Assembly: GCA_002070505.1 (NCBI GenBank) | Contig: MWDJ01000005.1 | Location: forward strand, 73,627 to 137,626 | Direction of reading: 5' to 3' | Origin: Bacteroidetes bacterium ADurb.Bin145 | GTDB lineage: Bacteria > Bacteroidota > Bacteroidia > Bacteroidales > VadinHA17 | DNA: 64,000 bases | Shown: piece by piece, positions 1-64,000 of the stretch | How positions within the stretch are numbered: position 1 is the stretch's first letter | How the letters are laid out: each line of letters begins with the position of its first letter | The notes under the pieces: generated by a model | The model's database searches: none | Told to the model about the DNA's origin: nothing | What the model saw: only the letters and a program-made list of their open reading frames with translations | Translations under genes and position numbers: made by a program

Positions 1-1815
1 TCACTTAGTTACTCTTCAGGTACTCTTATAACAAAAGGTAATAACCAGTTCGGGATTCATCAGACAGGAAAAGATTCACTCGAATTCTATGTAATGACAA
101 GATCGAAGCAAAAAGTACGGATCGCCCTGCCTCCCAACTGGGAAAACAACTGGCATTTTGTTTCAGCCGTATATGATGGCAGATCAATTTATATCAACCT
201 TGATGGAAAAGAGAGCAGGAGAAAAGCAGTTTCAGGCAATATAAAGAACACACCTTTCCCTGTAAACATCGGTAGGAATGCTGAGATACACGGGCAGGAA
301 ACGGAAGTTTATATCTGTGATGCGATAATCGATCAGGTAGGTGTTTTCCCTGTAATCCTGCCTTCTGATTCTCTTCACTCACCTTCACCTTCATTGAAAA
401 AGAAAGCTTCTCTGTGGCTGGATTTTGAGGAAGAGAGGGATGAAGGTGAGTTTTACAGCTACGGTATCGGAGCGAGGACCTACGGATCTATCTGGCCTGA
501 CAGGCGGCCGCAGCCTGAGATGTGGCAGATAAAAAAATCGGCTCAACCTGTGAAAGCAGAAATGATCTCACCCGATGAAGGTAAGATCAAACTGACAAAC
601 CGCTTCCTTTTTACAGATCTTTCGGAATTAGAGTCTGTATGGGAGTTAAAGGCTGATAATGAAGTTATTGAGCAGGGAGTGCTCTCGCCTGATCTGAAGC
701 CGCTGCAATCAGCTATTATGAAGATACCATTCAGCAAACCTGACATCAAAGAGAATACTGAATACCATCTGTGCCTCAGTTTCAGAATTCGAAACGGATC
801 AGTATGGGCTGGTCGCGGTCATGAAGTGGCATGGGAAGAATTTGAACTTCCGTGGAAAAAAGAAGCAAAAACCGTGATAAGGAGTACTGTTAATCAATTA
901 ACAGTAAATGAGAGTAACGGGAGTCTAATAATTTCCGGAGATAAATTCAGATATGTCTTTGATATGAAACAAGGTCTCCTAATCTCATTTAATGTTGATG
1001 GTAAGGAAGTTATAAAAAGAGGAGCACAACTGAATCTCTGGCGGGCACCACTTGCCAATGAAGTTGATGAATGGGCAGGCTGGAGGGGTAGTCGCCAGTA
1101 TGCATCCCAGGGTTTTGGAGCCTGGATATCATCAGCCTGGTACTCCTATGGCCTTGATCAGATGAAAAGAATTCCTGAGTCATTCAGCTATAAAATGTCA
1201 GATAACGGATCTCTGGAAATTGAGATAAGAGATCTGATGGTAAATACTTCAGGGAGAGGGATTTTTATGAATCATTTTACGTACAGTATCTCATCTGATG
1301 GTGTAATTGACATAGATCATACAATCATCCCCGATGGGGAACAGCCGCAGTGGCTTCCCAGGGTAGGGGTGGACCTTATACTGGATCCTTCCGTTTCAAA
1401 TGTTGAGTGGTATGGCCGGGGACCGCAGGAAAATTACCCCGACAGAAAAAGCGGTTACAGAACAGGGAGATACAGATCTAATGTAAATGAAATGTATGAG
1501 CCATATCTCATACCTCAGGATCATGGTCTGAGAACCGATAACAGATGGGTCAGGCTGACCGATAATAAAGGTACAGGAATTGAGTTCAGCGGCAGCAGGC
1601 TGTTTAATTTCAATGCTTACCCCTACACAACGGAAAACCTTGCCAGATCAGTCTATACCTACCAGCTTAAAAGATCTGACGGTATCACATTCAATTTCGA
1701 TTATGCCACAAGCGGCGTGGGATGCACTGCCCTGTCGGTATTTCCCGAATACAGGGTCATGCCTCAGCGATATGATTTCAGGATCACTATTAAACCTGTG
1801 ATGGGAGGTTTATGA
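1..1815 (+). CDS. GH2-family beta-galactosidase, C-terminal part (5' end outside window); LamG/concanavalin-like module followed by beta-gal small-chain (domain 5)
   Basis: Frame 1 is open from nt 1 with no stop before the ATG at 94, so the gene is cut by the window edge. LacZ domain-5 signatures are present: NLWRAPLANE, WYGRGPQENYPDRK (compare E. coli GLGPQENYPDRL) and PQDHGLRTDNRWV. The first visible residues (NWHFVSAVYDGRSIYINLDG) resemble a LamG/Laminin_G_3 jelly roll. Confidence 0.75.
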   Translation, partial: SLSYSSGTLITKGNNQFGIHQTGKDSLEFYVMTRSKQKVRIALPPNWENNWHFVSAVYDGRSIYINLDGKESRRKAVSGNIKNTPFPVNIGRNAEIHGQETEVYICDAIIDQVGVFPVILPSDSLHSPSPSLKKKASLWLDFEEERDEGEFYSYGIGARTYGSIWPDRRPQPEMWQIKKSAQPVKAEMISPDEGKIKLTNRFLFTDLSELESVWELKADNEVIEQGVLSPDLKPLQSAIMKIPFSKPDIKENTEYHLCLSFRIRNGSVWAGRGHEVAWEEFELPWKKEAKTVIRSTVNQLTVNESNGSLIISGDKFRYVFDMKQGLLISFNVDGKEVIKRGAQLNLWRAPLANEVDEWAGWRGSRQYASQGFGAWISSAWYSYGLDQMKRIPESFSYKMSDNGSLEIEIRDLMVNTSGRGIFMNHFTYSISSDGVIDIDHTIIPDGEQPQWLPRVGVDLILDPSVSNVEWYGRGPQENYPDRKSGYRTGRYRSNVNEMYEPYLIPQDHGLRTDNRWVRLTDNKGTGIEFSGSRLFNFNAYPYTTENLARSVYTYQLKRSDGITFNFDYATSGVGCTALSVFPEYRVMPQRYDFRITIKPVMGGL

Positions 1816-1894
1816 TATTTTTTTTATTTTTAATTTTCATTCCAGCAGAAACAGATAAGGTGATTTTAAATATCTATAACTGAAATTTTTTATC

Positions 1895-2932
1895 GTGAAG
1901 AAAAAGATCATAACATTCGGAGAGATAATGCTCAGGCTTGCAACTCCTGAGCATCAGAGGTTTTCCCAGGCCGTATCATTATGTGCATCATATGGCGGTG
2001 GTGAAGCTAATGTAGCCATTTCACTTGCCAACTACGGATTGGAAACTGAATTCGTTACAAGGCTGCCCCAAAATGATTTTGGCAAATCTGTGGTAATGGA
2101 ACTAAGGAAGCACAATGTCGGAACAGCACATATTATCTTCGGTGGCGAAAGGCTTGGTATCTATTTCCTTGAAACAGGGGCAGTCTCAAGGCCGAGTAAG
2201 GTCATCTATGACCGTGCGCATTCATCAATATCAGAGATAAAACCAGGAATGCTGAAATGGGAGGAGATATTTGCTGATGCTGCATGGTTTCACTGGACTG
2301 GTATCACTCCTGCAATCTCACAGGGTGCTGCTGAAACATGCCTGGAAGGGATAAAAATAGCAAAAAGTAAAGGCCTGATTGTCTCATGTGATCTTAATTT
2401 CCGGAAGAACTTATGGAAATGGGGCAAAAGTGCCGGAGAGGTGATGCCTGAAATGGTAAAATACAGCGATATCATTCTGGGGAATGAGGAGGATGCAGAG
2501 AAGGTATTCGGGATCAAACCGGAAAAAGCTGATATATCTGCCGGAGATGTGAAAAATAACGAATATGAGTCAGTATGCAGGGATCTTAAAAAAATGTTCC
2601 CTGATGCCGGGAAAATAATAATCACCCTCAGGGGATCGGTGAATGCGGATCATAATAGCTGGTCAGGAATATTGTTTGACGGTAAGAAATTCTTCAGTGC
2701 TCCTGTTTATCAGATAACTCATATAGTCGACAGGGTAGGAGGAGGCGACTCTTTTATGGGCGGCCTAATTTACGGGCTTATTACATATACTGATGATGAC
2801 CAGAAAGCATTGAACTTTGCAGTTGCAGCTTCATGTCTTAAGCACACGATCCATGGTGATTTCAACCTTGTTACTGTATCTGAGGTTGAAACACTCATGA
2901 AAGGAGATGCTTCAGGCAGGGTAGTCAGGTAA
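1895..2932 (+). CDS. kdgK: 2-dehydro-3-deoxygluconokinase (PfkB/ribokinase family sugar kinase)
   Basis: GTG start. The N-terminus KKIITFGEIMLRL is typical of KdgK. The C-terminal PfkB motif DRVGGGDSFMGGLIYG is present. Length is 345 aa. Confidence 0.8.
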   Translation: MKKKIITFGEIMLRLATPEHQRFSQAVSLCASYGGGEANVAISLANYGLETEFVTRLPQNDFGKSVVMELRKHNVGTAHIIFGGERLGIYFLETGAVSRPSKVIYDRAHSSISEIKPGMLKWEEIFADAAWFHWTGITPAISQGAAETCLEGIKIAKSKGLIVSCDLNFRKNLWKWGKSAGEVMPEMVKYSDIILGNEEDAEKVFGIKPEKADISAGDVKNNEYESVCRDLKKMFPDAGKIIITLRGSVNADHNSWSGILFDGKKFFSAPVYQITHIVDRVGGGDSFMGGLIYGLITYTDDDQKALNFAVAASCLKHTIHGDFNLVTVSEVETLMKGDASGRVVR

Positions 2933-2949
2933 TCAGATAGACAGTAAGA

Positions 2950-4323
2950 TTATTTCAGCACCTTCACTTCCGGAATAATAAGAGATTTATTCTGGAACAT
3001 TTTTTCCGGAATGATTGGTTTGAATAATCCTGAAGGCAAAGCTCCTGATTTTGGTGTGGGCATTGATTTTCCTGTTGCAAGTTCAATAGCCCTGGCGATC
3101 ATCGGGTCATTCACATTTCCAAATGGCAGTGCTGAAAACAGATTATCTTCAACGACATGATCCGGAGTAAGCCCGTCTTCGAAATCAGTGAATCCATTAT
3201 TATTGATAAACTTGCTGACTATAGGCATCATTGCCCATTTGTTTTTGTCATCCGGAATTACCCATGAACCGACATATTTACCATAGGTAGGGGTCCCTAT
3301 CTGAACTACCTCCATATAAGGATCGAGGCCTGCAATAACCAATTCGCTGGCAGATGCAGAACGTCCCGTTGTAAGAATATAAACGCGGTTCAGATTCAGA
3401 TTTCCCGCAGCAGGATAGAAATTATAATAGAGGTAACTGTTAAAATTATTTGCAACAAGATAATATTGCAGATCGGCATTATATTGAAGCCGGATCATAA
3501 GGCCACTATTTGAAGCTATGGTAAGAGGCACAATTTCTGATGCAAGATGAATTGCCGCATCAACCGCACCTCCCGGATTATAACGAAGATCAACTATCAG
3601 ATCGGAAACACCTGCACTTATGAATTCGTTGAAAATATTATCCATCTCCTGGAGGTAAGCATCATTATTACCTGGAATGAATTCAACATATACAAGGTAT
3701 CCGATCTTGGTACCGTTCACGTCAAGAACGGTATGGTAAATTGATGGATCAGCCTGGACGATCCGGGCTGTCATACTGAAAGAAACACCCGTGGGAGTCA
3801 AAGTATGATTTACTATTGTACCTAACTGTACTGTATAACTCTGTCCGGAGTATTTTGTATAATAGTTGGCTGTATCAAGAGGTGTATTGTCTATTGAAAT
3901 AATTAAATCTCCTCTTTCAAGTCCGGCTTCGGCTGCCGGGGAATTCGGGTAGACGTAACATACGACAATGAACACTTTATTATCAGGCGTCTGATAGAAC
4001 GCCGGATAGTAACCCATTGTCTCCGGTACTCCATTCAGTTCAGCAGCAAGTTTCGGGTAATCATCTGTGATGTATGACCACTTATCTTTTTCATCATAGA
4101 GCAGTTTATAAAAATAGGCTTCCGGATCAGCCTCTTTCATGTAGTCAATTCCAGATGTCATCTGGGTGTTCCACAGATAATAAAGGGCCATGTTCTCATA
4201 GATCCATCTGTTGGTGATTAAAGTTTCAGTCGGGATATCGCTTTCCGGCTCATCCTTCTTGCAGGATTGGTTGATTGTAATAGTAATCAGGGTTGCAAGC
4301 AGTAAGAATAGTATCTTTTTCAT
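2950..4323 (-). CDS. S41-family peptidase (C-terminal processing peptidase-like) lipoprotein with PDZ-like region
   Basis: Signal peptide plus lipobox-like ITINQSC. PDZ-like segment SPAAEAGLERGDLIISID. S41 catalytic-region motifs DLRYNPGG and TGRSASASELV. Confidence 0.75.
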   Translation of the reverse strand: MKKILFLLLATLITITINQSCKKDEPESDIPTETLITNRWIYENMALYYLWNTQMTSGIDYMKEADPEAYFYKLLYDEKDKWSYITDDYPKLAAELNGVPETMGYYPAFYQTPDNKVFIVVCYVYPNSPAAEAGLERGDLIISIDNTPLDTANYYTKYSGQSYTVQLGTIVNHTLTPTGVSFSMTARIVQADPSIYHTVLDVNGTKIGYLVYVEFIPGNNDAYLQEMDNIFNEFISAGVSDLIVDLRYNPGGAVDAAIHLASEIVPLTIASNSGLMIRLQYNADLQYYLVANNFNSYLYYNFYPAAGNLNLNRVYILTTGRSASASELVIAGLDPYMEVVQIGTPTYGKYVGSWVIPDDKNKWAMMPIVSKFINNNGFTDFEDGLTPDHVVEDNLFSALPFGNVNDPMIARAIELATGKSMPTPKSGALPSGLFKPIIPEKMFQNKSLIIPEVKVLK

Positions 4324-4383
4324 CTTAAAGAATATGCTTTTAGTAATATTAGAATATCCATAAATCCTTTGGCAAAGCCAGGA

Positions 4384-4719
4384 TTAATTCCGGATTTTTA
4401 TTTCTGCATTGAGCAGATCTTCAATTGACAATGAAGGTTCTTCTTTGTTTTTAAGTTTTCTCTGAACCATTTTCCCTGCCTTGCGGGCATCAGACCTTGA
4501 ACTGAAGGGGATATTGCCTTCAACAGCCGGGATAAATGGTTGATATATAAAGATCTTTCCCTGGCTGGTTATTGAATAGCCATAACCATTACCAGTTTTG
4601 AAGGTGTTGACCTTCAGACTTTCCTTGCTTCTCAGGAACAGAATAAGAGTCAGCGCTGCTACAACGAGCAGCAGCACAGCAAAGATCGACCTGCTAGGTA
4701 TTTTCGTCATAAATCTCAT
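4384..4719 (-). CDS. small membrane-anchored protein, DUF4907-like
   Basis: I trimmed the 175-aa ORF to the ATG at 4719 (MRFMTKIPSRSIFAVLLLVVAAL...). The longer form would run about 200 nt into the upstream Kelch gene. One N-terminal TM helix is followed by GNGYGYSITSQGKIFIYQPFIPAVEG, as I recall for DUF4907 proteins that follow Kelch genes in Bacteroidota. Confidence 0.5.
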   Translation of the reverse strand: MRFMTKIPSRSIFAVLLLVVAALTLILFLRSKESLKVNTFKTGNGYGYSITSQGKIFIYQPFIPAVEGNIPFSSRSDARKAGKMVQRKLKNKEEPSLSIEDLLNAEIKIRN

Positions 4720-5695
4720 CAGGGAGTAACTCCCACATATCATCAAACCTGTAGGTGCTGCTTCTTCCGGTAAGAACAAAACCACGGGTAGAAGTATATA
4801 TCGATACTGTCCCTGTACGGCTTGTGCCTTCAAAAGAATGTAAACTCTCCCAGAGATCTGAATCAGGAAGATATTCCCAAGTGTCGGTACGGAGTGACCC
4901 GCTCTCACCACAGGTCAGGAAAACTCTGTTTCCGACTAAAACAGCCACTGCATTGGAACGGGCTATATTATAATCGTCATCGTAGCTTTCGTCAACATTC
5001 TTATTTGCAATTGCTCTCAGCTGAGTCCACTGTTGATTTGTGGGATCAAAGCGCCAGAAATCGGTAACATATGAACCATTATTAATACCGCATACAAGGT
5101 AAGCCTTGCCACCATTAACAAAAACTGTTGCGTTGTTACGCTTTGAACCTCCGGCAGATGTTGTCTGGATCCAGGTATCAAGGGCCGGATCATATTGCCA
5201 CATATCTTTCAGGAAGTTACCGTCATAGCCTGTGCCGATATATCCCTTACCGTTAAGGCCGAAGCCTACGGCACCAGAGCGTGCGCTTCCGCCAAAATCA
5301 GCTTTTTTCGTCCATGTATTTGTTGCAGGATCATATTCCCAGAAATCTTTAAGGTAATTGTTTCCGTCAAACCCGGTTCCAATATATCCTTTGTTGTTTA
5401 GGCTGAATGCTGTTGCAGTAGTCCTTGCAGCGCCCGGGAACTCGGCTTTCTGTGTCCAGAAATCCTGTTGAACATTATATTCCCACAGGTCCGACAGCCT
5501 GTTCTTACCATCAAATCCTCCAAAAACGTATCCTTTTTCACCTATGCTGAATGAGGCAGCATCACCTCTGGCCACTCCCTCAAAATCGGATCTTTTAACC
5601 CAGTCACCATATTCAACTTCCTCTTCTCCGCCGCAACCTGCCAATCCCAGAGCCATAGCAATATAAGATGCAATTAAAACTGTTTTACCCTTCAT
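4694..5695 (-). CDS. Kelch-repeat beta-propeller lipoprotein
   Basis: Lipoprotein signal MKGKTVLIASYIAMALGLAGC. Repeated Kelch units of about 48 aa (GYIGTGFDG...DFWEYDP..NTW). Confidence 0.7.
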   Translation of the reverse strand: MKGKTVLIASYIAMALGLAGCGGEEEVEYGDWVKRSDFEGVARGDAASFSIGEKGYVFGGFDGKNRLSDLWEYNVQQDFWTQKAEFPGAARTTATAFSLNNKGYIGTGFDGNNYLKDFWEYDPATNTWTKKADFGGSARSGAVGFGLNGKGYIGTGYDGNFLKDMWQYDPALDTWIQTTSAGGSKRNNATVFVNGGKAYLVCGINNGSYVTDFWRFDPTNQQWTQLRAIANKNVDESYDDDYNIARSNAVAVLVGNRVFLTCGESGSLRTDTWEYLPDSDLWESLHSFEGTSRTGTVSIYTSTRGFVLTGRSSTYRFDDMWELLPDEIYDENT

Positions 5696-5915
5696 ATCAA
5701 GAAATTTAAATGTTTAATCAATAACGTTAAAGTATCAGTGTAAATTATATCTACAATAAACTTCGATATAATCCGTTTTATTGTCCGTAAAAATATATAA
5801 TTTAACGACAGATGGAAAATTTTTTCCGAAAACTATTTCGCATGATAAAAATACGATTTTACGCTCCTGAAATATCAATTAATAAAATAATTTTTATTAC
5901 TCTTGTCCCCATTGT

Positions 5916-5923
5916 TATCTTTG
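5916..5923 (+). promoter_or_regulatory. -7 promoter box TATCTTTG upstream of the DUF4270-like gene
   Basis: Matches TAnnTTTG, 32 nt upstream of the ATG at 5955. Confidence 0.35.
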
Positions 5924-5954
5924 CCGTTTATCAGTAAGACATTATATTTATAAG

Positions 5955-7283
5955 ATGAAAAGTAAGATTTGCAGGGGATATTTCACCTTACTGATTTTTT
6001 CAGCGCTCATAACTTCTTGTACGAGTGAGGATTTTGTAATTGGGAGGAAATTCCTTGACAGCAGCGTCAGAACGATAATGATCGATACATGCTCTGTTAA
6101 ATTGAGCACTGTCTCCATCGACTCGGTTAAAACCTCGAATAAAAACTCAGTTCTTGCTGGAAGATTTATAGATCCTATCGCCGGTACAACTGTTTGTACG
6201 GCTTTTATCCCTTTTGGTGTTCCCGTCCAGCCGCAACTCCCTGAACATAAATTGATCTTTGATTCACTTCAACTGGTTATGTGCCTGGGAGATAAATGGA
6301 TAGGAGATACAACACGTTTTAATTCTTTCAGGATTCACAAGCTGACTGAACCGGTTGAACCGCGTGAAGGAGGAGCGTTTTACAGCACTAACTCAATCCC
6401 GTTTGAAACTGAACCCCTTACAGAATTCTCTTTCAAGAAAGAATCATTACGGGGAGATTCTGTCTCTGTCCGTCTTCCTGACGACCTAGGATCAGATCTG
6501 TTCGAAAAAGTTAGAGTCTTTGATGAGTCGGTTATGGGTTCTCAGGAACGTTTTTCAAATTATCTGCCCGGTTTTGCCCTGACTGCCGGAGACGATAATA
6601 AAAATGTGCTTTCTTTTACTGTGAGTGAGGATTCGAGCATGCTGCTGAAAATCTACTATCACTATTCCACATGGGTTAAAACCCAGGGGATAATTACGAT
6701 CAAACCGCTTCCGACAAAATGTTTCTACGGAGTTGTAACTGATCGTAGCGGTACTCCTTTCAAAGATCTCGCAGCAGTCAAAGAACTTCCATCATCCAAA
6801 AGTGGAAATATGGTTCTGATCCAGGCGCTCACCGGCTCTTATCTGAAAATCGAAATTCCTCATCTGAACGATCTGCTTCAACTTGGTGATTTCAGCACTG
6901 TTACTGCCGGAGCATTGGTTATTTACCCTGTAAAAGGAACATTTTCAAAGCTCAATCCTCTGCCTACCAATCTCTCAATGTATGTCTCTGATGAAAACAA
7001 TGTTACACAGGGTTATATCACAAATTACTCCGGAGAGTCATTGCAGACAGGAAACCTGGTTACCGATGAACTTTTTGGCATTGATACATATTACACATAT
7101 GATATTACATCCTTCCTTCAGAGCCAGCTGGGAGCTTTCGGAATTTATAAAAGGAACCTTAAGCTTACTGTCCCTGAAGACATATTAGCAACCTCTCTCA
7201 ACACTCTTGTCGCCGGAGATATGTTACATCCGGGAAACAGGATAAAGTTGAAAATATCGTATCTTATCTATGACGGTAAATAG
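5955..7283 (+). CDS. DUF4270-like lipoprotein
   Basis: Lipoprotein signal (LLIFSALITSC). The N-terminal pattern IG..FLD......D...V...T...DSV.T......LAGRFIDPIAG matches my recollection of DUF4270. The 3' end overlaps the next gene by 14 nt. Confidence 0.55.
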   Translation: MKSKICRGYFTLLIFSALITSCTSEDFVIGRKFLDSSVRTIMIDTCSVKLSTVSIDSVKTSNKNSVLAGRFIDPIAGTTVCTAFIPFGVPVQPQLPEHKLIFDSLQLVMCLGDKWIGDTTRFNSFRIHKLTEPVEPREGGAFYSTNSIPFETEPLTEFSFKKESLRGDSVSVRLPDDLGSDLFEKVRVFDESVMGSQERFSNYLPGFALTAGDDNKNVLSFTVSEDSSMLLKIYYHYSTWVKTQGIITIKPLPTKCFYGVVTDRSGTPFKDLAAVKELPSSKSGNMVLIQALTGSYLKIEIPHLNDLLQLGDFSTVTAGALVIYPVKGTFSKLNPLPTNLSMYVSDENNVTQGYITNYSGESLQTGNLVTDELFGIDTYYTYDITSFLQSQLGAFGIYKRNLKLTVPEDILATSLNTLVAGDMLHPGNRIKLKISYLIYDGK

Positions 7284-8493
7284 AATTGTATCCAGCATAT
7301 TGTCTTTAATTATATGGTCATCAGTTTCTCTGGCTCAGGAACTTAACATATCGCCATATTCAATTTTCGGGATCGGAGATATTCATCTGAGTGAAACAGG
7401 TCGTACTACAGGCATGGCTTCAGCATTGACGGGCCTTTCAGGTGGACAGTTGCTTAATACAGCTAATCCTGCCGCGCTTGCAACTCTCGATACCAATACT
7501 TTTATTTTTGACATGACTGGTTCGGCAAAAGGATCTCTTTATAATTCAGGAGGCCTTACCCAGGGTTCCCTGGGCGCAAATTTCAACAGAATAAGTGCAG
7601 GTCTACATATTACATCAAGATGGTCCGGGGCTGTTACTATACAGCCATATTCGACTGTAAACTATAAGGTGAAAAGAGAGGATTTTATTGAAGGTTCACA
7701 AAACAAAATTTCTACATTTTATGAGGGTTCCGGCGGGGTTAACCGTATTTCATTGCTTAATTCCTTCAGGCTGACCAAAAGTTTGTCAATTGGCGCGGAT
7801 TTTATGATGCTTTTTGGAAACATTAACCGGGACGTAACCCAAAGCGAGGTAAAGATAAGAGAGAATTCGCTCGGGAATTCATTCTCTTTTACAGCGGGTA
7901 CTTTTTACTGGACAAAACTTTCGGAAAACCTCAATTTCTCAGCCGGGCTGACATATGGCTATGGTACTGATCTCAGGTTCAAAAATTCCCTTACTGTAAT
8001 CAGCAAGGAAGGAAGCATTATTTTCAATGAGGATATTGAGTCTTCGCGTATGAAGAGCCCGGCAAACTGGGGAGCCGGTGCGTCTTTACACACGAGGAGG
8101 TTTATAGTTGCTGCTGATTACCGTTATCAGAAATGGTCAATGTTATATGGCAGCAAGGCAGATCGAAGGTTTACTGATACACATATGGCTAATATTGGCG
8201 CGGAATATGCTCCGGGAGTTAATTCCGGAAGAACTTATGCCAGATCATTTAAATATGAAGCCGGTCTATCTGTATCCAATTCTTTCTTGACAATAAACGG
8301 AATTAACCCTATAAATTTTGAACTGACAGCCGGAGCAGCAATACCTTTGCGGACAGGGGGACAGGTAAATGCCAGTATTGGATGGGGAAAAAGAGGAACA
8401 ACGGACAAAGGCCTTATCAGGGAAGATTACCTTCGTCTTACACTCAGCATATCGCTAGCCGAGAGAATGTTCCTGAAACGAATGTACGATTAA
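7270..8493 (+). CDS. outer-membrane beta-barrel protein, FadL/TodX/PorV-like
   Basis: Signal peptide (SSVSLAQE). N-terminal hatch-like motif GRTTGMASALTGLSGGQLLNTANPAAL, which fits the GxG(A)...NPA pattern of FadL-type barrels. The remainder has an alternating beta-strand pattern. Confidence 0.55.
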   Translation: MTVNRIVSSILSLIIWSSVSLAQELNISPYSIFGIGDIHLSETGRTTGMASALTGLSGGQLLNTANPAALATLDTNTFIFDMTGSAKGSLYNSGGLTQGSLGANFNRISAGLHITSRWSGAVTIQPYSTVNYKVKREDFIEGSQNKISTFYEGSGGVNRISLLNSFRLTKSLSIGADFMMLFGNINRDVTQSEVKIRENSLGNSFSFTAGTFYWTKLSENLNFSAGLTYGYGTDLRFKNSLTVISKEGSIIFNEDIESSRMKSPANWGAGASLHTRRFIVAADYRYQKWSMLYGSKADRRFTDTHMANIGAEYAPGVNSGRTYARSFKYEAGLSVSNSFLTINGINPINFELTAGAAIPLRTGGQVNASIGWGKRGTTDKGLIREDYLRLTLSISLAERMFLKRMYD

Positions 8494-8545
8494 CCGCCTT
8501 TCAGCATTTATCGCTTACATAGGTAACACTCAAAATCAGAAGTTT

Positions 8546-9871
8546 TCAGTGATCGAGAACTGATCCGTCAAAACTATCCCACATCTCCGGGAATTCCCAC
8601 TCTTTGACACCCCGCTCATTTTCGATAAGATCATCGTCAAGCTCAATTCCCAGGCCTGGGCCATCAATATTGCCGGCCAGTGCAATATGCCCGTCATTTC
8701 CCATTACAAGAGGTTTTTTGATATAACTTTTGCCCAGTGCACTTCTCTTAACTCCGTCTTCAGGAGCTGCCTGAAGGCTTGGGAGCTCATGTGCCAGAAG
8801 GTTGGGAATGCTTGCGGCCACATGCATCGAAGCCACTGCACCTACTATCCCTTCCTTTGCATGGGGAAGCATGGATGCGTAGAATGCCTCAGCAAGTATG
8901 GCAATCGCTTTCATCTCGGTTATTCCGCCGCAATGAGTTACATCAGGCTGAAGAAGTGAGGCGGCACCAAGTGACAACAGATCCCTGAACTGCCATTTGG
9001 TGACCATCCTTTCCCCTGTGGCAAAAGGAATATGAGTCTTTTTGGCCATTTCTGCCATCAGGGGCAGATTCTGAAACTGTATTGGTTCCTCAAAGAACCA
9101 GGGTTGAAATGGTTCAAGCGCTTTAATCAGCAGCATGGATGTCTGAGGAGAATGATCTCCATGCAGTTCAATTCCCATATCCGTTTTTGGACCGATCACA
9201 TCCCTTATTGCAGATACATTTTCAACCATACCCTGAATAAAATCGGGATTTTCTACTATCCTTGACAATCTTCCGCGGCTGTAAGTAGCACTTACCTTCA
9301 TTGATTTGTATCCTTCATTTATCACCTGTTTAGCACCTTCAGGATCTCCGGCCTGTCCGTAAACTCTTATCCGGTCACGTGTAGGGCCGCCGAGAAGTTC
9401 ATATATGGGAACGCCCAGAGCTTTTCCTTTTATATCCCACATCGCTATATCAACTGCTGAGAGCGCACTTGTCAGAACTATATCTCCCCTGTAAAAGGCA
9501 TGGCGGTATATTGCCTGCCAGTGATGAGCAGGACGCCTCGGATCTTTACCGATAAGGTAATTCTCAAGTTCACCTATCGCTGCAGCTGTTGTTGAAATAC
9601 GTCCCTCAACCGTTCCCTCTCCGACACCTGTAATGCCTGCATCAGTATGTAATTTAATGAATATGGTTCTCAGTGTATTTACAGGAATTATCTCAAGTTT
9701 TGTGATTTTGATCGTTTCACGAGGAGCTATTAGAGCTTTTTGAGGATTCAATATGTTCTCTTTTCCCTCAGGCTGAAAATGCTTGCCCGTCAGCTGTTCA
9801 GCAGTTAAAAGACCTGCCATACCGGCTGTCATCTGCTTAAGCCAATTCCTTCTGGATTTATTATGTGCCAT
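8546..9871 (-). CDS. enolase-superfamily (mandelate racemase/muconate lactonising; galactonate/mannonate dehydratase-like) enzyme with twin-arginine signal
   Basis: Start moved from a TTG at 9904 to the ATG at 9871. The N-terminus MAHNKSRRNWLKQMTAGMAGLLTA is a Tat consensus (S-R-R-x-W-L-K). MR_MLE features: AVDIAMWDIKGK, GIELHGDHSP, FFEEP, ATGER. Confidence 0.8.
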   Translation of the reverse strand: MAHNKSRRNWLKQMTAGMAGLLTAEQLTGKHFQPEGKENILNPQKALIAPRETIKITKLEIIPVNTLRTIFIKLHTDAGITGVGEGTVEGRISTTAAAIGELENYLIGKDPRRPAHHWQAIYRHAFYRGDIVLTSALSAVDIAMWDIKGKALGVPIYELLGGPTRDRIRVYGQAGDPEGAKQVINEGYKSMKVSATYSRGRLSRIVENPDFIQGMVENVSAIRDVIGPKTDMGIELHGDHSPQTSMLLIKALEPFQPWFFEEPIQFQNLPLMAEMAKKTHIPFATGERMVTKWQFRDLLSLGAASLLQPDVTHCGGITEMKAIAILAEAFYASMLPHAKEGIVGAVASMHVAASIPNLLAHELPSLQAAPEDGVKRSALGKSYIKKPLVMGNDGHIALAGNIDGPGLGIELDDDLIENERGVKEWEFPEMWDSFDGSVLDH

Positions 9872-9979
9872 GTCATTTGAAATAAGTGTGGTATGAAGAT
9901 ACAAAAACTATTGGGATTAAGCTCTCACAGGATAATTCGGGATTACTCGCTACGCTCGTGATCCCTTGTGGGGAGGCTT

Positions 9980-10112
9980 CAAACTCATCAGATCAGTCTT
10001 CGCTTCGCGGTTTTTTGTTTTTTAAAAGCCCTCACTCAGACGGGGTCTGGTTCGGGCTTTTAAAAAACAAAAAACCCGCAGCTGACGCTGCGGGACTGAT
10101 CTGATGAGTTTG
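9980..10112. repeat. 133-nt nested inverted repeat (MITE/REP-like palindrome) abutting tRNA-Ser
   Basis: The outer arms are perfect 19-mers: 9980-9998 caaactcatcagatcagtc and 10094-10112 gactgatctgatgagtttg. The inner arms are perfect 23-mers: 10009-10031 ggttttttgttttttaaaagccc and 10054-10076 gggcttttaaaaaacaaaaaacc. The central loop is 22 nt. Confidence 0.8.
10062..10094 (-). terminator. rho-independent terminator of tRNA-Ser
   Basis: Read on the minus strand: CCCGCAGC-gtca-GCTGCGGG followed by TTTTTTGTTTTTT. It lies 17 nt downstream of the tRNA 3' end. Confidence 0.75.
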
Positions 10113-10202
10113 GCGGAGAAAGAGGGATTCGAACCCCCGGTCCACCGATAGGCGGACAACGGTTTTCAAGACCGCCGCATTCGACCACTCTGCCATTTCT
10201 CC
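10111..10202 (-). tRNA. tRNA-Ser (anticodon UGA), CCA encoded
   Basis: The reverse complement reads GGAGAAATGGCAGAGTGGTCGAATGCGGCGGTCTTGAAAACCGTTGTCCGCCTATCGGTGGACCGGGGGTTCGAATCCCTCTTTCTCCGCCA. The 7-bp acceptor stem is GGAGAAA/TTTCTCC. The anticodon loop CTTGAAA gives TGA. There is a long variable arm (GTCCGCC/GGTGGAC) and a T-loop TTCGAAT. Confidence 0.9.
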
Positions 10203-10214
10203 AATTATCCGCCG

Positions 10215-10222
10215 CAAATATA
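10215..10222 (-). promoter_or_regulatory. Bacteroidota-type -7 promoter box (TATATTTG) for tRNA-Ser
   Basis: The minus strand reads TATATTTG, matching TAnnTTTG, 13-20 nt upstream of the mature tRNA 5' end. Confidence 0.4.
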
Positions 10223-10445
10223 ATATTTTTTTTATTTGCTGTAGAAATTGTGAATTATTGATATATCATTGATAATCAGAGAAATAAATAATTTATTAAC
10301 ATGATTTGAACACAGACATCGGGCTGAAAATGCTCATTTAACCAATTAATGGGCTCCAGCGATTTCTCATTGCCTGAAAGGAGATATATGTAAAAACTCT
10401 TTTTTTTTTGCTAAAAGTCGCACTATTTGGTGAAAAACGCTAAAA

Positions 10446-10480
10446 TAAATTTGCATATGAACTAAAATGAAATAAATTTG
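10446..10480 (+). promoter_or_regulatory. two TAAATTTG (-7 type) boxes upstream of hup
   Basis: TAAATTTG occurs at 10446-10453 and at 10473-10480. Both match TAnnTTTG. The second lies about 42 nt upstream of the hup ATG. Confidence 0.35.
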
Positions 10481-10521
10481 TATTCAATTAGCAAAATGGT
10501 CTAACCCTTAATTTTATTACT

Positions 10522-10791
10522 ATGACAAAAAAAGATTTAGTTGCTGCAATTGCTAAAGACGCAAATCTTACAGTTAAAGATGCCGGAAAAGCTCTGAATT
10601 CATTCGTAACCTCAGTTGGAAAAGCAATGAAAAAAGGACAGAGGCTTCAGCTCCCTGGTCTTGGTACTTTCAAAGTAACCAAAAGAAGTGCCAGAGTGGT
10701 TCGCAATCCGCGTACAGGTGCTAAACTTAATGTTCCTGCAAAGAAAGTCGTTAAATTCAAAGCAGCTCCTGCTCTTGACAAAGGTCTTTAA
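10522..10791 (+). CDS. hup: HU-family DNA-binding protein
   Basis: 89 aa. Motifs LPGLGTFKVTKRSARVVRNPRTGAKLNVPAKKVVKFKA match the canonical HU/IHF arm. Confidence 0.9.
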   Translation: MTKKDLVAAIAKDANLTVKDAGKALNSFVTSVGKAMKKGQRLQLPGLGTFKVTKRSARVVRNPRTGAKLNVPAKKVVKFKAAPALDKGL

Positions 10792-10813
10792 TCTTGTAAA
10801 ATGAGATTGCCTG

Positions 10814-10841
10814 GGGGTGTTTCGATACACCCCTTTTTTTT
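10814..10841 (+). terminator. rho-independent terminator after hup
   Basis: GGGGTGT-ttcgat-ACACCCC followed by TTTTTTTT. Confidence 0.8.
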
Positions 10842-10981
10842 CATCGTTTCAATAATGATCCCCTGATGATTTCAAATACATATTAAAAAAGCTGCAAAAA
10901 AATCGAAAAACAAATTTTAACATTAGGCTAAATTGTTTTTTTTACTATTTTTGATTTAGATTTTCAGGAGAAATATCAATT

Positions 10982-11689
10982 ATGAATTGTATAATCGTTG
11001 ATGACGATCAGATGAGTTGTAAAATACTCGAAGGATATGTAGCCAAATCTTCGTCTCTTAATCTGATAGGTACATTCAGCGATTCAGTTGAGGCAAGGAA
11101 TATTATAACAAAACGCAGGGACATTGACCTGGTTATTCTCGATATTCAGATGCCAGAGATGGATGGCTTCGATTTTATCAACAGCCTCGATTATCCTCCT
11201 AATATAATTATTGTTACTGCAACAGAAGGATATGCCCTGAAAGCATTCGATTTCAATGTAGTCGACTATCTGCTTAAACCGATAACCTATGGCAGGTTCT
11301 GCAAAGCCATCGACAAAACTATTCGGTACTATTCAAGGAAAGAGATATCTCCTACTGGCGACGAAGAAATCTTCATCAAAAAGGGACCCTCACTTGTTAA
11401 ACTCAAATTAAAGGATATTATCTATATCGAAGCTCTTGAGAATTACGTCACACTAACGACCAATGAAGACAGGTTCACAATTCACTTTACAATGAAAGCT
11501 ATTGAAAGCCAGCTTCCATCAGGTGTCTTCATCAGGGTTCACAGATCATTTATTATTAACAAGAGCATGATCCAGGCTATCAAAGAGAATTCTCTTGATC
11601 TGATTGTCGGGGATACAATAAAAAGCATTCCGGTCGGAAAATCTTTCAGAGAATCATTGCTTGATGATATAAATGTGATGGCCAGATAA
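10982..11689 (+). CDS. LytTR-family response regulator (REC + LytTR DNA-binding domain)
   Basis: REC motifs IIVDDD and DLVILDIQMPEMDGFDF. LytTR motif IIYIEALENYVTLTT...RVHRSFIIN. No cognate kinase gene is adjacent. Confidence 0.85.
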   Translation: MNCIIVDDDQMSCKILEGYVAKSSSLNLIGTFSDSVEARNIITKRRDIDLVILDIQMPEMDGFDFINSLDYPPNIIIVTATEGYALKAFDFNVVDYLLKPITYGRFCKAIDKTIRYYSRKEISPTGDEEIFIKKGPSLVKLKLKDIIYIEALENYVTLTTNEDRFTIHFTMKAIESQLPSGVFIRVHRSFIINKSMIQAIKENSLDLIVGDTIKSIPVGKSFRESLLDDINVMAR

Positions 11690-11703
11690 TTTCTCTTATC
11701 TGA

Positions 11704-12903
11704 ATGCTAACTAACCGCCAACTTTTTCTGCTTCACATGGGTCAGACCTCCTCTTCACCATTGCTGGTTGAAGTTGAGAAAGCTCAAGGTTCAATAATGT
11801 ACGGTCCTGATGGCAGAAAATATATCGACCTGATTTCCGGAGTTTCCGTAAGCAATACCGGCCACCGGCACCCGAAAGTAATCGAAGCAATAAGGAAACA
11901 GCTGGATTCTTATCTGCACCTGATGGTGTATGGTGAAATGATTCAATCGCCACAGGTAAGATTTGCAGAACATCTTTCAAGCCTCCTTCCCGATTGCCTG
12001 AATGTATGCTATTTTGTTAATTCCGGCAGCGAAGCTGTAGAGGGTGCTATGAAACTGGCCAGAAAATATACTCGTCGCAGCAGGATAATTTCCTTTAAAA
12101 ATGCATACCACGGAAGTACCTGTGGAGCACTAAGCATACAGGGTAGCGAGTTTTACAAAAATGCCTTTCGGCCTTTGCTTCCTGATACACTGCAAATCGG
12201 GTTCAATGATTTTGATTCTCTCGAAAGCATTGATGAACATACAGCATGCGTTATTGTGGAACCTGTCCAGGCAGAAGCCGGCGTAATTTACCCTGAATCC
12301 GGATTCCTTCAGGAAATACGAAATAGATGCAGCAATAAAGGAGCTCTTCTTGTTTTCGATGAAGTTCAGACAGGATTCGGCCGGATCGGAAAGATGTTCG
12401 CCATTGACAGGTTCGGAGTTGTGCCTGACATCCTTGTACTTGCCAAGGCAATCGGAGGCGGAATGCCGTTAGGAGCATTTATTTCATCAGGTGAAATTAT
12501 GGCGGTACTCAGTAATAATCCTCAGCTTGGACATATCACCACTTTCGGGGGCCATCCTGTATGCTGTGCCGCAGGTCTTGCTTCCCTTGAAGTAATAATA
12601 GAAGAAAATCTGTCTGAGGAATGTATCAGAAAATCCGGGCTCATAAAAAAGACCCTCGTTCACCCTCTCATTCATGAAGTAAGAGGTGAGGGCCTGCTTC
12701 TTGCTGTAGAAGTAAAAAAGCCTGAATATACTCAGTATATCGTTGCAAATGCACCCGGATTTGGTATTATACTTGATTATTTTCTCTTCTGTAATACTGC
12801 ATTCAGGATTGCACCTCCGTTAAATATTCCTGATGATATTCTAATTCAATCATGCAAACAGCTTTTAATGCTCCTGGATGATACTGAAAAAAATGTACGC
12901 TAG
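11704..12903 (+). CDS. class-III PLP aminotransferase (acetylornithine/succinylornithine aminotransferase-like)
   Basis: Motifs [33 protein letters not shown] and [14 protein letters not shown], which contains the PLP-binding Lys context. Confidence 0.75.
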
Positions 12904-12905
12904 AG

Positions 12906-13727
12906 ATGAATCGATTGATTTTCATTTGCTCCTTCACTTTATTCTCACTTTTCCAGGTGAAAGGTCAATCCGCGGTAAATGATATTCCCCTGACACTTCA
13001 GAAGCTTTATACAGCCATCCTAAATGCTGATGATGACGAACGGATCCGTCTTAACGATTCAGTAAAGCTCATAATGAATGATTATGTTATGTCTGATTCG
13101 GTATTCAGACACCGATTTGATAACCTCAGGTACCTTGGCCAGATAGATTCCCCTGACGGAAAACTCAAGCTCATCACCTGGAATCTCCCCCTTCGTAAAG
13201 GAGAAAACAGGTACTACCTTTATATAATAAGGAAGAACAAAAAACAGGAAAAAAACACTGTGTATAAACTCGAAGGTAAATACAGGCAGGAATCTGCCAG
13301 TACTGACAAAACTTATTCGGCTGATAACTGGTACGGCGCCTTGTACTATGCCATACAGCCTTTCAGATATAACGGAAATAAGCTTTACCTGATCCTGGGA
13401 CTGGATAGTGACAATGTTAATAATTCAAGGAAGATAATTGACATTCTTGACTTCAACGACAATGATGAGATCATTTTCGGACGGGATTGTCTCTTAAGAG
13501 ATGGTAAGAGGAAATACCGGGAGGTGCTTGAATATTCTGCCGATGGGATGATCTCACTTCGTCTAAGAACAAAGAAACTGATAGTTTTCGACCATATTAA
13601 TCCCTTAGCATTGGGGCATGAAAATGATCCGGAATCATTTGGTGCCGGATTATCATTTGACGGTTATTCATTCAGGAAGGGTAACTGGGAATTCAAATCC
13701 AATATAGATGTCAGGAATTTAAAATAA
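12906..13727 (+). CDS. hypothetical secreted protein
   Basis: 273-aa ORF with an N-terminal signal peptide (FICSFTLFSLFQVKGQ). It starts 3 nt after the previous stop. I recognised no family. Confidence 0.5.
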   Translation: MNRLIFICSFTLFSLFQVKGQSAVNDIPLTLQKLYTAILNADDDERIRLNDSVKLIMNDYVMSDSVFRHRFDNLRYLGQIDSPDGKLKLITWNLPLRKGENRYYLYIIRKNKKQEKNTVYKLEGKYRQESASTDKTYSADNWYGALYYAIQPFRYNGNKLYLILGLDSDNVNNSRKIIDILDFNDNDEIIFGRDCLLRDGKRKYREVLEYSADGMISLRLRTKKLIVFDHINPLALGHENDPESFGAGLSFDGYSFRKGNWEFKSNIDVRNLK

Positions 13728-13750
13728 ATTCAATATTCTACTTTAAAATA

Positions 13751-14269
13751 ATGGCCGGCACAAAAATGACATATCTGATTTGCTTCGATGATCATCGGAA
13801 TTTTACTGATGACATCAGGAAAAGGTTTTCAGATAACACAAGATATACAGTTCTGTCATTTATCACGCAGAGCGATTTCACAGAACATTTCATACGGGAG
13901 AAAGAAAATAAATCATGCAAAGTTGCAATTATCGGTGTCCCTGATGTACTTGATAACTATGATCTTGTCGAGAAACTGACTTCGGAAATTAAAAAGTCAG
14001 ATCCGATGGCTGGTATAATTCTCCTCATAAATGGAGAAAAGCTGGAACTTGTAAAGAAAGCTGTGCGTACTAATATAGATGCTTATATTCCGCGAAATTC
14101 AAATTCAATCCTTCGCATACACAACACGGTTAAGAGGCTTATAAGCATACATAACATCTCCACCTTCAGAAAAAAGCGGAACCTCGCATTATATGTACTG
14201 TTAAGTTTCATACTTCTATCTGTGCTGATCCTTGTAATATCATTTTTTAAGGCTCCTCAGTATTTCTGA
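13751..14269 (+). CDS. hypothetical protein: degenerate receiver-like domain with C-terminal TM anchor
   Basis: Receiver-like layout (LICFDDHRNF ... KVAIIGVPDV ... GIILLING ... DAYIPRN). It ends in a hydrophobic helix, LALYVLLSFILLSVLILVISFF. Confidence 0.45.
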   Translation: MAGTKMTYLICFDDHRNFTDDIRKRFSDNTRYTVLSFITQSDFTEHFIREKENKSCKVAIIGVPDVLDNYDLVEKLTSEIKKSDPMAGIILLINGEKLELVKKAVRTNIDAYIPRNSNSILRIHNTVKRLISIHNISTFRKKRNLALYVLLSFILLSVLILVISFFKAPQYF

Positions 14270-14401
14270 TAAGATAGCTTTCTGTAATTAATGTCATGTT
14301 CTGCAATATGCCAGAAAATGACTATTTGTCAGTTAAAATCACTGGCACATCTTTTGAAAAGGACTTGACGACAATTTCCGTAAAACTAAAACTCAGATGA
14401 T

Positions 14402-16447
14402 ATGCAGACTGGAAAGATTGGAGTTACTACAGAGAACATTTTTCCTATAATCAAGAAGTTCCTGTATTCGGATCATGAGATATTCCTCAGGGAGCTTATT
14501 TCAAATGCCGTCGATGCCACGCAGAAGCTGAAAGCGATGGTCCAGGCAGGTGATTTCAAGGGTGACCCCGGTGACCTTACTATAAGGGTCGATGTTGATA
14601 AAAAGAAGAAAACAATTAAAGTAACTGACAGGGGAATAGGCATGACGCAGGAGGAACTTGATAAATATCTGAACCAGATAGCTTTCTCAAGCGCCAATGA
14701 ATTCCTTGACAAGTACAAGGACCAGACTAACTCGATAATCGGTCACTTCGGACTTGGCTTTTATTCATCATTCATGGTATCTGAAAAGGTTGAGGTGTTG
14801 ACCAGGTCATGGCAGGAAAACGCTCAGGCAGTAAAATGGACCTGCGACGGAACCCCTGAATTCACTATTGACAAGACTGAAAAAGACGACAGGGGGACAG
14901 AGGTTATCCTGCATCTGGATAAGGATTCCAAAGAATTCCTGGAGGAAAATAAAATCGAGGAGCTGCTCAAAAAATACTGCAAGTTCCTTCCCGTTGAAAT
15001 AGCCTTTGGAAAGGAAAAGGAATGGAAAGACGGAAAATATGTGGATACCGGGAAAGACAAGATTATTAATAACACAAAACCTGCCTGGACATTAAAACCT
15101 TCTGAACTGAAGGATGAGGATTACCTGAAATTCTACAGGGAATTGTATCCGATTGGTGATGAGCCTCTCTTTAATATCCATCTGAATGTTGATTATCCTT
15201 TTAAACTGACGGGTATATTGTATTTCCCAAAAATTAAAAGCAATATAGAGATACAGAAGAACAAAATACAACTTTACTGCAACCAGGTATTTGTGACAGA
15301 CTCTGTGGAAGGTATTGTGCCTGAATTCCTTACTCTGTTGCACGGGGTAATCGATTCTCCCGATATACCTCTGAATGTATCAAGAAGTTATCTTCAGAGT
15401 GATGCTAATGTTAAAAAAATCTCAGGGCATATAACCAAGAAAGTCGCTGACAGGCTGAGCGAGATTTTTAAGAACAACAGACCTGAATTTGAAAAGAAAT
15501 GGGACAGCCTGAAGCTCTTCATCGATTACGGAATGATAACTGAAGAAAAATTCTACGAAAAAGCTGTAAAATTTGCACTTCTAAAAAACACTGATGACAA
15601 ATATTTTACTCTCGAGGAGTATGAAAAACTGATAAAAGACAAACAGACAGACAAGCATAAGAGTCTGATATATCTGTATTCAACCAATAAGACAGATCAG
15701 TATGCCTATATAGAAAAAGCTAAGAACAGAGGATATGATGTACTTCATATGGATGGACAGCTTGATGTTCATATGATAAACCACCTTGAGACCAAACTCA
15801 AGGATTCGCGGTTTGTCAGAGTAGATTCAGATGTCATTGATAAGCTTATTCAGAAAGATGAGATGCGCGAATCAAAGCTGACTGATGAACAGAAAGATGA
15901 TCTTAAAAGTGTTTTTAATGTAAAAGTGAAATCTGGCGAAGTTTACAATGTTGTGTTTGAGACACTTGATGAAAACGAAGCACCGGTGTTGATAACCCAG
16001 TCAGAATTCATGAGAAGGATGAAGGATATGTCCCAAATAGGTGGAGGCATGAATTTTTATGGTGAGCTGCCTGACAGTTATAATCTTGTTATTAATCCAA
16101 ATCATCCTCTGATACTCAAAATATATGAAGATTTGAAGGCTCAGGAGGGGGAAAAACTCGCAGAAAATGGAAAGAAGAAAAAAGAGTTGAAGGAGGAAAT
16201 CGATTTTCTTGAAAAAGAACATAGCAAGAAAAAACAGGATGAAATAAGCCAGGTCGAGAAGGATGACCTTGAGAAGCTAAGGAAATCCCTTCAGGAAATT
16301 GAAGATTCAAGGAAAATAACTCTCGAAACCTACGGAGGGAGCAACAAACTGGTAAAGCAGCTTATTGATTTAGCTCTGCTTGCAAACAATATGCTAAAAG
16401 GAGAAGATCTGAGCACTTTTGTGAAGAGAAGCGTTGAGCTTCTTTAG
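14402..16447 (+). CDS. htpG: molecular chaperone HtpG (Hsp90)
   Basis: Motifs FLRELISNAVDA, DRGIGMT and GHFGLGFYSSFMV. Length is 681 aa. Confidence 0.92.
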   Translation: MQTGKIGVTTENIFPIIKKFLYSDHEIFLRELISNAVDATQKLKAMVQAGDFKGDPGDLTIRVDVDKKKKTIKVTDRGIGMTQEELDKYLNQIAFSSANEFLDKYKDQTNSIIGHFGLGFYSSFMVSEKVEVLTRSWQENAQAVKWTCDGTPEFTIDKTEKDDRGTEVILHLDKDSKEFLEENKIEELLKKYCKFLPVEIAFGKEKEWKDGKYVDTGKDKIINNTKPAWTLKPSELKDEDYLKFYRELYPIGDEPLFNIHLNVDYPFKLTGILYFPKIKSNIEIQKNKIQLYCNQVFVTDSVEGIVPEFLTLLHGVIDSPDIPLNVSRSYLQSDANVKKISGHITKKVADRLSEIFKNNRPEFEKKWDSLKLFIDYGMITEEKFYEKAVKFALLKNTDDKYFTLEEYEKLIKDKQTDKHKSLIYLYSTNKTDQYAYIEKAKNRGYDVLHMDGQLDVHMINHLETKLKDSRFVRVDSDVIDKLIQKDEMRESKLTDEQKDDLKSVFNVKVKSGEVYNVVFETLDENEAPVLITQSEFMRRMKDMSQIGGGMNFYGELPDSYNLVINPNHPLILKIYEDLKAQEGEKLAENGKKKKELKEEIDFLEKEHSKKKQDEISQVEKDDLEKLRKSLQEIEDSRKITLETYGGSNKLVKQLIDLALLANNMLKGEDLSTFVKRSVELL

Positions 16448-16503
16448 CAAATGGGGAACAAAAGTCAGGCCGGCTGCGTATAATAATATATATACTGTAC
16501 AGA

Positions 16504-18303
16504 TTAATCGGCTTTCTCTACCCTGAGCTGCTTCAATTCATTCTCAAGGTTTATTATCATTTCACGCTGGGTTAAATTTCCCTGGAGCAAATTATGTGCA
16601 AAGCGTGAATAAGCAGCTGCCTTTTTCTGATCACCCAGAACCGTATACGCCTGGGAAAGATTTGACGCGGACTTTAAAAGATAATCAGGTGGACAGGATT
16701 TGTGCACAATCAGTCTGTTAAGATATTCTATTCCCTTATCATAGTCTCTGAGAGCCACATCCTCGCAGCTCACAAGTAAAACCCCAAGCTTAAGAAGAAC
16801 AATTGGCTCATTAGGGAATGTTTTAAGTGCAAGTGTGAAGTGATTTATGGCTTCATTGTATTTCTTTTCCTCTGTTAACAGATCACCAAGGGTTTCAACA
16901 CTTAACATTTCCGGCTTGATCCTGAACGATGCCTTAAAAAGAGATTCAGCTTCCTTTTTCTTTCTATCCTGTAACTTAATCAGTCCTGACAGTAAAAGTC
17001 CTCTTGGATTCGAAGGTGAGATTTTATTTAGTTTTGCCAGATATTGCTCAGCTTTATCCTTTTTATCCATGATTATCGAAATATAACTAGCGTTTATTAT
17101 GACTTCGGGATTCTCAGGCTGTTTTTTTACAAAATTCTCTAAAAGATTCTCTGCTTGCTGTATTTTATTCTCCCTTATCAGGCAGATTAACAGATTTGCC
17201 TGGATTTCAGTATCTCCGGGATCAAGTTCTATTGTCCGGAGGTAGTATTTTCCAGCCTCCGTAAAGTACTCATTAGCGTACAACAGATCAGCCACTTCCT
17301 TAAGTTCCGGAAGATCATCATGAAATATACTGAAGTGTTTATCAAGAAGTTGAAGAGCCTCATTCCAGTATTGGGTTCTTAGTAAGATCCTTACAGCTTT
17401 TGATATTACATATTTATCATCAGGTGCATAATTCAGCGCATTCCTGATCAATACAACAGCCCAGTCAAGATATGAATCATAAGCAGCCTGATCAACCTGT
17501 TTGAGAATATAAGCTGCTGATTTTGAACGGAGTGCCAGCAAATCCATCAGAGTATCAACGGGGGCGGTGATGTGCACCAGCTCATTGGACCTGATTAAAC
17601 ACCTCTCGCTGGCAGCAGGATCACCCTTAATGCTGTTAATATTTCCCAGCAGCCGGTATGCAGGGCCATAAGTGTTATCTTTAAGAATATCAAGCAGTAT
17701 TTCCTGCGCCTTATCGTACTGTCTCAAATTAAGATAGACCCTTGCTGTCTGGTATTTTGCATATACGTTCAGCGGGAAGTAATCATTCCTGAAATTTGTA
17801 CTATGCTGATTAGCATTTAAATCACTTCCGCTTATCTTCTTATATGCAGCAAGCGCATCTTCATTCAAACCAAGATTCTGGTATTCCTCACCCAGATAAT
17901 AATATGCAAGGTATGCTCCGGAATCTGCTTCCAGCACTCTTTTGAAATTATCAATCGCCTCGGTTGACTTGCTCATTTCCTTGTTCAGGCAGCCAAAATA
18001 ATAACTCCATATCCATTCTTTTCCGTCTCTTTCAATAGCTGATGTGTAACATTCAGCCGCTTCAGTGTAACTGGCGCTTGAATGATAAACCATTCCAAGA
18101 ATACCCATATTATGGCTTGAAGGATTAATATATGCTTTCCTTGATGCTGTTTTTATCAGATCCTTCAGTATCGGTGAAATATTCTCTTTTTCAGTTATAT
18201 CAGGAATATTTTTCCGGTATGGAAAATCAATGATGATCTTCACCATTAGAAGCAGCAGTATTATTGCTGAAGAGAGAAATATTATCCTGTTCTTTTTTAG
18301 CAT
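16504..18303 (-). CDS. membrane-anchored tetratricopeptide (TPR) repeat protein
   Basis: Start moved from a TTG at 18327 to the ATG at 18303 (MLKKNRIIFLSSAIILLLLMV). One N-terminal TM helix is followed by many 34-aa TPR-like units (AxxYYxxGxxYxxxGxxxxA). Confidence 0.7.
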   Translation of the reverse strand: MLKKNRIIFLSSAIILLLLMVKIIIDFPYRKNIPDITEKENISPILKDLIKTASRKAYINPSSHNMGILGMVYHSSASYTEAAECYTSAIERDGKEWIWSYYFGCLNKEMSKSTEAIDNFKRVLEADSGAYLAYYYLGEEYQNLGLNEDALAAYKKISGSDLNANQHSTNFRNDYFPLNVYAKYQTARVYLNLRQYDKAQEILLDILKDNTYGPAYRLLGNINSIKGDPAASERCLIRSNELVHITAPVDTLMDLLALRSKSAAYILKQVDQAAYDSYLDWAVVLIRNALNYAPDDKYVISKAVRILLRTQYWNEALQLLDKHFSIFHDDLPELKEVADLLYANEYFTEAGKYYLRTIELDPGDTEIQANLLICLIRENKIQQAENLLENFVKKQPENPEVIINASYISIIMDKKDKAEQYLAKLNKISPSNPRGLLLSGLIKLQDRKKKEAESLFKASFRIKPEMLSVETLGDLLTEEKKYNEAINHFTLALKTFPNEPIVLLKLGVLLVSCEDVALRDYDKGIEYLNRLIVHKSCPPDYLLKSASNLSQAYTVLGDQKKAAAYSRFAHNLLQGNLTQREMIINLENELKQLRVEKAD

Positions 18304-18365
18304 TATTCTTTGAATATAGGAAAGCAAATATACTTTTTATTCAGACTAAAGAAGAAGATGATATT

Positions 18366-19013
18366 TTATTCAAAGAAAAGATCTCCGAAGAATTCCGGAC
18401 GATGATAATCAGGATTTTCAGTTTTAACAGGTTTCCAGGTAACATAATGAGGTACCTTCGTTTCATCTCCACATTTATAGAAATTTCCTTTAGCCTTAAT
18501 ACCCTTAAAGGTACTCAGATGATCAAAAGCAAGGCACACCATTGGGATCCGTATCATTATTTCCCATTCAAAATTCCCTGATCTTTCTGTAATGATTTGA
18601 TTTCCAAATGAGGATCTCACTTCCATCTTATTAATTATTGACGGATCAACAAGTTTTCTGTTATGTCTTCCGGGGCCCCAGCCCAAATGTATTGTACCAA
18701 TACAATTAAACTCAAAATTGTAATAATTTATCCCGTCGAGGGATAGGAAAAATTCCACGCAATTGTCTTTATATACATCACCATTAGTCCTTGTTTCAAC
18801 TGCCCTGAGATGTTTTTCCTTAACATAGTATTTCAGCCATATTTCGTTGCCCGAGTATCCTGTTCGGAAATATACTTCAGGAAGATAATTAAATTTCTTC
18901 CAGTTCAGTATCTTAATAGGATTTGTAACAATATGTTCTTCAAGTAGTTTTTCTGCAATATCAAGACTAACAGGGTATTTATATTTAATTTCTTTAATTG
19001 TAAGCACTTCCAT
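18366..19013 (-). CDS. CBM9-like / DOMON-like protein (no signal peptide)
   Basis: Motifs DNCVEFFLSLDGINYYNFEFNCIGT and the C-terminal FYKCGDETKVPHYVTWKPV...PDYHRPEFFGDLFF match my recollection of carbohydrate-binding family 9-like (DOMON-fold) proteins. It lies 27 nt downstream of the preceding gene. Confidence 0.6.
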   Translation of the reverse strand: MEVLTIKEIKYKYPVSLDIAEKLLEEHIVTNPIKILNWKKFNYLPEVYFRTGYSGNEIWLKYYVKEKHLRAVETRTNGDVYKDNCVEFFLSLDGINYYNFEFNCIGTIHLGWGPGRHNRKLVDPSIINKMEVRSSFGNQIITERSGNFEWEIMIRIPMVCLAFDHLSTFKGIKAKGNFYKCGDETKVPHYVTWKPVKTENPDYHRPEFFGDLFFE

Positions 19014-19040
19014 ATATCCGTCTAATAATCTTCACATCAT

Positions 19041-20978
19041 CTAATTTGTAAAGAAAAATATCATCAAAACTGATGTGGCTGTAATGAATACTGCTGAAGG
19101 TACAGTAATGAAAAAAAGCTGCCGTGAGGTAAGTTTTTCTTCGTTCCATGATCTTCTGAGATTCCTGAGACTCAGATAAAGGCCGGTTATTACCAGGCCG
19201 GACTGCATCCAGGGAATAAGCCCGGGAACTAACTGATGCCATGGGATATTAGCTGTGCCAAAGAAATCCCATCCCCAGCCGAAAGGATCAGAAACAGATT
19301 GAATTATGAAGGTCACATTGGCAAACAGCATCGGGATGACAAATGCTATCCAAAGCATAAGACCGACCGGCATCAGGCTGCCTGTTAAATTAAGAAAGAC
19401 TTTCTTTATACTTGTTTCAATTCCTGAAAACCTGACAGAAAGAAATGACATAAGAAACAATACTCCAGGCATTATGGCGAGTGATAATGTCCACAGAATA
19501 ACTATATATATTCCGAACAGATCCCAGTTTTTCTTGTCAAGGATGTTCACAAAATCCCTGACCACTGGCCAATGTCCTTGATATAGAATACTGTAAACAA
19601 TAGCCAGTGTAAAGACGACAATTATTCCCCAGGCATCACAATAATCCCTGGCGCCATTTTCTGAAGCCAATGGCCTCCTGAAGAGAGTAATGTTATTATA
19701 TGTGCAGCTTCTCAGACATTCAAAGCAAAGTCCGCAATCAGTATTTTCCTTCAATTCACCAACATTAAGCCCGTACGGACAGGCCCATCCCTTATTGTTA
19801 CCTTTTTCACAGTATCTTGCATTGCACTTGTCGCACACATCCTGTGATTTATTACGAAGTGCAACAGGACTCATACGGGAAAAAGGTCCCAGGAATACAC
19901 TCACCGGGCAAACATACCGGCAGAAGGCCCTTAATTCCCAGAATACTGCCATGATTGTCGGCACAAGTATCAGGAGTATCACCACCAGACCCGACACTTT
20001 CGGATCAGCAACCATTGTTGTGGAGAAAGTGGCAAGGATCAGAAAGAAAAAAAGCTTTATCCAGTTATTCCTTAAGATTGCCGGCCATTTAATAGACAAA
20101 CCATAAAAGCGGTTATTATTTCCGTTCGTTTTCCCCGGCGACGGATTAAAAAATGATCTCCTCTGGATCAGATCACCGAAAAATGGCAACGGGCATATCG
20201 TGCACCACAGGCGGCCAAACCAGGGCGTTAAGACAGCAACAAGCAGGAACAGCCATACCGCCCACATAAGAAGAACACCCAGATTTCGTCCTGACATTTT
20301 AGTACCGAAAAGAGATGTAAGGATGACAATATAGATCATCATCATGGCAATAATTGTAAGGATTATCTGAGCCCACCGTGATACTAATATCTTTCTTATG
20401 ACACTATCATTTCCAAGCAGGTCCTTATATCCATTCTTATTGTCATCGTCATAATTTACCCTGCCTCTGAAAAAGCTGATGATCCATAAGAACAGTATTC
20501 CGGCAACACAACCGAGGCTGAACATCAGAAGAGTGTTTGGCATTATTATCAGTTTCCCTGATTCAAAAGCATGCATCGGTCCGCACCATACATGGCATCT
20601 GTAGATGCTTTTAGAAACGAAGAAATTCCTGATACCGCTGTGTTTGGCAATAAAAGTCAGTCTCTGCGTCCTGTAAGGTTCCCGGGTAGGATCACTTGTT
20701 TTGAAGACTTCAACAAAATCACGTGATGGACTGATTTTAGCGTCAATATCAAACTCCTCCAGGAAAAATGAATGCCCGGTATCTTCGGTCGAAAATGTGA
20801 GATTCAGCGTATCACCACGGTGGCATCTTATAACTGATGGATCCTTGCCATATCTGAAATTACTTATATGTATGTCCCGTGATACTGGTTTATAATTGAT
20901 AAACTGGCAGGTAATGGCAGGAACAAGGCCAAAGACGGCAATAATGAGGATATTATACTTAAGTTTTCTGGAACTCAC
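19041..20978 (-). CDS. polytopic Fe-S membrane protein: N-terminal CuA-like cupredoxin domain fused to a NapH/NosR-like (CX2-3CP, 2x[4Fe-4S]) module
   Basis: GTG start and a signal anchor. Cupredoxin ligand pattern: GHSFF ... YRCHVWCGPMHAFESGKLII (compare COX2 HSF...CSEICGxNHSFM). Membrane motifs WCTICPLPFFG and FCRYVCPVSVF. Ferredoxin motifs CDKCNARYC...ACP and CGLCFECLRSC. There are more than 8 hydrophobic helices. Confidence 0.65.
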   Translation of the reverse strand: MSSRKLKYNILIIAVFGLVPAITCQFINYKPVSRDIHISNFRYGKDPSVIRCHRGDTLNLTFSTEDTGHSFFLEEFDIDAKISPSRDFVEVFKTSDPTREPYRTQRLTFIAKHSGIRNFFVSKSIYRCHVWCGPMHAFESGKLIIMPNTLLMFSLGCVAGILFLWIISFFRGRVNYDDDNKNGYKDLLGNDSVIRKILVSRWAQIILTIIAMMMIYIVILTSLFGTKMSGRNLGVLLMWAVWLFLLVAVLTPWFGRLWCTICPLPFFGDLIQRRSFFNPSPGKTNGNNNRFYGLSIKWPAILRNNWIKLFFFLILATFSTTMVADPKVSGLVVILLILVPTIMAVFWELRAFCRYVCPVSVFLGPFSRMSPVALRNKSQDVCDKCNARYCEKGNNKGWACPYGLNVGELKENTDCGLCFECLRSCTYNNITLFRRPLASENGARDYCDAWGIIVVFTLAIVYSILYQGHWPVVRDFVNILDKKNWDLFGIYIVILWTLSLAIMPGVLFLMSFLSVRFSGIETSIKKVFLNLTGSLMPVGLMLWIAFVIPMLFANVTFIIQSVSDPFGWGWDFFGTANIPWHQLVPGLIPWMQSGLVITGLYLSLRNLRRSWNEEKLTSRQLFFITVPSAVFITATSVLMIFFFTN

Positions 20979-21148
20979 GATGCAATATGAATCAACTTCA
21001 GCTTAACAACCATCTGTGATATGACACTCCGGATATTTTCGCATCAATGATAGCGAATTCCATGCAAAAAACAATTTATGAATATCAGTTTTGTTATTTT
21101 TAGGCCTTTGTTTCAAATTAATCAGAGGAACTTAAACTCATAATCTAA

Positions 21149-22540
21149 ATGTCAGAATCAAAGACCAAATCAACAAAACGCAATAAAAGAAAACATAATT
21201 ACATTCCGGTAATTATAATCCTTGTAATAATTGTCGGGATTCCTCTTCTGATCCTTAATTATCAGGTAAAAAGAAGCGGTCTGAGCCAGAAGGAAGTCAT
21301 ACATCGGTTGCTGAGGAAATCCGGTCAGGTTGAAGATAGGGCAGTTAGCTTAAATGATGGAGTAAAATCCGAAAAGGTCGATTTTCTCGTTCCGTCACAA
21401 ATAGGGCAGAGTTTCAGCGAGCCTCCCCTGATCTCTCATATATCTGCCACTGATCTTGATAAAGACGGACTGCTTGATGTTCTTGTATGTGATTCAAGAC
21501 AAAATACAATTTCATGGATCCGCCAGTATCCTGCCGGAACTTACACCGAAATAGTACTTGCTGAAGATATAAAGGCTCCTGCGCATATTCAGGCATATGA
21601 TTTTGATTCTGACGGAGACCTTGACCTCCTGGTAGCAGTATTGGGAATGTTGTTCCCGAATAATGACAAGATTGGTTCAGTCGTGATCCTTGAGAACAAC
21701 GGTTCTTTTCAGTTTACTAAACACGTCGTCGTCGAAAAGATTGCCCGTGTCTCTGATGTCAGGGCAGGAGATCTTGATGGTGACGGTGATAATGATCTTG
21801 CAGTTGCTCAGTTTGGTTATGATGATGGCGAAACGCGATGGATTGAAAACCTGGGGAAATGGAATTTTGAGAGCCATAACCTCCAGTACCTGTCTGGACC
21901 GATCAATGCAGAAATATTGGATATTGACAATGACGGGGATCTTGATAATATTGTACTGGTAAGCCAGGAATGGGAGGAGATTTATTGCTATATTAATGAC
22001 GGAAAGGGAAATTTCCAGGCAAAACTGTTATTCGGATCCAGTAATGAGGATTTTGGCTCCAGCAATCTTTCTGTTTATGATTATGACAAGGATGGTGATC
22101 AGGATATCCTTTACACAAACGGAGATGCATTTGATTACATACCTCCCCAGGGTCGTCCCTGGCATGGTGTAAACATACTTGAAAACAAAGGGAATCTGGT
22201 TTTTGAATACCGCAGGTTATGTTTCTTTACAGGTGCCACTTATATGAAACCGGCTGATATTGACAATGACTCTGATATTGATTTTTTTGCTGTAAGTACC
22301 TGGAACCTGTGGGATGACCCGAAATCTGTAAGTCTGATATGGCTTGAAAATATTGATAATGTTCAGTTTGTGAAACACGAAATATCAAATAATCCTACCC
22401 ATCTGCTCTGTTGTGAACCGGGTGATTTTAATAATGATGGGCTTATCGATCTGGTTACCTGTGGGATGCACACATTCCCGCCTTATGACCGCATGGGACG
22501 AATTACCCTCTGGACCAATAACGGAGCCTTAATGCCTTAA
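21149..22540 (+). CDS. FG-GAP/VCBS-repeat (integrin-alpha-like beta-propeller) protein with N-terminal membrane anchor
   Basis: TM helix (YIPVIIILVIIVGIPLLIL). Repeated Ca-binding-like DxDxDGxxD units (DLDKDGLLD, DFDSDGDLD, DLDGDGDND, DIDNDGDLD, DYDKDGDQD, DIDNDSDID, DFNNDGLID). Confidence 0.7.
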   Translation: MSESKTKSTKRNKRKHNYIPVIIILVIIVGIPLLILNYQVKRSGLSQKEVIHRLLRKSGQVEDRAVSLNDGVKSEKVDFLVPSQIGQSFSEPPLISHISATDLDKDGLLDVLVCDSRQNTISWIRQYPAGTYTEIVLAEDIKAPAHIQAYDFDSDGDLDLLVAVLGMLFPNNDKIGSVVILENNGSFQFTKHVVVEKIARVSDVRAGDLDGDGDNDLAVAQFGYDDGETRWIENLGKWNFESHNLQYLSGPINAEILDIDNDGDLDNIVLVSQEWEEIYCYINDGKGNFQAKLLFGSSNEDFGSSNLSVYDYDKDGDQDILYTNGDAFDYIPPQGRPWHGVNILENKGNLVFEYRRLCFFTGATYMKPADIDNDSDIDFFAVSTWNLWDDPKSVSLIWLENIDNVQFVKHEISNNPTHLLCCEPGDFNNDGLIDLVTCGMHTFPPYDRMGRITLWTNNGALMP

Positions 22541-22555
22541 CGCCTTAACGCCTTT

Positions 22556-23077
22556 CTACATCAACCTTCCAACTTCGCTCTTAATATAATCGATAGCAGC
22601 TTTTGTAGGCTCCTTTTCAAGCTCCATTATTGTTTCAAGAAGTTTCTTGCTAAGATCCATACTGCTTGCTGTCTGCGGCATTTTTTCGAAATCGGCATTG
22701 ATGATCTTGATCATATTGGAACGGGCGTTCCTTACTATTTCCCATGCCTGAGGGCTCATGTAAATCTGTTGTGAAAGGTTATGCTCAAATTCACTCCGGA
22801 TATTTGTCAGCAGCGCAGAATGCAGCTGGACAGCTGTCATTCCCGGAGTATTAATTCTGATAAGCATTGATTCGAGGGATATCCTCTCAAGAAAAAGGAC
22901 GACTCTTTCATATGCCTGGAGCCTTATAGGTATCACGGTGCGGTTGTTCTGAAGTATCAGCTCATGCTTCCTTTTCTCCTGATCATTTTTTATCATTCCC
23001 CTCAGAAGGATTATTGCTGTCAAAAGAACAAGCAGTGCAGGGATCGTAATTTTTAGAATTTCAGCTACAGTATTCAT
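22556..23077 (-). CDS. hypothetical membrane-anchored protein
   Basis: 173-aa ORF with one N-terminal TM helix (ITIPALLVLLTAIILL). The remainder is predicted helical. I recognised no family. Confidence 0.5.
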   Translation of the reverse strand: MNTVAEILKITIPALLVLLTAIILLRGMIKNDQEKRKHELILQNNRTVIPIRLQAYERVVLFLERISLESMLIRINTPGMTAVQLHSALLTNIRSEFEHNLSQQIYMSPQAWEIVRNARSNMIKIINADFEKMPQTASSMDLSKKLLETIMELEKEPTKAAIDYIKSEVGRLM

Positions 23078-23142
23078 GGCTTGCCATATTTAACGACAAA
23101 ATACAAACTTAATTCTATTTATTCAATTAAATCCATAATAGA

Positions 23143-23178
23143 AGTACTTAAAGTACTTAGAGTACTTAAAGTACTTAG
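23143..23178. repeat. tandem 9-mer AGTACTTAR x4 in a divergent intergenic region
   Basis: The sequence reads agtacttaa|agtacttag|agtacttaa|agtacttag, then a degenerate agttagagg. Each unit contains the palindrome AGTACT. Confidence 0.85.
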
Positions 23179-23300
23179 AGTTAGAGGAGAAGATTGAAAA
23201 TGAAACTTTTGATAAAACATATCTGTAAGTTTCAAAAATGCAAAATAAAGATATCTGCGAAACTTTTTCCGGATAGGTCTCTACATATTGATTTTAGCTT

Positions 23301-23308
23301 TATATTTG
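23301..23308 (+). promoter_or_regulatory. -7 promoter box TATATTTG upstream of aspC
   Basis: Matches TAnnTTTG, 45 nt upstream of the ATG at 23353. Confidence 0.4.
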
Positions 23309-23352
23309 ACTTTGGTCCTAAGACTTGTTGAACCTTAAATTTTTTTATCAGT

Positions 23353-24546
23353 ATGGAATATTTATCAGACAGAATCAAGTTATTATCAGCATCTGCAACA
23401 CTGGCAATGGCTCAGAAGAGCAGAGAACTGAAAGCTAAGGGAATGGATATCATTAGCTTGAGCTTGGGAGAACCTGATTTCAACACGCCGGATTACATCA
23501 AGGAGGCAGGGAAAAAAGCAATCGATGATAACTTTTCAAAATACCCGCCTGTATCGGGTTATAATGATCTGAGAGAGGCAATCTCAAAGAAATTCAGAGA
23601 GGAAAATGGACTGAATTACACTCCCGATCAGATCGTGGTCTCTGTCGGAGGGAAACATTCGCTTATAAATGTGATGCTTTGTATGATCAATCCGGGTGAT
23701 GAGGTCATAATCCTGGCACCGTACTGGGTAAGCTATTATGACCAGGTTCTTCTCGCAGGAGGGAAACCGGTCATAGTTGAGGCTACTCTCGAAAACGATT
23801 TTAAGGTCCTTCCCGAACAGCTCGAAGTTGTCATTACGAAGAAAACAAGGCTAATAATATTCAATTCGCCATCCAATCCGACAGGTATGGTCTACACAAG
23901 GGAGGAGATGGAAGCTATAGCCCGGGTTGTAAGCAGGCATGAAGGATTGTATATAATGACAGACGAAATTTATGAACACATAATATTCAAGGGGGAACAT
24001 GTGAGTATGGCTTCTTTCGATTTCATCTACGACCGTGTCATTACAGTAAATGGTCTGTCGAAAAGCTATGCCATGACTGGCTGGAGGATAGGATATATAG
24101 GCGCACCTCTGTGGATCGCAAAAGCAGTTGATAAACTTCAGGGTCAGTTTACCTCCGGGGTATGCACAATTGCTCAGAAAGCGGCTGTGGCTGCTCTCAG
24201 ACAGGACGATGGTTCAAGAAAGATGATGCGGGATGCCTTTCTGAGAAGACGGGACCTTGTCTGTAAGTTACTTAAGGAAATTAAAGGTTTCAAAATCAGA
24301 GTACCCCAGGGGGCGTTTTATGTGATGCCTGACATAAGCCATTTCCTTGGCAAATCGGACGGTGAGAAAAAAATCAATACTTCCGATGAACTTGCACTTT
24401 ATCTTCTTGAAAAAGCGCAGGTGGCAGTTGTGGGAGGTGATTCCTTCGGCGCACCGAAATGCATCAGAATATCCTATGCCACCTCTGACGATCTGCTGGT
24501 CGAGGCAATGAAGAGAATGAAAAAAGCATTGGAACTATTAAGATAA
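23353..24546 (+). CDS. aspC: aspartate/aromatic aminotransferase (class I PLP)
   Basis: Motifs SLGEPDF, NSPSNPTG and NGLSKSYAMTGWRIGY, which contains the PLP-binding Lys. Length is 397 aa. Confidence 0.85.
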   Translation: MEYLSDRIKLLSASATLAMAQKSRELKAKGMDIISLSLGEPDFNTPDYIKEAGKKAIDDNFSKYPPVSGYNDLREAISKKFREENGLNYTPDQIVVSVGGKHSLINVMLCMINPGDEVIILAPYWVSYYDQVLLAGGKPVIVEATLENDFKVLPEQLEVVITKKTRLIIFNSPSNPTGMVYTREEMEAIARVVSRHEGLYIMTDEIYEHIIFKGEHVSMASFDFIYDRVITVNGLSKSYAMTGWRIGYIGAPLWIAKAVDKLQGQFTSGVCTIAQKAAVAALRQDDGSRKMMRDAFLRRRDLVCKLLKEIKGFKIRVPQGAFYVMPDISHFLGKSDGEKKINTSDELALYLLEKAQVAVVGGDSFGAPKCIRISYATSDDLLVEAMKRMKKALELLR

Positions 24547-24606
24547 TATTTCGTATCTTTATTCTATAATCGTTTAATTTCAATTTCATAAATAAAAAAT
24601 ACTAAA

Positions 24607-25167
24607 ATGAGTTTTTTCCTCGTAATTATTATCGCTATCGTTTTACTTGCCCTCTGGGCAGTATCGCTCTATAACAGGCTTGTCAGGCTCAGGAATGGCA
24701 GAGAGCAGGCATTTGCAGATGTTGATGTTCAACTGAAACAAAGACATGATATGATCCCTCAGCTGGTGGAGGCCGTAAGAGGGTATATGCAGCATGAGCG
24801 CGGCGTTCTTACTGAAGTTACTGAAGCTCGTGCTGCTGCAATGAAAGCAACTTCCATAAATGAAAAAATATCGGCTGAGACAAGATTATCTACTGCTCTC
24901 GACGGGCTCAAAGTGGCTGTTGAAGCATATCCTGACCTGAAAGCTAGTCAGAATTTCCTTGATCTTCAGAATGAGATATCTGATATTGAAAATAAAATAG
25001 CCTCTGCAAGAAGATTCTTTAACTCGGCTACAAAAGAACTTAATGTGGCTACTGAAGTATTCCCTTCAAATATAGTTGCTACGCTCTTCAACTTTAAACG
25101 TGAACCAATGTTTGACCTTGGTGAGCAGAGAACTGCTGTAGAAGAACCTCCAAAGATCCAGTTCTGA
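24607..25167 (+). CDS. lemA: LemA-family membrane protein
   Basis: N-terminal TM helix followed by YNRLVRLRN...AFADVDVQLKQRHDMIPQLVE, typical of LemA. Confidence 0.85.
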   Translation: MSFFLVIIIAIVLLALWAVSLYNRLVRLRNGREQAFADVDVQLKQRHDMIPQLVEAVRGYMQHERGVLTEVTEARAAAMKATSINEKISAETRLSTALDGLKVAVEAYPDLKASQNFLDLQNEISDIENKIASARRFFNSATKELNVATEVFPSNIVATLFNFKREPMFDLGEQRTAVEEPPKIQF

Positions 25168-25171
25168 AAAA

Positions 25172-26140
25172 ATGAAGTATTTTGGCCTGCAAAGCCAGAT
25201 CAGGAAGAATAATGCCAATTCAGTACTGTTACTGATCCTTTTCCCTGTCGTTTTTTTCGTACTGACATGGCTCTTCTTTTTATTGACCTCAATTGGCAAG
25301 GCAGAATATCTAGGCTCAGAACTGGGGCAGACAGATATGCTTCAGTTTGTTAATAGCAGATTCATCCGTACAATACCTTGGATAACAATTGGTGTAGCTA
25401 TCTGGTTCACAATAGCATGGGCCTCTCATAGCGCTATGATAAATGCGGCCACATCTTCAAAACCGCTCGAGAGAAAGGAAAACAAGAGGATTTATAATCT
25501 CGTAGAAAATCTTTGTATTTCCGTGGGGATGCCCATGCCCAAAGTAAATATTATTGAAGATGACTCATTGAATGCTTTTGCAAGCGGACTGAATCCAAAA
25601 ACCTATACTATATCATTATCCCGTGGGATTATCAATAAGCTGGATGACAGGGAGCTTGAAGCAGTGATTGCACATGAACTTACTCATATAAGGAACCGTG
25701 ATGTGCGCCTTCTTATTATTTCAATAGTATTTGTGGGAATATTTGCTTTTATTTCTGAGACATTATTCAGAACGATAAGGTTTGGGAGTATATCAAGGGG
25801 AAAGAAGGGAAGCGGAGGAGCTGCAATTTTAATCGCTCTGCTTCTTGCTGTCGTTGGTTACCTGATAGCAACACTTTTCAGATTTGCTCTTTCAAGAAAA
25901 CGCGAATATCTCGCTGATGCCGGATCGGCCGAGCTTACAAGAAACCCCCTTGCCCTGGCTTCGGCCTTGAGGAAGATATCAGTTGATCCTACTATTGAAG
26001 CTGTCAAGAGAAATGATGTTGCCCAGATGTTCATTGAAAATCCTCAGGCAGAACTCAAGAATTCATCATTTTCTTTCAGCACTCTGTTTGCAACCCATCC
26101 TCCGATTAAAAAACGTATAGAATTGCTGGAACAGTATTAA
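25172..26140 (+). CDS. M48-family zinc metallopeptidase (HtpX-like)
   Basis: HExxH motif in AVIAHELTHIRNRD. Multiple TM helices. It starts 4 nt after lemA, and the LemA-M48 pairing is a common one. Confidence 0.8.
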   Translation: MKYFGLQSQIRKNNANSVLLLILFPVVFFVLTWLFFLLTSIGKAEYLGSELGQTDMLQFVNSRFIRTIPWITIGVAIWFTIAWASHSAMINAATSSKPLERKENKRIYNLVENLCISVGMPMPKVNIIEDDSLNAFASGLNPKTYTISLSRGIINKLDDRELEAVIAHELTHIRNRDVRLLIISIVFVGIFAFISETLFRTIRFGSISRGKKGSGGAAILIALLLAVVGYLIATLFRFALSRKREYLADAGSAELTRNPLALASALRKISVDPTIEAVKRNDVAQMFIENPQAELKNSSFSFSTLFATHPPIKKRIELLEQY

Positions 26141-26201
26141 ATACAATAACCTGTCGGCATACTTTCCGGCGGGATGGTTTCATGTGAATCGGGTGGTCAC
26201 T

Positions 26202-26855
26202 TCATGAATCTTTTTTTTGCGTTACTCCCTGCTTCTTTTTAAACAGCCTTGCTTCTTCTCCCCTTAACAGCCTTCCGATATTCTTTCGGTGAGTAACGAG
26301 TAAGGCTATTCCTACGAATACTGAAAATATCCTGAATATTATTGAATCAGTGCCAAAAACTGTGAACAGCAGAACGGGAAAGGCAATTCCTGCACTCATG
26401 GAAGATACTGATACTATCCCTGTTAAAATAAAAACTATCAGGAAGATGCCGAGGCACGCAAGTGTTAATAATGGATGAATTGCGAGAAGTACACCGAACA
26501 TTGTTGCCACACCTTTGCCTCCCCTGAAACCTGCAAAAACAGGAAAAATATGTCCAATGATGGCTGTCAGACCCGAAACTATCTGAAGGTTGATAAGTGC
26601 AGCGCTTCCCGTACCGGCAAGATTCAGAAAGACAGGGATCATTGTAGCTGCCCATCCTTTAGCCAGATCAGCTATAAGTACAGGTACTCCTGTTTTCCAG
26701 CCAAGAACCCTTATGACATTTGTAGTACCTGCATTTCCGCTGCCATGTTCCCTGACATCAATTCCGTGCAATATCTTACCTGCCCATACTGCCGAAGGTA
26801 TTGATCCAAGAAGGTATGAGAGCAATATTGAAATAATTATGAGAATTATATTCAT
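26202..26855 (-). CDS. plsY: glycerol-3-phosphate acyltransferase PlsY
   Basis: Motifs GSIPSAVW, GSGNAGTTNV and FRGGKGVAT. 217 aa and polytopic. Confidence 0.85.
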   Translation of the reverse strand: MNIILIIISILLSYLLGSIPSAVWAGKILHGIDVREHGSGNAGTTNVIRVLGWKTGVPVLIADLAKGWAATMIPVFLNLAGTGSAALINLQIVSGLTAIIGHIFPVFAGFRGGKGVATMFGVLLAIHPLLTLACLGIFLIVFILTGIVSVSSMSAGIAFPVLLFTVFGTDSIIFRIFSVFVGIALLVTHRKNIGRLLRGEEARLFKKKQGVTQKKDS

Positions 26856-27045
26856 CTGTATGATTTTGGATTGACAAAGATAATACTTTAGTAAATAAAC
26901 CTGATTTTCAGTATCCTGATTAGGTGTATCTCACTCAGGTAATTACAGTTAAGCGTTCCCGGACAGGGTAAAACTATTATTAACGGTCTTTATTATGCAA
27001 GTGGGTTTAAGTTATAATAATCATGTTAAGGGCAGCCATGCAAAG

Positions 27046-27069
27046 AAGGGCATTTTTACCAATGCCCTT
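27046..27069 (-). terminator. possible terminator hairpin downstream of pckG
   Basis: AAGGGCAT-ttttacca-ATGCCCTT, 30 nt beyond the pckG stop. The U-tract on the minus strand is weak (CTTTG). Confidence 0.35.
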
Positions 27070-27099
27070 ACTTTCATTTAAATGTGTCCTTGTAATTTA

Positions 27100-28890
27100 T
27101 CAGGCATTATTAAGCCTCGTTTCAAGTGCTGCGAGTTGTTTACTCAATTCTTCCGGAAGCCTGTCACCAAAGATTGTATAGTGTGTCTTGATGAGTTCAA
27201 GTTCAGTCTGCCATTCCTTTTTGTCTATTTTTATGATTCCTTCTACATCAATTGTTTCATTAAGGCCTTCCAGGTCGATTGTCCCTTTTTCCGGCACCAG
27301 GCCGATTGGTGTCATGTCAGCGGAGGTTGAATTTTCAAGCCGTTCAAAAATCCATTTAAGAACCCTGATGTTGTCTCCATAACCGGGCCACAGGTATTTA
27401 CCTTCGGAGTTTTTACGGAACCAGTTGACATTGAATATTCTGGGTAATTTATTTTTATCAGGGGCATTTTCACCGATCTTTATCCAGTGTTTGAAATAAT
27501 CACCCATATGATATCCGCAAAATGGGAGCATAGCAAAAGGATCACGGCGCACACCGGCTTTCAGTCCGATCGCAGCAGCTGTTACTTCTGAACCTGCTAT
27601 GGAGCCCATGAACACCCCGTGATTCCAGTCAAACGATTCATAAACAAGCGGCAGGGTATCAGGCCTGCGTCCTCCGAAGAGAATTGCTGAAATGGGAACC
27701 CCGGCCGGGTTTTCCCAGTCGTTGTCAATTACAGGACATTGTTTTGCAGGTGCGGTAAACCTTGCATTGGGATGTGCAGCCGGTTTACCTGATGATGCAT
27801 CATATTTTTCATTTGTCCATGTAATCGTACCAGCAGGCACGTCATAACCAATTCCTTCCCACCAGATATCTCCATCTGGTGTGAGTCCTGTGTTTGTAAA
27901 AATTGTGTTTTCCCTGCAGGAAAGCATAGCATTCGGATTTGTTTTCATTGAAGTATAGGGTGCTACTCCGAAGAAGCCTGCTTCAGGATTGATGGCATAT
28001 AAGCGTCCGTCTTTCCCGAATTTCATCCATGCAATATCATCTCCCACGCATTCAACTTTCCATCCGGGAATTGTAGGAATGAGCATTGCAAGATTTGTTT
28101 TGCCGCAGGCACTGGGGAACGCAGCAGCAAAATACTTTTTGACACCCTTTGGATTGGTGATGCCCATAATGAGCATATGTTCAGCCAGCCAACCCTCTCT
28201 TTTTGCCATGTTTGAAGCTATTCTCAGGGCAAAGCACTTTTTACCGAGAAGAGCATTGCCTCCGTAACCACTTCCATATGACCATATTTCATTAGTTTCG
28301 GGGAAATGCGTTATGAATTTTTTCTCAATAGGAGCGCAGGGCCACTTCTTATCAGTTTCTCCGGGCCGGAGAGGAGCACCAACTGAATGAACACATGGTA
28401 CAAAATCGTTGTTATCAAGGATATCCAGAACGGCTTTTCCCATACGGGTCATTATCCTCATGTTTATAACTACATAGATCGAATCTGTGATCTCAACTCC
28501 GATATGTGAGATGTTCGAGCCAAGCGGACCCATGCTGAAGGGAATTATATACATGGTACGTCCCTTCATACAACCTTTGTAGAGAGAACGGAGAGTCTCT
28601 TTCATTTCCCGCGGATCTTTCCAGTTATTTGTTGGTCCTGCGTCCTCTTTTTTCTCGCTGCATATATATGTACGATCTTCAACACGGGCGACATCGCTGG
28701 GATCACTCTGAAAATAATAACATCCCGGACGTTTATCTCCGTTAAGCCTGACCGCGCTTCCGTTTTTCACAACGATATCCAGAAGTAACTGGTTTTCTTC
28801 CTCTGATCCATCGCACCAGTGTACTGATTCCGGCTGGCAGAGATCTGTCCATTCCTTAACCCATCTTAACAATTTTTCATTCTTTGTCAT
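27100..28890 (-). CDS. pckG: phosphoenolpyruvate carboxykinase (GTP-dependent type)
   Basis: 596 aa. Motifs [30 protein letters not shown] (GTP-PEPCK P-loop) and VGDDIAWM. Confidence 0.9.
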
Positions 28891-28940
28891 AAACTCCTGT
28901 TTTCTAAATAAATATTAACATCATTTTCACTCAGATTTGT

Positions 28941-28948
28941 CAAATATA
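28941..28948 (-). promoter_or_regulatory. -7 promoter box TATATTTG upstream of pckG
   Basis: The minus strand reads TATATTTG, about 51 nt upstream of the pckG ATG, inside a 317-nt AT-rich intergenic region. Confidence 0.4.
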
Positions 28949-29139
28949 GGAATACATTTAATAATTAAAACTAACCTGTCAATAATTATTAAGTATTTTA
29001 TTAACATAAAATTATGAATAGAATAAAATCATTAATATTTTGTATGTGAATACAAGTAAATTACTCGCATTTACTGATATTTACTTAATAACAATTAAAT
29101 GTTCATTTTGACGTATTAATAGCAGCTATCAAAAATTAT

Positions 29140-29173
29140 AAAAAAAGCCGTCTCAATTATATTATGAGACGGC
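29140..29173 (-). terminator. rho-independent terminator of ppdK
   Basis: The minus strand reads GCCGTCTCA-taatataat-TGAGACGGC followed by TTTTTTT. It lies about 35 nt after the ppdK stop. Confidence 0.8.
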
Positions 29174-29207
29174 CTCTTTTAATTACAGCAATCTATGTTT
29201 CAGGTAT

Positions 29208-31934
29208 TTATTTTCCGAATTTGATCGAAGCCTGAGCTGCAGCCAGTCTGGCAATGGGAACCCTGAAGGGTGAACAACTCACATATGTGAGTCCTGATTT
29301 GAAACAGAACTCTACTGATGCAGGATCACCGCCCTGTTCGCCACAGATACCAACCTTAAGATCGGGTCTGGTTGCACGGCCTTTCTGAACTGCCATAGTA
29401 ATGAGCTGTCCGACTCCGTCAATATCTATTGTCTGAAAAGGATCTGAAGCTAACATTTTCTTGTCCAGGTAATCATTCAGAAAGCCGCCGATGTCATCAC
29501 GGCTGAACCCGAATGTCATCTGGGTAAGATCATTGGTCCCGAAAGAGAAGAATTCCGCGTTCTTTGCCATACGGTCGGCAAGAAGGGTGGCACGTGGGAT
29601 CTCTATCATTGTACCATATTTATAATCAATTTTTTTGACTCCGAATTTATTGCAGACTTCTTCATAAACTTTGTCCACAACTTTCTTTGTTACATCCAGC
29701 TCTGATACGTCGCAGGTTACTGGCACCATCAGTTCAGGGTGAGGTTTCTTACCTTCCTTAATAAGTTCCATTGTTGCTTCGAACATGGCCCTTACCTGCA
29801 TTTCAGTTACTTCAGGATAGGTTATTCCAAGACGAACACCTCTGTGTCCCATCATCGGGTTTGATTCGTGAAGAGCCTCACCTCTTTTTGCAACATCCTC
29901 TTTCTTAATACCAAGGGCTTTGGCAAGTTCTTCCTGTTTGTCTGGACTCTGAGGAACGAATTCATGAAGCGGAGGATCAAGAAGCCTGAATGTCACGGGC
30001 AATCCGTCCATAGCTTCAAGGGTTGCCTTCATATCTTTCTTTACAAAACCTGAGAGTTCATTAAGAGCTTTGCGCCTTTCGGTTTCATTTGCGCTAAGTA
30101 TCATTTTCCTTAAGAGGAACAGAGGCTGCTCAGATCCTTTACCGTAAAACATATGCTCTGTTCTGAAGAGGCCTATTCCTTCAGCTCCGAAATCACGGGC
30201 AACTTTTGCATCAGCGGGGGTATCAGCATTTGTGCGGACTCCCATTTTCCGGAACTTATCCACAAGCTTCATAAATTCCCTGAACCTCGGGTTCTCGGAA
30301 GCATCCATAAGGGCTAATGCTCCTGAATATACATTTCCTTTTGTCCCGTTAAGAGTCAGTACATCACCCTCTTTAATAACAATATTTGAACCTGTTACTT
30401 TGGCGGTTTTTGAAGAAGCGTCAACATGAAGAGCACCTGCTCCGACAATACAGCATTTACCCCAACCGCGGGCAACAAGTGCTGCGTGTGATGTCATTCC
30501 GCCACGTGCAGTAAGAATCCCCTGGGCTGCACGCATCCCCTCAACATCCTCAGGATTTGTTTCCTCGCGAAGCAATATTACTTTTTCTCCTTTTCTGAAC
30601 CAAGCAACTGCATCTTCTGCTGTGAAAACGACTTTTCCAACAGCTGCTCCCGGTCCTGCCGGTAATCCTTTAACGACAGTCTTAACTTTCTTTTCAGCGT
30701 CAGGATTGCAAATTGGGTGCAGGAGTTCATCAAGCTGCGCAGGATCAACCCTCAGAACTGCAGTTTTTTCATCTATGAGTTTTTCATGAAGCATATCCAT
30801 AGCCATGTTCAGAGCGGCAGTCCCGGTTCTTTTTCCGGCGCGGCACTGAAGCATATATAGTACGCTTTCCTGTATTGTGAATTCTATGTCAAGCATATCG
30901 TGAAATGATTTCTCCAGTATTTCACGTATTTTTACCAGTTCTTTATATGTCTGAGGCATAGCTTCTTCCATGCTTGGAAGATGCTTGTTCTGTTCATTTT
31001 TTGTTTCATTATTCAGAGGACTCGGTGTGCGTATACCAGCCACTACATCCTCTCCCTGTGCATTTACAAGCCATTCTCCATAGAAAAGATTCTCACCGGT
31101 CGCAGGATTACGTGTAAATGCAACACCTGTTGCGGAAGTATCGCCCATGTTACCGAATACCATTGCCTGGACGTTCACTGCGGTTCCCCAGTCATCAGGT
31201 ATACCTTCAATACGGCGATAGGAGACCGCTTTCTTCCCGTTCCAGCTCTTGAATACTGCTTTGATCCCACCTTCAAGCTGTTCTTTTGCATCATCAGGGA
31301 AAGGCTTGCCAAGTACCTGCTTTACTATAACTTTAAATTCTTCAGCAAGGTTTTTAAGTTCGTCAGCTGTGATCTCAGTATCTGATTTATAACCCTTTTC
31401 CTTTTTGAAACTATCGAGCTTCTCGTCAAGCTGCTTCCTTATACCTTTTCCTTCTGCAGGTTCTATACCCTCAGCTTTTTCCATAACAACATCAGCGTAC
31501 ATCATGATGAGCCTCCGGTATGAATCCCATACAAATCTTGGATTATTGGTCTTTTTCAAAAATCCCGGAATGGTAGCTGAACAAAGTCCTATATTAAGAA
31601 CGGTATCCATCATACCCGGCATTGATTTCCTTGCACCTGACCGGCATGAAACAAGCAGGGCGTTGTCAGGATCCCCATACTTCATCTTCATTGTATCTTC
31701 AGTCTTTTTCATAGCTGCCCATACTTCAGGCATAAGATCAGGATGAAGAGTGCAGTCGTTTGTGTAGTATTCATTACATGCTTCAGTTGTAATTGTGAAT
31801 CCTGCCGGTACAGGCAGTCCCAGAAGGCACATCTCTGCAAGGTTTGCTCCTTTACCTCCCAGGAGGTTCTTCATATCAGCTTTACCCTCTGCAGTCTTGT
31901 TGCCAAAGGTGTAGACTCTTTTAATTTTTGACAT
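29208..31934 (-). CDS. ppdK: pyruvate, phosphate dikinase
   Basis: 908 aa. Motifs GGKGANLAEM, the phosphohistidine motif GGMTSHAALVARGWG, and a C-terminal PEP-utilising domain with GICGEQGGDP. Confidence 0.92.
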   Translation of the reverse strand: MSKIKRVYTFGNKTAEGKADMKNLLGGKGANLAEMCLLGLPVPAGFTITTEACNEYYTNDCTLHPDLMPEVWAAMKKTEDTMKMKYGDPDNALLVSCRSGARKSMPGMMDTVLNIGLCSATIPGFLKKTNNPRFVWDSYRRLIMMYADVVMEKAEGIEPAEGKGIRKQLDEKLDSFKKEKGYKSDTEITADELKNLAEEFKVIVKQVLGKPFPDDAKEQLEGGIKAVFKSWNGKKAVSYRRIEGIPDDWGTAVNVQAMVFGNMGDTSATGVAFTRNPATGENLFYGEWLVNAQGEDVVAGIRTPSPLNNETKNEQNKHLPSMEEAMPQTYKELVKIREILEKSFHDMLDIEFTIQESVLYMLQCRAGKRTGTAALNMAMDMLHEKLIDEKTAVLRVDPAQLDELLHPICNPDAEKKVKTVVKGLPAGPGAAVGKVVFTAEDAVAWFRKGEKVILLREETNPEDVEGMRAAQGILTARGGMTSHAALVARGWGKCCIVGAGALHVDASSKTAKVTGSNIVIKEGDVLTLNGTKGNVYSGALALMDASENPRFREFMKLVDKFRKMGVRTNADTPADAKVARDFGAEGIGLFRTEHMFYGKGSEQPLFLLRKMILSANETERRKALNELSGFVKKDMKATLEAMDGLPVTFRLLDPPLHEFVPQSPDKQEELAKALGIKKEDVAKRGEALHESNPMMGHRGVRLGITYPEVTEMQVRAMFEATMELIKEGKKPHPELMVPVTCDVSELDVTKKVVDKVYEEVCNKFGVKKIDYKYGTMIEIPRATLLADRMAKNAEFFSFGTNDLTQMTFGFSRDDIGGFLNDYLDKKMLASDPFQTIDIDGVGQLITMAVQKGRATRPDLKVGICGEQGGDPASVEFCFKSGLTYVSCSPFRVPIARLAAAQASIKFGK

Positions 31935-31982
31935 AATGTTATAGTTTATTGATAATTAATGATTGATTTTTAAAATAAGTGG

Positions 31983-31990
31983 CAAAGTTA
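31983..31990 (-). promoter_or_regulatory. -7 promoter box TAACTTTG upstream of ppdK
   Basis: The minus strand reads TAACTTTG (TAnnTTTG), about 49 nt upstream of the ppdK ATG. Confidence 0.4.
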
Positions 31991-32030
31991 ATAGAAAAAT
32001 CGAATTTCCGAAAACGATGTAAAATCTGTC

Positions 32031-32930
32031 TCAGGCTCTCGGATGAAACATCAGAAGCGTGTCGCGCAGGAAGCTCCTGTCGATATGTGTATAGATCTCC
32101 GTTGTCAAAATTGATTCGTGACCCAGCATTTCCTGCACAGCCCTGAGATCTGCTCCGCCTTCAATAAGGTGAGTTGCAAAAGAATGGCGGAATGTATGGG
32201 GACTGATCTTTTTTCTAATGCCGGCTCTTGACGCGAGATTTTTTATTATCGTGAAAATCATGGCTCTTGTAAGTCTTCTTCCCCTGCGGTTAAGGAATAC
32301 AATGTTCTCGTCATAGATAACCGGCAGTCTGTTCCTGAGTGTTTTGTAGTTATCAATTTCTTTCAGCGCTTTGTTGCTTATAGGTACAAGTCTTTGCTTG
32401 TTACCTTTGCCGGTCACAGTCACAAATCCTTCACCTGAATGGATATCTGTAAACCTCAGGTTAACGAGCTCAGAAACTCTGAGACCGCAACCATAGAGTG
32501 TCTCAATAATTGCTTTATTCCTGTGCCCGTCAGGTTTGCTCAGATCAATGGCGGAGATAATCCTGTCAATTTCCTCTACTGACAGAACCTCCGGAAGCTT
32601 GAGACCGATCCTGGGTGATTCCAGAAGTGTTGACGGATTTTCATTTATTTCATTTTCGATGAGAAGAAACCTGAAGAATGCTCTTATACCTGAGATTACT
32701 CTCGATTGTGTCCTGGCATTATCGTTATTTTTACTGAACCACAACAGGAAATCCCTTAGGTCCTGATAAGATACAGATCCTGGCATCATTCCGCTGTTCC
32801 CGGAGTTAAAATAACTCTCAAGTTTCATAACATCATCAGAATAGGCTTCAATACTGTTCTCCGACAGTGATTTCTCAAGCCGCAGATAAGTCCTGAAATC
32901 CTTTAGTGCCTGCTGCCAGGTAAGACTCAT
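32031..32930 (-). CDS. xerD: tyrosine site-specific recombinase XerD
   Basis: Motifs LYGCGLRVSEL and HTFRHSFATHLIEGGADLRAVQEMLGHESILTTEIYTH. 299 aa, with a SAM-like N-terminal domain. Confidence 0.85.
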   Translation of the reverse strand: MSLTWQQALKDFRTYLRLEKSLSENSIEAYSDDVMKLESYFNSGNSGMMPGSVSYQDLRDFLLWFSKNNDNARTQSRVISGIRAFFRFLLIENEINENPSTLLESPRIGLKLPEVLSVEEIDRIISAIDLSKPDGHRNKAIIETLYGCGLRVSELVNLRFTDIHSGEGFVTVTGKGNKQRLVPISNKALKEIDNYKTLRNRLPVIYDENIVFLNRRGRRLTRAMIFTIIKNLASRAGIRKKISPHTFRHSFATHLIEGGADLRAVQEMLGHESILTTEIYTHIDRSFLRDTLLMFHPRA

Positions 32931-33049
32931 GCGTAAAGGTCTTATATTAAAACTTCAATGCAAAGTAAAACAAACGAAAGAATCTGTTATTAGTACGGGC
33001 ATAATTATTTTAGCTATTTTTACAGGTTGTAAAATATCTTCTGCCATAA

Positions 33050-33481
33050 ATGAATATCAATATTATTAATGGGCCAAACCTTAATCTTCTGGGTAAGAGA
33101 GAACCTGAAAAATACGGGAAAATTTCCTTTGATGATTTCCTCGAATCTCTCAGGAAGAGGTATCCTTCAGTGAACTTTGAATATTTTCATTCTAATGTTG
33201 AAGGAGAAATTATTAATGAGATCCACCGGATTGGTTTTAATTCCGACGGGATAATTCTTAATGCAGGAGGATATACTCACACATCTGTTGCAATAGCTGA
33301 TGCTGTTGCCGCAATAAAAGCTCCCGTTATCGAAGTGCATATTACAAATATTCTGGCCAGGGAGGAGTTCAGGAGAACGAGCCTCTTAGCACGCAGCTGC
33401 AAGGGAACAATATCAGGTTTCGGACTGGATAGTTACAGGCTGGCAGTGGAAGCATTTATTTTAGGGAAGGAAAATCAGTGA
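33050..33481 (+). CDS. aroQ: type II 3-dehydroquinate dehydratase
   Basis: Motifs INGPNLNLLGKREPEKYG, SNVEGEII, NAGGYTHTSVA and EVHITNI. Confidence 0.9.
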   Translation: MNINIINGPNLNLLGKREPEKYGKISFDDFLESLRKRYPSVNFEYFHSNVEGEIINEIHRIGFNSDGIILNAGGYTHTSVAIADAVAAIKAPVIEVHITNILAREEFRRTSLLARSCKGTISGFGLDSYRLAVEAFILGKENQ

Positions 33482-33485
33482 GATA

Positions 33486-34922
33486 ATGATCAGGAAGAGA
33501 ACAAAGATAGTAGCGACTATCTCGGATAAAAACTGTGAGCAGGAATTTATAAGGGAACTATATAATGCAGGTATGGATGTGGTGAGGATCAATTCTGCAC
33601 ATCTCAAGCCTGAGGGCGCCCTCCGCATCATTAATAATGTCCGCAAAGTATCAGATAAGATTGCGATCATAATAGATACCAAGGGTCCGGAAATCCGTAC
33701 GACAGAGTGTGATGCTCCGATTCATGTGAAAAAAGGCACTCAGCTTAAATTAAAGGGAGATCCGGACAGCAAATCATCCGGTTCAAGGATTTATGTGACC
33801 CTGAAATCATTCTCTGATGATGTTCCTCCGGGATCTCCGGTTATGATTGATGACGGGGATATTGAGCTGAAGGCGATAAGGAAAGAAGGAGATACGCTTA
33901 TCTGCAGAGCTGTTAACGAAGGCATAATAGGATCAAGAAAAAGCGTTAATCTGCCCGGTGTCAAATTAAACCTTCCGTCTGTTTCAGAAAAGGACAGGAT
34001 TTTTATAAAGCTTGCCGCTGAAAACGATGTTGATTTTATTGCACATTCGTTTGTCAGATCAAAACAGGATGTGCTTGATGTCCAGGCTGAGATAAATAAA
34101 TATGATAGCCAGATCAAGATCATTGCAAAGATCGAGAATGAAGAGGGGGTGGAAAATATAGCAGATATTCTGGATGTTGTCTATGGTATTATGGTTGCCA
34201 GGGGTGATCTTGCAATTGAGATACCATACGAGAAAATACCTTCCATCCAGAGAATGATAATACAGCGATGCATTTACTGCAGGAAGCCGGTCATAGTGGC
34301 TACTCAGATGCTTCATTCAATGATGACGAACCCCCGTCCGACAAGGGCAGAAGTGAGTGATATTGCCAATGCAATTTACTCTCAGACCGATGCGATGATG
34401 CTAAGCGGGGAAACAGCAAACGGGAAATACCCTGTCGAAGCAGTAAAAACAATGACCAGGGTAGCTCTCGAAATTGAGAGCAACAAGGAAAAGTTTCTTG
34501 ATACACCGACAGGACACTTACTGGGAGTAGTTTCTTCTTACCTGGCAAAGGTGGCAGTCGAAACTTCACTTAGAATAGCTGCCAAAGGTATTATTGCTGA
34601 TACCAGGCAGGGGAGAACAATTCGTGACATGTCTGCTTACAGGGGTTATAATCTTATTCTGGCTCAATGTTATTCCAGACGGACAATGAGAGAACTTGCT
34701 CTCTCATATGGTGTTTATACCGACTATCAGGATAGTCGCAATTCAATTGATGAATTCATTCATGTTGCACTTAGAAAACTGGCTCCGGCTCATGGTCTGA
34801 AAGGCGATGATATTGTTGTGGTGCTTGCAGGGAATTTTTCCGGCAAAGAAGGATTCTCTTTTATTGAAGTCGGATCTATTCAGTACCTTATGGATCGTGT
34901 AAGCATTAAGGAAGATACCTGA
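33486..34922 (+). CDS. pyk: pyruvate kinase
   Basis: Motifs TKIVATI, MDVVRINSAH, DTKGPEIRT, MVARGDLAIEIP and ATQMLHSM. Confidence 0.9.
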   Translation: MIRKRTKIVATISDKNCEQEFIRELYNAGMDVVRINSAHLKPEGALRIINNVRKVSDKIAIIIDTKGPEIRTTECDAPIHVKKGTQLKLKGDPDSKSSGSRIYVTLKSFSDDVPPGSPVMIDDGDIELKAIRKEGDTLICRAVNEGIIGSRKSVNLPGVKLNLPSVSEKDRIFIKLAAENDVDFIAHSFVRSKQDVLDVQAEINKYDSQIKIIAKIENEEGVENIADILDVVYGIMVARGDLAIEIPYEKIPSIQRMIIQRCIYCRKPVIVATQMLHSMMTNPRPTRAEVSDIANAIYSQTDAMMLSGETANGKYPVEAVKTMTRVALEIESNKEKFLDTPTGHLLGVVSSYLAKVAVETSLRIAAKGIIADTRQGRTIRDMSAYRGYNLILAQCYSRRTMRELALSYGVYTDYQDSRNSIDEFIHVALRKLAPAHGLKGDDIVVVLAGNFSGKEGFSFIEVGSIQYLMDRVSIKEDT

Positions 34923-34968
34923 TTGGTCTGATTTTTGCTGCTTATCTTAGGCCCGAAACAGAAGGATA

Positions 34969-35451
34969 ATGATCAAAACTATCTCAACATTCATTTTGAT
35001 AATTCTGCATCCTGTGCATGTCTCGTTGACATCCATAGATCATGTTCCGGGTACTGATTCCCTGAAAGTGTTTGTAAGGATGTATTTTGATGATTTTCTC
35101 ATTGATTACAGATTGAACTATACTTATGACAGTATCGTGGTAAATTCATCTCAAACCAACAGGTTTCCTGAGGAGCTGATGAGCAAGTACCTGAATGACA
35201 AAATAAACATTTCAGTAAACAATAAACAATTGAAAGGGAAGTTATTAAATATGGTTCTGACAGATAATGAGATAAGCAGTAACCTGTTATTCAAAACAGA
35301 TAAGAACCCCAAATCAATTACTATCAGAAACCAGATAATGACCGATCTGTACAACGATCAGGCTAATATGACGATCGTTCGTGTGAGTGATTTTGAAGAG
35401 GGTGTAAAATTAACACCTGAAAAGAGAGAACAGCTATTCATTTTGAAATAA
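34969..35451 (+). CDS. hypothetical protein (possibly DUF6702-like)
   Basis: 160-aa ORF. The N-terminal hydrophobic segment is followed by HPVHVSLTSIDH, which resembles the HxxHVS start I associate with DUF6702. The family assignment is tentative. Confidence 0.4.
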   Translation: MIKTISTFILIILHPVHVSLTSIDHVPGTDSLKVFVRMYFDDFLIDYRLNYTYDSIVVNSSQTNRFPEELMSKYLNDKINISVNNKQLKGKLLNMVLTDNEISSNLLFKTDKNPKSITIRNQIMTDLYNDQANMTIVRVSDFEEGVKLTPEKREQLFILK

Positions 35452-35472
35452 ATACAGAGGGGAGAAATATTG

Positions 35473-38085
35473 ATGAAGAGACTTGCGCTACTGGTGATAT
35501 TTTTGCTTGATTTTTTTCTTCTCCGGGCTACTCATAACAGGGCAGGGGAGATAACTTATGTTCAGATCTCGGATCTTACATATGAGATCACTGTGACAAC
35601 CTTCACATACACTCTGAGCCTGGCTGACAGACCTGAACTTACTGTGGAATGGGGTGATAACTCGACTTCAGTTGTACAGAGAATTGAAGAATTAAGACTT
35701 CCTAACTATTATAAAAGGAATACATATAAAATAAAGCATACATATCCGGGCCCGGGTATATACACGATAGTCGTTCAGGATCCGAACAGAAATCTCGGAG
35801 TAAGGAATATTCCAAATTCCGTGAACGTTGTTTTTTCAATATCAACAACTCTAATGGTTAATCCTGCAATGGGACTTAACAGCACGCCGGTACTTCTTAA
35901 TCCACCGTATGATAAAGCTGCCCTGGGATATGTATTTATCCATAACCCCGGGGCTTTTGATCCTGATGGAGACAGTATCTCATACTCACTTGATACCTGT
36001 CTTACTGACGACGGGAAGAAAATAAAGAATTACACCTATCCGCCTGCTACAGATACATTGTATGTCGACCCGATTTCAGGTGATCTGATATGGAACACGC
36101 CTGCTGATACCGGTAAATACAATGTAGCAATGTTAGTACAGGAATGGAGGGGAAGGAAAAAGATCGGCTCCATAGTTAGAGATATGCAAATTGAGGTGTA
36201 CCGTACCAACAATAAACCACCCGTTAACGGACCTCTTAAGAATATCTGCCTTGAAGTTGGTCAGACTGCTGACTTTATAATTTCTTCAACTGATGCGAAT
36301 AAGGACGCAATCACTCTTTATGCAAAGTCAGGTATTTTCAGCCTGCAAAAATGCCCTGCTACTTTTACCGGTATTGATTCCGGCCCTGGCTTTAATTCTG
36401 CAAGATTCAGATGGATACCATGCCATGAAGCGGTCCGTAACCAACCTTACTCTATCCTGATCAAATCTGATGACAATAATGAAGAACTCAAGCTCTCAGA
36501 TATAGATAATTTTACAATAAAGGTGCTTGGACCGTCACCTGTACTGATTAATGCTGTCCCGGAGGGCAAATTTATCAGGCTGAAATGGCAGAATTATGGG
36601 ACAAATGTAATATCAGGATTTGCGGTTTACAGAAGAGAAGGTGCCACAACCTTTGTTCCCGATTCATGTACTTCGGGACTGCCTCTTTCAACCGGATTTG
36701 TCAAGGTAGGATATATTGATGGCAGTTCAGCTACCTCATTTCTTGATACCGATAACGGACAGGGATTGGTTTTCGGGAAAGAATATACCTATCGTATAGT
36801 GGCTGTCTACCCCAACGGAACTGAAAGTAAAGCCTCAAACGAGATCACCTCAACTCTTGTGGCCGGGATACCGGTTATACGCAATGTAAGCGTTACAGCC
36901 ACAAGCCAGACAACCGGTTCCATCTATCTGGCCTGGAAAAAGCCTGACAGACTGGATACTATACCAGCGCCTGGTCCTTATGAATACATTATTTACAGGG
37001 CAGAGGGAATAACAGGAACTAATTACCTGCAAATAAAATCTGTGCCAACCACAACCCTCAATGATACCGTCTACGTGGATACTCCATTGAACACTTTAAC
37101 AACTGGTTACATTTACAGGATAGAAGTATGGAACAAGACTCCCGGAAATACTTTCATGATCGGTTCCCAACCAGGCTACGCTTCTTCGCTATACCTTACG
37201 GCAAGCCCCGGAGACAGAAAAGTAAGATTGAATATAAGCAGGAACGTTCCATGGATCAATAATCTATATGAATTCTTCAGATTGAATAAGGCTACAATGA
37301 ATTATGATCTGATAGGGTCAACAAATCAGCTTAATTTTACCGATGCGGGTCTTGTTAACGGAACCGAGTACTGTTATTATGTAAAGTCAACCGGTGGCTA
37401 CCTTGCTGATAATATGCCTAAAAACCTTATCAACCTTTCACAGATCACATGTATGACACCAGTTGATAATGAGCCTCCTTGTACTCCGGTGATTGATGTT
37501 ACAAGTGATTGTGACAGCCTTTTCAACACAGTCAGATGGGTAATCAGAGATCCTTTGTGCTTTGAGGATGTGGCAGGGTATAAGATATACTATAAGATGA
37601 CTTATGACGAAGAACTGCAACTTCTCAAAACAATTAATGATAAAAACACTCTGTCATACAAGCATTATCCGGGAGAAATAGTGGCTGGCTGTTATGCCGT
37701 TTCTGCTTTCGATGCTCTTGGAAATGAAGGTGAAAAATCGACTATGGTATGTGTGGACTCATGTAACTTCTATGAGATACCTAATGTTTTTACTCCTAAC
37801 GGAGATAATTATAATGACAGATTAATAGCCAAGACCTCGGGTCTGGTTGAAAAAGTGGATTTCAAACTGTTCAACCGGGGCGGTATGCTCATTTTCAGGA
37901 CAGAAGAACCAAGGATCGACTGGGATGGCACTTACAAGGGCAGAATTGTATCTCCCGGAGTCTATTTTTATCAATGTGATGTTTTTGAACGTCGCATAAG
38001 CGGTGTTGAACAATTCCATCTTTCAGGTTTTATACATGTTATAACTGAGAAGGATGCTAAGGTGACCCAACAAGAGACAAAATGA
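35473..38085 (+). CDS. large secreted cell-surface protein with T9SS type-B (gliding-motility CHU_C) C-terminal sorting domain
   Basis: ATG at 35473, one codon after a TTG. Signal peptide present. The body is beta-rich Ig/FN3-like. The C-terminus reads YEIPNVFTPNGDNYNDRL...WDGTYKGRIVSPGVYFYQ, characteristic of the type-B T9SS CTD. Confidence 0.75.
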   Translation: MKRLALLVIFLLDFFLLRATHNRAGEITYVQISDLTYEITVTTFTYTLSLADRPELTVEWGDNSTSVVQRIEELRLPNYYKRNTYKIKHTYPGPGIYTIVVQDPNRNLGVRNIPNSVNVVFSISTTLMVNPAMGLNSTPVLLNPPYDKAALGYVFIHNPGAFDPDGDSISYSLDTCLTDDGKKIKNYTYPPATDTLYVDPISGDLIWNTPADTGKYNVAMLVQEWRGRKKIGSIVRDMQIEVYRTNNKPPVNGPLKNICLEVGQTADFIISSTDANKDAITLYAKSGIFSLQKCPATFTGIDSGPGFNSARFRWIPCHEAVRNQPYSILIKSDDNNEELKLSDIDNFTIKVLGPSPVLINAVPEGKFIRLKWQNYGTNVISGFAVYRREGATTFVPDSCTSGLPLSTGFVKVGYIDGSSATSFLDTDNGQGLVFGKEYTYRIVAVYPNGTESKASNEITSTLVAGIPVIRNVSVTATSQTTGSIYLAWKKPDRLDTIPAPGPYEYIIYRAEGITGTNYLQIKSVPTTTLNDTVYVDTPLNTLTTGYIYRIEVWNKTPGNTFMIGSQPGYASSLYLTASPGDRKVRLNISRNVPWINNLYEFFRLNKATMNYDLIGSTNQLNFTDAGLVNGTEYCYYVKSTGGYLADNMPKNLINLSQITCMTPVDNEPPCTPVIDVTSDCDSLFNTVRWVIRDPLCFEDVAGYKIYYKMTYDEELQLLKTINDKNTLSYKHYPGEIVAGCYAVSAFDALGNEGEKSTMVCVDSCNFYEIPNVFTPNGDNYNDRLIAKTSGLVEKVDFKLFNRGGMLIFRTEEPRIDWDGTYKGRIVSPGVYFYQCDVFERRISGVEQFHLSGFIHVITEKDAKVTQQETK

Positions 38086-38103
38086 TTTAGCAGGCATTTG
38101 GAA

Positions 38104-39306
38104 ATGAAGAAAACGATAATAATACTTGCAGCATTCTTTCTGTCCGGCATCCTCAATGGACAAACGCTTACAGACTACCTGATAAAAGCCAGGGCTTTTA
38201 ATAAATCAGGAAAACCTGAAGAGGCTTTCAGATTGTTATCAGAGGCGGCACAGATCTATAACGACAGCCGGCTTTATTGTGAAAAAGCCGAGGCTGAATT
38301 CCTGAAAGGGGACTTTTCAGCTTCAATAGCTGATTTTAATAAAGCTAACAGTATAGAACAATATTCAGGAGAATTCGGGCTGGCACGGGTGTATGCCAAA
38401 AAAGGAGAAGCAGCAACCGCAGTGTATCATCTGGAGATAAGTATGAAATCTTCATTCAAAAAAAGTGAAAAGGAAATAATGCTTGATCCTGCATTCGGTA
38501 AAATAGAAAATACTCCTGAATGGCGTCAGTTCTGGCAGAAACCCTGGTATCCTGAAATTGATACCAGGATCTCTGAAATTGAATATTATACATCTTCAGG
38601 GAAGCTCCGGGATGCGCAGGAGATCCTGTCGGATATCAGAAAAAACTACCAGGGAAACATCAAGGTTGATTATGCTAGTGCTCTTGTAAGCATATCAGCA
38701 GGCAGATATACTGAAGCTTTAAAACCACTTGCTGATCTCTTGAATAGGGAACCTGATAACGAAAAATACTTATCTCTGCTTGCAAGAGCTCAATCAGCAA
38801 CTTCCAACACTGCCGGAGCCTCAGAAACCTATACAAAGCTTCTGAACGTTGGTATTCCTGATGCCGGACTTTATTTAAAAAGGGCTGAATGTTTCAGAAA
38901 AACCGGTGAGACTGAAAAGGCAATGGCCGATATCAAAAAGTACCTTTCGCTGTTCCCTGATGATAAAGATGCCTTAAGCCTTGCCGGCAGGATCGAAGCT
39001 GCTACCGGAGATAACCTTGAAGCACTCAGGTATTTTACAGAGAATATAAGAAAAAATCCTAACGACCCTCAGTGTTATATCGACAGGGCAAATTCATATA
39101 TGGTATCCAAATCCTGGGAATGGGCAGCTAATGATTTCAGCATGTCACTTGACCTCGATCCGGGGAACCCAGACGTATGGCTGAATAAAGGTATCGCCCT
39201 TATAAGCTCAGGGAAGAAAGATGATGCCTGTCATGATTTCCGGCAATCATATAAACTTGGTAATAAGAAAGCTGCAGATTATATAAGTAAATACTGTATA
39301 AGATAA
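38104..39306 (+). CDS. TPR-repeat protein with signal peptide
   Basis: ATG at 38104 (MKKTIIILAAFFLSGILNGQ). Multiple TPR units follow (e.g. AEAEFLKGDFSASIADFNKA, YIDRANSYMVSKSWEWAANDFSMSLDLDP). Confidence 0.7.
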   Translation: MKKTIIILAAFFLSGILNGQTLTDYLIKARAFNKSGKPEEAFRLLSEAAQIYNDSRLYCEKAEAEFLKGDFSASIADFNKANSIEQYSGEFGLARVYAKKGEAATAVYHLEISMKSSFKKSEKEIMLDPAFGKIENTPEWRQFWQKPWYPEIDTRISEIEYYTSSGKLRDAQEILSDIRKNYQGNIKVDYASALVSISAGRYTEALKPLADLLNREPDNEKYLSLLARAQSATSNTAGASETYTKLLNVGIPDAGLYLKRAECFRKTGETEKAMADIKKYLSLFPDDKDALSLAGRIEAATGDNLEALRYFTENIRKNPNDPQCYIDRANSYMVSKSWEWAANDFSMSLDLDPGNPDVWLNKGIALISSGKKDDACHDFRQSYKLGNKKAADYISKYCIR

Positions 39307-39360
39307 ACTCTGACAGGATCTTTCCCGGCTCAGCGGATAATTTTGATTACAATAACATAT

Positions 39361-42228
39361 TTATTTTACATGTTTCCTGATCCTCTCAAACAGGTCGTGA
39401 GGTTTGAACGGTTTCAGAACATAGTCGTTGATATTCAGCTTATCTATTTTATCATGACTTTCCGACATTATTGCGGCAGTCAGTGCCACAATAGGGATAT
39501 TCCTTATCCTGGGATTTGTTGATTCCCTTATTATCCTTGTAGCTTCTATTCCATCCATTATAGGCATATGAAGGTCCATAAGTACAAGGTCAAAATCTTC
39601 CTTTTCGATTTCCTCAAGGGCAAGTTGCCCGTTCTCTGCATGAGATACTATTACACCCCATCCGGTAAGGAATTTATTGGCGACGAAGAAATTGATCTTG
39701 TTGTCTTCAGCTATCAGTATCCTCTTCCCCTCAAGTCCTATATATGATTCAGCAGCCTCTCCTTCGCTCGGCTTCATATTCTTGTCTGATACTTCAAGGA
39801 GCAGCGTGAAAATAAAAGTGGATCCGGAACCCGGTTCACTTATCACCTTAATTGTCCCGCCCTGCAATTCTACAAGCTTCTTGCATATAGCCAGACCAAG
39901 TCCTGTGCCTCCGAAACGTCGGGTTGTGTCTGATGACGCCTGTGTAAAACTCTCAAATATTACAGAGTGTTTCTCCTTAGGTATACCAATCCCGGTATCA
40001 CGGACTGAAAACTCCATCTGCGATTTTCCCTCTTTCCTTTCAATTTCCCTTATTGTAACCGTGATACCCCCCTGATTGGTAAATTTGAGTGCATTTGAGA
40101 GAAGATTGGAAAGTATCTGATTCAGTCTTATCTGGTCTCCGATAACTTCCTCCGGAAGATCCCCCTCCTTATTTATTTTAAAATCAAGATTCTTGGCTTT
40201 TGACCGGAAGGAATAGGATCGCATTATCTCTTCCAGAAAGTCATTAAAGTTGAACTGGGTTTGTTCAAAAACGATTTTGCCCGATTCCATTTTATTGTAA
40301 TCGAGAACATCATTCACAAGCGTCAGCAGATGGTTCCCTGAAAACCTTAGGGTTTTAATGAAATCCATCTGGTCTTCTCTCGGATTGCCCTGCAGAAGGA
40401 GGTTGGTTATTCCAATCACCTCATTAAGCGGCGTTCTTATTTCATGACTCATTGTCGACATAAAAAGCTGTTTCGACTGAGCTGCCTCTTCAGCCTTCTG
40501 ACGTGCAGTTATCAGGTTATCGAGCATTATCCTCCTCTGGATAGCTACTGCAATCTGATTGGCAATAAAGTCAAGTACATTGAGATCATCCCTGGAAAAT
40601 TTGTTTTCATTATTATAATCCTGCAGACACATAACACCTATTATATTGTTCTCAACCCGTAGTGGGACACCCATCCACACTTTGCAGTCTGTTCCTACAA
40701 GGTCTATCTCACCCGATTCCTCAAGTAATCTCAGATCCTTTTCTTTCAGTAGAACAGACTGGTTAGTTTTAATAAGATATCCTGTTATTGTTTTGCTTAT
40801 CGGGATCTCATTAAAGCTGTCTTTTTCGTCAGAGAAAAAAGGAAGAGAAAGCGTCTCTGTTTTTTTATCATAAAGAGCAATAAAGAAGTTATTGGTATCC
40901 CATATTTTACTTAGTTCTTTTACTATAGTAGGATATAACTCTTTGATATCCATCTGCTTGAGTGCAGCTGAGGAAATATTGTAAAGAACCTCCTGAAGGA
41001 CCTGATTCTTCTTTTCAGTTGTGATATTCCTGTAAATTCCAATATTCGCTACGGTTTCCTTATTGATAATGATCCCTGTTGCTACAAGAGAAACCTGTAA
41101 CTCATTGCCGGACTTGTCCTTTCTTACTGTCTGCCTGACCTCCTTTTGGTGAAGTGACACAAGATTGGTGATGGCAAATGCTTCATCCCTGAGCCTTTCA
41201 GGAACAATAAGATCATCGATATCTTCATTTACTGCTTCCTCGTAAGTATATCCGAAGAGATTCGTGAATTCCTTGTTTACCATAGTAATCTTGCCTAAAG
41301 GATCAGTAATTACTATGGCTTCAGGAGTAGAATCGATCAGATTTTCCAGGAAAGCTTTCTGTTTGATGATCTCAGTCTCAATATGCTTATGTTTACTCAC
41401 ATCAGTGACAGTTCCCCTGTAGCCTATTTTCTTGCCTTCGTGAAATATTGCAAATGAATGAGTTACGATAGGTATTAAGGCACCGTCATGACGCTTGACA
41501 AAATACTCATTGCTGGATATTTCTCCCGGAGATTTCAGAGCCTGGAGATTCATGAACATGTTAGCAGCGATTTCAGGAAAAACATCGGAAATGAACAGGC
41601 CTTTCTTTAAATCTTCCTTGGAGAAACCAAAAAGGTCAAGCCCCATTTTATTGCCATATACAACTCTTCCTTCCAGGTCAATCTCATAGATTATTCCGGG
41701 CAGCAGCTCTGCAAATGTCTGAAATAGCATCGATTGCCTGTAAATATCATCAGCTATCTTCTGTTCCTTCCCGGGCTCCCAGGTAATTATTATATTGCCG
41801 GAGGTCAGGATAAAACCCATATAAAAACCCTCAGAATCATCACCCGCGTCTGAAGCAGGTATCTTATGGGCAACTTTAAACTTCTGGACATGATTCAATA
41901 ATTCAATAAGCTTTCTGCGTTTGGAAAACGGAGTATCGTCAATGCATTTTCCAACAATATCATTTCGGTCTGTTAATTCTACTTCTTCAACTTTCTTATT
42001 TATATCTATAACATAGAATCTGCCGTCCTCTCCAAACCTAAACAAGGCAAGGTAACTGCTTATAGTATTGAAAATTTCTGTCAGGACATTTCCTATATCC
42101 TTGTTATCTTCGATAACTTTAGTGGAGGGTGCCTGAGATTTCTTTTTTCTGGTTTTGAGCAACTTAAGCTCTTTCTCCAGCCTGGTGTATTTCTCCTCAA
42201 GCTCAAGATATTTCTCTCTGTAATTCAT
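39361..42228 (-). CDS. hybrid sensor histidine kinase/response regulator (coiled coil, PAS x2-3, GAF, HisKA, HATPase_c, REC)
   Basis: H-box MSHEIRTPLNEVIG. N/G boxes LLSNALKFT and DTGIGIP...FGGTGLGLAICK. C-terminal REC with LVLMDLHMPIMDG and KPF. Confidence 0.85.
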   Translation of the reverse strand: MNYREKYLELEEKYTRLEKELKLLKTRKKKSQAPSTKVIEDNKDIGNVLTEIFNTISSYLALFRFGEDGRFYVIDINKKVEEVELTDRNDIVGKCIDDTPFSKRRKLIELLNHVQKFKVAHKIPASDAGDDSEGFYMGFILTSGNIIITWEPGKEQKIADDIYRQSMLFQTFAELLPGIIYEIDLEGRVVYGNKMGLDLFGFSKEDLKKGLFISDVFPEIAANMFMNLQALKSPGEISSNEYFVKRHDGALIPIVTHSFAIFHEGKKIGYRGTVTDVSKHKHIETEIIKQKAFLENLIDSTPEAIVITDPLGKITMVNKEFTNLFGYTYEEAVNEDIDDLIVPERLRDEAFAITNLVSLHQKEVRQTVRKDKSGNELQVSLVATGIIINKETVANIGIYRNITTEKKNQVLQEVLYNISSAALKQMDIKELYPTIVKELSKIWDTNNFFIALYDKKTETLSLPFFSDEKDSFNEIPISKTITGYLIKTNQSVLLKEKDLRLLEESGEIDLVGTDCKVWMGVPLRVENNIIGVMCLQDYNNENKFSRDDLNVLDFIANQIAVAIQRRIMLDNLITARQKAEEAAQSKQLFMSTMSHEIRTPLNEVIGITNLLLQGNPREDQMDFIKTLRFSGNHLLTLVNDVLDYNKMESGKIVFEQTQFNFNDFLEEIMRSYSFRSKAKNLDFKINKEGDLPEEVIGDQIRLNQILSNLLSNALKFTNQGGITVTIREIERKEGKSQMEFSVRDTGIGIPKEKHSVIFESFTQASSDTTRRFGGTGLGLAICKKLVELQGGTIKVISEPGSGSTFIFTLLLEVSDKNMKPSEGEAAESYIGLEGKRILIAEDNKINFFVANKFLTGWGVIVSHAENGQLALEEIEKEDFDLVLMDLHMPIMDGIEATRIIRESTNPRIRNIPIVALTAAIMSESHDKIDKLNINDYVLKPFKPHDLFERIRKHVK

Positions 42229-42304
42229 CCGGCCACACTTTTAGATTTTGTGCAAAATTAAATAAATACTGAGCTGATTGGTTTGTTTTAATAAGTAAAA
42301 CCTG

Positions 42305-42967
42305 CTATCTGTTAATATTTTTATTTCTGGTTGTTTGATCTTTGAAATATTTACAGAATCCGGACAGGCCACATTCGCTGCACATTGGATTCCGTGCTTT
42401 GCAGACATATCTTCCATGAAGTATCAGCCAGTGATGAGCATTATGCATCATCTCAACCGGGATGTTCCTCGTAAGCTGCTCCTCTGCATCCTTTGGAGTT
42501 CTGGCATTCCTGGTAAGACCAATCCTGGCCGAAACCCTGAAAACATGTGTGTCTACTGCCATTACCGGTTTCCTGAATATGACTGAAGCGATGACATTTG
42601 CAGTTTTCCTCCCGACACCAGGAAGCTTCTGAAGGAGAACCGGATCAGAAGGAATCTGCCCCTTAAATTCATCCACAAGCATTTTTGACATTCCGCACAG
42701 ATGCTTCGCCTTATTATTCGGATACGAACACGATTTTATGTAACTGAAGATGTCGGACTGATCAGCTTTCGCCATCGATTCGGCATCAGGATATCTTTCG
42801 AGCAAAGCGGGTGTGATCAAGTTGACCCTTTTATCTGTGCACTGAGCCGAAAGTATTACTGATACTATCAATCCAAATGGATCGTTATACTCAAGCTCTG
42901 TTCCGACAATCGGATTTGTAGCTGAAAAATAATTCAACGTCAATGCGTATCTTTCCTTTTGAGTCAT
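42305..42967 (-). CDS. nth: endonuclease III
   Basis: HhH-GPD motif LPGVGRKTANV, catalytic-region VDTHVFRV, and Fe-S motif CKARNPMCSECGLSGFC. Confidence 0.9.
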   Translation of the reverse strand: MTQKERYALTLNYFSATNPIVGTELEYNDPFGLIVSVILSAQCTDKRVNLITPALLERYPDAESMAKADQSDIFSYIKSCSYPNNKAKHLCGMSKMLVDEFKGQIPSDPVLLQKLPGVGRKTANVIASVIFRKPVMAVDTHVFRVSARIGLTRNARTPKDAEEQLTRNIPVEMMHNAHHWLILHGRYVCKARNPMCSECGLSGFCKYFKDQTTRNKNINR

Positions 42968-43061
42968 TTTACCAGATCATGCTTCCAGTGTGGTAAGTTA
43001 ATGATTTTATCTTTGTATATTAGCTGAATGAATCAAAAATTCAGGGTTCTTATCTTACCTG

Positions 43062-44141
43062 ATGACGGATTCAATAACTTTAACAACATATCAGAAAAGT
43101 AATTTGGAAAAAATAATCATATCCACTCCTGACTCGGTTTCAGGGATAGTTATCGGCGGAAGATGGGAAGCAGTGGTCCGGTTGCTTCCGGCCAGCAATG
43201 TTATAATAGTTACAGATACAAATATCTCGGGGATTTACGGAAAGAGATTTCCCCGGTTTCCTGTTCTTAAGATCAGACCGGGAGAAGACAGCAAACGCCT
43301 GAAAACAATTGAATCGCTTGCCGGGAAACTGTTAAATTCAGGAATTGACCGTTCAGGCTTCCTGCTTGGCATCGGAGGCGGGGTGGTGTGTGATATAACA
43401 GGTTTCCTTGCTTCTGTCTTTATGCGGGGGATCCGTTTCGGATATGTATCAACAAGCCTGCTTTCCCAGGTGGATGCAAGCACGGGAGGTAAGAATGGTG
43501 TCAACCTTGGAGAAACGAAAAATGTCATCGGCACTTTCCGGCAGCCGGAATTTGTGATCTGCGATACTACTATGCTTCGTACCTTACCGGACGATGAGTA
43601 TTCTTCGGGATTGGGAGAACTGATCAAGACCGGCATAATAGGAGACAGGTCTATAATAGAAATCCTTGAGGACAATTATGCAGATGTTCTTAAAAGGAAC
43701 AGGGATATTCTGTCGGTGCTGGTTGCTAAAGCTGTAAGATACAAAGCTTCGGTAGTGGCAAAGGACGAAAAAGAATCAGGATTGAGGCGTGTTCTTAATT
43801 TCGGCCATACTTTCGGACATGCAGTCGAACTTCATGATGGGGTAAAGCATGGATTTGCTGTTGCATCAGGAATGATGCTCGCAGCAACATTTTCCAGAAA
43901 CAAGGGGTTATTAAGGGATGATGATTTTAACAGGATAATGCACCTGCTGAAAAGATATAATTTCCCGACGGAAATTAATATGGATCCGGCAAAGATTGAG
44001 TCCCTGATCCTTCACGATAAAAAGAAAGCAGGAAGCGATATCAATTTTGTTTTTATTAAAGGATTTGAAAAACCGCTTATCAAAAAAATACCTTTACAGG
44101 AGGTGATTGATTTTTACAGGCAGAATTTAAAAGGAAATTAA
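43062..44141 (+). CDS. aroB: 3-dehydroquinate synthase
   Basis: Motifs GIGGGVVCDITGF, DASTGGKNGVN and LNFGHTFGHAVE. Confidence 0.85.
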   Translation: MTDSITLTTYQKSNLEKIIISTPDSVSGIVIGGRWEAVVRLLPASNVIIVTDTNISGIYGKRFPRFPVLKIRPGEDSKRLKTIESLAGKLLNSGIDRSGFLLGIGGGVVCDITGFLASVFMRGIRFGYVSTSLLSQVDASTGGKNGVNLGETKNVIGTFRQPEFVICDTTMLRTLPDDEYSSGLGELIKTGIIGDRSIIEILEDNYADVLKRNRDILSVLVAKAVRYKASVVAKDEKESGLRRVLNFGHTFGHAVELHDGVKHGFAVASGMMLAATFSRNKGLLRDDDFNRIMHLLKRYNFPTEINMDPAKIESLILHDKKKAGSDINFVFIKGFEKPLIKKIPLQEVIDFYRQNLKGN

Positions 44142-44145
44142 ATCT

Positions 44146-45138
44146 ATGAATTCTTTCGGAACCTTATTCAGAGTGTCGGTTTTTGGGGAATCCCATGGCC
44201 CGTCAATTGGAGTGGTAATTGATGGTTGTCCTCCGGGTATAACTGTCAGACCTGAAGATTTTCTGAATGATCTTAAAAGAAGACAAAGTGGCAGCAGGGG
44301 AACAACTGCAAGGCACGAACCTGATTTGCCGGAAATACTTAGTGGGATCCGCGAAGGTACTACCACGGGTTCTCCTCTGACAATAATTACGCGTAACAGT
44401 GATAAAAGATCTTCGGATTATGATCTGTTTAAAAGTATTCCTCGTCCGGGTCATGCAGATTTTACTGCCGGAGTTAAATATTCGGGTTTTGCCGATCTGA
44501 GGGGGAGCGGTCATTTTTCAGGAAGGATCACATGGGGACTTGTCGTCGCAGGTGTTATAGGGAGAAAGATTTGCCCCGGTATAGATATAGTTGCGAAGCT
44601 CATCTCGGCTGGCGGTTCTGAAGACATAGAAAATGCTCTGAATAAAGCAATGGAGGATAATGATACTATAGGCGGAATAATAGAATGTACCGTAAAGAAT
44701 CCTCCTCTTGCTTTAGGGGAACCCTTTTTCTATTCCTTCGAATCGGCTGTCAGCCATATAGTCTTTTCTATTCCGGCAATTAAAGGCATAGAGTTCGGTT
44801 CAGGATTCGCTTCGGCTGCTATGCGAGGATCGCGGAATAATGATCCATTCGTTGACACCAGGGGCCGCACTGCATCAAATAATGCTGGTGGGATAAACGG
44901 AGGTATTACAAACGGGAACGATATAATATTCAGGGTTGCCGTTAAACCAACTTCATCGACAGGAGTTGAACAGACAACAATGAATTTCTCAACCGGGAAA
45001 ATGGAAAAGCTCCAGGTAAAAGGGCGTCACGACACATGTATAGCATTAAGAATGCCTGTAATTATTGAGGCCGTCACTGCAATCACTATAGCAGACCTTT
45101 CTCTGATCGACAGGGGAATCTACGGAATACGTGAATAA
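44146..45138 (+). CDS. aroC: chorismate synthase (short form, 330 aa)
   Basis: Motifs FRVSVFGESHGPSIGVVIDGCPPG, RPGHADF, GRSSARET-like GSGHFSGR and KGRHDTC. Confidence 0.85.
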   Translation: MNSFGTLFRVSVFGESHGPSIGVVIDGCPPGITVRPEDFLNDLKRRQSGSRGTTARHEPDLPEILSGIREGTTTGSPLTIITRNSDKRSSDYDLFKSIPRPGHADFTAGVKYSGFADLRGSGHFSGRITWGLVVAGVIGRKICPGIDIVAKLISAGGSEDIENALNKAMEDNDTIGGIIECTVKNPPLALGEPFFYSFESAVSHIVFSIPAIKGIEFGSGFASAAMRGSRNNDPFVDTRGRTASNNAGGINGGITNGNDIIFRVAVKPTSSTGVEQTTMNFSTGKMEKLQVKGRHDTCIALRMPVIIEAVTAITIADLSLIDRGIYGIRE

Positions 45139-46469
45139 AATGTCGGGTTTGTGACTTTTATAATTAGTGCCTGCTCAGTAGCCGGCGTAATTCGGAATCT
45201 GTTATCGATCCTCTCTCCAATTACCCAGATTATTTTTCCTTCACATTCCATAACCAGTATCCTGTCTTTATCAAGTCTCGATAATTTCTTGTCGGTAAGA
45301 TAGTCGCTGAGCTTTTTTCTCCGGTTCATCCCTAAAGGATAGAAAAAATCCCCGGGTCTCCATTTCCTGATAACAACGGGGAAGGATATACTGTTATAAT
45401 CAAGACACGCAGTCAGAGAATCTGAAGGGATCTTATCATCAGGATTGATTTTTTTTCTTGTGACAGTTTTTATACATGGGATACTTCGCATCTCCTGATA
45501 AGTTCTTATTTTATAAAAGATCTCATCTTCCCGGGTCATTTCAGAAATAAGGATCCTGTCTCTGTCTTTAACGAACCTGTGTGTTCTGGTGAATACCTGT
45601 TTGCCGGTTTTCCCGGAAATAATCTTTTTCAGGTCGTTAAGTGTGGCAGTGGTGATGCCATAAGGTCTGAACAGCTCAAATAACAAACCATCGTTATGAA
45701 CAAATGATTTCAGCTTGTCAGCATTGAAAGCAATTCCGTTTTTCCCTTTTTCAGCTGCTTTGTCGCGTAAATTGCCGATGTAATCTGACACTGCTTCATA
45801 AATTTGTCCGAGTCTTTCCGCAGTCTCATTTATTGAATGTTCGGCTGAAGGATTTATCTCTCTTAGGACCGGAATCACAAGATGCCTGATTTTATTCCTT
45901 ACATATTTTGTTTCGCTGTTTGACCTGTCTTCCCTGTAGGTTATTTTCTGTTCACTGCAGTATCTTTCTATGGTATTCCGTTCTGCGAATAATAAAGGCC
46001 GTATTATCTTTTTATACGAAGGTCTGATCCCTGTAAGTCCAGCAATCCCGGTGCCTCTTGTAAGATTAATAAGAAAAGTTTCGATGCTGTCATTCAGGTT
46101 ATGAGCTATGGCTATATAATCATACCCGTTTTTCCTGCGTATCTCTTCAAACCATTTATACCTTAATTCCCGGGCTGCCATCTGGATGGATATTCCATTC
46201 TTTTTTGCATAGGCTGAAGTATTGAATTTTTTCGACCAGAAAGGTATATTGTTGACAGAAGCAAGCTTTTCGACAAGATCTTCATCCTTGTCTGATTCAC
46301 TACCACGAAGGCAAAAGTTGCAGTGAATAATTCCGACCTTATAACCAGATTTCAGAAACAGGTCAGCCATTACCATGGAATCGATGCCTCCGCTTACTGC
46401 AAGCAGTATCCTGTCATTCCTGCCTGCCAACCCCTTATCTTCAATATTTTTCAGAAATTCATCAAGCAT
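45120..46469 (-). CDS. tilS: tRNA(Ile)-lysidine synthetase
   Basis: PP-loop motif LLAVSGGIDSMV. 449 aa. The 3' end overlaps convergent aroC by 19 nt. Confidence 0.85.
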   Translation of the reverse strand: MLDEFLKNIEDKGLAGRNDRILLAVSGGIDSMVMADLFLKSGYKVGIIHCNFCLRGSESDKDEDLVEKLASVNNIPFWSKKFNTSAYAKKNGISIQMAARELRYKWFEEIRRKNGYDYIAIAHNLNDSIETFLINLTRGTGIAGLTGIRPSYKKIIRPLLFAERNTIERYCSEQKITYREDRSNSETKYVRNKIRHLVIPVLREINPSAEHSINETAERLGQIYEAVSDYIGNLRDKAAEKGKNGIAFNADKLKSFVHNDGLLFELFRPYGITTATLNDLKKIISGKTGKQVFTRTHRFVKDRDRILISEMTREDEIFYKIRTYQEMRSIPCIKTVTRKKINPDDKIPSDSLTACLDYNSISFPVVIRKWRPGDFFYPLGMNRRKKLSDYLTDKKLSRLDKDRILVMECEGKIIWVIGERIDNRFRITPATEQALIIKVTNPTFYSRIP

Positions 46470-46485
46470 AAACCATTATCCGTTC

Positions 46486-48426
46486 TTATTTATACAAAAG
46501 TATCGATGGAGGCCCTGATTCAAAATTATAGGGCTTGAGTAATTCTTCACCTGAAAAACGAAGATAGTTGATTCTGGAATGTTCAGGCAGATTAGGGAAG
46601 AAACCGATACGTATCTGAAAAGTATTAAATAGCAGATTATTATTTCTAATCCTGATCCCAACTCCTATGCTTGACACGAAATCACCTTCACCTACATTCT
46701 GGTTAGTGCCGAAGAGAAACCCAAGATCCGCGTATGAAAAGAAAGCAAATCTGAAGCCGTAGAAGTTCAGAGGACTGAAGACAACTGTTTCGAGATTAAT
46801 TGAAAGCCTCTGATTTCCCATTGTCGAATCATTACTGAACCCGCTGAACCCATGTTCTTTTACAATTGACAGGAACTCATCAGAGTACCTGTCAAAACCT
46901 CTCGTATAATCTATCTTGACAAAATTCCGGATACGGTAATTACCAATATAATTAAGATTGGAGAAATAGCTTGTTCTTAACAGTAACAGACCCTGTTCAG
47001 TATGTCTGCCGTTAAAAAAAGTTGATAATCCTGCAGATAAATAAGAATATCCAATTCCGGGAATTGTATGGCCGGTAGACAAATTAATGCCTCCGTAAAT
47101 CCTTTCTTTAAACTCGTTGATTTCTTTCCCGGCTGTAACATTTATAAGCAGACCATATGGGATATCCTCAGTCTGTCCGTAACTGTATATCAGGTTTGTC
47201 TTATAAAATTTCTGTCTTGAGAACGCAGCTGAGACCAGGAACATTTTATATTTCTGCAGGTTATGGAATGAATCAGGAAGTATGAAAGGGTGAGAGAAGA
47301 CATTATTGTTCATATATCTGATACCGAATATCAGCCTTGAAACAGATTCACTGTTCAGAAGAAATGAACGTGAAAGCCAGTAATCCTGAAGATTGTATTT
47401 AAGTGGTTCCGGTACTGTCATTGTGTCGAGATCTTCGGAGGTGAACATCTGTCTTACAGATATTCCCCCGGCATATTTTGTTGTAGCACTTACAAATTTG
47501 CGGTTAATATTTATTCCGTATGTTTCTTCACCAAGGCCATCGAAATAGAAGAGGTTAAGGTCGACGAATGATTTTGCGATATTGTTGAAGTTATACTTCA
47601 GCCCGAATCCCGGAGAGTCCGGAAGATCTTCATTATAGATCATTTCGAGCCTTATTTCGGATCCGAGTCCCAGTACATTTTTATCGAAAAGGGCGAGGAA
47701 TCCTTTTTCTACCGAGCTAAAACTGGCAGTACCGCCCAAAGCAAAAACATCTCGGGTCAGTACAATAATATCAACTTCGTCGCCAGATACAGGAACAACC
47801 AGTATCCTTGAATCGTTTATAAAGGGCAGATCTCTTAGAATTCTTTCGTTATCACTAAGGATAAGAGGAGATATGGTATCACCTTCACTGAACAGCAGGT
47901 TTTTCTTTATAATATATTCATTTGTATTCAGGTGGGTTTTGTTGAGAATGTTCTCTAGCTTATTAGGATCGGATGAGAACGGGTTATCAATCTCAGAGCC
48001 AAACACTTCCAGCCTCCTGATCTCAATTTTCCGTATCTTTTTACCGGTGAAGGGGTTGAAGGTTATTTCACTTGATACACTCAACTGCTTTGTGGCAGAT
48101 TGTTTATCAGAAACAATTACAAAATCATATAGTTTCCTGGTTACCAGGTGTTTGTAAGCTTTGAACTTTAATGAGTCAAGAAAAATGGGTGAAGTTCCGG
48201 TTAATAGTATCTTAGGGGGGATAAGGATATCGGTCTGTATCGGTCTGGCCAGTGTCTGAGGTATGGGTACATATCCGGGAGTAATGGAATTACCTGAATG
48301 ATCGTTTATTAATGCAGGATCATTCGCAACCCTGTTCTGGCAGTTAAGCGGATAATAAACAAAAAGAAATGCCAGTATAAACAGAGGCCCGACAGATCTT
48401 TTGTATTTTAACCCAGAGGAGCACAT
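46486..48426 (-). CDS. Omp85/BamA-superfamily outer-membrane protein with a single POTRA-like domain
   Basis: Signal peptide present. POTRA-like segment IRKIEIRRLEVFG...IKKNLLFSEGDTISPLILSDNERILRDLPFINDSRILVVP..GDEVDIIVLTRDVF. The long remainder has an alternating beta-strand pattern (DKNVLGLGSEI...). The family call is tentative. Confidence 0.5.
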   Translation of the reverse strand: MCSSGLKYKRSVGPLFILAFLFVYYPLNCQNRVANDPALINDHSGNSITPGYVPIPQTLARPIQTDILIPPKILLTGTSPIFLDSLKFKAYKHLVTRKLYDFVIVSDKQSATKQLSVSSEITFNPFTGKKIRKIEIRRLEVFGSEIDNPFSSDPNKLENILNKTHLNTNEYIIKKNLLFSEGDTISPLILSDNERILRDLPFINDSRILVVPVSGDEVDIIVLTRDVFALGGTASFSSVEKGFLALFDKNVLGLGSEIRLEMIYNEDLPDSPGFGLKYNFNNIAKSFVDLNLFYFDGLGEETYGININRKFVSATTKYAGGISVRQMFTSEDLDTMTVPEPLKYNLQDYWLSRSFLLNSESVSRLIFGIRYMNNNVFSHPFILPDSFHNLQKYKMFLVSAAFSRQKFYKTNLIYSYGQTEDIPYGLLINVTAGKEINEFKERIYGGINLSTGHTIPGIGYSYLSAGLSTFFNGRHTEQGLLLLRTSYFSNLNYIGNYRIRNFVKIDYTRGFDRYSDEFLSIVKEHGFSGFSNDSTMGNQRLSINLETVVFSPLNFYGFRFAFFSYADLGFLFGTNQNVGEGDFVSSIGVGIRIRNNNLLFNTFQIRIGFFPNLPEHSRINYLRFSGEELLKPYNFESGPPSILLYK

Positions 48427-49136
48427 CAGGTTTCATGATCGTTTCTTTCAAGAACATCATCTGAATTGAACTGGAATCCGAGTCTTTTACCGGTTATTAC
48501 CCTGGAATGTTGTATTTTAGCTTCAGCCTGACCTACGGTGGCAATTTTCACAGTATCATAGGGTGGTACCAGAAGATCAAACTCAAGAGCATACTGAATA
48601 GCTGTTTCAATAATCACCTGCAATGATTCCCTGCTTATCTGCTCATTTCCATAGTTGGTAAACAGCATCCCCATCTGCCTTTTCCCTTCCACAAAATACT
48701 GATTCTCATGGTTTATAAAAATCCTGGCTATAAGATACCCAAGGTCATCGAGCCTTGAGTACTTGAAGGAGTCAAAGAGGAAATTATAGATATTTATTAT
48801 GCCTGAATATGCATTATACTTATTTTTCTGAATATAAGCTGTTTTCCATGCCGGGTGTTCTCTGTCAAACTGAAAGATGTTTGAATGCATACTGAAGAAA
48901 AGAACATCGCCGGCAACTTTCATCTGGGCGTCAAATGTACTGCGGTCAGTATATTCCAGTTTGATCCTTGGATCAATCCCGGCCAGACTGTTATTGACTT
49001 CTTTTGCCAAATTTTTAAGAATATCTTTTACAATAAGAAATGAATTAAGGGTGTTATCATATACTTTTTCCTTCAGTACAGATTTTTCTTTGAGTGTTGA
49101 GATTATCGTTTGCTTCTTCTCGTTAGGATCAGGCAT
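48426..49136 (-). CDS. hypothetical cytoplasmic protein, translationally coupled to the Omp85-like gene
   Basis: 236-aa ORF with no signal peptide. Its stop overlaps the next start as TGATG (shared nt 48426). I recognised no family. Confidence 0.5.
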   Translation of the reverse strand: MPDPNEKKQTIISTLKEKSVLKEKVYDNTLNSFLIVKDILKNLAKEVNNSLAGIDPRIKLEYTDRSTFDAQMKVAGDVLFFSMHSNIFQFDREHPAWKTAYIQKNKYNAYSGIINIYNFLFDSFKYSRLDDLGYLIARIFINHENQYFVEGKRQMGMLFTNYGNEQISRESLQVIIETAIQYALEFDLLVPPYDTVKIATVGQAEAKIQHSRVITGKRLGFQFNSDDVLERNDHET

Positions 49137-49231
49137 GATGAATGATTCTTAAGGTGAAAATATGGCACCTAATTTAATAATAATTAATGAATTTTACTCA
49201 ACTGCATTATTCCTGCAGGTATAGTAAAGTG

Positions 49232-50707
49232 TCAATAAGACCTTGCAAAAAGGACTCTTCTTTTTGAAGGCTTGCCGGTGTAAATACATTTACCATCCTC
49301 CCTGGGAGAATCGAAGGGGATACAACCGATTGTAGCCTTTGTTTCATTCTTGATTTTCTCTTCTGTCTCTGTTGTCCCGTCCCAGTGAGCCATTACAAAA
49401 CCGCCGCGGTTCTCAATTATATCTACAAATTCTTCCCATTTATCTACACGATATGTATTTTGTTTGAGGAACTCTGAGGCCTTATTAAATATATTGTTCT
49501 GGATATCTTCGAGAAGGCCCGGAACATGATCATAAATGCTGGCCTGGGGAATAGTTTCCTTGATAAGGGTATCTCTCCTGGCAATTTCAACTGTATTATT
49601 CTCAAGATCACGAGGACCTATGGCGATTCTGACGGGTACACCTTTAAGTTCATAATCCGCAAATTTCCAGCCGGGTTTATTATTATCCCGGTCATCGTAT
49701 TTTACTGATATTCCTTTCTTCTCCAGTCCATCCTTAAGCCTTAAGGCAACTTTCGATATATCTTCAGCCTCATTACGGTTCTTATATATCGGGATAATAA
49801 CTACCTGTATCGGGGCCAGTTTAGGAGGTAATACCAGTCCGTGATTATCCGAGTGTGCCATTATCAGGGCTCCGATCATTCTTGTGGACAAACCCCACGA
49901 TGTTGCCCACACATAATCGAGCTTTCCTGTTTTGTCCGTAAATTGAACATCAAATGCTTTTGCAAAGTTCTGTCCGAGAAAATGACTGGTACCCGCCTGT
50001 AAAGCTTTGCCATCCTGCATCAGCGCTTCTATTGCATAAGTGTCGATAGCGCCGGCAAATCGCTCATTTTCAGATTTATAACCCCTAACAACAGGAAGTG
50101 CCATGAATTTTTCGGCAAATTCAGCATACACATTTATCATTCTTTCAGTCTCCTCAACGGCTTCTTCTCTCGTTGCATGTGCCGTATGACCTTCCTGCCA
50201 AAGGAATTCTGCTGTCCTGAGAAAAAGCCTGGTTCTCATTTCCCATCTCACCACATTGGCCCACTGATTGATAAGGATAGGCAGATCCCTGTAGGAATGT
50301 ATCCAGTTCTTATATGAGTTCCATATAATTGTTTCGGATGTGGGACGAACGACCAATTCCTCTTCAAGCTTCGCCTCAGGATCGACAATAACACCTTCCC
50401 CTTTTTCATCTTTCTTGAGCCGGTAATGGGTTACAACTGCACACTCTTTTGCAAATCCTTCTACGTGCTTAGCCTCTTTACTGAAGAATGACTTAGGGAT
50501 GAAAAGCGGAAAGTAAGCATTGACATGCCCGGTGGCTTTAAACATTTTATCAAGCTCCGCCTGAATTTTTTCCCAGATTGCATATCCGTAGGGTTTTATA
50601 ACCATGCAACCTCTTACAACCGAGTTCTCGGCCATATCTGCCTTGATAACCAGATCGTTATACCACTGTGCATAATTATCATCCCTGTTTGTTAAGAACT
50701 TAGCCAT
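49232..50707 (-). CDS. proS: proline--tRNA ligase (archaeal/eukaryote-like class IIa form)
   Basis: 491 aa. Motifs [32 protein letters not shown] and a C-terminal Zn-binding-like domain ending in ARSY. Confidence 0.9.
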
Positions 50708-50715
50708 GTTTTTGG

Positions 50716-50743
50716 TACACTATTTGAATTACACTATTTGAAT
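50716..50743. repeat. perfect tandem duplication of a 14-mer (tacactatttgaat x2) in the proS / Tyr-rich-gene divergent region
   Basis: Positions 50716-50729 and 50730-50743 are identical. Each copy contains a -7-like TATTTG. Confidence 0.85.
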
Positions 50744-50804
50744 TGAAAATTGATGGCGTAAAAATAGACAAAAAGTTATCATTTAAAAAAGCCGGAGGTT
50801 CATC

Positions 50805-51992
50805 ATGAAAGCAAAACTCTACATCTCAGCATTATCAGCAGTAATACTTTCAATAATTCCTGCGAAAGTCAGCTCATCTGATAAAAACTACCTAAGTAAT
50901 GGTGGAACCGACATTGTAATAAATAATTACTACGATAATTATGATTATTACTATACATCCCGGATCTACAGATTCCACAGATCATATACCGCTTTCGACT
51001 ACTACTCACCAGTATATACTGATGTTTACTGGTACACTTACAGACCTTTTACATGGGGGGTAAGTATATACGGAGGAGGCAGGCTTGGATTCGGGTTCGC
51101 GATCAATTATCCGGTATATTACTCTGGTTGGGGATATTCATGGTACGATTACGACTGGTACTATCCTTATTACGGGAATTCATGGTACTGGGGATATAAC
51201 CCATATTATTACAGCTGGTATTCTCCGGCAATAATCAATATAAATATAGGATACCCCTGGAGGTATAACCACTGGTGGAGGAATAATTACTGGGCGTGGA
51301 ACAGACACAATAACTGGTGGAGGAATGACTACAGGCCTTTCCACAATGACCGCTACAGATACTATGCTTCGGGATATTCATCCAGAGATTACTCTGGCAG
51401 AGACAGTAGATACGATTACAATCGCGATAACAGGGCAGGAAATTCCGTAAGATCCTCTGTCCCTGCCCAGCGGAATGAGGCTGCCAGGAAAAATGAAAGG
51501 GTAAACCCGGGTGCAGGAATGCAAAGGAATGGGGAAGTCAGGAATCAGACAGCCTCCAGAGAGAGAACAGCAATACAGAGTCAGACCGGCAGCAGCAGAG
51601 AAACAAGGTCAGAAACTACAGCCAGGAGACCGGTCACCAGCTCTTCGGTATCAAGGAGCCCCGCAGCATCACAGAACAGAAGCTCTTCGGTATCAAGGAG
51701 CCCGGCAGCATCACAGAGCAGAAGCTCATCGGCATCAAGGAGCCCGGCAGCATCACAGAGCAGAAGCTCATCGGCATCAAGGAGCCCGGTAGCATCACAG
51801 AACAGAACCTCATCGGCATCAAGGAGCCCTGTGGTTTCACAGAACCGTAGTTCGTCTGCTTCAAGAGGTCCGGCTATATCACAAAGCAGGAATTCTACTC
51901 CAGGTTCTGGTTCAAAGTCAGGGGGATCATCCTCCGGAACATCCTCTTCAAGATCCCGGGGTTCTTCATCCAGAGGCGGGAGCAGAAGATAG
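50805..51992 (+). CDS. secreted low-complexity protein: Tyr/Trp/Asn/Gly-rich core plus Ser/Arg-rich repeat tail
   Basis: Signal peptide (ISALSAVILSIIPAKVSS). Core examples: NNYYDNYDYYYTSRIYRFHRSY and WYDYDWYYPYYGNSWYWGYNPYYYSWYSP. The tail has six 14-aa repeats SSS[VA]SRSP[AV][AV]SQ[NS]R and ends in SRGGSRR. A GGAGG lies 7-11 nt upstream of the ATG. Confidence 0.6.
   Translation: MKAKLYISALSAVILSIIPAKVSSSDKNYLSNGGTDIVINNYYDNYDYYYTSRIYRFHRSYTAFDYYSPVYTDVYWYTYRPFTWGVSIYGGGRLGFGFAINYPVYYSGWGYSWYDYDWYYPYYGNSWYWGYNPYYYSWYSPAIININIGYPWRYNHWWRNNYWAWNRHNNWWRNDYRPFHNDRYRYYASGYSSRDYSGRDSRYDYNRDNRAGNSVRSSVPAQRNEAARKNERVNPGAGMQRNGEVRNQTASRERTAIQSQTGSSRETRSETTARRPVTSSSVSRSPAASQNRSSSVSRSPAASQSRSSSASRSPAASQSRSSSASRSPVASQNRTSSASRSPVVSQNRSSSASRGPAISQSRNSTPGSGSKSGGSSSGTSSSRSRGSSSRGGSRR
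51639..51890 (+). repeat. six in-frame 42-nt tandem repeats inside the preceding CDS
   Basis: The units start at 51639, 51681, 51723, 51765, 51807 and 51849. Adjacent central units are nearly identical at the DNA level. The last unit is degenerate. Confidence 0.85.
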
Positions 51993-52023
51993 TAAGAATA
52001 TTGGATATACTTTAAGGGACATG

Positions 52024-52054
52024 TAACAGCATGTCCTTTTTTTTATTACTTTTG
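52024..52054 (+). terminator. rho-independent terminator after the first Tyr-rich gene
   Basis: AAGGGACATG-taacag-CATGTCCTTT running into an 8-T tract (tttttttt), 32 nt after the stop. Confidence 0.75.
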
Positions 52055-52172
52055 ATAATTCATGAAAGCCCCATTATAAGAACTTAATTCAGTTATCTGT
52101 TAATTTAAACAAATTGATGTTTTTTGGTACAATATTTGTTCTTCAATATAGAAATAAATCAGGAAATCGAAC

Positions 52173-53522
52173 ATGAAAGCAATCAATTACATATCAGTCC
52201 TTGCCCTTCTGGCAACAATGTCTTGTACATCAGGACTTTACAAAGGGGTTGAATATGACGATCTCTACTTCCAGTCATCGGACAGGCAGGCGGTAGCAGC
52301 CCGTACACCGGCATCCCGGAGGATTGTGGAGAGCGATCTGAAATCGGCAGACTATTATGATAATATATATGCAGCTGATACGCTCATGTCGGAAGAATAT
52401 TATGATGCTGTCGATTACGATGATGCTGTTCAAAGCAAAGGTGGTGGAACAACGATATATAATAACTATTACGACAATTACTCATATGCTTCAAGGCTTA
52501 ACAGATTTTACGGAAATTACTTCTATCCTTACTGGAGAGATCCTTTCTACTCCAGCTGGTACTATCCGTCATTAAGCTTTAATTTTGGATATCCATACTT
52601 TTACAACTCGTATTACTACAATCCATTCTATTACGATCCTTTCTTCTATGATTACGGGTACTACGGCTATTATGGAAACTATTTCAGCCCTTACGGATAC
52701 TATCCATATTATTCGTACTATTCTCCCTACAGTTATTATGGAGGCTGGGGTTACTACCCGGGCGGATATTATAATGATAATTCAGTAGCATATGGTAGAC
52801 GTGAAAGACAAAGTAACTTATCTACAAGTTATAATAGAAATATGATGCCGACTTCAGCATCATCATCTCCAAGGAGAGAGGAAACCCTTTCAAAAGGTAC
52901 AACGTCAGGTGAGTCCGTGAGATCAACTGATATAAGAAGAAGTGATCTGCCATCTTCATCAACCAGGCAGAACACCAGAAGTTCATCCGTTGGTAATTCC
53001 GATCAGAATGATGTCAGAAATCAGCCCGCAACAACCGAAAGGAGAACATCCACAAGGAGCAGTACCTCTGTCAGCAAACCAGAATATAACAGCGTGAACA
53101 GGACATATACTCCGAGTTACAGCAACCCGAGGATGAGCACAAGGCCTTCCTATAATAACAGCCGTGTCAATTCCAATACGAGATCGAATTCAGGAGGGCA
53201 GATTAATGATAATACACCGGCCCGGACCAATTCCGGAAGAGGATCATCATCAATTTCAGCTGAACAAAGCAGATCGACATCAACTTACAGGAATTCAAAT
53301 AGTTATTCGGTTCCTTCAAGAGAAAGTGTACAACGCTCTTCCGGTTTCTCTTCAGGATCGGGCAGCGAAGGAAGATCATCATCTTCATTCAGCAGGAGTT
53401 CTTCGTCGGGCGGCGGCGGATATTCCTCAATGCCATCTTCCGGTAGCTCTTCAGGATCATCTGGTTCCTCCAGTTCATCAAGATCATCAGGCGGAGGATC
53501 ATCATCCGGTGGAAGGAGATAA
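52173..53522 (+). CDS. lipoprotein paralog of the Tyr-rich protein: Tyr/Phe/Gly/Pro-rich core plus Ser/Arg/Thr/Asn-rich tail
   Basis: Lipoprotein signal (VLALLATMSC). It shares the block IYNNYYDNYSYASRLNRFYGNY with the upstream protein (IVINNYYDNYDYYYTSRIYRFHRSY). The core includes PYFYNSYYYNPFYYDPFFYDYGYYGYYGNYFSPYGYYPYYSYY. The long S-rich tail ends in SSGGRR. Confidence 0.6.
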   Translation: MKAINYISVLALLATMSCTSGLYKGVEYDDLYFQSSDRQAVAARTPASRRIVESDLKSADYYDNIYAADTLMSEEYYDAVDYDDAVQSKGGGTTIYNNYYDNYSYASRLNRFYGNYFYPYWRDPFYSSWYYPSLSFNFGYPYFYNSYYYNPFYYDPFFYDYGYYGYYGNYFSPYGYYPYYSYYSPYSYYGGWGYYPGGYYNDNSVAYGRRERQSNLSTSYNRNMMPTSASSSPRREETLSKGTTSGESVRSTDIRRSDLPSSSTRQNTRSSSVGNSDQNDVRNQPATTERRTSTRSSTSVSKPEYNSVNRTYTPSYSNPRMSTRPSYNNSRVNSNTRSNSGGQINDNTPARTNSGRGSSSISAEQSRSTSTYRNSNSYSVPSRESVQRSSGFSSGSGSEGRSSSSFSRSSSSGGGGYSSMPSSGSSSGSSGSSSSSRSSGGGSSSGGRR

Positions 53523-53605
53523 GGAATTAATTTTCAATAAATCTAAATTAGCGGTTCATTCTTTTGATGGAGTGGTGGAATGCTTTTAACGAAAAGTTCA
53601 CAATT

Positions 53606-55105
53606 ATGAAAAAACTATGCTTAATAATATTGCTGGTATTGTCACTCACAATCTGGGCAGATGCCCAGACTGTTGACGATGCCTTGAGATACTCTCAGAT
53701 ATTCTATTCAGGGACATCCAGGTTCTCTTCAATGGGAGGCGCATTTACTGCTCTTGGAGGCGACTTGTCAACCCTTAGCCAGAATCCGGCAGGAATCGGA
53801 CTCTTCAGGTCTTCTGAAGTTTCAATTACACCCCAGCTCTTCCACATAAACACACTGGCAAATTTTAAGACAAAGAGCCGTGAGGATTATCTTTACGACT
53901 TTAATCTACCTCAGCTGGGATTTGTGGTTAACCTTATTAATAAAAATTCGGGAACAGGTCTGATGTCCCTGAATCTTGGATATTCATTCAATAAGACAAA
54001 TAATTATAATCAGACTATAGTAATAGAAGGGACCGGTGATCAGAGTTCACTAGCTGATTACTGGGCAGAATACAATAACGGATACATCCTTGATGATATG
54101 TCAAGTGATGCGTATATCGGATGGCGGGCTTTTGTGATTGACTCAGTTGCCGGTTATAACAACCAATGGGGTACTGTTTATTCAGGATACGGCAGCGAAG
54201 CTTCATTATATGGTCAGAACATCTCCCGTTACATCACTTATTCAGGCTTCAGCGGTGAGCATGCAATCTCTGTTGGGGGAAACTGGTCAGATAAGATCTA
54301 CTTCGGAGCAACATTGGGTATTAACCGGATCAGCTATAAAAGTCATTATGAGCATCTTGAAGCAACGAACAAAGTATTGCCAGACAGATACTCCGATGTC
54401 GCTGGTTTCACTGATTTCAGATATACTTTTGACTACAGCAACACCGGAACGGGATTCACTTTTAAAACAGGCATAATCTACAAACCTATCGAAACACTCA
54501 GACTCGGATTTGCATTTCATTCGCCAACAATCTACAGGATACATGAAGAGGCATACGATCATATAACATCTCATTTCGATGTCGGTGGAATAAAAGAATT
54601 CTCAAATAATTTTGAAGGCTTTGATTATGCTTTGACGACTCCTTTCAGGATAATTGTCGGAGGAGCTCTTCAAATCAAGAAGTTCGCTCTCCTGAGTGCT
54701 GAATATGAATTTGCTGATTATAAAACAGCAAGGTTCGCTAATGTGCGGGACGATGATTATGATTACAGCATCAAAAACCAGCAGATTAAAAGCAGCCTTC
54801 ATTCAGCGAACAATTTAAGGCTTGGCGCCGAATTCAGGCTGAATAAAATCTATCTCAGGGGCGGTTACAGTTATTATGGAAGAGCCTGGCAGGCAGGAGA
54901 ACTAAATGATTTTCTTGATTATAATGCAGTTTCCTGCGGTATAGGCTTCAGGGAAAAAAATATCGGCATCGATATCGGATATACTCATATGACAAATCCG
55001 ATGAATTATATTCTGTATGATACGTACAGCGAAACAGCTGCATCAGATATGACAATAAACAGGAATATTTTTAGTGTCACTTTCGGATATAAATTTGGTT
55101 ACTGA
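53606..55105 (+). CDS. outer-membrane beta-barrel protein, FadL/TodX/PorV-like
   Basis: Start set at the ATG at 53606 (MKKLCLIILLVLSLTIWADAQ). Hatch-type motif GTSRFSSMGGAFTALGGDLSTLSQNPAGIG. Alternating strands follow. The C-terminus FSVTFGYKFGY is typical of OM barrels. No terminator lies between it and the preceding gene. Confidence 0.6.
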   Translation: MKKLCLIILLVLSLTIWADAQTVDDALRYSQIFYSGTSRFSSMGGAFTALGGDLSTLSQNPAGIGLFRSSEVSITPQLFHINTLANFKTKSREDYLYDFNLPQLGFVVNLINKNSGTGLMSLNLGYSFNKTNNYNQTIVIEGTGDQSSLADYWAEYNNGYILDDMSSDAYIGWRAFVIDSVAGYNNQWGTVYSGYGSEASLYGQNISRYITYSGFSGEHAISVGGNWSDKIYFGATLGINRISYKSHYEHLEATNKVLPDRYSDVAGFTDFRYTFDYSNTGTGFTFKTGIIYKPIETLRLGFAFHSPTIYRIHEEAYDHITSHFDVGGIKEFSNNFEGFDYALTTPFRIIVGGALQIKKFALLSAEYEFADYKTARFANVRDDDYDYSIKNQQIKSSLHSANNLRLGAEFRLNKIYLRGGYSYYGRAWQAGELNDFLDYNAVSCGIGFREKNIGIDIGYTHMTNPMNYILYDTYSETAASDMTINRNIFSVTFGYKFGY

Positions 55106-55167
55106 TACTTTGTTTGACTTCCTACTCAGGGCTGGTTCATCCGAACCAGCCTTTTTTATATAAGATC

Positions 55168-55773
55168 TTATAAGAAAACTCTTGTCTCCGGTCCTGTATT
55201 GAACAGGATATCAATAATGCTGAGCTTCCGGGAACCTGGAATGTCCGCGTTGAACACCTGTTGATATTTTTTTGGGATGTAAGGAGAGGCTTTTTTAGGA
55301 TTGATACAATACCGGAGATCATTTGATTTACCTTCAACAGGCTGAAATCTATTAGTAAAAGTAACTCTTTTGTCCATCCTTATCATTCCGAGTATTGCCA
55401 TTAGCAGCTCCTGATTGAGGTCAAGGATATAAATGTGGTTTTTAAGGATGATTTTTTGAAGTGTTTCAAAATAGTAAAGAAAAAATGGTGATGAGCCGTA
55501 TGATGACATTATAGCTCCGAGATGGACCTGCTGCCATCTTTTTGAATAATCTATCCTGATATCCCTGATGGGAGTTTTATGGAGACTCCCGAGTAATACA
55601 GGCACACTAAGCATTTGAATACCGTTGGAAGACAGTATATAGCACCTGTTGCGGTAAGATTGTTTGAGGTAGTTCTCTTCGTTTTCAATAAGAACTTCAT
55701 CATATTCTGCTATTGCCGCGAAGTATTCGGAGGGAGGAAGATATGCAGTAGAAAGGTAAACTGTCGCAGGCAT
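55168..55773 (-). CDS. WbqC-family protein
   Basis: Motifs YLPPSEYFAAI and KQSYRNRCYILSSNGIQMLSVPV match my recollection of the WbqC-like family. It lies 12 nt downstream of larB. Confidence 0.65.
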   Translation of the reverse strand: MPATVYLSTAYLPPSEYFAAIAEYDEVLIENEENYLKQSYRNRCYILSSNGIQMLSVPVLLGSLHKTPIRDIRIDYSKRWQQVHLGAIMSSYGSSPFFLYYFETLQKIILKNHIYILDLNQELLMAILGMIRMDKRVTFTNRFQPVEGKSNDLRYCINPKKASPYIPKKYQQVFNADIPGSRKLSIIDILFNTGPETRVFL

Positions 55774-55785
55774 AAATTATTAGGA

Positions 55786-56535
55786 TTATTTCATCCTGTT
55801 GATCATGCTTGCTGAGAAACCTGCGCCGAAGCCATTATCGATATTAACAACAGTGACTCCTGCAGAGCAGCTTGTCAGCATAGCCAGCAGAGCCGAGATA
55901 CCTCCGAAATTGGCGCCATAGCCAACGCTCGTCGGCACAGCAATGACAGGCTTATCAACCAGACCGCTTACAACACTGGCAAGGGCTCCTTCCATACCTG
56001 CAATCACTACCACTACCTTGCTTTTTCTTATCTCCGGGAGCTTATCAACAAGCCTGTGAATCCCGGCTACACCTGCATCATAGATCCTTGTAACTTTATT
56101 CCCGAGGAGCTCTGCAGTTACTGCAGCTTCTTCCGCAACCGGAATATCTGAAGTTCCTGCTGTTATGACCGCAATTGTGCTTCCAGGGATAGTTGTTTTC
56201 TTCTTTTTTATAGAGATGATCCTTGCTTCTTTGTAGTAAACTGCTTCAGGGAATATTGATTTTATCTCATTAAACATATTCTCACTGGCCCTTGTGCCAA
56301 TTATATTATTTTCTTTCTTTATCATTACCCTGAATATTTCACGAACCTGTTCGGTCGTCTTGCCTGCGCAGTAAACTATTTCAGGATAACCGGTTCTCAT
56401 TTCACGGTGATGATCAATCCTGGCAAAGCCAAGGTCGGTATACGGAAAAGTTCTGAGCACTTCAAGTGCTTCAGCAACACTTTTACTGCCGTCCCTGACT
56501 TCTTTCAACAGTTTTTCAGTTTCTTTTTCTGTCAT
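55786..56535 (-). CDS. larB: nickel-pincer cofactor biosynthesis protein LarB (pyridinium-3,5-biscarboxylic acid mononucleotide synthase; PurE/AIR-carboxylase-like)
   Basis: 249 aa. Motifs ARIDHHREMRTGYPEIVYCAGKT, VITAGTSDIPVAEEA, AGMEGALASVV and VPTSVGYG. Confidence 0.8.
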   Translation of the reverse strand: MTEKETEKLLKEVRDGSKSVAEALEVLRTFPYTDLGFARIDHHREMRTGYPEIVYCAGKTTEQVREIFRVMIKKENNIIGTRASENMFNEIKSIFPEAVYYKEARIISIKKKKTTIPGSTIAVITAGTSDIPVAEEAAVTAELLGNKVTRIYDAGVAGIHRLVDKLPEIRKSKVVVVIAGMEGALASVVSGLVDKPVIAVPTSVGYGANFGGISALLAMLTSCSAGVTVVNIDNGFGAGFSASMINRMK

Positions 56536-56536
56536 T

Positions 56537-57334
56537 TTATTTCAATTCAGTATTCATACTACCTGTTCTGTAACCCTCAAGGTCCAAAGATATATATCTG
56601 AACCCGATTTTTTTTAAGCCCTCAATGATACTGTTTTTCTGCGGATCACATATGATCTTTTCAGAATAACCTGGGAGTAGCTCAATTCTGGCAATATCTG
56701 AATGTGCCCTGACCCGGGCTCCCGGATATCCCTTTTCCAAAAGCAAATCTTCTGCTTCTTCAACCATTTTTATTATGCCAGGGGTAATTTCCGTATCATA
56801 AGGGATTCTTGTCAGCAGACAGGCCATAGCCGGTTTATCCCATATTTTCAGACCTGCATTCAGGCAGAGCTCCCTTATTTCTTTCTTTGTCAATCCGGCT
56901 TCTGCAAGCGGGCTCCTTACTTCCATTTCTTTTAAAGCCCTCAGACCCGGCCTGTATTCGCGGGTATCATCAGAATTAGTACCGTCAATTATGTGTTTAA
57001 ATCCATTTTCTCTTGCAAATTCTACAAGATGACTGAATAGCAGTTTTTTGCAAAGATAACATCTGTTCTGCGGGTTGTGTCTTATCGCTTCCGGGAAGCT
57101 GATATCTATGATCTTGTGGTTGATACCATGAGCAGCTGCGAATTCAATCGCTTCGTTGATCTCACGTGCCGGCATATAGGGAGTCCGGATTGTTACAGCT
57201 ATGAACCTGATATTATTCAGCCTGCTTGTATGATAGACAAGGTAAGAGCTGTCAAGGCCACCGGAGAACGCAACCACAAAAGGACTCAAACCTGTCAGTA
57301 GGGTGTCAAGCCTGTCAGTCTTTTTCTGATCCAT
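56537..57334 (-). CDS. larE: LarE sulfur transferase (PP-loop ATP pyrophosphatase) of nickel-pincer cofactor synthesis
   Basis: PP-loop motif VVAFSGGLDSSY. Cys triad CYLC plus ACLLTRIPY. 265 aa. The stop lies 1 nt before the larB start. Confidence 0.8.
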   Translation of the reverse strand: MDQKKTDRLDTLLTGLSPFVVAFSGGLDSSYLVYHTSRLNNIRFIAVTIRTPYMPAREINEAIEFAAAHGINHKIIDISFPEAIRHNPQNRCYLCKKLLFSHLVEFARENGFKHIIDGTNSDDTREYRPGLRALKEMEVRSPLAEAGLTKKEIRELCLNAGLKIWDKPAMACLLTRIPYDTEITPGIIKMVEEAEDLLLEKGYPGARVRAHSDIARIELLPGYSEKIICDPQKNSIIEGLKKIGFRYISLDLEGYRTGSMNTELK

Positions 57335-57380
57335 AATACCTTAATTATTCATAGAAATTTTATCTGGTCAGAAAATAGTT

Positions 57381-58550
57381 CTACTTTCCGTTTATTGAAG
57401 CCATGATCCTGAAATAGACCTCCTTCACAGGAAGGCCCTTCTCAAGTGCTATCTTTCTGCATTCCTCATATTCAGGTTTGCACGATACTTCCTTGTCTTT
57501 ATAAAAAGAACGTTTAACAGTAATATTTCCGTATGGCGACTGAACAACTTCGAATTTCCTTACAAGAGTATCCTTCCTGAAGGAATAGGTTCTGACTCCC
57601 ACGGTTGTGGATTCATTGAAGATGATCTCCTTTATTTTATCTTCGTGACCGCGTTCACAAATGACATTCAGAACATTTCCCGGTCTGCCTTTCTTCATTA
57701 ATATATTTGTAATAAAAACATCAGAAGCTCCTGCTTTAAATAATTCATCTGAGATATGTTCGAAAAATTCCGGATTCATATCGTCGATATTGCACTGGAT
57801 CATCAGGGCATCGTGTCCTCCCTGCGGTTCTTCTGATTCAGCCAGAAAAACCCTCAGAAGGTTAGGAACGTCAGGATGTTCCTTCTGACCGACTCCGTAT
57901 GCAGTCTTTTCAATCCTGATAGCGGACGGCATTTTTGGCATTGTCACCAGGGTTGCAAGTATGGCTGCACCTGTAGGAGTGGTAGCTTCAAAATCAACAC
58001 CACCTTTTCTGACCGGTAAGCCCTTGATTATTTCAACAGTGGCAGGAGCAGGAACAGGCAGCTTTCCGTGTGCGCACTTGACAAATCCACTTCCAAGTTC
58101 AACTGTCGAAACCGTGACAGCTTCAACATTCAGTTTATTAAAGCATATAGCGGCACCAACGATATCAATTATTGAATCCACGGCTCCCACTTCATGAAAA
58201 TGGATCTCATCGGGGCTGACACCGTGGACCTCTGCTTCTGCTTCAGCAACAACTCTGAATATTTTCCGGCTCAGTGCTTTGGTCTTGAGGTCGAGCGCAG
58301 ATTCATTTATTATTTTCTCAATATCAGACAGATGCCTGTGAATATGTTCATGGCGGGTCTGTTTTACAGTGACTTTAGTGCCGGTTATCCCGTGCCGCTG
58401 GGCTTTCTCAACAACAAGTTCCCATCCTTTGAGATTCAGCTTATTCAATTCATCAACAAGATAGGTCTGGTCAATACCCAGATCAATCATTGCTCCGAGA
58501 TTCATATCCCCGCTGATCCCGCTAAAACAGTCGTAAAAAAGTAATTTCAT
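57381..58550 (-). CDS. larC: LarC nickel insertion protein (DUF111, CTP-dependent cyclometallase)
   Basis: The N-terminus LLFYDCFSGISGDMNLGAMIDLG is the DUF111/LarC signature. 389 aa. First gene of the larC-larE-larB cluster. Confidence 0.8.
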   Translation of the reverse strand: MKLLFYDCFSGISGDMNLGAMIDLGIDQTYLVDELNKLNLKGWELVVEKAQRHGITGTKVTVKQTRHEHIHRHLSDIEKIINESALDLKTKALSRKIFRVVAEAEAEVHGVSPDEIHFHEVGAVDSIIDIVGAAICFNKLNVEAVTVSTVELGSGFVKCAHGKLPVPAPATVEIIKGLPVRKGGVDFEATTPTGAAILATLVTMPKMPSAIRIEKTAYGVGQKEHPDVPNLLRVFLAESEEPQGGHDALMIQCNIDDMNPEFFEHISDELFKAGASDVFITNILMKKGRPGNVLNVICERGHEDKIKEIIFNESTTVGVRTYSFRKDTLVRKFEVVQSPYGNITVKRSFYKDKEVSCKPEYEECRKIALEKGLPVKEVYFRIMASINGK

Positions 58551-58790
58551 TAGTCAAAATAGTTTTACTGTTAGACAAACAGAAATGGTTATTGTTGTGA
58601 AACATCCCAAAATTCTCAGGATGCTAATATACAATTTCCATATGATCTGTCAGATTCTTCGCTGGTACAAAAATTAATTCAGGTCAGGCCGTTAAGAGTA
58701 TTTAAGATTTATAATTACGGAATAAAGAAAAAAAATTGTACTTTTCGGCATTCTCGATAATTATCCTGTAATAAACTAATAGAGTTCACT

Positions 58791-59711
58791 ATGAAGAGAC
58801 GGGATTTCCTTAAAACATCGGCTGGGGCCGGACTTATGGCCGGCGCAGCCTTCAGACTCGGCAGGTATGATAATCTGATGACAAGCCGTGCCGGGAATGC
58901 CAAGTATGATATGGTTGCTATCAAGGGTGGCTCTCCGGAAGCTATGTTCGATCTAGGGATACAGGAGCTGGGAGGAATGAAAACATTTGTGAGTAAAGGT
59001 CAGAAAGTCCTTGTCAAACCGAATATCGGATGGGACGTTGTACCTGAATTCGGAGCATGCACAAATCCCCTGCTAGTTGCACGGGTTATAGAGCACGTCC
59101 TGAGAGCCGGAGCCAAAGAAGTTTATGTATTTGATAATTCGGTAGACTACGGACCAAGCTGCTACAAGACTTCCGGTATCGAGAGAGCTGCTAAAAATGC
59201 AGGTGCCAAAGTTGTCCCTGCTCATTCTGAACGCTATTATCAGCAGGTTGAAATCCCTGGCGCTGTAGTGCTTAAGAAAGTCAAGGTGCATGAGGTCCTC
59301 CTTAATACCGACGTTTTCATTAATCTACCCATCCTGAAAGATCATGATACCACAAGAATGACAGCATGCCTTAAAAACATGATGGGCGTGATCTGGGACC
59401 GAAAATGGTGGCATTCAAATAATCTTGACCAGTGTATTGCTGATTATGGGTTGTTTGAAAAGAAACCTTCTCTGCATATACTTGATTGCTATAATGTTAT
59501 GTTTAGAAACGGCCCAAGAGGAATATCAAAACAGGATGTCGTCCAGATGAAATCCCAGATAATTACAACCGACTGGGTGGCAGGAGACACAGCAGCCACA
59601 AGATTACTTGGCATAGAAACATCAAGGATTGCACATGTTCCTCTTGCAAGCAAACTCGGACTCGGGACGATGAATATTGACGCTCTCAATATTAAAAGGA
59701 TTCAAATGTGA
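58791..59711 (+). CDS. DUF362-family protein with twin-arginine (Tat) signal peptide
   Basis: The N-terminus MKRRDFLKTSAGAGLMAGAAF is a Tat consensus. DUF362-type blocks: KVLVKPNIGW, CTNPLLVARVIEHV...GAKEVYVFDN and INLPILKDHDTTRMTACLKNMMGV. There is no Cys-cluster motif. Confidence 0.7.
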   Translation: MKRRDFLKTSAGAGLMAGAAFRLGRYDNLMTSRAGNAKYDMVAIKGGSPEAMFDLGIQELGGMKTFVSKGQKVLVKPNIGWDVVPEFGACTNPLLVARVIEHVLRAGAKEVYVFDNSVDYGPSCYKTSGIERAAKNAGAKVVPAHSERYYQQVEIPGAVVLKKVKVHEVLLNTDVFINLPILKDHDTTRMTACLKNMMGVIWDRKWWHSNNLDQCIADYGLFEKKPSLHILDCYNVMFRNGPRGISKQDVVQMKSQIITTDWVAGDTAATRLLGIETSRIAHVPLASKLGLGTMNIDALNIKRIQM

Positions 59712-59715
59712 TTTG

Positions 59716-61275
59716 ATGAAAACGCCCTTTCTTCGGAAATTCAGAATACTTTTTTCGGCAGTTGTTTTTATCTGTTTCTTTCTTGTATTTGTTGATCTAA
59801 AGAACCTGATACCGGTTAATTATATTAATATACTTCTGTCGTTGCAGTTCATTCCTTCCTTATTGAAGTTTTTTGATCTCAGAACATTCATAACGGCAGG
59901 TTTCATAGCTGTTTTAATTCTGACATTGCTGACGGGAAGGACATATTGCTCATTTTTATGTCCTCTTGGAATAGGCCAGGATTTTTTCAGCAGGATAGGA
60001 GGCCGGATAAGAAAAAAATTCAGGAGATACGGTTATAAAAAACCATTTACTGTAATCAGGTATACGTTACTTGGTATTACAGCCGTAATCACCCTTATTT
60101 GGGGCGTTTATATGCTGACGCTTCTCGATCCTTACAGCATATTCGGAAGGTTCATGACATATTTCGTAAAACCTGTTGTTATTGTTATTAATAACTTTGC
60201 TGAAGGGATACTTGCAAAATTTGATATCTATTCCCTTATTCATGTACCTGTACTGGGTTTCAAGCCGTTTGTCTATATAGTACCTGCTGTATTTGCACTT
60301 CTGATTGGAGGATTATCCCTTACCAAAGGAAGACTTTATTGCAATATGATTTGTCCTGTAGGCACTCTCCTCGGGCTCTTTTCAAAACTCTCCCTGTTCA
60401 GGATCAGGATCGACGAGAGCACTTGTACAAGGTGCGGCAGATGCTCGATAGGATGCAAATCCTCATGCATTGATTTTCTTAGATATGATATTGATGTCAC
60501 ACGTTGTGTCGATTGTTTTAATTGTATAAAAATCTGTCCCGACAAAGCTATCTCATATAGTCTTGTCAGGTTAAAAAAGAAAACTCCTGAAACAGATCCC
60601 GGCAGGCGCAGGTTTGTAGCAGGATCGCTTCTGCTGCTACTTGGTATCCCCACAGTACTGCGGGGCCAGGAAAAGAAGGTTCCTAAAGCAACAAAGCAAT
60701 CAACTGTTAAAGAGGATAAGACTTGTCCGGTTTGTCCCCCGGGAGGTATATCTATTGAAGATTTTCAGCAGGATTGTACAGCTTGCTCCCTTTGTATATC
60801 AAATTGTCCGACAGGTGTTTTGCAGCCGGCCTGGCTTGAATATGGGGTTTCCGGGATCATGCAGCCAGTCATGGATTATCACCGGGGGTTCTGCAATTAC
60901 AATTGCACTAAATGCACCGAGATTTGCCCGACCAATGCGCTCCATCCTTTAGTGCTTGAAGCAAAAAAGCTTACACAGCTGGGGCAGGTCCATTTCATTA
61001 AGGATAACTGCATAGTAAAAAATGAAAAAACCGCCTGCGGTGCCTGTTCCGAATCATGTCCGACAAAAGCGGTATATATGGTTCCTTATGAAGGCGACCT
61101 TGTAATTCCTGAAACAAATCCTGAGATTTGCATCGGATGCGGTCAGTGTGAATATTCCTGTCCCACAACTCCTTACAAAGCAATATTTGTGAACGGAAAT
61201 CCTGTTCATCAGGTAGCTAAAAAACCTGAGAGCACCGAAGCTGAAATAGCTATTCCTGACGAGTTCCCGTTCTGA
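59716..61275 (+). CDS. membrane polyferredoxin, NapH-like N-terminal module fused to a NapG-like 4-cluster module via an internal RRR+TM segment
   Basis: Start set at the ATG at 59716, 4 nt after the DUF362 stop. Membrane motifs YCSFLCPLG and YCNMICPVG (CX3CP). Cys motifs: CTRCGRCSIGC, CVDCFNCIKICP, then GRRRFVAGSLLLLLGIP, then CTACSLCISNCP, CNYNCTKCTEICP, C..CGACSESCP and CIGCGQCEYSCP. Confidence 0.7.
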   Translation: MKTPFLRKFRILFSAVVFICFFLVFVDLKNLIPVNYINILLSLQFIPSLLKFFDLRTFITAGFIAVLILTLLTGRTYCSFLCPLGIGQDFFSRIGGRIRKKFRRYGYKKPFTVIRYTLLGITAVITLIWGVYMLTLLDPYSIFGRFMTYFVKPVVIVINNFAEGILAKFDIYSLIHVPVLGFKPFVYIVPAVFALLIGGLSLTKGRLYCNMICPVGTLLGLFSKLSLFRIRIDESTCTRCGRCSIGCKSSCIDFLRYDIDVTRCVDCFNCIKICPDKAISYSLVRLKKKTPETDPGRRRFVAGSLLLLLGIPTVLRGQEKKVPKATKQSTVKEDKTCPVCPPGGISIEDFQQDCTACSLCISNCPTGVLQPAWLEYGVSGIMQPVMDYHRGFCNYNCTKCTEICPTNALHPLVLEAKKLTQLGQVHFIKDNCIVKNEKTACGACSESCPTKAVYMVPYEGDLVIPETNPEICIGCGQCEYSCPTTPYKAIFVNGNPVHQVAKKPESTEAEIAIPDEFPF

Positions 61276-61381
61276 TCATCCCGCATAGCATCAGTTATGT
61301 CAAATCATAGAAAACATCAGAAATGTTTGCTTTGTGATCTGATTATCAAATATTTTTATTATATTAGTATTTATTGGGGTT

Positions 61382-61801
61382 ATGAGTCCGTCACATATTG
61401 AACATATCGGTATTGCCGTAAAAGATCTGAAATCAGCCGTCAGATTGTACGAAAACCTTCTGGGACGTGAATGCTATAAAATTGAAGAAGTGCCTGGTCA
61501 GAAAGTACGGACTGCCTTCTTCAGAATAGGTGAGGTGAAGATTGAACTTCTTGAATCAACTGACCCTGAAGGACCCATTGGTAAATTCATCGAAAAAAGA
61601 GGTGAAGGAGTACATCATATTGCTTTTGCAGTAAATGATATCGGGAAGCAGCTGGAAATTGCAAGAGACAATAATATAGGACTTATAAACGAGATCCCGC
61701 AGGAAGGAGCGGATGGTCTTGATATAGCTTTTATTCATCCTAAATCAACCTCCGGTGTTCTGATAGAACTCTGTGAAGATAAAAGGAGCGGACCTGAATA
61801 A
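61382..61801 (+). CDS. mce: methylmalonyl-CoA epimerase (VOC/glyoxalase-fold)
   Basis: 139 aa. Motifs IEHIGIAVKDL, VKIELLE, GEGVHHIAFAV and GVLIELCE. Confidence 0.75.
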   Translation: MSPSHIEHIGIAVKDLKSAVRLYENLLGRECYKIEEVPGQKVRTAFFRIGEVKIELLESTDPEGPIGKFIEKRGEGVHHIAFAVNDIGKQLEIARDNNIGLINEIPQEGADGLDIAFIHPKSTSGVLIELCEDKRSGPE

Positions 61802-61813
61802 ATCATAAATGAT

Positions 61814-63025
61814 ATGAACAGGCAGATTGCTGTAAGTGGTAACTCAGGGCCAAAGGTCAGATCAGATTGTGAAATAACAATTGAATTAAAAAACAAAGGT
61901 GGCCTGACTATCGATCTTGAGTCAAGAGTCAAAGTTCTTTATGGAAACTCAATCACTGAACTTTGCAGACAGACCCTGCATTTTTTCGGGATAAAAAATG
62001 CTTATGTTAAGATCTCTGATTCGGGAGCTTTACCGTTTGTGATAACTGCACGTGTTGAAGCTGCTTTAAAGAAACTTATTGATACTAACAGCGAATACCT
62101 TCCTGAAATTACCAATCAGGGAGGCTATTCTTTCTCAAGAGACAGGTTCAGGTTTTCGCGACTCTACGTACCTGGTAATACTCCCAGTCTGATGATAAAT
62201 GCAGGCCTCTATGGAGCTGACGGGATCATCCTTGATCTCGAGGATTCAGTTGCTCCTGATAAAAAGGATGAAGCCAGGATTCTTGTCAGGAACGCGCTTC
62301 GTCAGCTTGATTTCCGGGATGCAGAAAGAATGGTAAGGATAAACCAGTCAGAAAAAGGACTCGAAGATCTGTGGTACGTCGTGCCGCATAATGTGAACCT
62401 GATACTGATACCGAAATGCGAATCGGAAGATGATATACATTTAGTAGAAAATGAGATCAATAAAATCAGGAAAAAGCACAGGATTAATAAAGTCATCTTA
62501 CTGATGCCAATTATAGAGAGCGTATCGGGGATCGAAAATGTGTCGTCTATTGCCAGGGCATCAGAGAATATTGTTGCATTAGCTATCGGACTGGAAGATT
62601 ATACGGCAAGCATTGGTGTGTCAAGGACTTTTGAAGGCAGGGAATCATTCTATGCAAGATCAAGGCTGGTTGTGGCGGCAAAAGCAGCTGGTATTCAGCC
62701 TATTGACTCCGTTTTTTCAGATATTGATGATCTGGAAGGTCTTAAAAGAAGCATTATTGAATCCAGATCACTGGGCTTTGAAGGGATGGGATGCATCCAT
62801 CCCAGGCAGATACCGGTCATCAGTGAGGGTTTTGCTCCAAAGGAAGATGAGATAGAAAAAGCAGTTAAGATCATTCAGGCTTTTGAAGAGGCAAAGAGCA
62901 GGGGACTGGGTGTTGTGGCACTTGGCTCTAAAATGATTGATGCTCCTGTTGTGGCAAGAGCTCAGAAAACGATTGACCTGGCTGTCAGGCTGGGTAAACT
63001 TTCCCGTAACAGGGCTGAAGATTGA
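61814..63025 (+). CDS. citrate lyase gamma (acyl carrier, CitD)-beta (citryl-CoA lyase, CitE) fusion protein
   Basis: The N-terminal ~95 aa resemble CitD (AVSGNSGPKVRSDCEITIEL; DSGALPFVITARVEAAL, compare E. coli DKGALDCILRARLEA). The remainder is HpcH/CitE-like (SRLYVPGNTPSLM, GADGIILDLEDSVAP, IESVSGIEN, LAIGLEDY). Confidence 0.7.
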   Translation: MNRQIAVSGNSGPKVRSDCEITIELKNKGGLTIDLESRVKVLYGNSITELCRQTLHFFGIKNAYVKISDSGALPFVITARVEAALKKLIDTNSEYLPEITNQGGYSFSRDRFRFSRLYVPGNTPSLMINAGLYGADGIILDLEDSVAPDKKDEARILVRNALRQLDFRDAERMVRINQSEKGLEDLWYVVPHNVNLILIPKCESEDDIHLVENEINKIRKKHRINKVILLMPIIESVSGIENVSSIARASENIVALAIGLEDYTASIGVSRTFEGRESFYARSRLVVAAKAAGIQPIDSVFSDIDDLEGLKRSIIESRSLGFEGMGCIHPRQIPVISEGFAPKEDEIEKAVKIIQAFEEAKSRGLGVVALGSKMIDAPVVARAQKTIDLAVRLGKLSRNRAED

Positions 63026-63059
63026 CAGGATAACTGATAAAAATTTAAATGATATTCAT

Positions 63060-64000
63060 ATGGCGGCCAGGACTGTAATAAATGCAGCCGGAAGAGAAGT
63101 TCCGCTGCTGATTAACGGATCACCAGCTGTTCCTTACAAAGGAGTTGGCAGGCACCGTCCTGCAGGAAGGAAATATTCGCCACCAATACCTGTCTGTGCT
63201 GATTATCCGGCTGATGGCAACAAAGTTGTTAAATCGCTGGAAGAAGCTTTACGTAAGTGCGGTCTTAAAGATGGGATGACAATCTCTACACATCATCATA
63301 TGAGGGATGGAGATCTTATCAGCAATGAGGTTTTCAGGATCGCATCAGAAATGGGCGTAAAGGATCTGGTCTGGTTCCCTTCAGCATCATTCCCGTGCAA
63401 CGATCCTTTGATAAGGTATCTGGAGGATGGAACGATCAACAGGATTGAAGGCAGCATGAACGGCCCTCTGGGGATGTTCGTTTCTGAGGGTAAGATGAAA
63501 GGCATGGCAGTACTTCGTTCTCATGGAGGGAGGGTGCAGGCTATCCAGGATGGAGAGGTAAAAATAGATATTGCAGTTCTTGCAGCTCCTACCTGCGATT
63601 CTTTCGGTAACGCTAAAGGAACAGGCGGCGGTTCAGCCTGCGGGGTACTGGGATATGCAAAAGCTGATTCAATTTATGCAAGCAGGGTCATACTTGTAAC
63701 TGATAATCTGGTAGATATACCATGCTTTCCTATGGAGATAGAGGGGAATTATGTCGATTATGTCGTTGTTGCCGATAAGATAGGGATCCCGGAGAAAATA
63801 GTTTCCGGGACCACAAAAATAACTCGCAGCCCTGACCGGCTTCTGATAGCTGAGATGACAGCATCATTTCTCGAAAGATCCGGTATACTGAAGGATGGAG
63901 TCACTATTCAGGCCGGGGCTGGAGGGACATCCCTGGCAATCGCCGTCTTTGTGCATGAGATAATGAAGAAAAATAACTGGAAGGCGAAATTCGGATTCGG
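63060..64000 (+). CDS. citF: citrate lyase alpha subunit (citrate CoA-transferase), 3' end outside window
   Basis: The frame is open from the ATG at 63060 to the window edge. My own translation gives MAARTVINAAGREVP...GMTISTHHHMRDGDLISNEV...RIEGSMNGPLG...HGGRVQAI, matching the CitF signature (ISFHHHxRxGD). It is absent from the ORF track because there is no stop in the window. Confidence 0.75.
   Translation, partial: MAARTVINAAGREVPLLINGSPAVPYKGVGRHRPAGRKYSPPIPVCADYPADGNKVVKSLEEALRKCGLKDGMTISTHHHMRDGDLISNEVFRIASEMGVKDLVWFPSASFPCNDPLIRYLEDGTINRIEGSMNGPLGMFVSEGKMKGMAVLRSHGGRVQAIQDGEVKIDIAVLAAPTCDSFGNAKGTGGGSACGVLGYAKADSIYASRVILVTDNLVDIPCFPMEIEGNYVDYVVVADKIGIPEKIVSGTTKITRSPDRLLIAEMTASFLERSGILKDGVTIQAGAGGTSLAIAVFVHEIMKKNNWKAKFGF

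Follow-up and report, generated by a model that had tools for sequence, protein, structure and literature searches.

A conserved gene pair with an accessory third gene lies beside proS

In the 64-kb stretch of DNA analysed here (the window), three genes adjoin proS: gene A, gene B and a gene for an outer-membrane barrel (Table 1). All the features listed in an earlier note lie where that note had placed them, its open reading frames of 395, 449 and 499 aa included. The note described the three genes as a proS-adjacent trio with a dedicated barrel, and absence of synteny had been set beforehand as the outcome that would speak against this. We found B and the barrel gene to be syntenic in 90 of the 92 loci that were fetched; two loci end before the barrel, and in all 90 that retain it gene B is directly 5' of the barrel gene. 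This was the case for loci found via B or close barrel homologues (85 of 87, the other two ending before the barrel) as well as for those found via distant barrel homologues of 32-37% identity (5 of 5), and the pairing thus persists to 32% barrel identity. Gene A was found in about a half of the loci (42 of 84). The view that the barrel is dedicated to these proteins is supported. B and the barrel constitute a conserved two-gene outer-membrane module, located beside proS in uncultured Bacteroidales, with A as an accessory third gene; the pair is previously undescribed.

It needs to be mentioned that proS and wbqC are syntenic at these loci too, and therefore some of the adjacency could be due to descent of the gene order and not to a functional link. 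Two genes off, on the opposite strand, there is an Omp85-like gene. Neither Tyr-rich stretches nor the module shared by A and B occur elsewhere in the window. The genes were found in MAGs whose habitats are anoxic, for example sludge, sediment or fen.

Table 1. Features of the locus, with positions in the window
Feature	Position	Strand	Description
Promoter-like motif upstream of A	50710..50743	+	TTTTGGTACACTATTTGAAT and a second partial copy, in the proS/gene A divergent spacer
Gene A	50805..51992	+	395 aa; secreted, type-I signal peptide, non-lipidated paralogue
Shared module in A	50919..50978	+	INNYYDNYDYYYTSRIYRFH; S52, R53, I54, R56 and F57 invariant in A orthologues
Tandem repeat in A tail	51639..51829	+	42 nt (14 aa, SRSPAASQxRSSSA), 4.5 copies
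Terminator-like hairpin and T-run after A	52014..52039	+	11-bp stem, then TTTTTTATTAC
Promoter-like motif upstream of B	52122..52138	+	TTTTGGTACAATATTTG
Gene B	52173..53522	+	449 aa; intrinsically disordered lipoprotein, lipobox Cys18
Shared module in B	52458..52550	+	YNNYYDNYSYASRLNRFYGNYFYPYWRDPFY; F112, G114, Y116 and P119 invariant
Linear motif in B tail	53073..53177	+	KPEYNSVNRTYTPSYSNPRMSTRPSYNNSRVNSNT; best conserved linear motif in the B tail
Conserved non-coding spacer element	53554..53578	+	GTTCATTCT-N-GGAGTGGTGG, from B-barrel spacer alignments
Barrel gene	53606..55105	+	499 aa from ATG; FadL-superfamily outer-membrane barrel
Terminator-like hairpin and T-run after barrel	55128..55153	+	11-bp stem, 6 GC pairs

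Purifying selection acts on the annotated frames only

As the DNA of A and B is of biased composition, their frames might be open by chance and not genic at all. The other frames are indeed partly open (ORFs at 51511-51792 and 53164-53589), and the public annotation of one locus (L089) has small out-of-frame ORFs in place of B. However, pN/pS in all segments, tails included, was 0.09-0.53 in the annotated frame against 0.5-2.9 in both other frames, where stops occur as well. In A, it was 0.12 for the core and 0.46 for the tail, with out-of-frame values above 1.2, and in B it was 0.09-0.3, in the annotated frame only. It is on this frame specificity that the refutation of an artefact rests; moreover, indels preserve the frame, and hundreds of species retain the signal peptide, lipobox, motifs and C-terminus. 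The probability that A and B are chance open frames is thus negligible. A, B and the barrel gene are real genes, with purifying selection in the annotated frames only, low-complexity tails included. The earlier idea of A and B as real, exported proteins is thereby supported, as it is by the conserved signal peptide of A and the conserved lipobox of B.

B is disordered but carries conserved linear motifs

From its N-terminus on, B comprises the lipobox Cys18, EYDDLY, YYDNIYAADTL (with a D-T-L sequon), the shared module (residues 96-126), a Tyr/Gly/Pro core (136-205), YGRRER, a basic Ser/Thr/Arg/Asn region, the tail motif (301-335), a poly-Ser/Gly stretch and the final GGRR. Cys18 is present in 22/22 sequences and in at least 90% of a 112-sequence alignment, and B is exported and lipid-anchored via this residue. 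The aromatic low complexity described in the earlier note is evident in the core, which is 53% aromatic (41% Tyr) and also rich in Pro (10%) and Gly (14%). AlphaFold2, run with 112 sequences, gave a mean pLDDT of 47 for B and, the signal helix apart, no secondary structure, with no beta structure predicted. B is disordered end to end, yet it contains several short, strongly conserved linear motifs. The tail motif (invariant P303, Y305, R310, Y312, P314, Y316, P319, R320, R324, P325, Y327 and N328) has a pN/pS of 0.07-0.19 and is still recognisable in distant B homologues. The D-T-L sequon is invariant, and B is probably O-glycosylated at this site. All 79 complete B orthologues have RR or RRx at the C-terminus, which agrees with the GG(S)RR ends reported before; A ends in GSRR.

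An acidic residue within six positions after the Cys is a surface-exposure criterion for lipoproteins (PMC12578637). Such a residue was present at +1 to +6 in 0 of 79 B orthologues. Nothing, therefore, puts B on the cell surface, and it is probably located at the periplasmic face of the outer membrane. Still, a missing canonical export signal is no proof that B is periplasmic.

A is an apparent duplicate of the B type

Gene A encodes a signal peptide (residues 1-24), the shared module (about 36-60), an aromatic core (61-150, 41% Y/W/F), a W/N/R/H-rich region (151-215) and a Ser/Arg tail (216-395). In A orthologues, the cleavage region reads ...KAQ, with Q23 kept in at least 90%. The tails of A and B are Ser/Arg-rich, as claimed earlier (33-43% Ser, 11-16% Arg); that of A is hypervariable among orthologues, and its tandem repeat (95% matches by TRF) has a period that is a multiple of 3. 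Pfam and NCBIfam searches with the products of both genes gave no match, in line with the earlier view that they belong to no named family.

The block that the two proteins were said to share went undetected by BLASTP. Profile-profile comparison of the mature regions with hhalign, however, gave a score of 63 (E 5e-10) and a homologous module of about 50 residues, while the reversed and 24 column-permuted controls scored at most 21, i.e. one third or less. The likeness is therefore more than compositional, and the block is a case of true homology. The presence of an A-like sequence (YYDPFYTDMYWYDP..ISIYAG) in distant B proteins demonstrates that A stems from a B-type gene; it appears to be a lineage-specific duplicate of the B type that lost the lipid anchor.

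The barrel is a divergent FadL-family protein

The barrel gene could also be read from a TTG at 53564, in frame with the ATG, but the additional peptide is not conserved. The barrel has a signal peptide cleaved before the invariant Q21, 50 very conserved N-terminal residues, an NPA motif (N60 P61 A62) with little or no variation and an aromatic C-terminus (...FGYKFGY). The fold is that of FadL (AlphaFold2 pLDDT 80, with Foldseek), and so the FadL-type barrel with NPA and an aromatic end that the earlier note had described is there. The best structural match was BtBamG (9hiv_F, E 3.6e-16, TM 0.65), with the P. gingivalis and F. johnsoniae BamG structures close behind. Nevertheless, identity to BamG structures is 11-12%, despite B. 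thetaiotaomicron and P. gingivalis being in the same order, and the barrel is therefore not a BamG orthologue; the NCBIfam BamG model did not match the window barrel, and the BamG chains in the PDB were reached by neither family profile. TbuX (E 3.6e-6) was the only solved structure significantly linked to the barrel by sequence profile. In the barrel family (about 2,800 clusters), Pfam Toluene_X was passed by 24 of 75 members, the window barrel being below threshold, and 31 of 75 had weak NCBIfam PorV/PorQ-family matches; weak family matches went to BamG models, too. The window barrel scored 21.8 bits with PorV2, for a cut-off of 325. We rejected BamG, PorV and FadL orthology, and regard the barrel as a divergent FadL-family protein.

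Upstream motifs, terminators and the B-barrel spacer

A is preceded at 62-84 nt by the motif GGTA[CT]ANTATTTG in 19 of 42 loci, and the motif upstream of B is found 30-48 nt before the ATG in 49 of 84 loci (10-120 nt in 53 of 84). In 937 kb of loci, 72 of the 81 plus-strand matches to the upstream motif fall upstream of A or B. This common motif points to co-regulation of the two genes. The gap between B and the barrel has no terminator, as had been claimed, hairpins being found after A and after the barrel. The gap is of constant length (median 82 nt, 78 loci), and B and the barrel are made from one transcript. Of 86 loci, 57 have the element of this spacer at 42-75 nt before the barrel ATG, and variants of it occur besides; its CATTCT and GGAGTG could pair as a 6-bp hairpin, and it had no match in Rfam.

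A docking model and its alternatives

The pair most likely forms a new kind of barrel-plus-partner envelope complex. Our preferred explanation, offered tentatively and by analogy, is that B, and A where present, docks on the cognate barrel, while a cohesive polymer of the envelope would arise from the Tyr-rich and Arg/Ser-rich segments. Mainly, the barrel would be a membrane dock, as are other Bacteroidota FadL-like barrels (BamG-BamH, PorV/PorQ-PorU/PorZ, PorP/SprF-type-B CTD proteins). Partner proteins dock on such barrels, and partner and barrel genes are adjacent or operonic for BamG2-BamH2 (PMC12578637), BamG-BamH (PMC12611786), SprB-SprF and PorE-PorP (PMC9143113). For binding, B might use its conserved tail after the Cys, the YYDxYxY..SR(I/L)xRF module or both; A, lacking the lipid anchor and the N-terminal region, kept this module and could thus enter the complex as well. 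The working part would be the Tyr/Gly/Pro core with the Arg/Ser tail, as a multivalent, self-associating polymer that lends the cell envelope a cohesive or adhesive layer, and the basic tail could hold anionic partners. Self-association would be expected from composition only; the Tyr/Arg 'sticker' polymer idea is compatible with the data. On the other hand, the barrel keeps NPA and a highly conserved N-terminal hatch, which are characteristic of FadL channels competent in transport, and a transporter role would agree with this.

The earlier note envisaged a cell-surface matrix or coat, with possible amyloid-like assembly, oxidative Tyr cross-links and a Ser/Arg tail that might be phosphorylated. 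A and B would then be unfolded substrates that the barrel brings, or helps to bring, to the surface, where they build a Tyr-rich coat, amyloid or condensate and anchored B nucleates soluble A like CsgB/CsgA with CsgG or FapB/FapC with FapF. Several findings are consistent with this: one paralogue is anchored, the other soluble, and they have a module in common; their full disorder could in principle let them thread through a pore; there is a dedicated outer-membrane barrel; and the composition is extremely aromatic and Gly/Asn/Ser-rich. However, A is absent from about a half of the genomes and so cannot be the main structural subunit, and B lacks the lipoprotein export signal; these findings weaken the coat claim. 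The proposed amyloid-like assembly fits poorly with a Pro/Gly-rich core and the absence of predicted beta structure, curlin-type repeats and a Pfam match. As the MAGs come from anoxic habitats, peroxide-driven dityrosine formation, and with it the suggested oxidative Tyr cross-linking, also appears unlikely. We know of no FadL-family barrel that secretes proteins, and this one keeps the hatch with NPA. Altogether, we consider the matrix unlikely.

That the barrel is a genuine FadL-type importer for hydrophobic or aromatic compounds, with the aromatic disordered regions of B (and A) capturing, buffering or handing over the substrates, or with B and A gating the channel, seems rather improbable to us. 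It would account for the conserved NPA and hatch region, the FadL/TodX/TbuX fold with its profile link to TbuX, the Toluene_X matches in the family and the 50%-aromatic segment of B. However, the FadL channels that have been characterised work, to our knowledge, without a lipoprotein partner, there would be no obvious role for the long basic tail of Ser/Arg with its conserved motif, and no catabolic genes for hydrophobic substrates are found near the locus. FadL substrates, besides, exit laterally into the membrane (PMC12611786) and not into the periplasm, where B is predicted. The BamG structural matches and the very conserved N-terminus, also a feature of BamG (PMC12578637), could point instead to a BamG-like subunit with an accessory role in the biogenesis of outer-membrane proteins or lipoproteins. 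B and A, with their Tyr/Gly/Asn-rich disordered chains, might then act like the EL3 loop of Bacteroidota BamA, itself Tyr/Gly/Asn-rich and disordered (PMC12578637), or as holdases for aromatic-rich unfolded barrels; the nearby Omp85-like gene would suit this. Yet the low identity within one order, the lack of matches between BamG and the family models in either direction and the fact that B is unrelated to BamH make such a role very improbable.

Comparison with known systems

BamG-BamH resembles the pair in its FadL-fold 14-strand barrel with a highly conserved N-terminal segment and in the pairing of barrel with lipoprotein; the BamH-type lipoprotein docks by a conserved N-terminal tail, and BamG2/BamH2 form an operon (PMC12578637, PMC12611786). 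However, the window barrel is about 90 residues longer than BamG, and BamH is a folded surface lipoprotein with an export signal, whereas B is not homologous to it, is fully disordered and lacks the signal. The T9SS barrels PorP/SprF and PorV/PorQ likewise bind and anchor specific partners (sprB and sprF are adjacent, and the lipoprotein PorE binds PorP; PMC9143113), but Pfam and NCBIfam revealed no type-A or type-B CTD in A and B, the barrel is far below the PorV2 cut-off and no T9SS genes lie nearby. FadL, TodX and TbuX share the fold, the hatch with NPA and the aromatic C-terminus; classical FadL genes, though, lack the obligate upstream disordered lipoprotein partner found here, and the window protein stays below the Toluene_X threshold.

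Curli and Fap (anchored and soluble paralogues with an outer-membrane protein), FUS-type low-complexity domains (Tyr and Arg 'stickers'), Bacillus CotG/CotC (Ser/Arg repeats) and resilin/glutenin-like Tyr/Gly/Pro polymers resemble A and B in composition only, as A and B have no amyloid repeats, predicted beta structure or kinase; they also differ in barrel family and anoxic lifestyle. In E. coli, the outer-membrane lipoprotein RcsF threads a disordered basic linker through the OmpA/C/F beta-barrel. RcsF is not homologous to B, contains a folded domain for signalling and relies on general porins instead of a dedicated co-transcribed barrel, but it is likewise an outer-membrane lipoprotein with a disordered basic stretch associated with a beta-barrel.

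Genes A and B and the barrel gene are real genes

In sequence of such biased composition all frames tend to stay open, and the earlier note had cautioned that ORF length is weak evidence of coding for gene A (secreted protein) and gene B (lipoprotein). Orthologous loci L038, L006, L001 and L009 were set against the window and pN/pS was calculated for each frame. In the annotated frame the N-terminal parts and aromatic cores had values of 0.09-0.3, the low-complexity tails 0.2-0.6 (with one motif of the B tail at 0.07-0.19) and the barrel gene 0.11-0.43; both alternative frames gave 0.5-2.9 and contained stops. The caveat is answered by these frame-specific values and by the stops in the other frames, and A, B and the barrel gene are real genes. 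The alternative that they are an artefact, and not genes, has the openness of biased sequence on its side and is refuted by the frame-specific constraint.

Features of the locus (window positions)
Feature	Position	Strand	Remark
646-aa protein (up646)	46486-48426	-	No Pfam family; weak BamA/Omp85-type match (TIGR03303, E 1.3e-5)
236-aa protein (up236)	48426-49136	-	Beyond proS; no Pfam family, no family assignment
proS	49232-50707	-	Flank of the A/B/barrel trio
Upstream motif TTTGGTACAATATTTG	50710-50743		Before A; found by comparison
Gene A, 395 aa	50805-51992	+	ORF
42-nt tandem repeat	51639-51829 (to 51889)		In the A tail; 4.5 copies, 95% matches
Terminator-like hairpin	52014-52039		3' of A
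Upstream motif TTTGGTACAATATTTG	52122-52138		Before B; found by comparison
Gene B, 449 aa	52173-53522	+	ORF
Conserved non-coding element GTTCATTCT-N4-5-RGAGTGGTGG	53554-53578		B-barrel spacer; CATTCT can pair with RGARTG in a 6-bp hairpin
Barrel gene, 499 aa	53606-55105	+	ORF
Terminator-like hairpin	55128-55153		3' of the barrel gene
WbqC-like gene	55168-55773	-	Other flank of the trio
LarB/LarE/LarC-type genes (AIR carboxylase-like, PP-loop, Ni-insertion protein)	55786-58550	-	Behind the WbqC-like gene

Gene B encodes a predicted disordered, Tyr-rich lipoprotein

Composition counts agree with the aromatic low complexity and Ser/Arg tails described in the earlier note. Residues 136-205 of B are 53% aromatic (41% Tyr, 14% Gly, 10% Pro in this stretch) and residues 61-150 of A are 41% aromatic. 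In the tails of both, which are positively charged overall, Ser makes up 33-43% of the residues and Arg 11-16%. Elsewhere in the 64 kb, neither other Tyr-rich stretches nor the motif shared by A and B were found. The impression that the two proteins fall outside any named family holds: neither had a Pfam or NCBIfam match at E<=1, and none of eleven diverse B proteins had a Pfam match. Database relatives of B number at least 219, all 'hypothetical' and all from Bacteroidales/Bacteroidota MAGs. A scan of one genome per species found a B relative encoded in 213 species; the 80 genome matches listed are without exception MAGs, recovered from habitats such as sludge, sediment and fen, with no cultured carrier among them.

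The signal peptide of B leads to a lipobox, ...L(G/S/A)SC(T/S)S, which is present in distant homologues as well; its C18 is invariant in a 22-sequence alignment of B (A1) and at least 90% conserved in a 112-sequence alignment (A4), which marks B as a lipid-anchored, exported protein. EYDDLYY, about 10 residues past the Cys, and YGRRER are conserved in A1, A4 and a further B alignment (A7). Also conserved are YYDNIYAADTL, in which D69-T70 is invariant and L71 nearly so, the block of about 50 residues common to A and B (the module; in B, YYDNYSY..RL.RFYGNYF.PYWRDPFY), a Tyr/Gly/Pro core of variable length, RPEYN..NRTYTPSYSNPRMSTRPSYNNSR in the middle of the basic tail, YSVPSR, poly-Ser/Gly and a terminal GRR; all 79 complete B orthologues end in RR or RRx. 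D69-T70-L71 is a predicted glycosylation site, as it fits the sequon D-(S/T)-(A/I/L/V/M/T) reportedly used in the general O-glycosylation of Bacteroidota, and DT[LIA] is retained in five of six very distant B lineages.

AlphaFold2, run on the 112-sequence alignment, gave B a mean pLDDT of 47 and the signal helix as sole secondary structure, and thus no model fit for a fold search. Since nothing past the signal helix is predicted to be structured, modelling suggests that B is a conserved intrinsically disordered lipoprotein with linear motifs. No described family of Tyr-rich disordered Bacteroidota lipoproteins was found in the literature searched, nor any account of the proteins of this locus.

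Gene A shares one module with B

Orthologues of A (alignment A3) have a type-I signal peptide whose end, ...KAQ, agrees with the Bacteroidetes 'Q-rule', and a well conserved 110-residue N-terminal part (NNYYDDYDYYYSSRINRFHRSYAAFDYYSPVFTDTYWY..P.SWG.SIYG), past which come an aromatic core, a hypervariable Asn/Gly/Ser/Arg tail and a terminal (G/S)RR. The young 42-nt tandem repeat in the A tail encodes SRSPAASQxRSSSA units, and this 14-aa Ser/Arg unit is the sole tandem repeat in A and B. At the same position the orthologues are Asn/Gly-rich (NNGNN...) or carry other repeats; the A tail is thus hypervariable, expanding and contracting.

BLASTP detected no similarity between A and B (E 4.6), and profile-profile comparison of the full alignments gave a probability of 99.6%. 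As this value could reflect signal peptides and composition, we repeated the comparison on the mature regions alone, which scored 63 (E 5e-10), against 21 for a reversed A profile and at most 20 for 24 column permutations. With a score so far above these controls, the module is homologous, and the shared block described in the earlier note is borne out. Distant B proteins (from loci L088 and L089) carry the A-type continuation YYDP(F/W)Y.D.YWYDP...ISIYAG, which points to A being a duplicated B-type gene that has lost its lipobox and its acidic N-terminal region. A is thus an unanchored duplicate having one module in common with B, and since it was found in 42 of 84 loci, it is accessory.

B and the barrel gene stay together even in distant lineages

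The order up646, up236 and proS (- strand), A where present, B and barrel (+), wbqC (-) is nearly universal in 85 loci, all fetched through B or close barrel homologues. A stronger test of linkage used barrel homologues of 32-37% identity (P0325, P0450, P0420, P0380 and P0340). In all five of their loci a B-type ORF with a lipobox, DD(I/L)YY, DT(L/I/A), an aromatic core and a basic Ser/Asn/Arg tail lies directly upstream; a terminal RR(R) is present in four of the five, as is proS before the B-type ORF. The synteny next to proS, proposed earlier as a check, thus extends for B and barrel to this distance.

The median length of the spacer between the stop codon of B and the ATG of the barrel gene is 82 nt (76-97 nt in 60 of 78 loci), and no terminator-like hairpin was found in the 83-nt gap of the window. 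Covariation in the putative spacer hairpin is thin, as its arms are mostly invariant, with compensatory or wobble-to-Watson-Crick changes in a few lineages (L019, L035, L055, L067/L069); there was no Rfam match within 50600-55300. The conserved spacer element may be a site of RNA processing, stability or translation control between B and barrel. A start of the barrel gene at an in-frame upstream TTG/ATG (MEWWNAFNEKFTIM) was ruled out, as the peptide is unconserved while the DNA is conserved.

The upstream motif precedes B in 53 of 84 loci, at a distance from the start codon of mostly about 35-43 nt; of 42 loci, 19 have it before A, about 80 nt upstream. Of its occurrences, 72 of the 81 occurrences in 937 kb of loci are upstream of A or B. 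Also written TTTGGTACA(A/C)TATTTG, it resembles Bacteroidota -7 boxes in its final TTTG and probably serves a common regulon as promoter or operator. A scan for sigma-70 promoters did not exceed chance expectation (13 against 12.8). Since the motif stands before both genes, the predicted transcription units are A and B-barrel, with an upstream signal common to both, and the FadL-fold barrel would be an obligate, co-transcribed partner of B.

The barrel probably represents a distinct branch of the FadL superfamily

The barrel had more than 2,358 close matches, and at E<=1e-30 an exhaustive profile search found 2,844 clusters (50% identity); of the best 150, nearly all are full-length (about 480-520 aa). 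Clusters of distant homologues, from MAGs, are named only 'hypothetical' or 'outer membrane protein transport protein'. AlphaFold2 modelled the protein as a large beta-barrel (pLDDT 80), whose top 27 Foldseek matches in the PDB were all BamG, FadL, TodX, TbuX or CymD (E 3.6e-16 to 2e-10, 11-14% identity). BtBamG (9hiv_F) came first, with E 3.6e-16 and TM 0.65; P. aeruginosa FadL, TodX, PgBamG, TbuX, E. coli FadL and FjBamG were among the others. In the model the protein would have the FadL/Toluene_X (PF03349) superfamily fold, 14-stranded with an N-terminal hatch. Residues 21-70 are mostly invariant; in the NPA at 60-62, N60 and P61 are invariant and A62 is at least 90% conserved, in close homologues as in 75 distant ones, and the C-terminus is aromatic. 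The alignments and the FadL-fold matches thus sustain the FadL-type hatch with NPA motif and the aromatic C-terminus recognised earlier.

Matches by sequence were far weaker. The window barrel did not match Pfam Toluene_X, its sole Pfam match being UPF0164 at 22.5 bits (cut-off 21.4); 24 of 75 representatives of the barrel family matched Toluene_X (best 7e-17). Searches of the PDB with the single sequence or a close-family profile found nothing, and a broad 75-sequence profile found only TbuX (3.6e-6) and PorV (E 0.04). Among the 75 representatives, weak matches to the PorV/PorQ family model numbered 31 and to PorV2 23; for the window barrel the best of these models (NF033710, NF033709, NF033711) was PorV2, at 21.8 bits with a cut-off of 325.

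The top structural match suggested a BamG orthologue. The window barrel, however, had no match to the BamG model NF053685 at E<=1, no BamG chain in the PDB was matched by barrel profiles A2 and A6, and weak BamG model matches were confined to 9 of the 75 relatives. These NCBIfam and PDB tests rule the orthologue out, and we conclude from sequence comparison that the barrel probably forms a distinct, uncharacterised branch of the FadL superfamily.

A barrel-partner complex is the favoured explanation

Short motifs that stay conserved within a disordered chain are usually binding sites, and B has the barrel as its only constant genomic partner; both points favour a complex of the two. So does the habit of Bacteroidota FadL-fold barrels of repeatedly docking specific partners: PorV and the PorP-like barrels, FadL-family proteins of 14 strands, bind their cargo, the genes sprB and sprF stand side by side, and PorP has a lipoprotein, PorE, bound to it (PMC9143113); the paralogous BamG2/BamH2 pair forms an operon (PMC12578637). 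By analogy, B would dock on the barrel and A would do so through the shared module, and the Tyr-rich and Arg/Ser-rich segments would form a multivalent, cohesive envelope polymer; we favour this proposal over the others, at somewhat less than even odds. Surface lipoproteins carry an export signal, at least two acidic residues directly behind the Cys (PMC12578637); by this criterion B lacks it, as none of 79 orthologues has D or E at +1 to +6; the polymer would thus probably lie on the periplasmic side.

The same speaks against a secretion and matrix system, as does the absence of curlin/Fap amyloid features such as imperfect strand-loop-strand repeats (no Pfam match, no predicted strands). Neither A nor B had a match at E<=1 in Pfam/NCBIfam to the type-A or type-B CTD of T9SS cargo, their C-terminus being poly-Ser/Gly with RR. 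A BAM-associated module would suit the BtBamG match and the weak BamA/Omp85-type match of the 646-aa protein, and has the failed BamG sequence tests against it. A true FadL-type importer with B as accessory lipoprotein would agree with the fold; the conserved motifs of B speak for docking. The most far-reaching reading is that A and B are a new envelope class of fully disordered Tyr/Arg 'sticker' polymers, lipid-anchored or docked on the barrel. With a dedicated FadL-like barrel as nucleus, they would build up a cohesive layer, a gel or condensate, at the outer membrane; the module would occur beside proS in many Bacteroidota and would have been missed through the failure of gene callers and domain databases. 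We consider this unlikely; such an outer-membrane-anchored layer would be categorically new, and the idea is drawn from composition.

Systems in which a FadL-like barrel of Bacteroidota has its cognate partner are known as a kind; what is new is the type of partner and this branch of barrels. Bacteroidota have recently been shown to use FadL-fold barrels (BamG, PorV, PorQ, PorP) repeatedly as docking platforms. To this superfamily the locus adds a large branch, uncharacterised and with about 2,800 clusters at 50% identity, together with an apparently obligate partner unlike any known: a lipoprotein of 450 residues that has short conserved motifs and a core of 41% Tyr but no foldable domain. 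If the pairing is functional, it would offer a tractable conserved intrinsically disordered protein at work in the bacterial envelope, and possibly a new structural or adhesive outer-membrane component of abundant uncultured anaerobic Bacteroidales.

Annotation and neighbouring genes

Genes of this kind are truncated in public annotations or swapped for spurious out-of-frame ORFs. At L089 (2376-3929) a 517-aa B ORF is uncalled and three short out-of-frame ORFs are annotated instead, the database copy of A (P0241) ends at 328 aa, within the tandem repeat, and a protein search returned no 100% match for the window B. At L038, the closest relative having gene A, the N-terminal third of B (about 5001-5400) is outside the main ORF; the tblastn match begins at query residue 120 and the ORF at 5407, which suggests an assembly error or a frameshift in the MAG.

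The 236-aa protein is 75-93% identical across nearly all fetched loci covering it, and a gene of about 231 aa adjoins proS in distant lineages too (L086, L089). On the other side, the genes behind wbqC are of the kind that makes the lactate-racemase cofactor. The wbqC-like gene is convergent to the barrel gene in nearly all loci, including four of the five distant ones, and this constant neighbourhood might be functional.

Follow-up and report, generated by a model that had tools for sequence, protein, structure and literature searches.

The 64-kb window analysed here (the whole stretch of DNA) carries, next to the genes for nickel-pincer nucleotide (NPN) synthesis, a gene for a Tat-signal DUF362 protein that, according to sequence comparison and structure prediction, is a remote LarA homologue with a LarA-like fold. 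We consider it probable that this protein is a nickel-pincer redox enzyme that is loaded in the cytoplasm, exported by Tat, and trades electrons with the polyferredoxin encoded downstream. The original prediction had named the DUF362 protein as a candidate client of the adjacent NPN pathway, and this candidacy gained support from the predicted LarA-like fold, the aligned Lys and His residues, and the recurrent linkage to lar genes. If correct, the DUF362 protein would represent a new class of nickel-pincer enzyme that works in the periplasm and is wired to an iron-sulfur protein of the membrane. In the literature, no paper tying DUF362 to the nickel-pincer cofactor was found.

Organization of the lar transcription unit

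A coordinate check of the 64-kb window placed all genes of the locus where the original prediction had put them. LarB is the carboxylase/hydrolase of the first step in nickel-pincer cofactor synthesis, LarE is an ATP-dependent sulfur insertase, and LarC is a CTP-dependent nickel insertase. All three were encoded on the minus strand; the three peptides quoted as their signatures, including TAGTSDIPVAEE of LarB, were found in the translations, and the family models scored above their cutoffs. LarC (57381-58550) was full length, comprising both the LarC1 and the LarC2 part (PF01969, 487.6 bits; NCBIfam LarC1, 214.9 bits, and LarC2, 141.8 bits, each above the cutoff), and LarB (55786-56535) matched the NF033503 equivalog with 303.6 bits against a cutoff of 175. 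LarE (56537-57334; TIGR00268, 294 bits against a cutoff of 150) belonged to the CXXC-C type and contained an SGGLDS motif together with Cys92, Cys95, and Cys172, which correspond to the three cysteines that ligate the cluster in T. maritima LarE (PMC9283937). From its sequence, the LarE of the locus is predicted to use a [4Fe-4S] cluster.

The final gene of the unit, located 12 nt past larB as had been described, encodes a WbqC-like protein of 201 aa (55168-55773, minus strand; PF08889, 125 bits), for which neither an NCBIfam match nor a significant PDB match by sequence was obtained. A GC-rich hairpin with a T-run (55128-55153; 11 pairs, six of them G-C) lies between the end of wbqC and a convergent outer-membrane-protein gene; this site, terminator-like by consensus match only, likely closes the larC-larE-larB-wbqC unit. 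Between larC and the DUF362 gene, which are transcribed divergently, lie 240 nt (58551-58790; length likewise verified) that presumably contain the promoters of both units and in which no Rfam family reached the gathering score.

Tat signal and predicted fold of the DUF362 protein

The DUF362 protein of 306 aa (58791-59711, plus strand; PF04015, 154 bits) has the N-terminus MKRRDFLKTSAGAG. The twin-arginine signal proposed for it was borne out: the motif KRRDFLK (58794-58814, plus strand) was verified in the translation, and R3, R4, and F6 were conserved in 93, 86, and 87%, respectively, of 128 diverse relatives (33-51% identity), with the Pfam TAT_signal model at 21.5 bits, slightly below its cutoff of 22.7. 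The reported lack of a Cys-cluster motif also held, as no cysteine was conserved family-wide; C193 was G, A, or S in most relatives and C233 was A.

The DUF362 protein had been treated as unrelated to LarA. This view had to be abandoned, since DUF362 and the LarA N-domain belong to one Pfam clan, CL0471 (PMC11770544). Furthermore, when two independent models of the DUF362 protein were compared with the PDB, the best 18 matches were solely LarA-family structures for each. The better one, an AlphaFold2 model with a pLDDT of 92.7 and a pTM of 0.85, gave Foldseek E values of 6e-6 to 1e-3 and TM scores of 0.41-0.52 for these 18 LarA superfamily matches, and the next match followed at E 5e-3 and TM 0.24. 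LarA-family structures were thus matched as anticipated, and no others at comparable scores. We propose to read the DUF362 protein, as modelled, as a pared-down relative of the N-terminal domain of LarA.

The earlier statement that no LarA lies nearby holds for canonical LarA only, which was indeed absent from the 64 kb, because DUF362 is itself a LarA relative. No match to the Lar_N/DUF2088, aldo-keto reductase (AKR), or ornithine cyclodeaminase families was obtained among window ORFs of at least 150 aa, and a LarA profile run on the six-frame ORFs of the window and of about 340 related loci (16,019 ORFs in all) likewise gave no match. LarA-family enzymes had also been taken as the sole known NPN users, which is superseded by the AKR-type NphT and the ornithine cyclodeaminases reported in PMC13524815.

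The H-K-H motif and its alignment to LarA

Profile-profile alignment (hhalign) of DUF362 with LarA paired H185 with H174, K195 with K184, and H208 with H200. In LarA, K184 is the covalent cofactor tether, H200 is a nickel ligand, and H174 is catalytic (PMC12611868). In DUF362, these residues form an H185-x9-K195-x12-H208 motif (HDTTRMTACLKNMMGVIWDRKWWH; 59343-59414, plus strand; codons verified) and were conserved in 93, 94, and 92% of the 128 relatives, respectively. The tether Lys and the Ni-binding His of LarA, the residues that had been singled out for comparison, thus align with DUF362 residues that are 92-94% conserved. The H-to-K spacing is 10 residues in both proteins, whereas the K-to-H spacing is 13 in DUF362 and 16 in LarA. 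Against a profile of 10 LarA homologues, the score was 26.8, compared with 20.5 or less for 30 column-shuffled controls and 18.0 for the reversed alignment; the H185 and K195 pairings were stable under every local hhalign setting and the H208 pairing under two of four. At the sequence level, the alignment was weak (E 0.011), and the DUF362 residues aligned with LarA H108, D72, and R75 were of other types, the H108 position being Asp or Asn. Attachment of NPN to Lys (covalent), with His as a nickel ligand, is described for LarA and also for the unrelated AKR NphT (PMC13524815).

The H-K-H motif could also be an ancestral ligand-binding feature of the clan and no NPN signature. In that case, the DUF362-polyferredoxin pair would be a periplasmic redox module with another centre, and the lar genes would serve a client elsewhere in the genome. 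Candidates are a mononuclear metal on His185, His208, and Asp232, or a different nicotinate-derived ligand; the metal would be loaded in the cytoplasm and would therefore call for Tat export. We regard this explanation as possible though doubtful. It is favoured by the weak sequence alignment with LarA and by the presence of the H-K-H motif in a cytoplasmic DUF362-ferredoxin fusion of Subdoligranulum, where the flanking 12 kb contain no lar gene. However, the aligned trio comprises precisely the tether, the nickel ligand, and the catalytic base of LarA, at the spacings given above.

The polyferredoxin encoded downstream

The original description covered its genes correctly but ended at 59711, leaving out the co-transcribed gene that starts 4 nt past the DUF362 stop (59716-61275, plus strand). 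The product, 519 aa from the ATG, is a polytopic polyferredoxin, a NapH-NapG fusion of the dual Sec/Tat type, with two Fer4_5 and several Fer4 dicluster family matches; NapH, NapF, and NapG-like NCBIfam matches were all under their cutoffs. It contains four TM segments, two Cx3CPxG motifs, and CxxCxxCxxxC at residues 237, 264, 354, and 472. An internal twin-arginine segment, GRRRFVAGSLLLLLGIPTVLRGQEKK (60601-60678, plus strand; sequence and coordinates verified), has an RR motif, trailing positive charges, and a hydropathy below the threshold met by the four N-terminal spans. In the dual Sec/Tat polyferredoxin family, the fifth membrane span requires Tat, and a rule for such a span is set out in PMC5449189. 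Since the RR, the weak hydropathy, and the trailing positive charges match this rule, the segment is predicted to form a Tat-dependent fifth span, with the C-terminal Fe-S domain on the periplasmic side.

DUF362 was followed by the polyferredoxin gene in nearly all loci, 78 of 80 in the Bacteroidales and 75 of 80 in other phyla, where no other neighbour was conserved. We propose it as the putative electron partner of DUF362. It is also conceivable that the DUF362 protein, although it binds NPN, catalyses a redox-neutral racemisation or epimerisation in the periplasm as LarA does in its own setting, with the polyferredoxin only keeping or reactivating an oxidation-sensitive cofactor outside the cytoplasm. 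Indeed, the characterised LarA-superfamily enzymes are all racemases or epimerases (PMC11770544, PMC7583248), and the predicted LarA-like fold and the equivalent of the catalytic His174 are retained. We nevertheless judge such a role improbable, as DUF362 has Asp or Asn in place of the second LarA catalytic His (H108) and lacks the C-terminal substrate-binding domain of LarA, and as the near-universal Fe-S partner, adjacent or, in the cytoplasmic form, fused, suits stoichiometric electron transfer better than occasional repair.

Recurrence of the lar-DUF362 linkage

Among 80 species-level Bacteroidales loci, LarC was present in 73, LarB in 67, and LarE in 60, and wbqC was syntenic in 68 of 80 related loci. 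Because the entire neighbourhood was syntenic across the Bacteroidales loci, we count this linkage as one evolutionary event. Two Bacteroidales species (L003 and L005) have a common precise deletion of larBEC, so that wbqC now adjoins DUF362. In both, DUF362 has remained intact, and 68 synonymous versus 7 non-synonymous codon differences show strong purifying selection on it. The DUF362-proximal stretch of the intergenic region, AAAAAAAATTGTAyTTTTCGGC, also occurs in these two species. LarC was not found in either assembly by an exact 8-residue-word scan of the MAGs, which could miss a relocated or replaced gene. In Parabacteroides distasonis, the DUF362-polyferredoxin pair had no lar gene within 12 kb.

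The position of wbqC immediately past larB on the same strand, together with its synteny, would also fit the co-transcribed WbqC-like protein being a client or modifier of the cofactor, with DUF362 a mere neighbour. This is highly improbable in our view: no kinship of WbqC to any NPN-binding fold was detected, wbqC was seen beside lar genes in the Bacteroidales clade only, and it was kept in L003 and L005 despite the lar deletion, an objection equally valid for DUF362.

Outside the Bacteroidales, a lar gene within 10 kb of DUF362 was the exception, seen in only 3 of 80 genome loci and 1 of 80 metagenome loci, many of these being short contigs. In an unrelated high-GC lineage (67-70% GC), lar genes accompanied DUF362-polyferredoxin in 6 of 11 loci and were absent in 5. 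Three of these loci (L351, L353, and L354) had larB-larE-larC-DUF362-polyferredoxin in one direction and tightly packed, L352 had larB-larC-DUF362-polyferredoxin, and L287 and L355 had partial versions of the operon; the larC stop and the called DUF362 start overlapped as ATGA in L351, L352, and L354. Lar genes were also near DUF362 in Syntrophaceae (L132, L134) and Ca. Glassbacteria (L149). Three independent events were counted outside the Bacteroidales in 1.84 Mb of flanking DNA, against a chance expectation of about 0.14-0.46 (rough Poisson P 4e-4 to 1e-2). The link noted at this locus thus recurs in separate lineages with differing architectures, including the packed operon. Between lar and DUF362 in the Syntrophaceae loci lies a Tat-signal aldo-keto reductase (an AKR-ferredoxin fusion), which could be the true NPN client there.

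The lar loss in L003 and L005, the scarcity of lar genes outside the Bacteroidales, and the weak LarA alignment count against DUF362 as an NPN client. A DUF362-polyferredoxin module with another centre would accommodate the retention of DUF362 in those two species, the lack of nearby lar genes in most other-phyla loci and P. distasonis, and the single syntenic block behind the Bacteroidales adjacency. On the other hand, the larB-larE-larC-DUF362-polyferredoxin operons of an unrelated lineage, with their translational coupling, are difficult to account for unless the genes are functionally linked, lar adjacency exceeds chance, and the lar-adjacent loci contained no candidate client besides DUF362, save the Syntrophaceae aldo-keto reductase. 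Cofactor-synthesis genes are, moreover, often located away from client genes.

Proposed mechanism

Returning to the DUF362 protein as an exported nickel-pincer redox enzyme, the gene identities, the fold kinship, the conserved and aligned residues, the Tat motifs, and the recurring linkage are results of the analysis, whereas we infer that the protein binds NPN, is exported, and docks on its partner, and we likewise infer the direction of the reaction and its substrate. NPN would be made in the cytoplasm by the products of larC-larE-larB and installed on DUF362, with Lys195 as the likely covalent tether and His208 as the likely nickel ligand. Because NPN loading would be possible in the cytoplasm only, the folded holo-protein would be exported via Tat. 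In the periplasm, it would dock onto the C-terminal Fe-S domain of the polyferredoxin, itself placed outside via the internal twin-arginine span. The pair would then act as a redox enzyme in which His185, the equivalent of the LarA catalytic His174, serves as acid/base, NPN takes or gives a hydride, and the [4Fe-4S] chain carries two electrons between NPN and either the menaquinone pool or carriers in the cytoplasm. We favour the dehydrogenase direction (substrate to NPN, Fe-S, and quinone) because LarA chemistry starts with hydride abstraction; the reaction would amount to the first LarA half-reaction, with an electron sink replacing hydride return. Counting against the redox interpretation, we know of no precedent for the transfer of NPN hydride equivalents to one-electron Fe-S centres.

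Comparison with known systems

The LarA superfamily (Lar_N, DUF2088; PDB 5HUQ, 9EIA, 9Q3J) shares its Pfam clan with DUF362 and provided the sole significant PDB fold matches; counterparts of the tethering Lys, of the His that binds Ni, and of one catalytic His occur at aligned positions, and the DUF362 gene is linked to larB, larC, and larE. However, DUF362 is missed by LarA sequence models, has 306 aa versus about 424 aa in LarA, is without the Lar_C substrate domain, has Asp/Asn for H108, and leaves D72 and R75 unmatched. Its Tat signal and its obligatory Fe-S partner are features that we did not find reported for LarA, and net redox chemistry would be expected of DUF362 rather than racemisation.

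NphT, an AKR homologue (Nat Chem 2026, PMC13524815), is likewise a non-LarA client found by larBCE adjacency, with a Lys/His pair and net hydride transfer. It differs in its TIM-barrel fold, and the accessible text describes no Tat signal or Fe-S partner for it, although a Tat-signal AKR-ferredoxin fusion does occur between lar and DUF362 in Syntrophaceae.

The polyferredoxin resembles the NapGH quinol dehydrogenase and the fused polyferredoxin of delta proteobacterium MLMS-1 (Tooke et al. 2017, PMC5449189) in its NapH-type membrane part, Cx3CP motifs, and cytoplasmic clusters, and in the internal twin-arginine span followed by a periplasmic domain of the NapG type with four clusters. In nitrate respiration, NapGH serves the molybdoenzyme NapAB, whereas the conserved partner here is DUF362; for the MLMS-1 protein, the accessible passages name no partner, and the term DUF362 does not occur in the paper. 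MsrPQ, as summarised in PMC5449189, offers no more than an analogy as a two-gene system of a cofactor-loaded Tat substrate and a dedicated membrane redox protein on the respiratory chain, with a molybdenum cofactor and haem b in place of the predicted LarA-like fold and Fe-S clusters of the present pair.

Results

Gene organization of the window

The cluster larC-larE-larB-wbqC, separated by 240 nt from a DUF362 gene and with no LarA gene in the 64 kb, had been described in the original prediction. Both the layout and the absence were confirmed, since the gene identities were established with curated models and no LarA-type match was found in the window. On the minus strand, larC (57381-58550) scored 214.9 bits with NCBIfam LarC1 (cutoff 90) and 141.8 bits with LarC2 (cutoff 50), whereas larE (56537-57334) and larB (55786-56535) scored 294.1 bits (cutoff 150) and 303.6 bits (cutoff 175), respectively, with curated equivalog models. 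The set that builds the cofactor nickel-pincer nucleotide (NPN) was thus complete, with LarB, LarE, and LarC all exceeding curated equivalog cutoffs. Together with the WbqC-like gene (55168-55773, minus strand), these genes were spaced by 46, 1, and 12 nt in turn from larC onward, and the WbqC-like gene was co-transcribed with larCEB throughout the Bacteroidales clade. LarE of the window carried Cys92, Cys95, and Cys172 in the CXXC-C arrangement that binds a [4Fe-4S] cluster in Thermotoga maritima LarE (PMC9283937).

Among window ORFs of at least 150 aa, no match to Lar_N/DUF2088, aldo-keto reductase (AKR, PF00248), or ornithine cyclodeaminase was obtained, and neither the window nor about 340 related loci gave a match to a LarA profile. 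A tblastn search with an AKR of Syntrophaceae gave no match in the window or the 80 Bacteroidales loci (L001-L080), and Rfam detected no riboswitch in the window.

Several other genes were noted. A methylmalonyl-CoA epimerase gene and a single ORF fusing a citrate-lyase acyl-carrier (CitD-like) domain to a CitE-like lyase (61382-63025) lay directly downstream of the polyferredoxin gene described below, and both were syntenic clade-wide. At 52173-53522, a 449-aa predicted secreted protein of low complexity, extremely rich in Tyr, Ser, Gly, and Asn and with no family match, was encoded upstream of a conserved protein (53564-55105) that had no Pfam match and was provisionally assigned as an outer-membrane protein. 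An enolase-superfamily (mandelate racemase/muconate lactonising) enzyme (8546-9904), a tRNA gene (10114-10202), and a phage-integrase-family tyrosine recombinase (32031-32930) had no apparent tie to the present finding.

The DUF362 protein and the downstream polyferredoxin

The DUF362 gene (58791-59711, plus strand) matched PF04015 with 154.2 bits (cutoff 24) over residues 73-270, the entire length of the model. Its product begins with MKRRDFLKTSAGAG, in which the twin-arginine motif KRRDFLK is followed by the mildly hydrophobic TSAGAGLMAGAAF, and is a predicted Tat substrate. The Pfam TAT_signal score (21.5) was slightly under the cutoff of 22.7, and the RR-x-F motif was kept in 86-93% of 128 representatives sharing 33-51% identity with the window protein. 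No cysteine was conserved across these 128 sequences. The canonical twin-arginine start and the lack of a recognisable cofactor motif, both pointed out earlier, held. Among representative clusters at 50% identity, phmmer matched 5,004 to the family; longer DUF362 proteins were examined as possible fusions, and none contained a lar domain.

The original account of the locus left out a co-positioned gene that starts 4 nt past the DUF362 stop codon (59716-61275) and encodes a polyferredoxin of 519 aa. From its N-terminus, the protein has four hydrophobic spans, two Cx3CPxG motifs, and two CxxCxxCxxxC motifs, followed by an internal GRRRFVAGSLLLLLGIPTVLRGQEKK segment (internal motif 60601-60678) and a C-terminal domain with several further cluster motifs.

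Structural relationship of the DUF362 protein to LarA

DUF362 served as the outgroup in a study of the LarA superfamily because both families sit in Pfam clan CL0471 (PMC11770544). A first structure model of the window protein from a shallow alignment (pLDDT 68) gave LarA-family proteins as its top 18 PDB matches. The second model, for which 74 sequences of at least 32% identity were aligned, had a pLDDT of 92.7 and a pTM of 0.85, and its top 18 Foldseek matches in the PDB, including 9Q3J, 4NAR, 2YJG, 9EIA, and 5HUQ, all belonged to the LarA superfamily (E 6e-6 to 1e-3; TM 0.41-0.52 against LarA entries, query-normalised with the signal peptide included). The first non-LarA match had an E of 5e-3 and a TM of 0.24. 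The Foldseek comparison proposed earlier thus came out in favor of LarA, and the window protein is predicted to have the LarA N-domain fold. The statement that no LarA lies nearby holds for canonical LarA in the window, but the DUF362 protein itself is a LarA relative.

Sequence searches did not reveal this kinship: Pfam gave only PF04015 and TAT_signal for the DUF362 protein without any LarA/DUF2088 model, PDB searches with the single sequence or a shallow profile gave no LarA, and a profile of 10 LarA homologues did not match DUF362 at E <= 1e-3. The relationship is detectable only through fold and profile-profile comparison.

For the latter, Lactiplantibacillus plantarum LarA was taken from a plasmid record, the numbering of D72, R75, H108, H174, K184, and H200 was confirmed, and 10 LarA homologues from plasmid records and the PDB were aligned. 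Comparison of a 129-sequence DUF362 alignment with these homologues by hhalign gave a score of 26.8 (E 0.011), whereas none of 30 column-shuffled controls exceeded 20.5 and reversing the alignment gave 18.0. Against the single LarA sequence, a weak 33-column match was obtained (E 0.16). The alignment paired H185, K195, H208, and D119 of DUF362 with H174, K184, H200, and H108 of LarA, respectively; the H185-H174 and K195-K184 pairings were stable in all local alignment settings, and H208-H200 appeared in two of four. In LarA, H174 is a catalytic histidine, K184 the lysine bonded covalently to the cofactor, and H200 a nickel-binding histidine (PMC12611868). As judged from these alignments, K195 and H208 are the putative counterparts of the cofactor-tethering K184 and the nickel-binding H200. 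Conservation among the 128 representatives was 93% for H185, 94% for K195, and 92% for H208, and it was similarly counted for K76 (96%), N78 (92%), K183 (94%), N196 (98%), R204 (88%), and D232 (98%).

Neighbourhoods in Bacteroidales

Subsequently, 80 species-level Bacteroidales loci (DUF362 identity 63-94%) were compared. The polyferredoxin was present in 78 of them, LarC in 73, WbqC in 68, LarB in 67, and LarE in 60. The outer-membrane protein, methylmalonyl-CoA epimerase, and citD-citE flanks showed synteny equal to that of the lar genes; since the whole neighbourhood is syntenic, the clade counts as one evolutionary event. The real NPN client might instead be WbqC, which shares this synteny; a WbqC-like gene was not found beside lar genes in lineages outside this clade, and we regard such a role as very improbable.

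At eight loci (L016, L021, L027, L046, L054, L069, L070, and L080), larE alone was missing while larB and larC were kept; either larE lies elsewhere in these genomes or its role is taken by a different sulfur insertase. A genome scan for LarE was insensitive, recovering 19 loci against 60 LarE genes already known. In Parabacteroides distasonis, a Tat-DUF362-polyferredoxin pair (46% identity; 12001-14538 of the L267 chromosome fragment) had no lar genes within 12 kb.

Two species (loci L003 and L005) shared a precise larC-larE-larB deletion at about 9650-10000, by which wbqC now adjoins DUF362. Identity between their DUF362 genes was 91.7% at the DNA level and 97.7% at the protein level, and the differing codons comprised 68 synonymous and 7 non-synonymous changes. 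DUF362 and the polyferredoxin are therefore intact and under purifying selection despite the loss of larBEC. A LarC scan of these two metagenome-assembled genomes by exact 8-residue words recovered neither assembly. This deletion is the strongest objection to the DUF362 protein being an NPN client, and it gains weight from the many loci where no lar genes are nearby. Such loci would also suit the alternative that another metal or ligand occupies the H-K-H site, which we consider rather unlikely. Cofactor genes may lie apart from their clients.

Neighbourhoods in other phyla

A further 80 loci were taken from Calditrichota, Acidobacteriota, Nitrospirota, Desulfobacterota, Aminicenantes, Zixibacteria, and other groups. 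In 75 of these, DUF362 was followed by the polyferredoxin, which was the sole conserved neighbour. Lar genes were near DUF362 in three: in Ca. Glassbacteria (L149), larE lay downstream of the polyferredoxin gene, and in two Syntrophaceae loci (L132 and L134), a Tat-signal AKR-ferredoxin fusion and a DUF6599 protein lay between lar and DUF362. Because the AKR intervenes, the Syntrophaceae adjacency was discarded as clean independent support.

This Tat-signal AKR fused to a 4Fe-4S dicluster domain (L132, 7784-9941; L134, 7721-9812) adjoins larBEC in Syntrophaceae, and it was also found upstream of DUF362-polyferredoxin in L129, L082, L127, and L269, often with DUF6599. As NPN-dependent AKRs were reported in 2026, the fusion could represent a second exported NPN candidate.

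When metagenomes were scanned with seeds from a different DUF362 subgroup, larE-larC-DUF362-polyferredoxin was recovered on a single strand (L287), and this lineage (67-70% GC) was traced through ten further contigs (L349-L358). The order larB-larE-larC-DUF362-polyferredoxin was observed in L351, L353, and L354, larB-larC-DUF362-polyferredoxin in L352, and a fragmented form in L355. In L351, L352, and L354, the larC stop overlapped the called DUF362 start as ATGA. No lar genes were nearby in L349, L350, L356, L357, or L358, so that lar-adjacent and lar-less DUF362 loci both occur among close relatives. Outside Bacteroidales, three independent lar-DUF362 events were counted in 1.84 Mb of flanking DNA, against a chance expectation of about 0.14-0.46 (rough Poisson P 4e-4 to 1e-2). 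The neighbourhood association sought in the original prediction is thus repeated at the operon level beyond the clade.

Canonical LarA was absent by LarA profile from every lar-adjacent locus. Conversely, LarC-anchored loci of other phyla (L227-L241) all lacked DUF362 within 4 kb; a polyferredoxin match in L229 was rejected as a DUF362-type partner, being a NapH-only protein. In Subdoligranulum variabile (L268, 11887-13032), a cytoplasmic DUF362 protein with a C-terminal 4Fe-4S dicluster domain retained the KPN and K-x-H...KN...H motifs, so that LarA-like residues and Fe-S coupling are general to DUF362 rather than confined to exported members.

Discussion

The proposal that the DUF362 protein is a client of the adjoining NPN pathway was supported by independent computational tests of fold, residues, and linkage. 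The fold, the anchoring residues, a Tat signal with no other cofactor motif, and the repeated larBCE linkage converge on this reading, and we consider it probable that DUF362 binds NPN and has a redox partnership with the polyferredoxin. The protein would take up the cofactor in the cytoplasm, be exported by Tat in the folded, loaded state, and function as a periplasmic redox enzyme together with the polyferredoxin.

Few organometallic cofactors occur in biology, and NPN is one of them. The clients known to date are racemases and epimerases of the LarA type, which are cytoplasmic, joined since 2025-2026 by an AKR family and ornithine cyclodeaminases. DUF362 could likewise be an NPN-dependent isomerase whose polyferredoxin merely reactivates the cofactor; we think this unlikely, because the Fe-S partner is near-universal and the second catalytic histidine of LarA is replaced. 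The same two features favor net electron transfer over racemisation. For the redox enzyme, the favored direction would be substrate oxidation with electrons passing to the quinone pool, although we infer both direction and substrate.

That LarA enzymes are the sole NPN users, as originally stated, has been superseded. A recent report describes NphT, a nickel-pincer-dependent AKR homologue, and NPAD-dependent ornithine cyclodeaminases, both discovered by mining lar neighbourhoods; the NphT study purposely concentrated on proteins without LarA homology (PMC13524815). Our literature searches found no DUF362-NPN connection and nothing relevant on lar genes in Bacteroidota; as no paper joining DUF362 and the cofactor was found in the literature collection searched, the hypothesis appears unpublished. 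It is tractable in the laboratory, since the cultured human gut bacterium P. distasonis has the same gene pair.

Were DUF362 a client, this widespread, functionally uncharacterised family would obtain a cofactor assignment open to testing, NPN chemistry would reach the periplasm and membrane electron transport, and dual Sec/Tat polyferredoxins would acquire a catalytic partner; the upstream Tat-DUF362 neighbour conserved across phyla would give the orphan polyferredoxin its counterpart. More tentatively, the whole family, including Tat-exported forms with polyferredoxins and cytoplasmic forms fused to ferredoxin domains, might constitute a second large nickel-pincer superfamily in which hydride chemistry at the organometallic Ni-C cofactor, a two-electron process, is linked to Fe-S chains that carry one electron at a time. 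It has long been noted that genomes carry larBCE in excess of larA. Were the superfamily real, part of that excess would be explained, and these would be the first extracytoplasmic, respiratory-chain-linked NPN enzymes.

Comparison with known systems

For NapH-NapG fusion polyferredoxins, Tooke et al. (2017) showed membrane insertion by Sec and Tat jointly, with a twin-arginine span as the Tat-dependent fifth membrane span and a periplasmic NapG-like domain (PMC5449189). Matched to that description, the window polyferredoxin appears to be of this dual Sec/Tat type: it shares the NapH-type spans, Cx3CP motifs, and cytoplasmic clusters, as well as a fifth span that is weakly hydrophobic, preceded by an RR motif and trailed by positive charges, and a putative periplasmic multi-cluster domain.

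The likeness of DUF362 to LarA is partial. LarA has two catalytic histidines, H108 and H174, whereas in DUF362 only H174 is matched, by H185; the H108 position is D119, Asp or Asn family-wide. LarA homologues with a single histidine exist (PMC12611868). The positions aligned with D72 and R75 hold other residue types, and the C-terminal substrate domain of LarA (Y294, Q295, K298) is absent from the 306-aa protein, Y294-Q295 being aligned to Ala-Ala and K298 unaligned. With H108, D72, and R75 unmatched and no C-terminal domain, DUF362 is LarA-like, not a LarA, and we would place the window protein in a distant branch of the LarA-like fold whose members are presumably exported and coupled to Fe-S clusters.

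Follow-up and report, generated by a model that had tools for sequence, protein, structure and literature searches.

The genes for a DUF362 protein with a twin-arginine (Tat) signal and for a fused NapH–NapG polyferredoxin form a strictly conserved pair, in which the polyferredoxin has DUF362 as its obligate partner. In structural models the DUF362 protein has the fold of lactate racemase (LarA), an enzyme with a nickel-pincer (NPN) cofactor, three of its residues (H185, K195 and H208) are nearly invariant and lost together, and its gene lies divergently beside a complete larC-larE-larB set with no LarA nearby. The polyferredoxin family itself is already known (PMC5449189); the DUF362 partnership, the LarA-only PDB matches, the aligned and co-lost triad and the divergent lar set without LarA are new here. 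Our preferred interpretation is a quinone-linked oxidoreductase of the periplasm, with a catalytic subunit that probably receives its cofactor in the cytoplasm. This cofactor is possibly NPN, although our confidence in that identification stays clearly short of even, and the pair may represent a new redox-linked nickel enzyme.

Organization of the locus

The window, that is, the whole 64,000-nt stretch of DNA analysed, had been described beforehand as holding a two-gene operon at 58791–61275, and checking of the open reading frames showed this layout to be correct. The DUF362 frame (306 aa, 58791–59711) ends with a TGA stop at 59709–59711 and is followed, after a 4-nt spacer, by the polyferredoxin frame (519 aa), which starts with an ATG at 59716 and ends at 61275. 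The features are as follows.

55786–56535, minus strand: larB, NaAD carboxylase/hydrolase for NPN biosynthesis (NF033503, 303.6 bits, cutoff 175)
56537–57334, minus strand: larE, sulfur insertase for NPN biosynthesis (TIGR00268, 294 bits, cutoff 150)
57381–58550, minus strand: larC, nickel-pincer cofactor cyclometallase, divergent from the DUF362 gene (NCBIfam LarC1, 214.9 bits, cutoff 90; LarC2, 141.8 bits, cutoff 50)
58551–58790, no strand: divergent larC/DUF362 intergenic region of 240 bp, presumed from the gene layout only to be a shared regulatory region
58791–59711, plus strand: DUF362 protein, predicted to be Tat-exported, of LarA-like fold and a candidate for the periplasmic catalytic subunit (Pfam, AF2 model, Foldseek)
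58791–58856, plus strand: predicted twin-arginine signal peptide of DUF362 (MKRRDFLKTSAGAGLMAGAAFR; TIGR01409, RRxF kept in relatives)
59343–59414, plus strand: codons of the candidate cofactor site of DUF362, H185 (59343–59345), K195 (59373–59375) and H208 (59412–59414), from conservation and the hhalign/hmmsearch register with LarA
59716–61275, plus strand: 519-aa polytopic polyferredoxin (NapH–NapG fusion), predicted to be integrated by Sec and Tat (BLASTP, motifs; PMC5449189)
59716–60585, plus strand: NapH-like half with four transmembrane (TM) helices, two CX3CP motifs and two [4Fe-4S] motifs predicted to be cytoplasmic (two Fer4_5 matches, BLASTP, hydropathy and charge)
60604–60663, plus strand: internal Tat motif R297-R298-R299-F300 and weakly hydrophobic TM5, followed by RGQEKK (aligns with the NapG Tat signal)
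60703–61272, plus strand: NapG-like domain, predicted to be periplasmic, with four [4Fe-4S] motifs (C354, C393, C432 and C472 series; BLASTP to NapG, conserved cysteines)

A promoter and terminator scan of the larC/DUF362 intergenic region gave a sigma-70 signal at background level only, with a model unsuited to Bacteroidota, and an Rfam scan returned no riboswitch or other RNA element near the pair. Both the larC-larE-larB genes immediately upstream and the internal twin-arginine motif before TM5 had been overlooked in the preliminary description.

Conservation of the DUF362–polyferredoxin pair

A survey of pair conservation had been set beforehand as a test of the proposed operon, and the pair proved to be conserved: the two genes are adjacent in all 77 close Bacteroidales loci, in all 10 loci at 35–57% identity, where the neighbours are unrelated, and in 13 of the 14 metagenomic loci found in a scan queried with a single protein (P0190), the sole exception being disrupted by a toxin-antitoxin insertion. 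This strict conservation across unrelated gene neighbourhoods supports the earlier suggestion that DUF362 is the periplasmic partner of the polyferredoxin, their physical interaction being inferred and not measured. No nap genes were present in the 10 distant loci annotated with Pfam; at the locus described here the neighbours are the lar genes and a methylmalonyl-CoA epimerase gene.

NapH-like proteins such as NosR, PceC and CcoG work in activation or metal reduction, and the pair could likewise have a role in electron supply or maintenance comparable to that of NosR/NosGH, MauMN or CcoG, neither catabolic nor respiratory, in which the polyferredoxin would give low-potential electrons to DUF362 for reducing or activating a periplasmic metal, cofactor or protein. 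Such a role would suit the matches of the N-terminal half to the NapH/MauN subfamily model and of the C-terminal half to MauM/NapG, as well as the position of the pair, which in most loci lies among housekeeping genes rather than in catabolic operons. We nevertheless consider it improbable, since no conserved candidate client enzyme adjoins the pair in any lineage sampled and the LarA-like active-site architecture set out below suggests hydride chemistry on a small molecule.

Composition and predicted topology of the polyferredoxin

The proposal that the 519-aa protein is a NapH–NapG fusion was confirmed by direct BLASTP comparison with E. coli K-12, in which residues 40–280 align with NapH 69–276 (E=6e-8) and residues 289–482 with NapG 3–196 (E=3e-10). 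The NCBIfam NapH, NapG and MauMN models match as well, all below their equivalog cutoffs (69.3 bits against 234 for NapH PRK09477; 46 bits against 269 for NapG PRK09476). Hydropathy and motif inspection recovered the expected four N-terminal TM helices, the two CX3CP motifs (C78–P83, nt 59947–59964; C209–P214, nt 60340–60357) and the two ferredoxin motifs (CX2CX2CX3C, starting at C237 and C264). The four additional motifs that had been reported as Cx2Cx2Cx3CP are all present, but only those at C354 and C472 are canonical, the other two reading CX3CX2CX3CP (C393) and CX8CX2CX3CP (C432). All 28 Fe-S and CX3CP cysteines, among them the 16 of the NapG-like domain, are 100% conserved in 88 orthologs, which places the motif set far beyond chance.

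Beyond the four strong hydrophobic segments there is a fifth, weaker one at about residues 300–316, directly preceded by an internal twin-arginine motif (G296-RRR-F300, nt 60604–60615); in BLASTP this segment pairs with the sequence that serves E. coli NapG as its own Tat signal peptide. All 88 orthologs have an arginine at position 298 and either K or R at 297. In 87 of them TM5 has a lower hydrophobicity than TM1 (here 1.60 versus 2.63 on the Kyte–Doolittle scale, used as a proxy in place of the delta-G(app) of Tooke et al.), and the 12 residues after TM5 hold a mean of 3.2 K/R. The four Sec-type helices before the motif are predicted to run N-in, with a K/R-rich N-terminus (4) and nine K/R in the TM2–TM3 loop. 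A periplasmic C-terminal domain, previously argued from the positive-inside rule, is more strongly supported by the combination of the Tat motif, the weak TM5 and the trailing positive charges.

The motif is, however, a strict RR in only 29 of the 88 orthologs and KR in 60, including most close relatives, and the hydrophobicity of TM5 is marginal. These features leave room for a TM5 that is non-spanning or Tat-independent, with the Fe-S portion entirely cytoplasmic, in which case the exported DUF362 protein could not be its direct redox partner. Natural Tat signals with KR are known, a basic [K/R]-R pair occurs without exception, TM5 can be aligned to a genuine Tat signal peptide, that of NapG, and the partner DUF362 carries a Tat signal of its own in all lineages. 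For the wider family, TM predictions have been described as ambiguous, but reporters were moved across the membrane by the MLMS-1 homolog in a Tat- and RR-dependent manner (PMC5449189). On balance we regard a wholly cytoplasmic Fe-S portion as very improbable.

By its sequence features, the polyferredoxin is a member of the dual Sec/Tat family of Tooke et al. 2017 (eLife), whose five TM helices are integrated by Sec and Tat and for which the Sec-to-Tat hand-over signature has been shown experimentally (PMC5449189); for the protein described here, dependence on the two translocases is inferred. That the NapH–NapG fusion family had been published was overlooked in the preliminary description. 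The term ‘quinol-linked' stands as an inference from homology rather than something shown.

A LarA-type fold and a candidate cofactor site in DUF362

The DUF362 protein matches Pfam PF04015 over residues 73–270 (199 of the 200 profile positions; E=6e-45, 154.2 bits, gathering threshold 24). Its Tat signal scores above the cutoff of TIGR01409 (18.9 bits; cutoff 16.7) and slightly below that of Pfam TAT_signal (21.5 bits; cutoff 22.7). R3 and R4 of the signal are kept in 95% and 85%, respectively, of 126 diverse relatives, the RRxF motif occurring in 107 of these and in 12 of 12 distant orthologs; Tat-dependent export is inferred from this signal. The family is very large (5004 clusters at 50% identity match the protein), and its Pfam entry notes frequent fusion to ferredoxin domains.

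An AF2 model built from a diverse alignment (pLDDT 88.6, pTM 0.85) replaced a first model, made from a shallow alignment, that was of low confidence in the active-site loops. In a Foldseek search of the PDB the top 19 matches were all to the LarA superfamily (E 7.6e-6 to 1.4e-3, TMq 0.43–0.53, 220–290 columns), the first match beyond it having a probability of 0.77, and the two independent models agreed in that their top 18–19 matches were exclusively LarA-family. Judged by these models, DUF362 has a LarA-type fold, and the LarA-family NPN enzymes are its only PDB matches; DUF362 and the DUF2088 domain of LarA also share Pfam clan CL0471 (PMC11770544). The earlier statement that DUF362 has no assigned function therefore holds for function, but structurally the protein is not anonymous. 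Sequence searches did not extend this far: a Pfam scan at E<=10 returned only DUF362 and no Lar_N (DUF2088), and phmmer and profile hmmsearch against PDB sequences gave chance matches only, without reaching LarA chains.

H185, K195 and H208, spaced His-x9-Lys-x13-His, are each conserved in 92–94% of 126 representatives, and they co-vary, 116 sequences having all three, 6 none and 4 only part of the set. In the hhalign and hmmsearch register they correspond to LarA H174, K184 and H200, the catalytic histidine, the NPN-tethering lysine and the nickel-ligand histidine of that enzyme, making H185/K195/H208 a candidate cofactor site at which NPN binding is inferred. The alignment is not significant alone (hhalign against 13 LarA sequences: collinear, E=0.14, probability <1%), and a different top alignment with LarA was obtained when A4 served as the hhalign query. 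A comparison with a LarA profile of three sequences gave another register (DUF362 20–108 against LarA 258–350, probability 1.4%) and was set aside as uninformative because the profile was too thin.

Other parts of the LarA active site lack clear counterparts. In the same non-significant alignment, the region of the second catalytic histidine, His108, falls near DUF362 Y125, where there is no histidine, and while H185 aligns with H174, the two-histidine criterion of LarA (H108 and H174) is unmet; LarA homologs with a single catalytic histidine do exist (PMC12611868). The ribose-binding Asp72 and phosphate-binding Arg75 have no clear equivalents in the alignment, the Asp72 region aligning to K76-P77-N78 (N78 within one position of D72) and R75 to a non-conserved residue. 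DUF362 also lacks the greater part of the C-terminal domain of LarA.

These gaps bear on a further explanation, in which the pair is the same quinone-linked periplasmic module with a DUF362 protein that works without NPN, its His/Lys/His/Asp residues binding some other cofactor or one or two metal ions (a site with a carbamylated lysine would be an example), and the lar genes are neighbours by inherited synteny only. It would accommodate the non-significant LarA alignment, the unclear equivalents of D72, R75 and H108, and the invariant residues N78, K183, D232 and D266, to which no LarA counterpart is assigned; it does not readily account for three LarA cofactor residues that are all in register and co-vary, nor for Tat export in the absence of any other recognizable cofactor motif, a situation in which the cofactor needs to be loaded in the cytoplasm.

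The adjacent lar genes

The larC-larE-larB set adjoining the DUF362 gene is complete and all three members score above equivalog cutoffs, and neither the window nor 84 loci, together 1.55 Mb in length, contain a LarA homolog. LarC and LarB are present in 65 of 67 related loci. A widespread lar adjacency was rejected, however: it occurs in a single Bacteroidales clade only, none of the 33 loci of other lineages has any lar gene within 8–12 kb of the pair, and two close relatives (L003 and L005) keep the pair without adjacent lar genes. As unrelated genes are equally syntenic in the lar-adjacent clade (MCE in 71/74, WbqC in 67/67), the adjacency counts as one evolutionary event. All of this speaks for inherited synteny, and DUF362 without NPN remains a real, if doubtful, possibility. 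Against it, a LarA-fold protein beside a complete larCEB set without LarA is unlikely by chance, there being roughly two neighbour positions among thousands of genes.

About 15% of genomes contain larBCE without larA (PMC11796402), so that unidentified NPN users must exist, and reasoning from lar adjacency in this way has lately uncovered an NPN family other than LarA (PMC13524815). DUF362 is a candidate answer to this question of which proteins use the cofactor in such genomes.

Proposed mechanism and comparison with known systems

We favour, tentatively and at a confidence just short of even, a two-subunit redox module facing the periplasm and composed of an NPN-loaded DUF362 protein and seven Fe-S clusters leading to or from menaquinone. 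The four N-terminal helices of the polyferredoxin would be inserted by Sec and bear a core of the NapH type that reacts with quinone and has as many as three [4Fe-4S] clusters facing the cytoplasm. The fifth helix, a retained NapG Tat signal, would direct the C-terminal domain, already folded with its four clusters, into the periplasm by Tat. DUF362 would be loaded in the cytoplasm with NPN from the adjacent LarB/LarE/LarC, which would explain its need for Tat, be exported separately by that route and dock on the C-terminal domain as the catalytic subunit. There it may abstract or deliver a hydride on a small substrate, for example a 2-hydroxy acid or sugar acid, the two electrons passing singly through the seven clusters to or from menaquinone; substrate, direction and quinone coupling are all inferred. 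Counting against this explanation are the non-significant LarA alignment, the single-clade lar adjacency and the KR motif in most close orthologs.

The polyferredoxin shares with the MLMS-1 delta-proteobacterium PFD (Q1NSB0; PMC5449189) its five TM helices, the NapH-like N-terminal half, a TM5 of low hydrophobicity that has the twin-arginine motif immediately ahead of it and positive charges after it, and the NapG-like four-cluster extracytoplasmic domain, with 28 cysteines, enough for seven clusters. It differs in belonging to Bacteroidota, a phylum absent from the taxa listed in that study, and in the KR of most of its close relatives; whereas Tooke et al. dealt with biogenesis only and named neither partner nor function (PMC5449189), here a DUF362 partner is identified, and a published family without a function gains a conserved periplasmic partner and becomes a candidate enzyme complex. 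NapGH of E. coli and Wolinella succinogenes has homologous subunits, the same motif set and predicted topology and the same principle of electron flow, from quinol through an Fe-S chain to a Tat-exported periplasmic catalytic subunit, but here both subunits are fused in one polypeptide, NapA/NapB/NapC are lacking and the partner is neither a molybdoenzyme nor a cytochrome. MsrPQ (YedYZ) likewise combines a membrane electron-input subunit with a Tat-exported periplasmic catalytic subunit, as separate proteins or as Sec/Tat fusions of the Sco3746 type (PMC5449189), although its proteins are unrelated and use heme b and molybdopterin cofactors.

With LarA and its homologs, NPN-dependent racemases and epimerases (PDB 5HUQ, 9EIA and 9Q3J) and its only significant PDB matches, DUF362 has in common the modelled fold, the Pfam clan, the His/Lys/His register (in an alignment that is not significant) and the adjacent larBCE. 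It is shorter (about 270 aa when mature, versus about 424 aa, with the LarA C-terminal domain mostly missing), lacks an H108 equivalent and clear D72/R75 equivalents, carries a Tat signal and is always paired with an Fe-S electron-transfer protein, the last of which implies net redox turnover rather than the internal hydride shuttle of LarA. NphT (Nat Chem 2026, PMC13524815) was also a non-LarA candidate recognized by larBCE adjacency without larA and by conserved Lys and His residues; it is an NPN-dependent hydride transferase of the aldo-keto-reductase fold (TIM-barrel), cytoplasmic and without an Fe-S partner, and its NPN binding has been shown experimentally, whereas that of DUF362 is only inferred.

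Somewhat more doubtful than NPN loading is the broader reading of DUF362 as a second major branch of NPN enzymes, the first to be located in the periplasm and permanently wired to an Fe-S chain. In LarA the hydride goes back to the substrate it came from; here the hydride on NPN would be split into two electrons that travel singly, by way of seven [4Fe-4S] clusters, to the quinone pool or from it, NPN acting as a respiratory, flavin-like 2e−/1e− converter, and much of the ‘larBCE without larA' puzzle would be explained. Should NPN be confirmed, its known chemistry, an internal shuttling of hydride in the cytoplasm, would be widened to include the periplasm and a net transfer of electrons coupled to a respiratory chain. 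Independently of this, the LarA fold and the His/Lys/His site provide a testable structural hypothesis for a very large family of unknown function, and because Parabacteroides distasonis, a human-gut commensal that can be cultivated, also has the two genes side by side, both genetics and biochemistry are feasible.

Conservation of the gene pair

The pair consists of two adjacent genes, and the coordinates given for them in the preliminary description were borne out by the ORF list and the sequence:

58791–59711, + strand: DUF362 gene (306 aa; TGA stop at 59709–59711)
59716–61275, + strand: polyferredoxin gene (519 aa; ATG at 59716)

Pfam scanning identified a DUF362 domain in the first protein (PF04015, E=6 × 10−45), and its N-terminal twin-arginine signal scored above the TIGR01409 cutoff; the 519-aa protein contains two Fer4_5 (NapH-type) and several 4Fe-4S dicluster domains. 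The DUF362 protein (58791–59708) also matches NF052623, the 'Npun_F2552 family' model, at 68 bits, below cutoff; the model takes its name from a Nostoc punctiforme protein.

Scanning species-representative genomes gave 298 relatives, 80 of which were kept, all from uncultured Bacteroidales at 63–93% identity, and the two genes were adjacent at all 77 Bacteroidales loci with enough sequence. Because synteny within one clade is weak proof, the distant loci weigh most: adjacency was found at 10 of 10 loci at 35–57% identity (Ignavibacteriaceae, Ca. Fervidibacter/Armatimonadota and others), at the one Parabacteroides distasonis locus (WP_005857469.1 and WP_121956785.1; 1/1) and at 13 of 14 metagenomic loci at 33–39% identity. 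Every neighbour other than the pair differed at the distant loci, and the Tat signal was kept in all distant DUF362 orthologs. At the sole metagenomic exception, L111, the locus is rearranged: behind the DUF362 gene there is an inserted nucleotidyltransferase/PIN toxin–antitoxin pair (10930–13017), and a truncated DUF362 fragment of 164 aa follows the insertion; since the polyferredoxin is absent there, the locus is considered disrupted. These counts meet the condition set in the preliminary description, that the pair be conserved in related genomes, and the two genes form a functional unit.

Several variant arrangements were observed. One of the distant loci (L088) carries two tandem Tat-DUF362 paralogs (6852–7910 and 8001–8918) ahead of a single polyferredoxin; they share 25% and 35% identity with the window DUF362, and both contain K183, H185, K195 and H208. 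In another distant locus (L086) the DUF362 and polyferredoxin genes are separated by a gene for a DAO-family FAD oxidoreductase (9179–10285). A DUF6599 (PF20244) protein adjoins the pair at two unrelated loci (L087, 10848–11705; L111, 8336–9340) and could have an accessory role in some lineages. At three Ignavibacteria-like loci, a divergent gene for a protein of ~170 aa without a Pfam match lies just upstream of DUF362, in the position that larC takes in the window:

L081 7339–7851, − strand: ~170-aa protein
L082 7339–7854, − strand: ~170-aa protein
L084 7302–7808, − strand: ~170-aa protein

The P. distasonis sequence L091 (NZ_OY725750.1, 'plasmid 5'; 168 kb, typed non-mobilizable) carries core genes that include tgt, lptF/G, trkA/G and xylA/xylE, and resembles a piece of chromosome, not a plasmid.

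Topology and family of the polyferredoxin

Hydropathy analysis revealed four strongly hydrophobic helices followed by a weaker fifth segment (TM5), and the K/R-rich N-terminus and TM2–TM3 loop indicate an N-in topology. Motif analysis located two CX3CP motifs (C78, C209), two CX2CX2CX3C motifs (C237, C264) and four additional cluster motifs. This is the layout previously described except for the last four motifs, all earlier taken to be of one Cx2Cx2Cx3CP type; only two are canonical, and two have longer first spacers.

BLASTP against E. coli K-12 aligned residues 40–280 to NapH 69–276 (E=6 × 10−8) and residues 289–482 to NapG 3–196 (E=3 × 10−10), upholding the earlier reading of the protein as a NapH–NapG fusion; scores against the NCBIfam NapH/NapG equivalog models were far below the cutoffs, so it is not an ortholog of either. 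The NapG signal peptide GRRRFLRDVVRTAGGLAAV falls on the internal GRRRFVAGSLLLLLGIPTV of the polyferredoxin, and TM5 is therefore interpreted as a retained NapG Tat signal. G296-RRR-F300 lies immediately N-terminal to TM5, and RGQEKK follows it. Across 88 full-length orthologs, all 28 Fe-S/CX3CP cysteines and R298 are invariant, and position 297 is only ever K or R. In 87 of them TM5 has a lower hydrophobicity than TM1 (KD 1.60 versus 2.63), and about three K/R residues trail TM5. The residues before TM5 are KRK in 56 orthologs and include a strict RR in 29/88; most close relatives have KR, and the classical RR motif occurs in the window protein and in distant lineages.

Tooke et al. (2017) screened the full set of prokaryotic proteins for Tat motifs lying internally after an even number of TM helices and named the 'polytopic polyferredoxin' (PFD) family (exemplar Q1NSB0, delta-proteobacterium MLMS-1), read as a NapH–NapG fusion that has three clusters in the cytoplasm and four outside it; export of reporters fused behind its TM5 was Tat- and RR-dependent, and the Sec-to-Tat hand-over depends on a weakly hydrophobic TM5 and trailing positive charges (PMC5449189). 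All of these sequence features are present in the window protein, whose family is thus already known. The periplasmic location first inferred for the C-terminal Fe-S domain gains support from the internal RRR motif, the alignment of TM5 with the NapG Tat signal and the low hydrophobicity of TM5.

Predicted fold and putative active site of DUF362

Sequence searches with DUF362 reached no solved structure. An AF2 model built from a diverse 80-sequence alignment (pLDDT 88.6, ~96 for the mature domain; pTM 0.85) was compared with the PDB using Foldseek. The top 19 matches were all members of the LarA superfamily of nickel-pincer-nucleotide (NPN) enzymes (4NAR, 9Q3J, 2YJG, 9Q3K, 8EZF, 9EIA, 5HUQ, 7S91 and 6D6Z; E 7.6 × 10−6 to 1.4 × 10−3, TMq 0.43–0.53, 220–290 columns), below which came lower-scoring matches to generic folds (methyltransferase, Rossmann). 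The ranking was the same for an earlier model of poorer quality. DUF362 and the DUF2088 domain of LarA share Pfam clan CL0471, and the Desguin laboratory has used DUF362 as the outgroup of the LarA tree (PMC11770544). On the evidence of the model, DUF362 is predicted to have the LarA fold.

Among 126 full-length representatives at 33–52% identity, the positions conserved in ≥92% include K76-P77-N78, K183, H185, K195, N196, G199, H208, D232, G241-P242 and D266. H185, K195 and H208 co-vary strongly (all three in 116, none in 6, partial in 4) and therefore point to one functional site. The LarA sequence and numbering were checked against 5HUQ, and in a 13-sequence LarA profile D72, R75, H108, H174, K184, H200, Q295 and K298 were invariant. 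The best hhalign alignment of the two families is collinear over 250 columns (DUF362 38–300 versus LarA 27–332). In it, H185 pairs with the catalytic His of LarA (H174), K195 with the Lys that tethers NPN (K184) and H208 with the His that ligates Ni (H200); an unfiltered hmmsearch gave the same register for H185/H174 and K195/K184. All of these alignments fall short of statistical significance (E=0.14 to 0.34), and a different register turned up once; the putative mapping of the triad is supported, not proven, by them. In hhalign, the region of LarA H108 aligns near Y125 and offers no His counterpart, and clear equivalents of D72/R75 are lacking. NPN enzymes with a single histidine exist (PMC12611868), and we infer that a dehydrogenase working in one direction, unlike a racemase, would require only one base.

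Genomic neighbourhood and the cofactor question

The genes flanking the pair include three for NPN biosynthesis (larC, larE and larB), each of the three above its NCBIfam equivalog cutoff:

57381–58550, − strand: larC, divergent, directly upstream of DUF362
56537–57334, − strand: larE
55786–56535, − strand: larB
55168–55773, − strand: WbqC-like gene (PF08889)
61382–61801, + strand: methylmalonyl-CoA epimerase (MCE) gene, just downstream of the polyferredoxin
61814–63025, + strand: fusion gene, CitD (citrate-lyase acyl-carrier domain) and CitE-like beta subunit, after MCE

LarC and LarB occupy the same position at 65 of 67 related loci. In this lar-adjacent clade the unrelated WbqC (directly after larB in 67/67) and MCE genes (71/74 close relatives, absent from distant loci) are equally syntenic, and the lar adjacency counts as a single evolutionary event, which limits the NPN inference. 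In two close relatives (L003, L005) the pair is present but has no lar genes beside it, and at none of the 33 loci in other lineages does a lar gene lie within 8–12 kb of it. At L003 and L005 the WbqC-like gene still adjoins the DUF362 gene.

Neither the window nor 84 loci (1.55 Mb in total) yielded a detectable LarA homolog; LarA homologs are often unlinked to larBCE. Approximately 15% of genomes have larBCE without larA, and undiscovered cofactor users are expected in the field (PMC11796402); an NPN-dependent aldo-keto-reductase family was recently found through the same adjacency logic (PMC13524815). Since most cyanobacteria have larBCE and lack LarA (PMC11796402), the DUF362-related family of the Npun_F2552 model is a candidate cyanobacterial NPN user. 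In the searchable literature, no paper links DUF362 to NPN beyond the shared-clan statement, and none joins NPN to the periplasm, Tat, Fe-S chains or quinones.

The window LarE has a CxxC pair (NRCYLCKK) and a third Cys (PAMACLL), resembling the [4Fe-4S]-dependent catalytic LarE of Thermotoga (PMC9283937) rather than the sacrificial single-Cys type. Seven related loci have no larE between larC and larB. At one of the distant loci (L090, 2686–8464), the genes downstream of the polyferredoxin encode a protein resembling class-V aminotransferases/cysteine desulfurases, NadA (quinolinate synthase) and a CTP_transf_like (NadD-like) protein of 197 aa; NadA and the NadD-like protein offer a route to NaAD, the NPN precursor, and are no more than a weak hint of an NPN link.

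Proposed mechanism

The pair is read as a periplasmic redox module of the NapGH type whose catalytic subunit is novel, in line with the interpretation first put forward. That a Tat-exported DUF362 catalytic subunit works with the Sec/Tat polyferredoxin we consider highly probable. NPN as its cofactor is a real possibility, held only tentatively; the composite statement falls just short of an even chance, and the chance of a new, redox-coupled class of nickel-pincer enzyme is substantial though well below even. Going by the literature that could be searched, there is no earlier report of the obligate pairing with DUF362, of its predicted LarA fold, of the conserved triad that co-varies or of the lar genes nearby.

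In the proposed sequence, Sec would insert TM1–4 of the polyferredoxin, whose cytoplasmic and C-terminal Fe-S domains would fold and take up clusters; Sec would then release TM5, which Tat would recognise, translocating the four-cluster domain. DUF362 would be cofactor-loaded in the cytoplasm (best guess, NPN from LarBCE), exported through its own Tat signal and docked onto the NapG-like domain. Hydride chemistry on the substrate at the His/Lys/His site would be connected with the NapH-type quinone site by a chain of seven clusters, as either a hydroxy-acid:menaquinone oxidoreductase or a menaquinol-driven reductase, the direction being undetermined.

Other genes in the window

The start of the window carries a sugar-acid catabolism set and a tRNA:

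94–9904: beta-galactosidase C-terminal region, KDG/KDGal kinase, mutarotase-like protein and galactonate-dehydratase-family enzyme
10114–10202, − strand: tRNA

The galactonate-dehydratase-family ORF begins ~65 residues ahead of the family model start.
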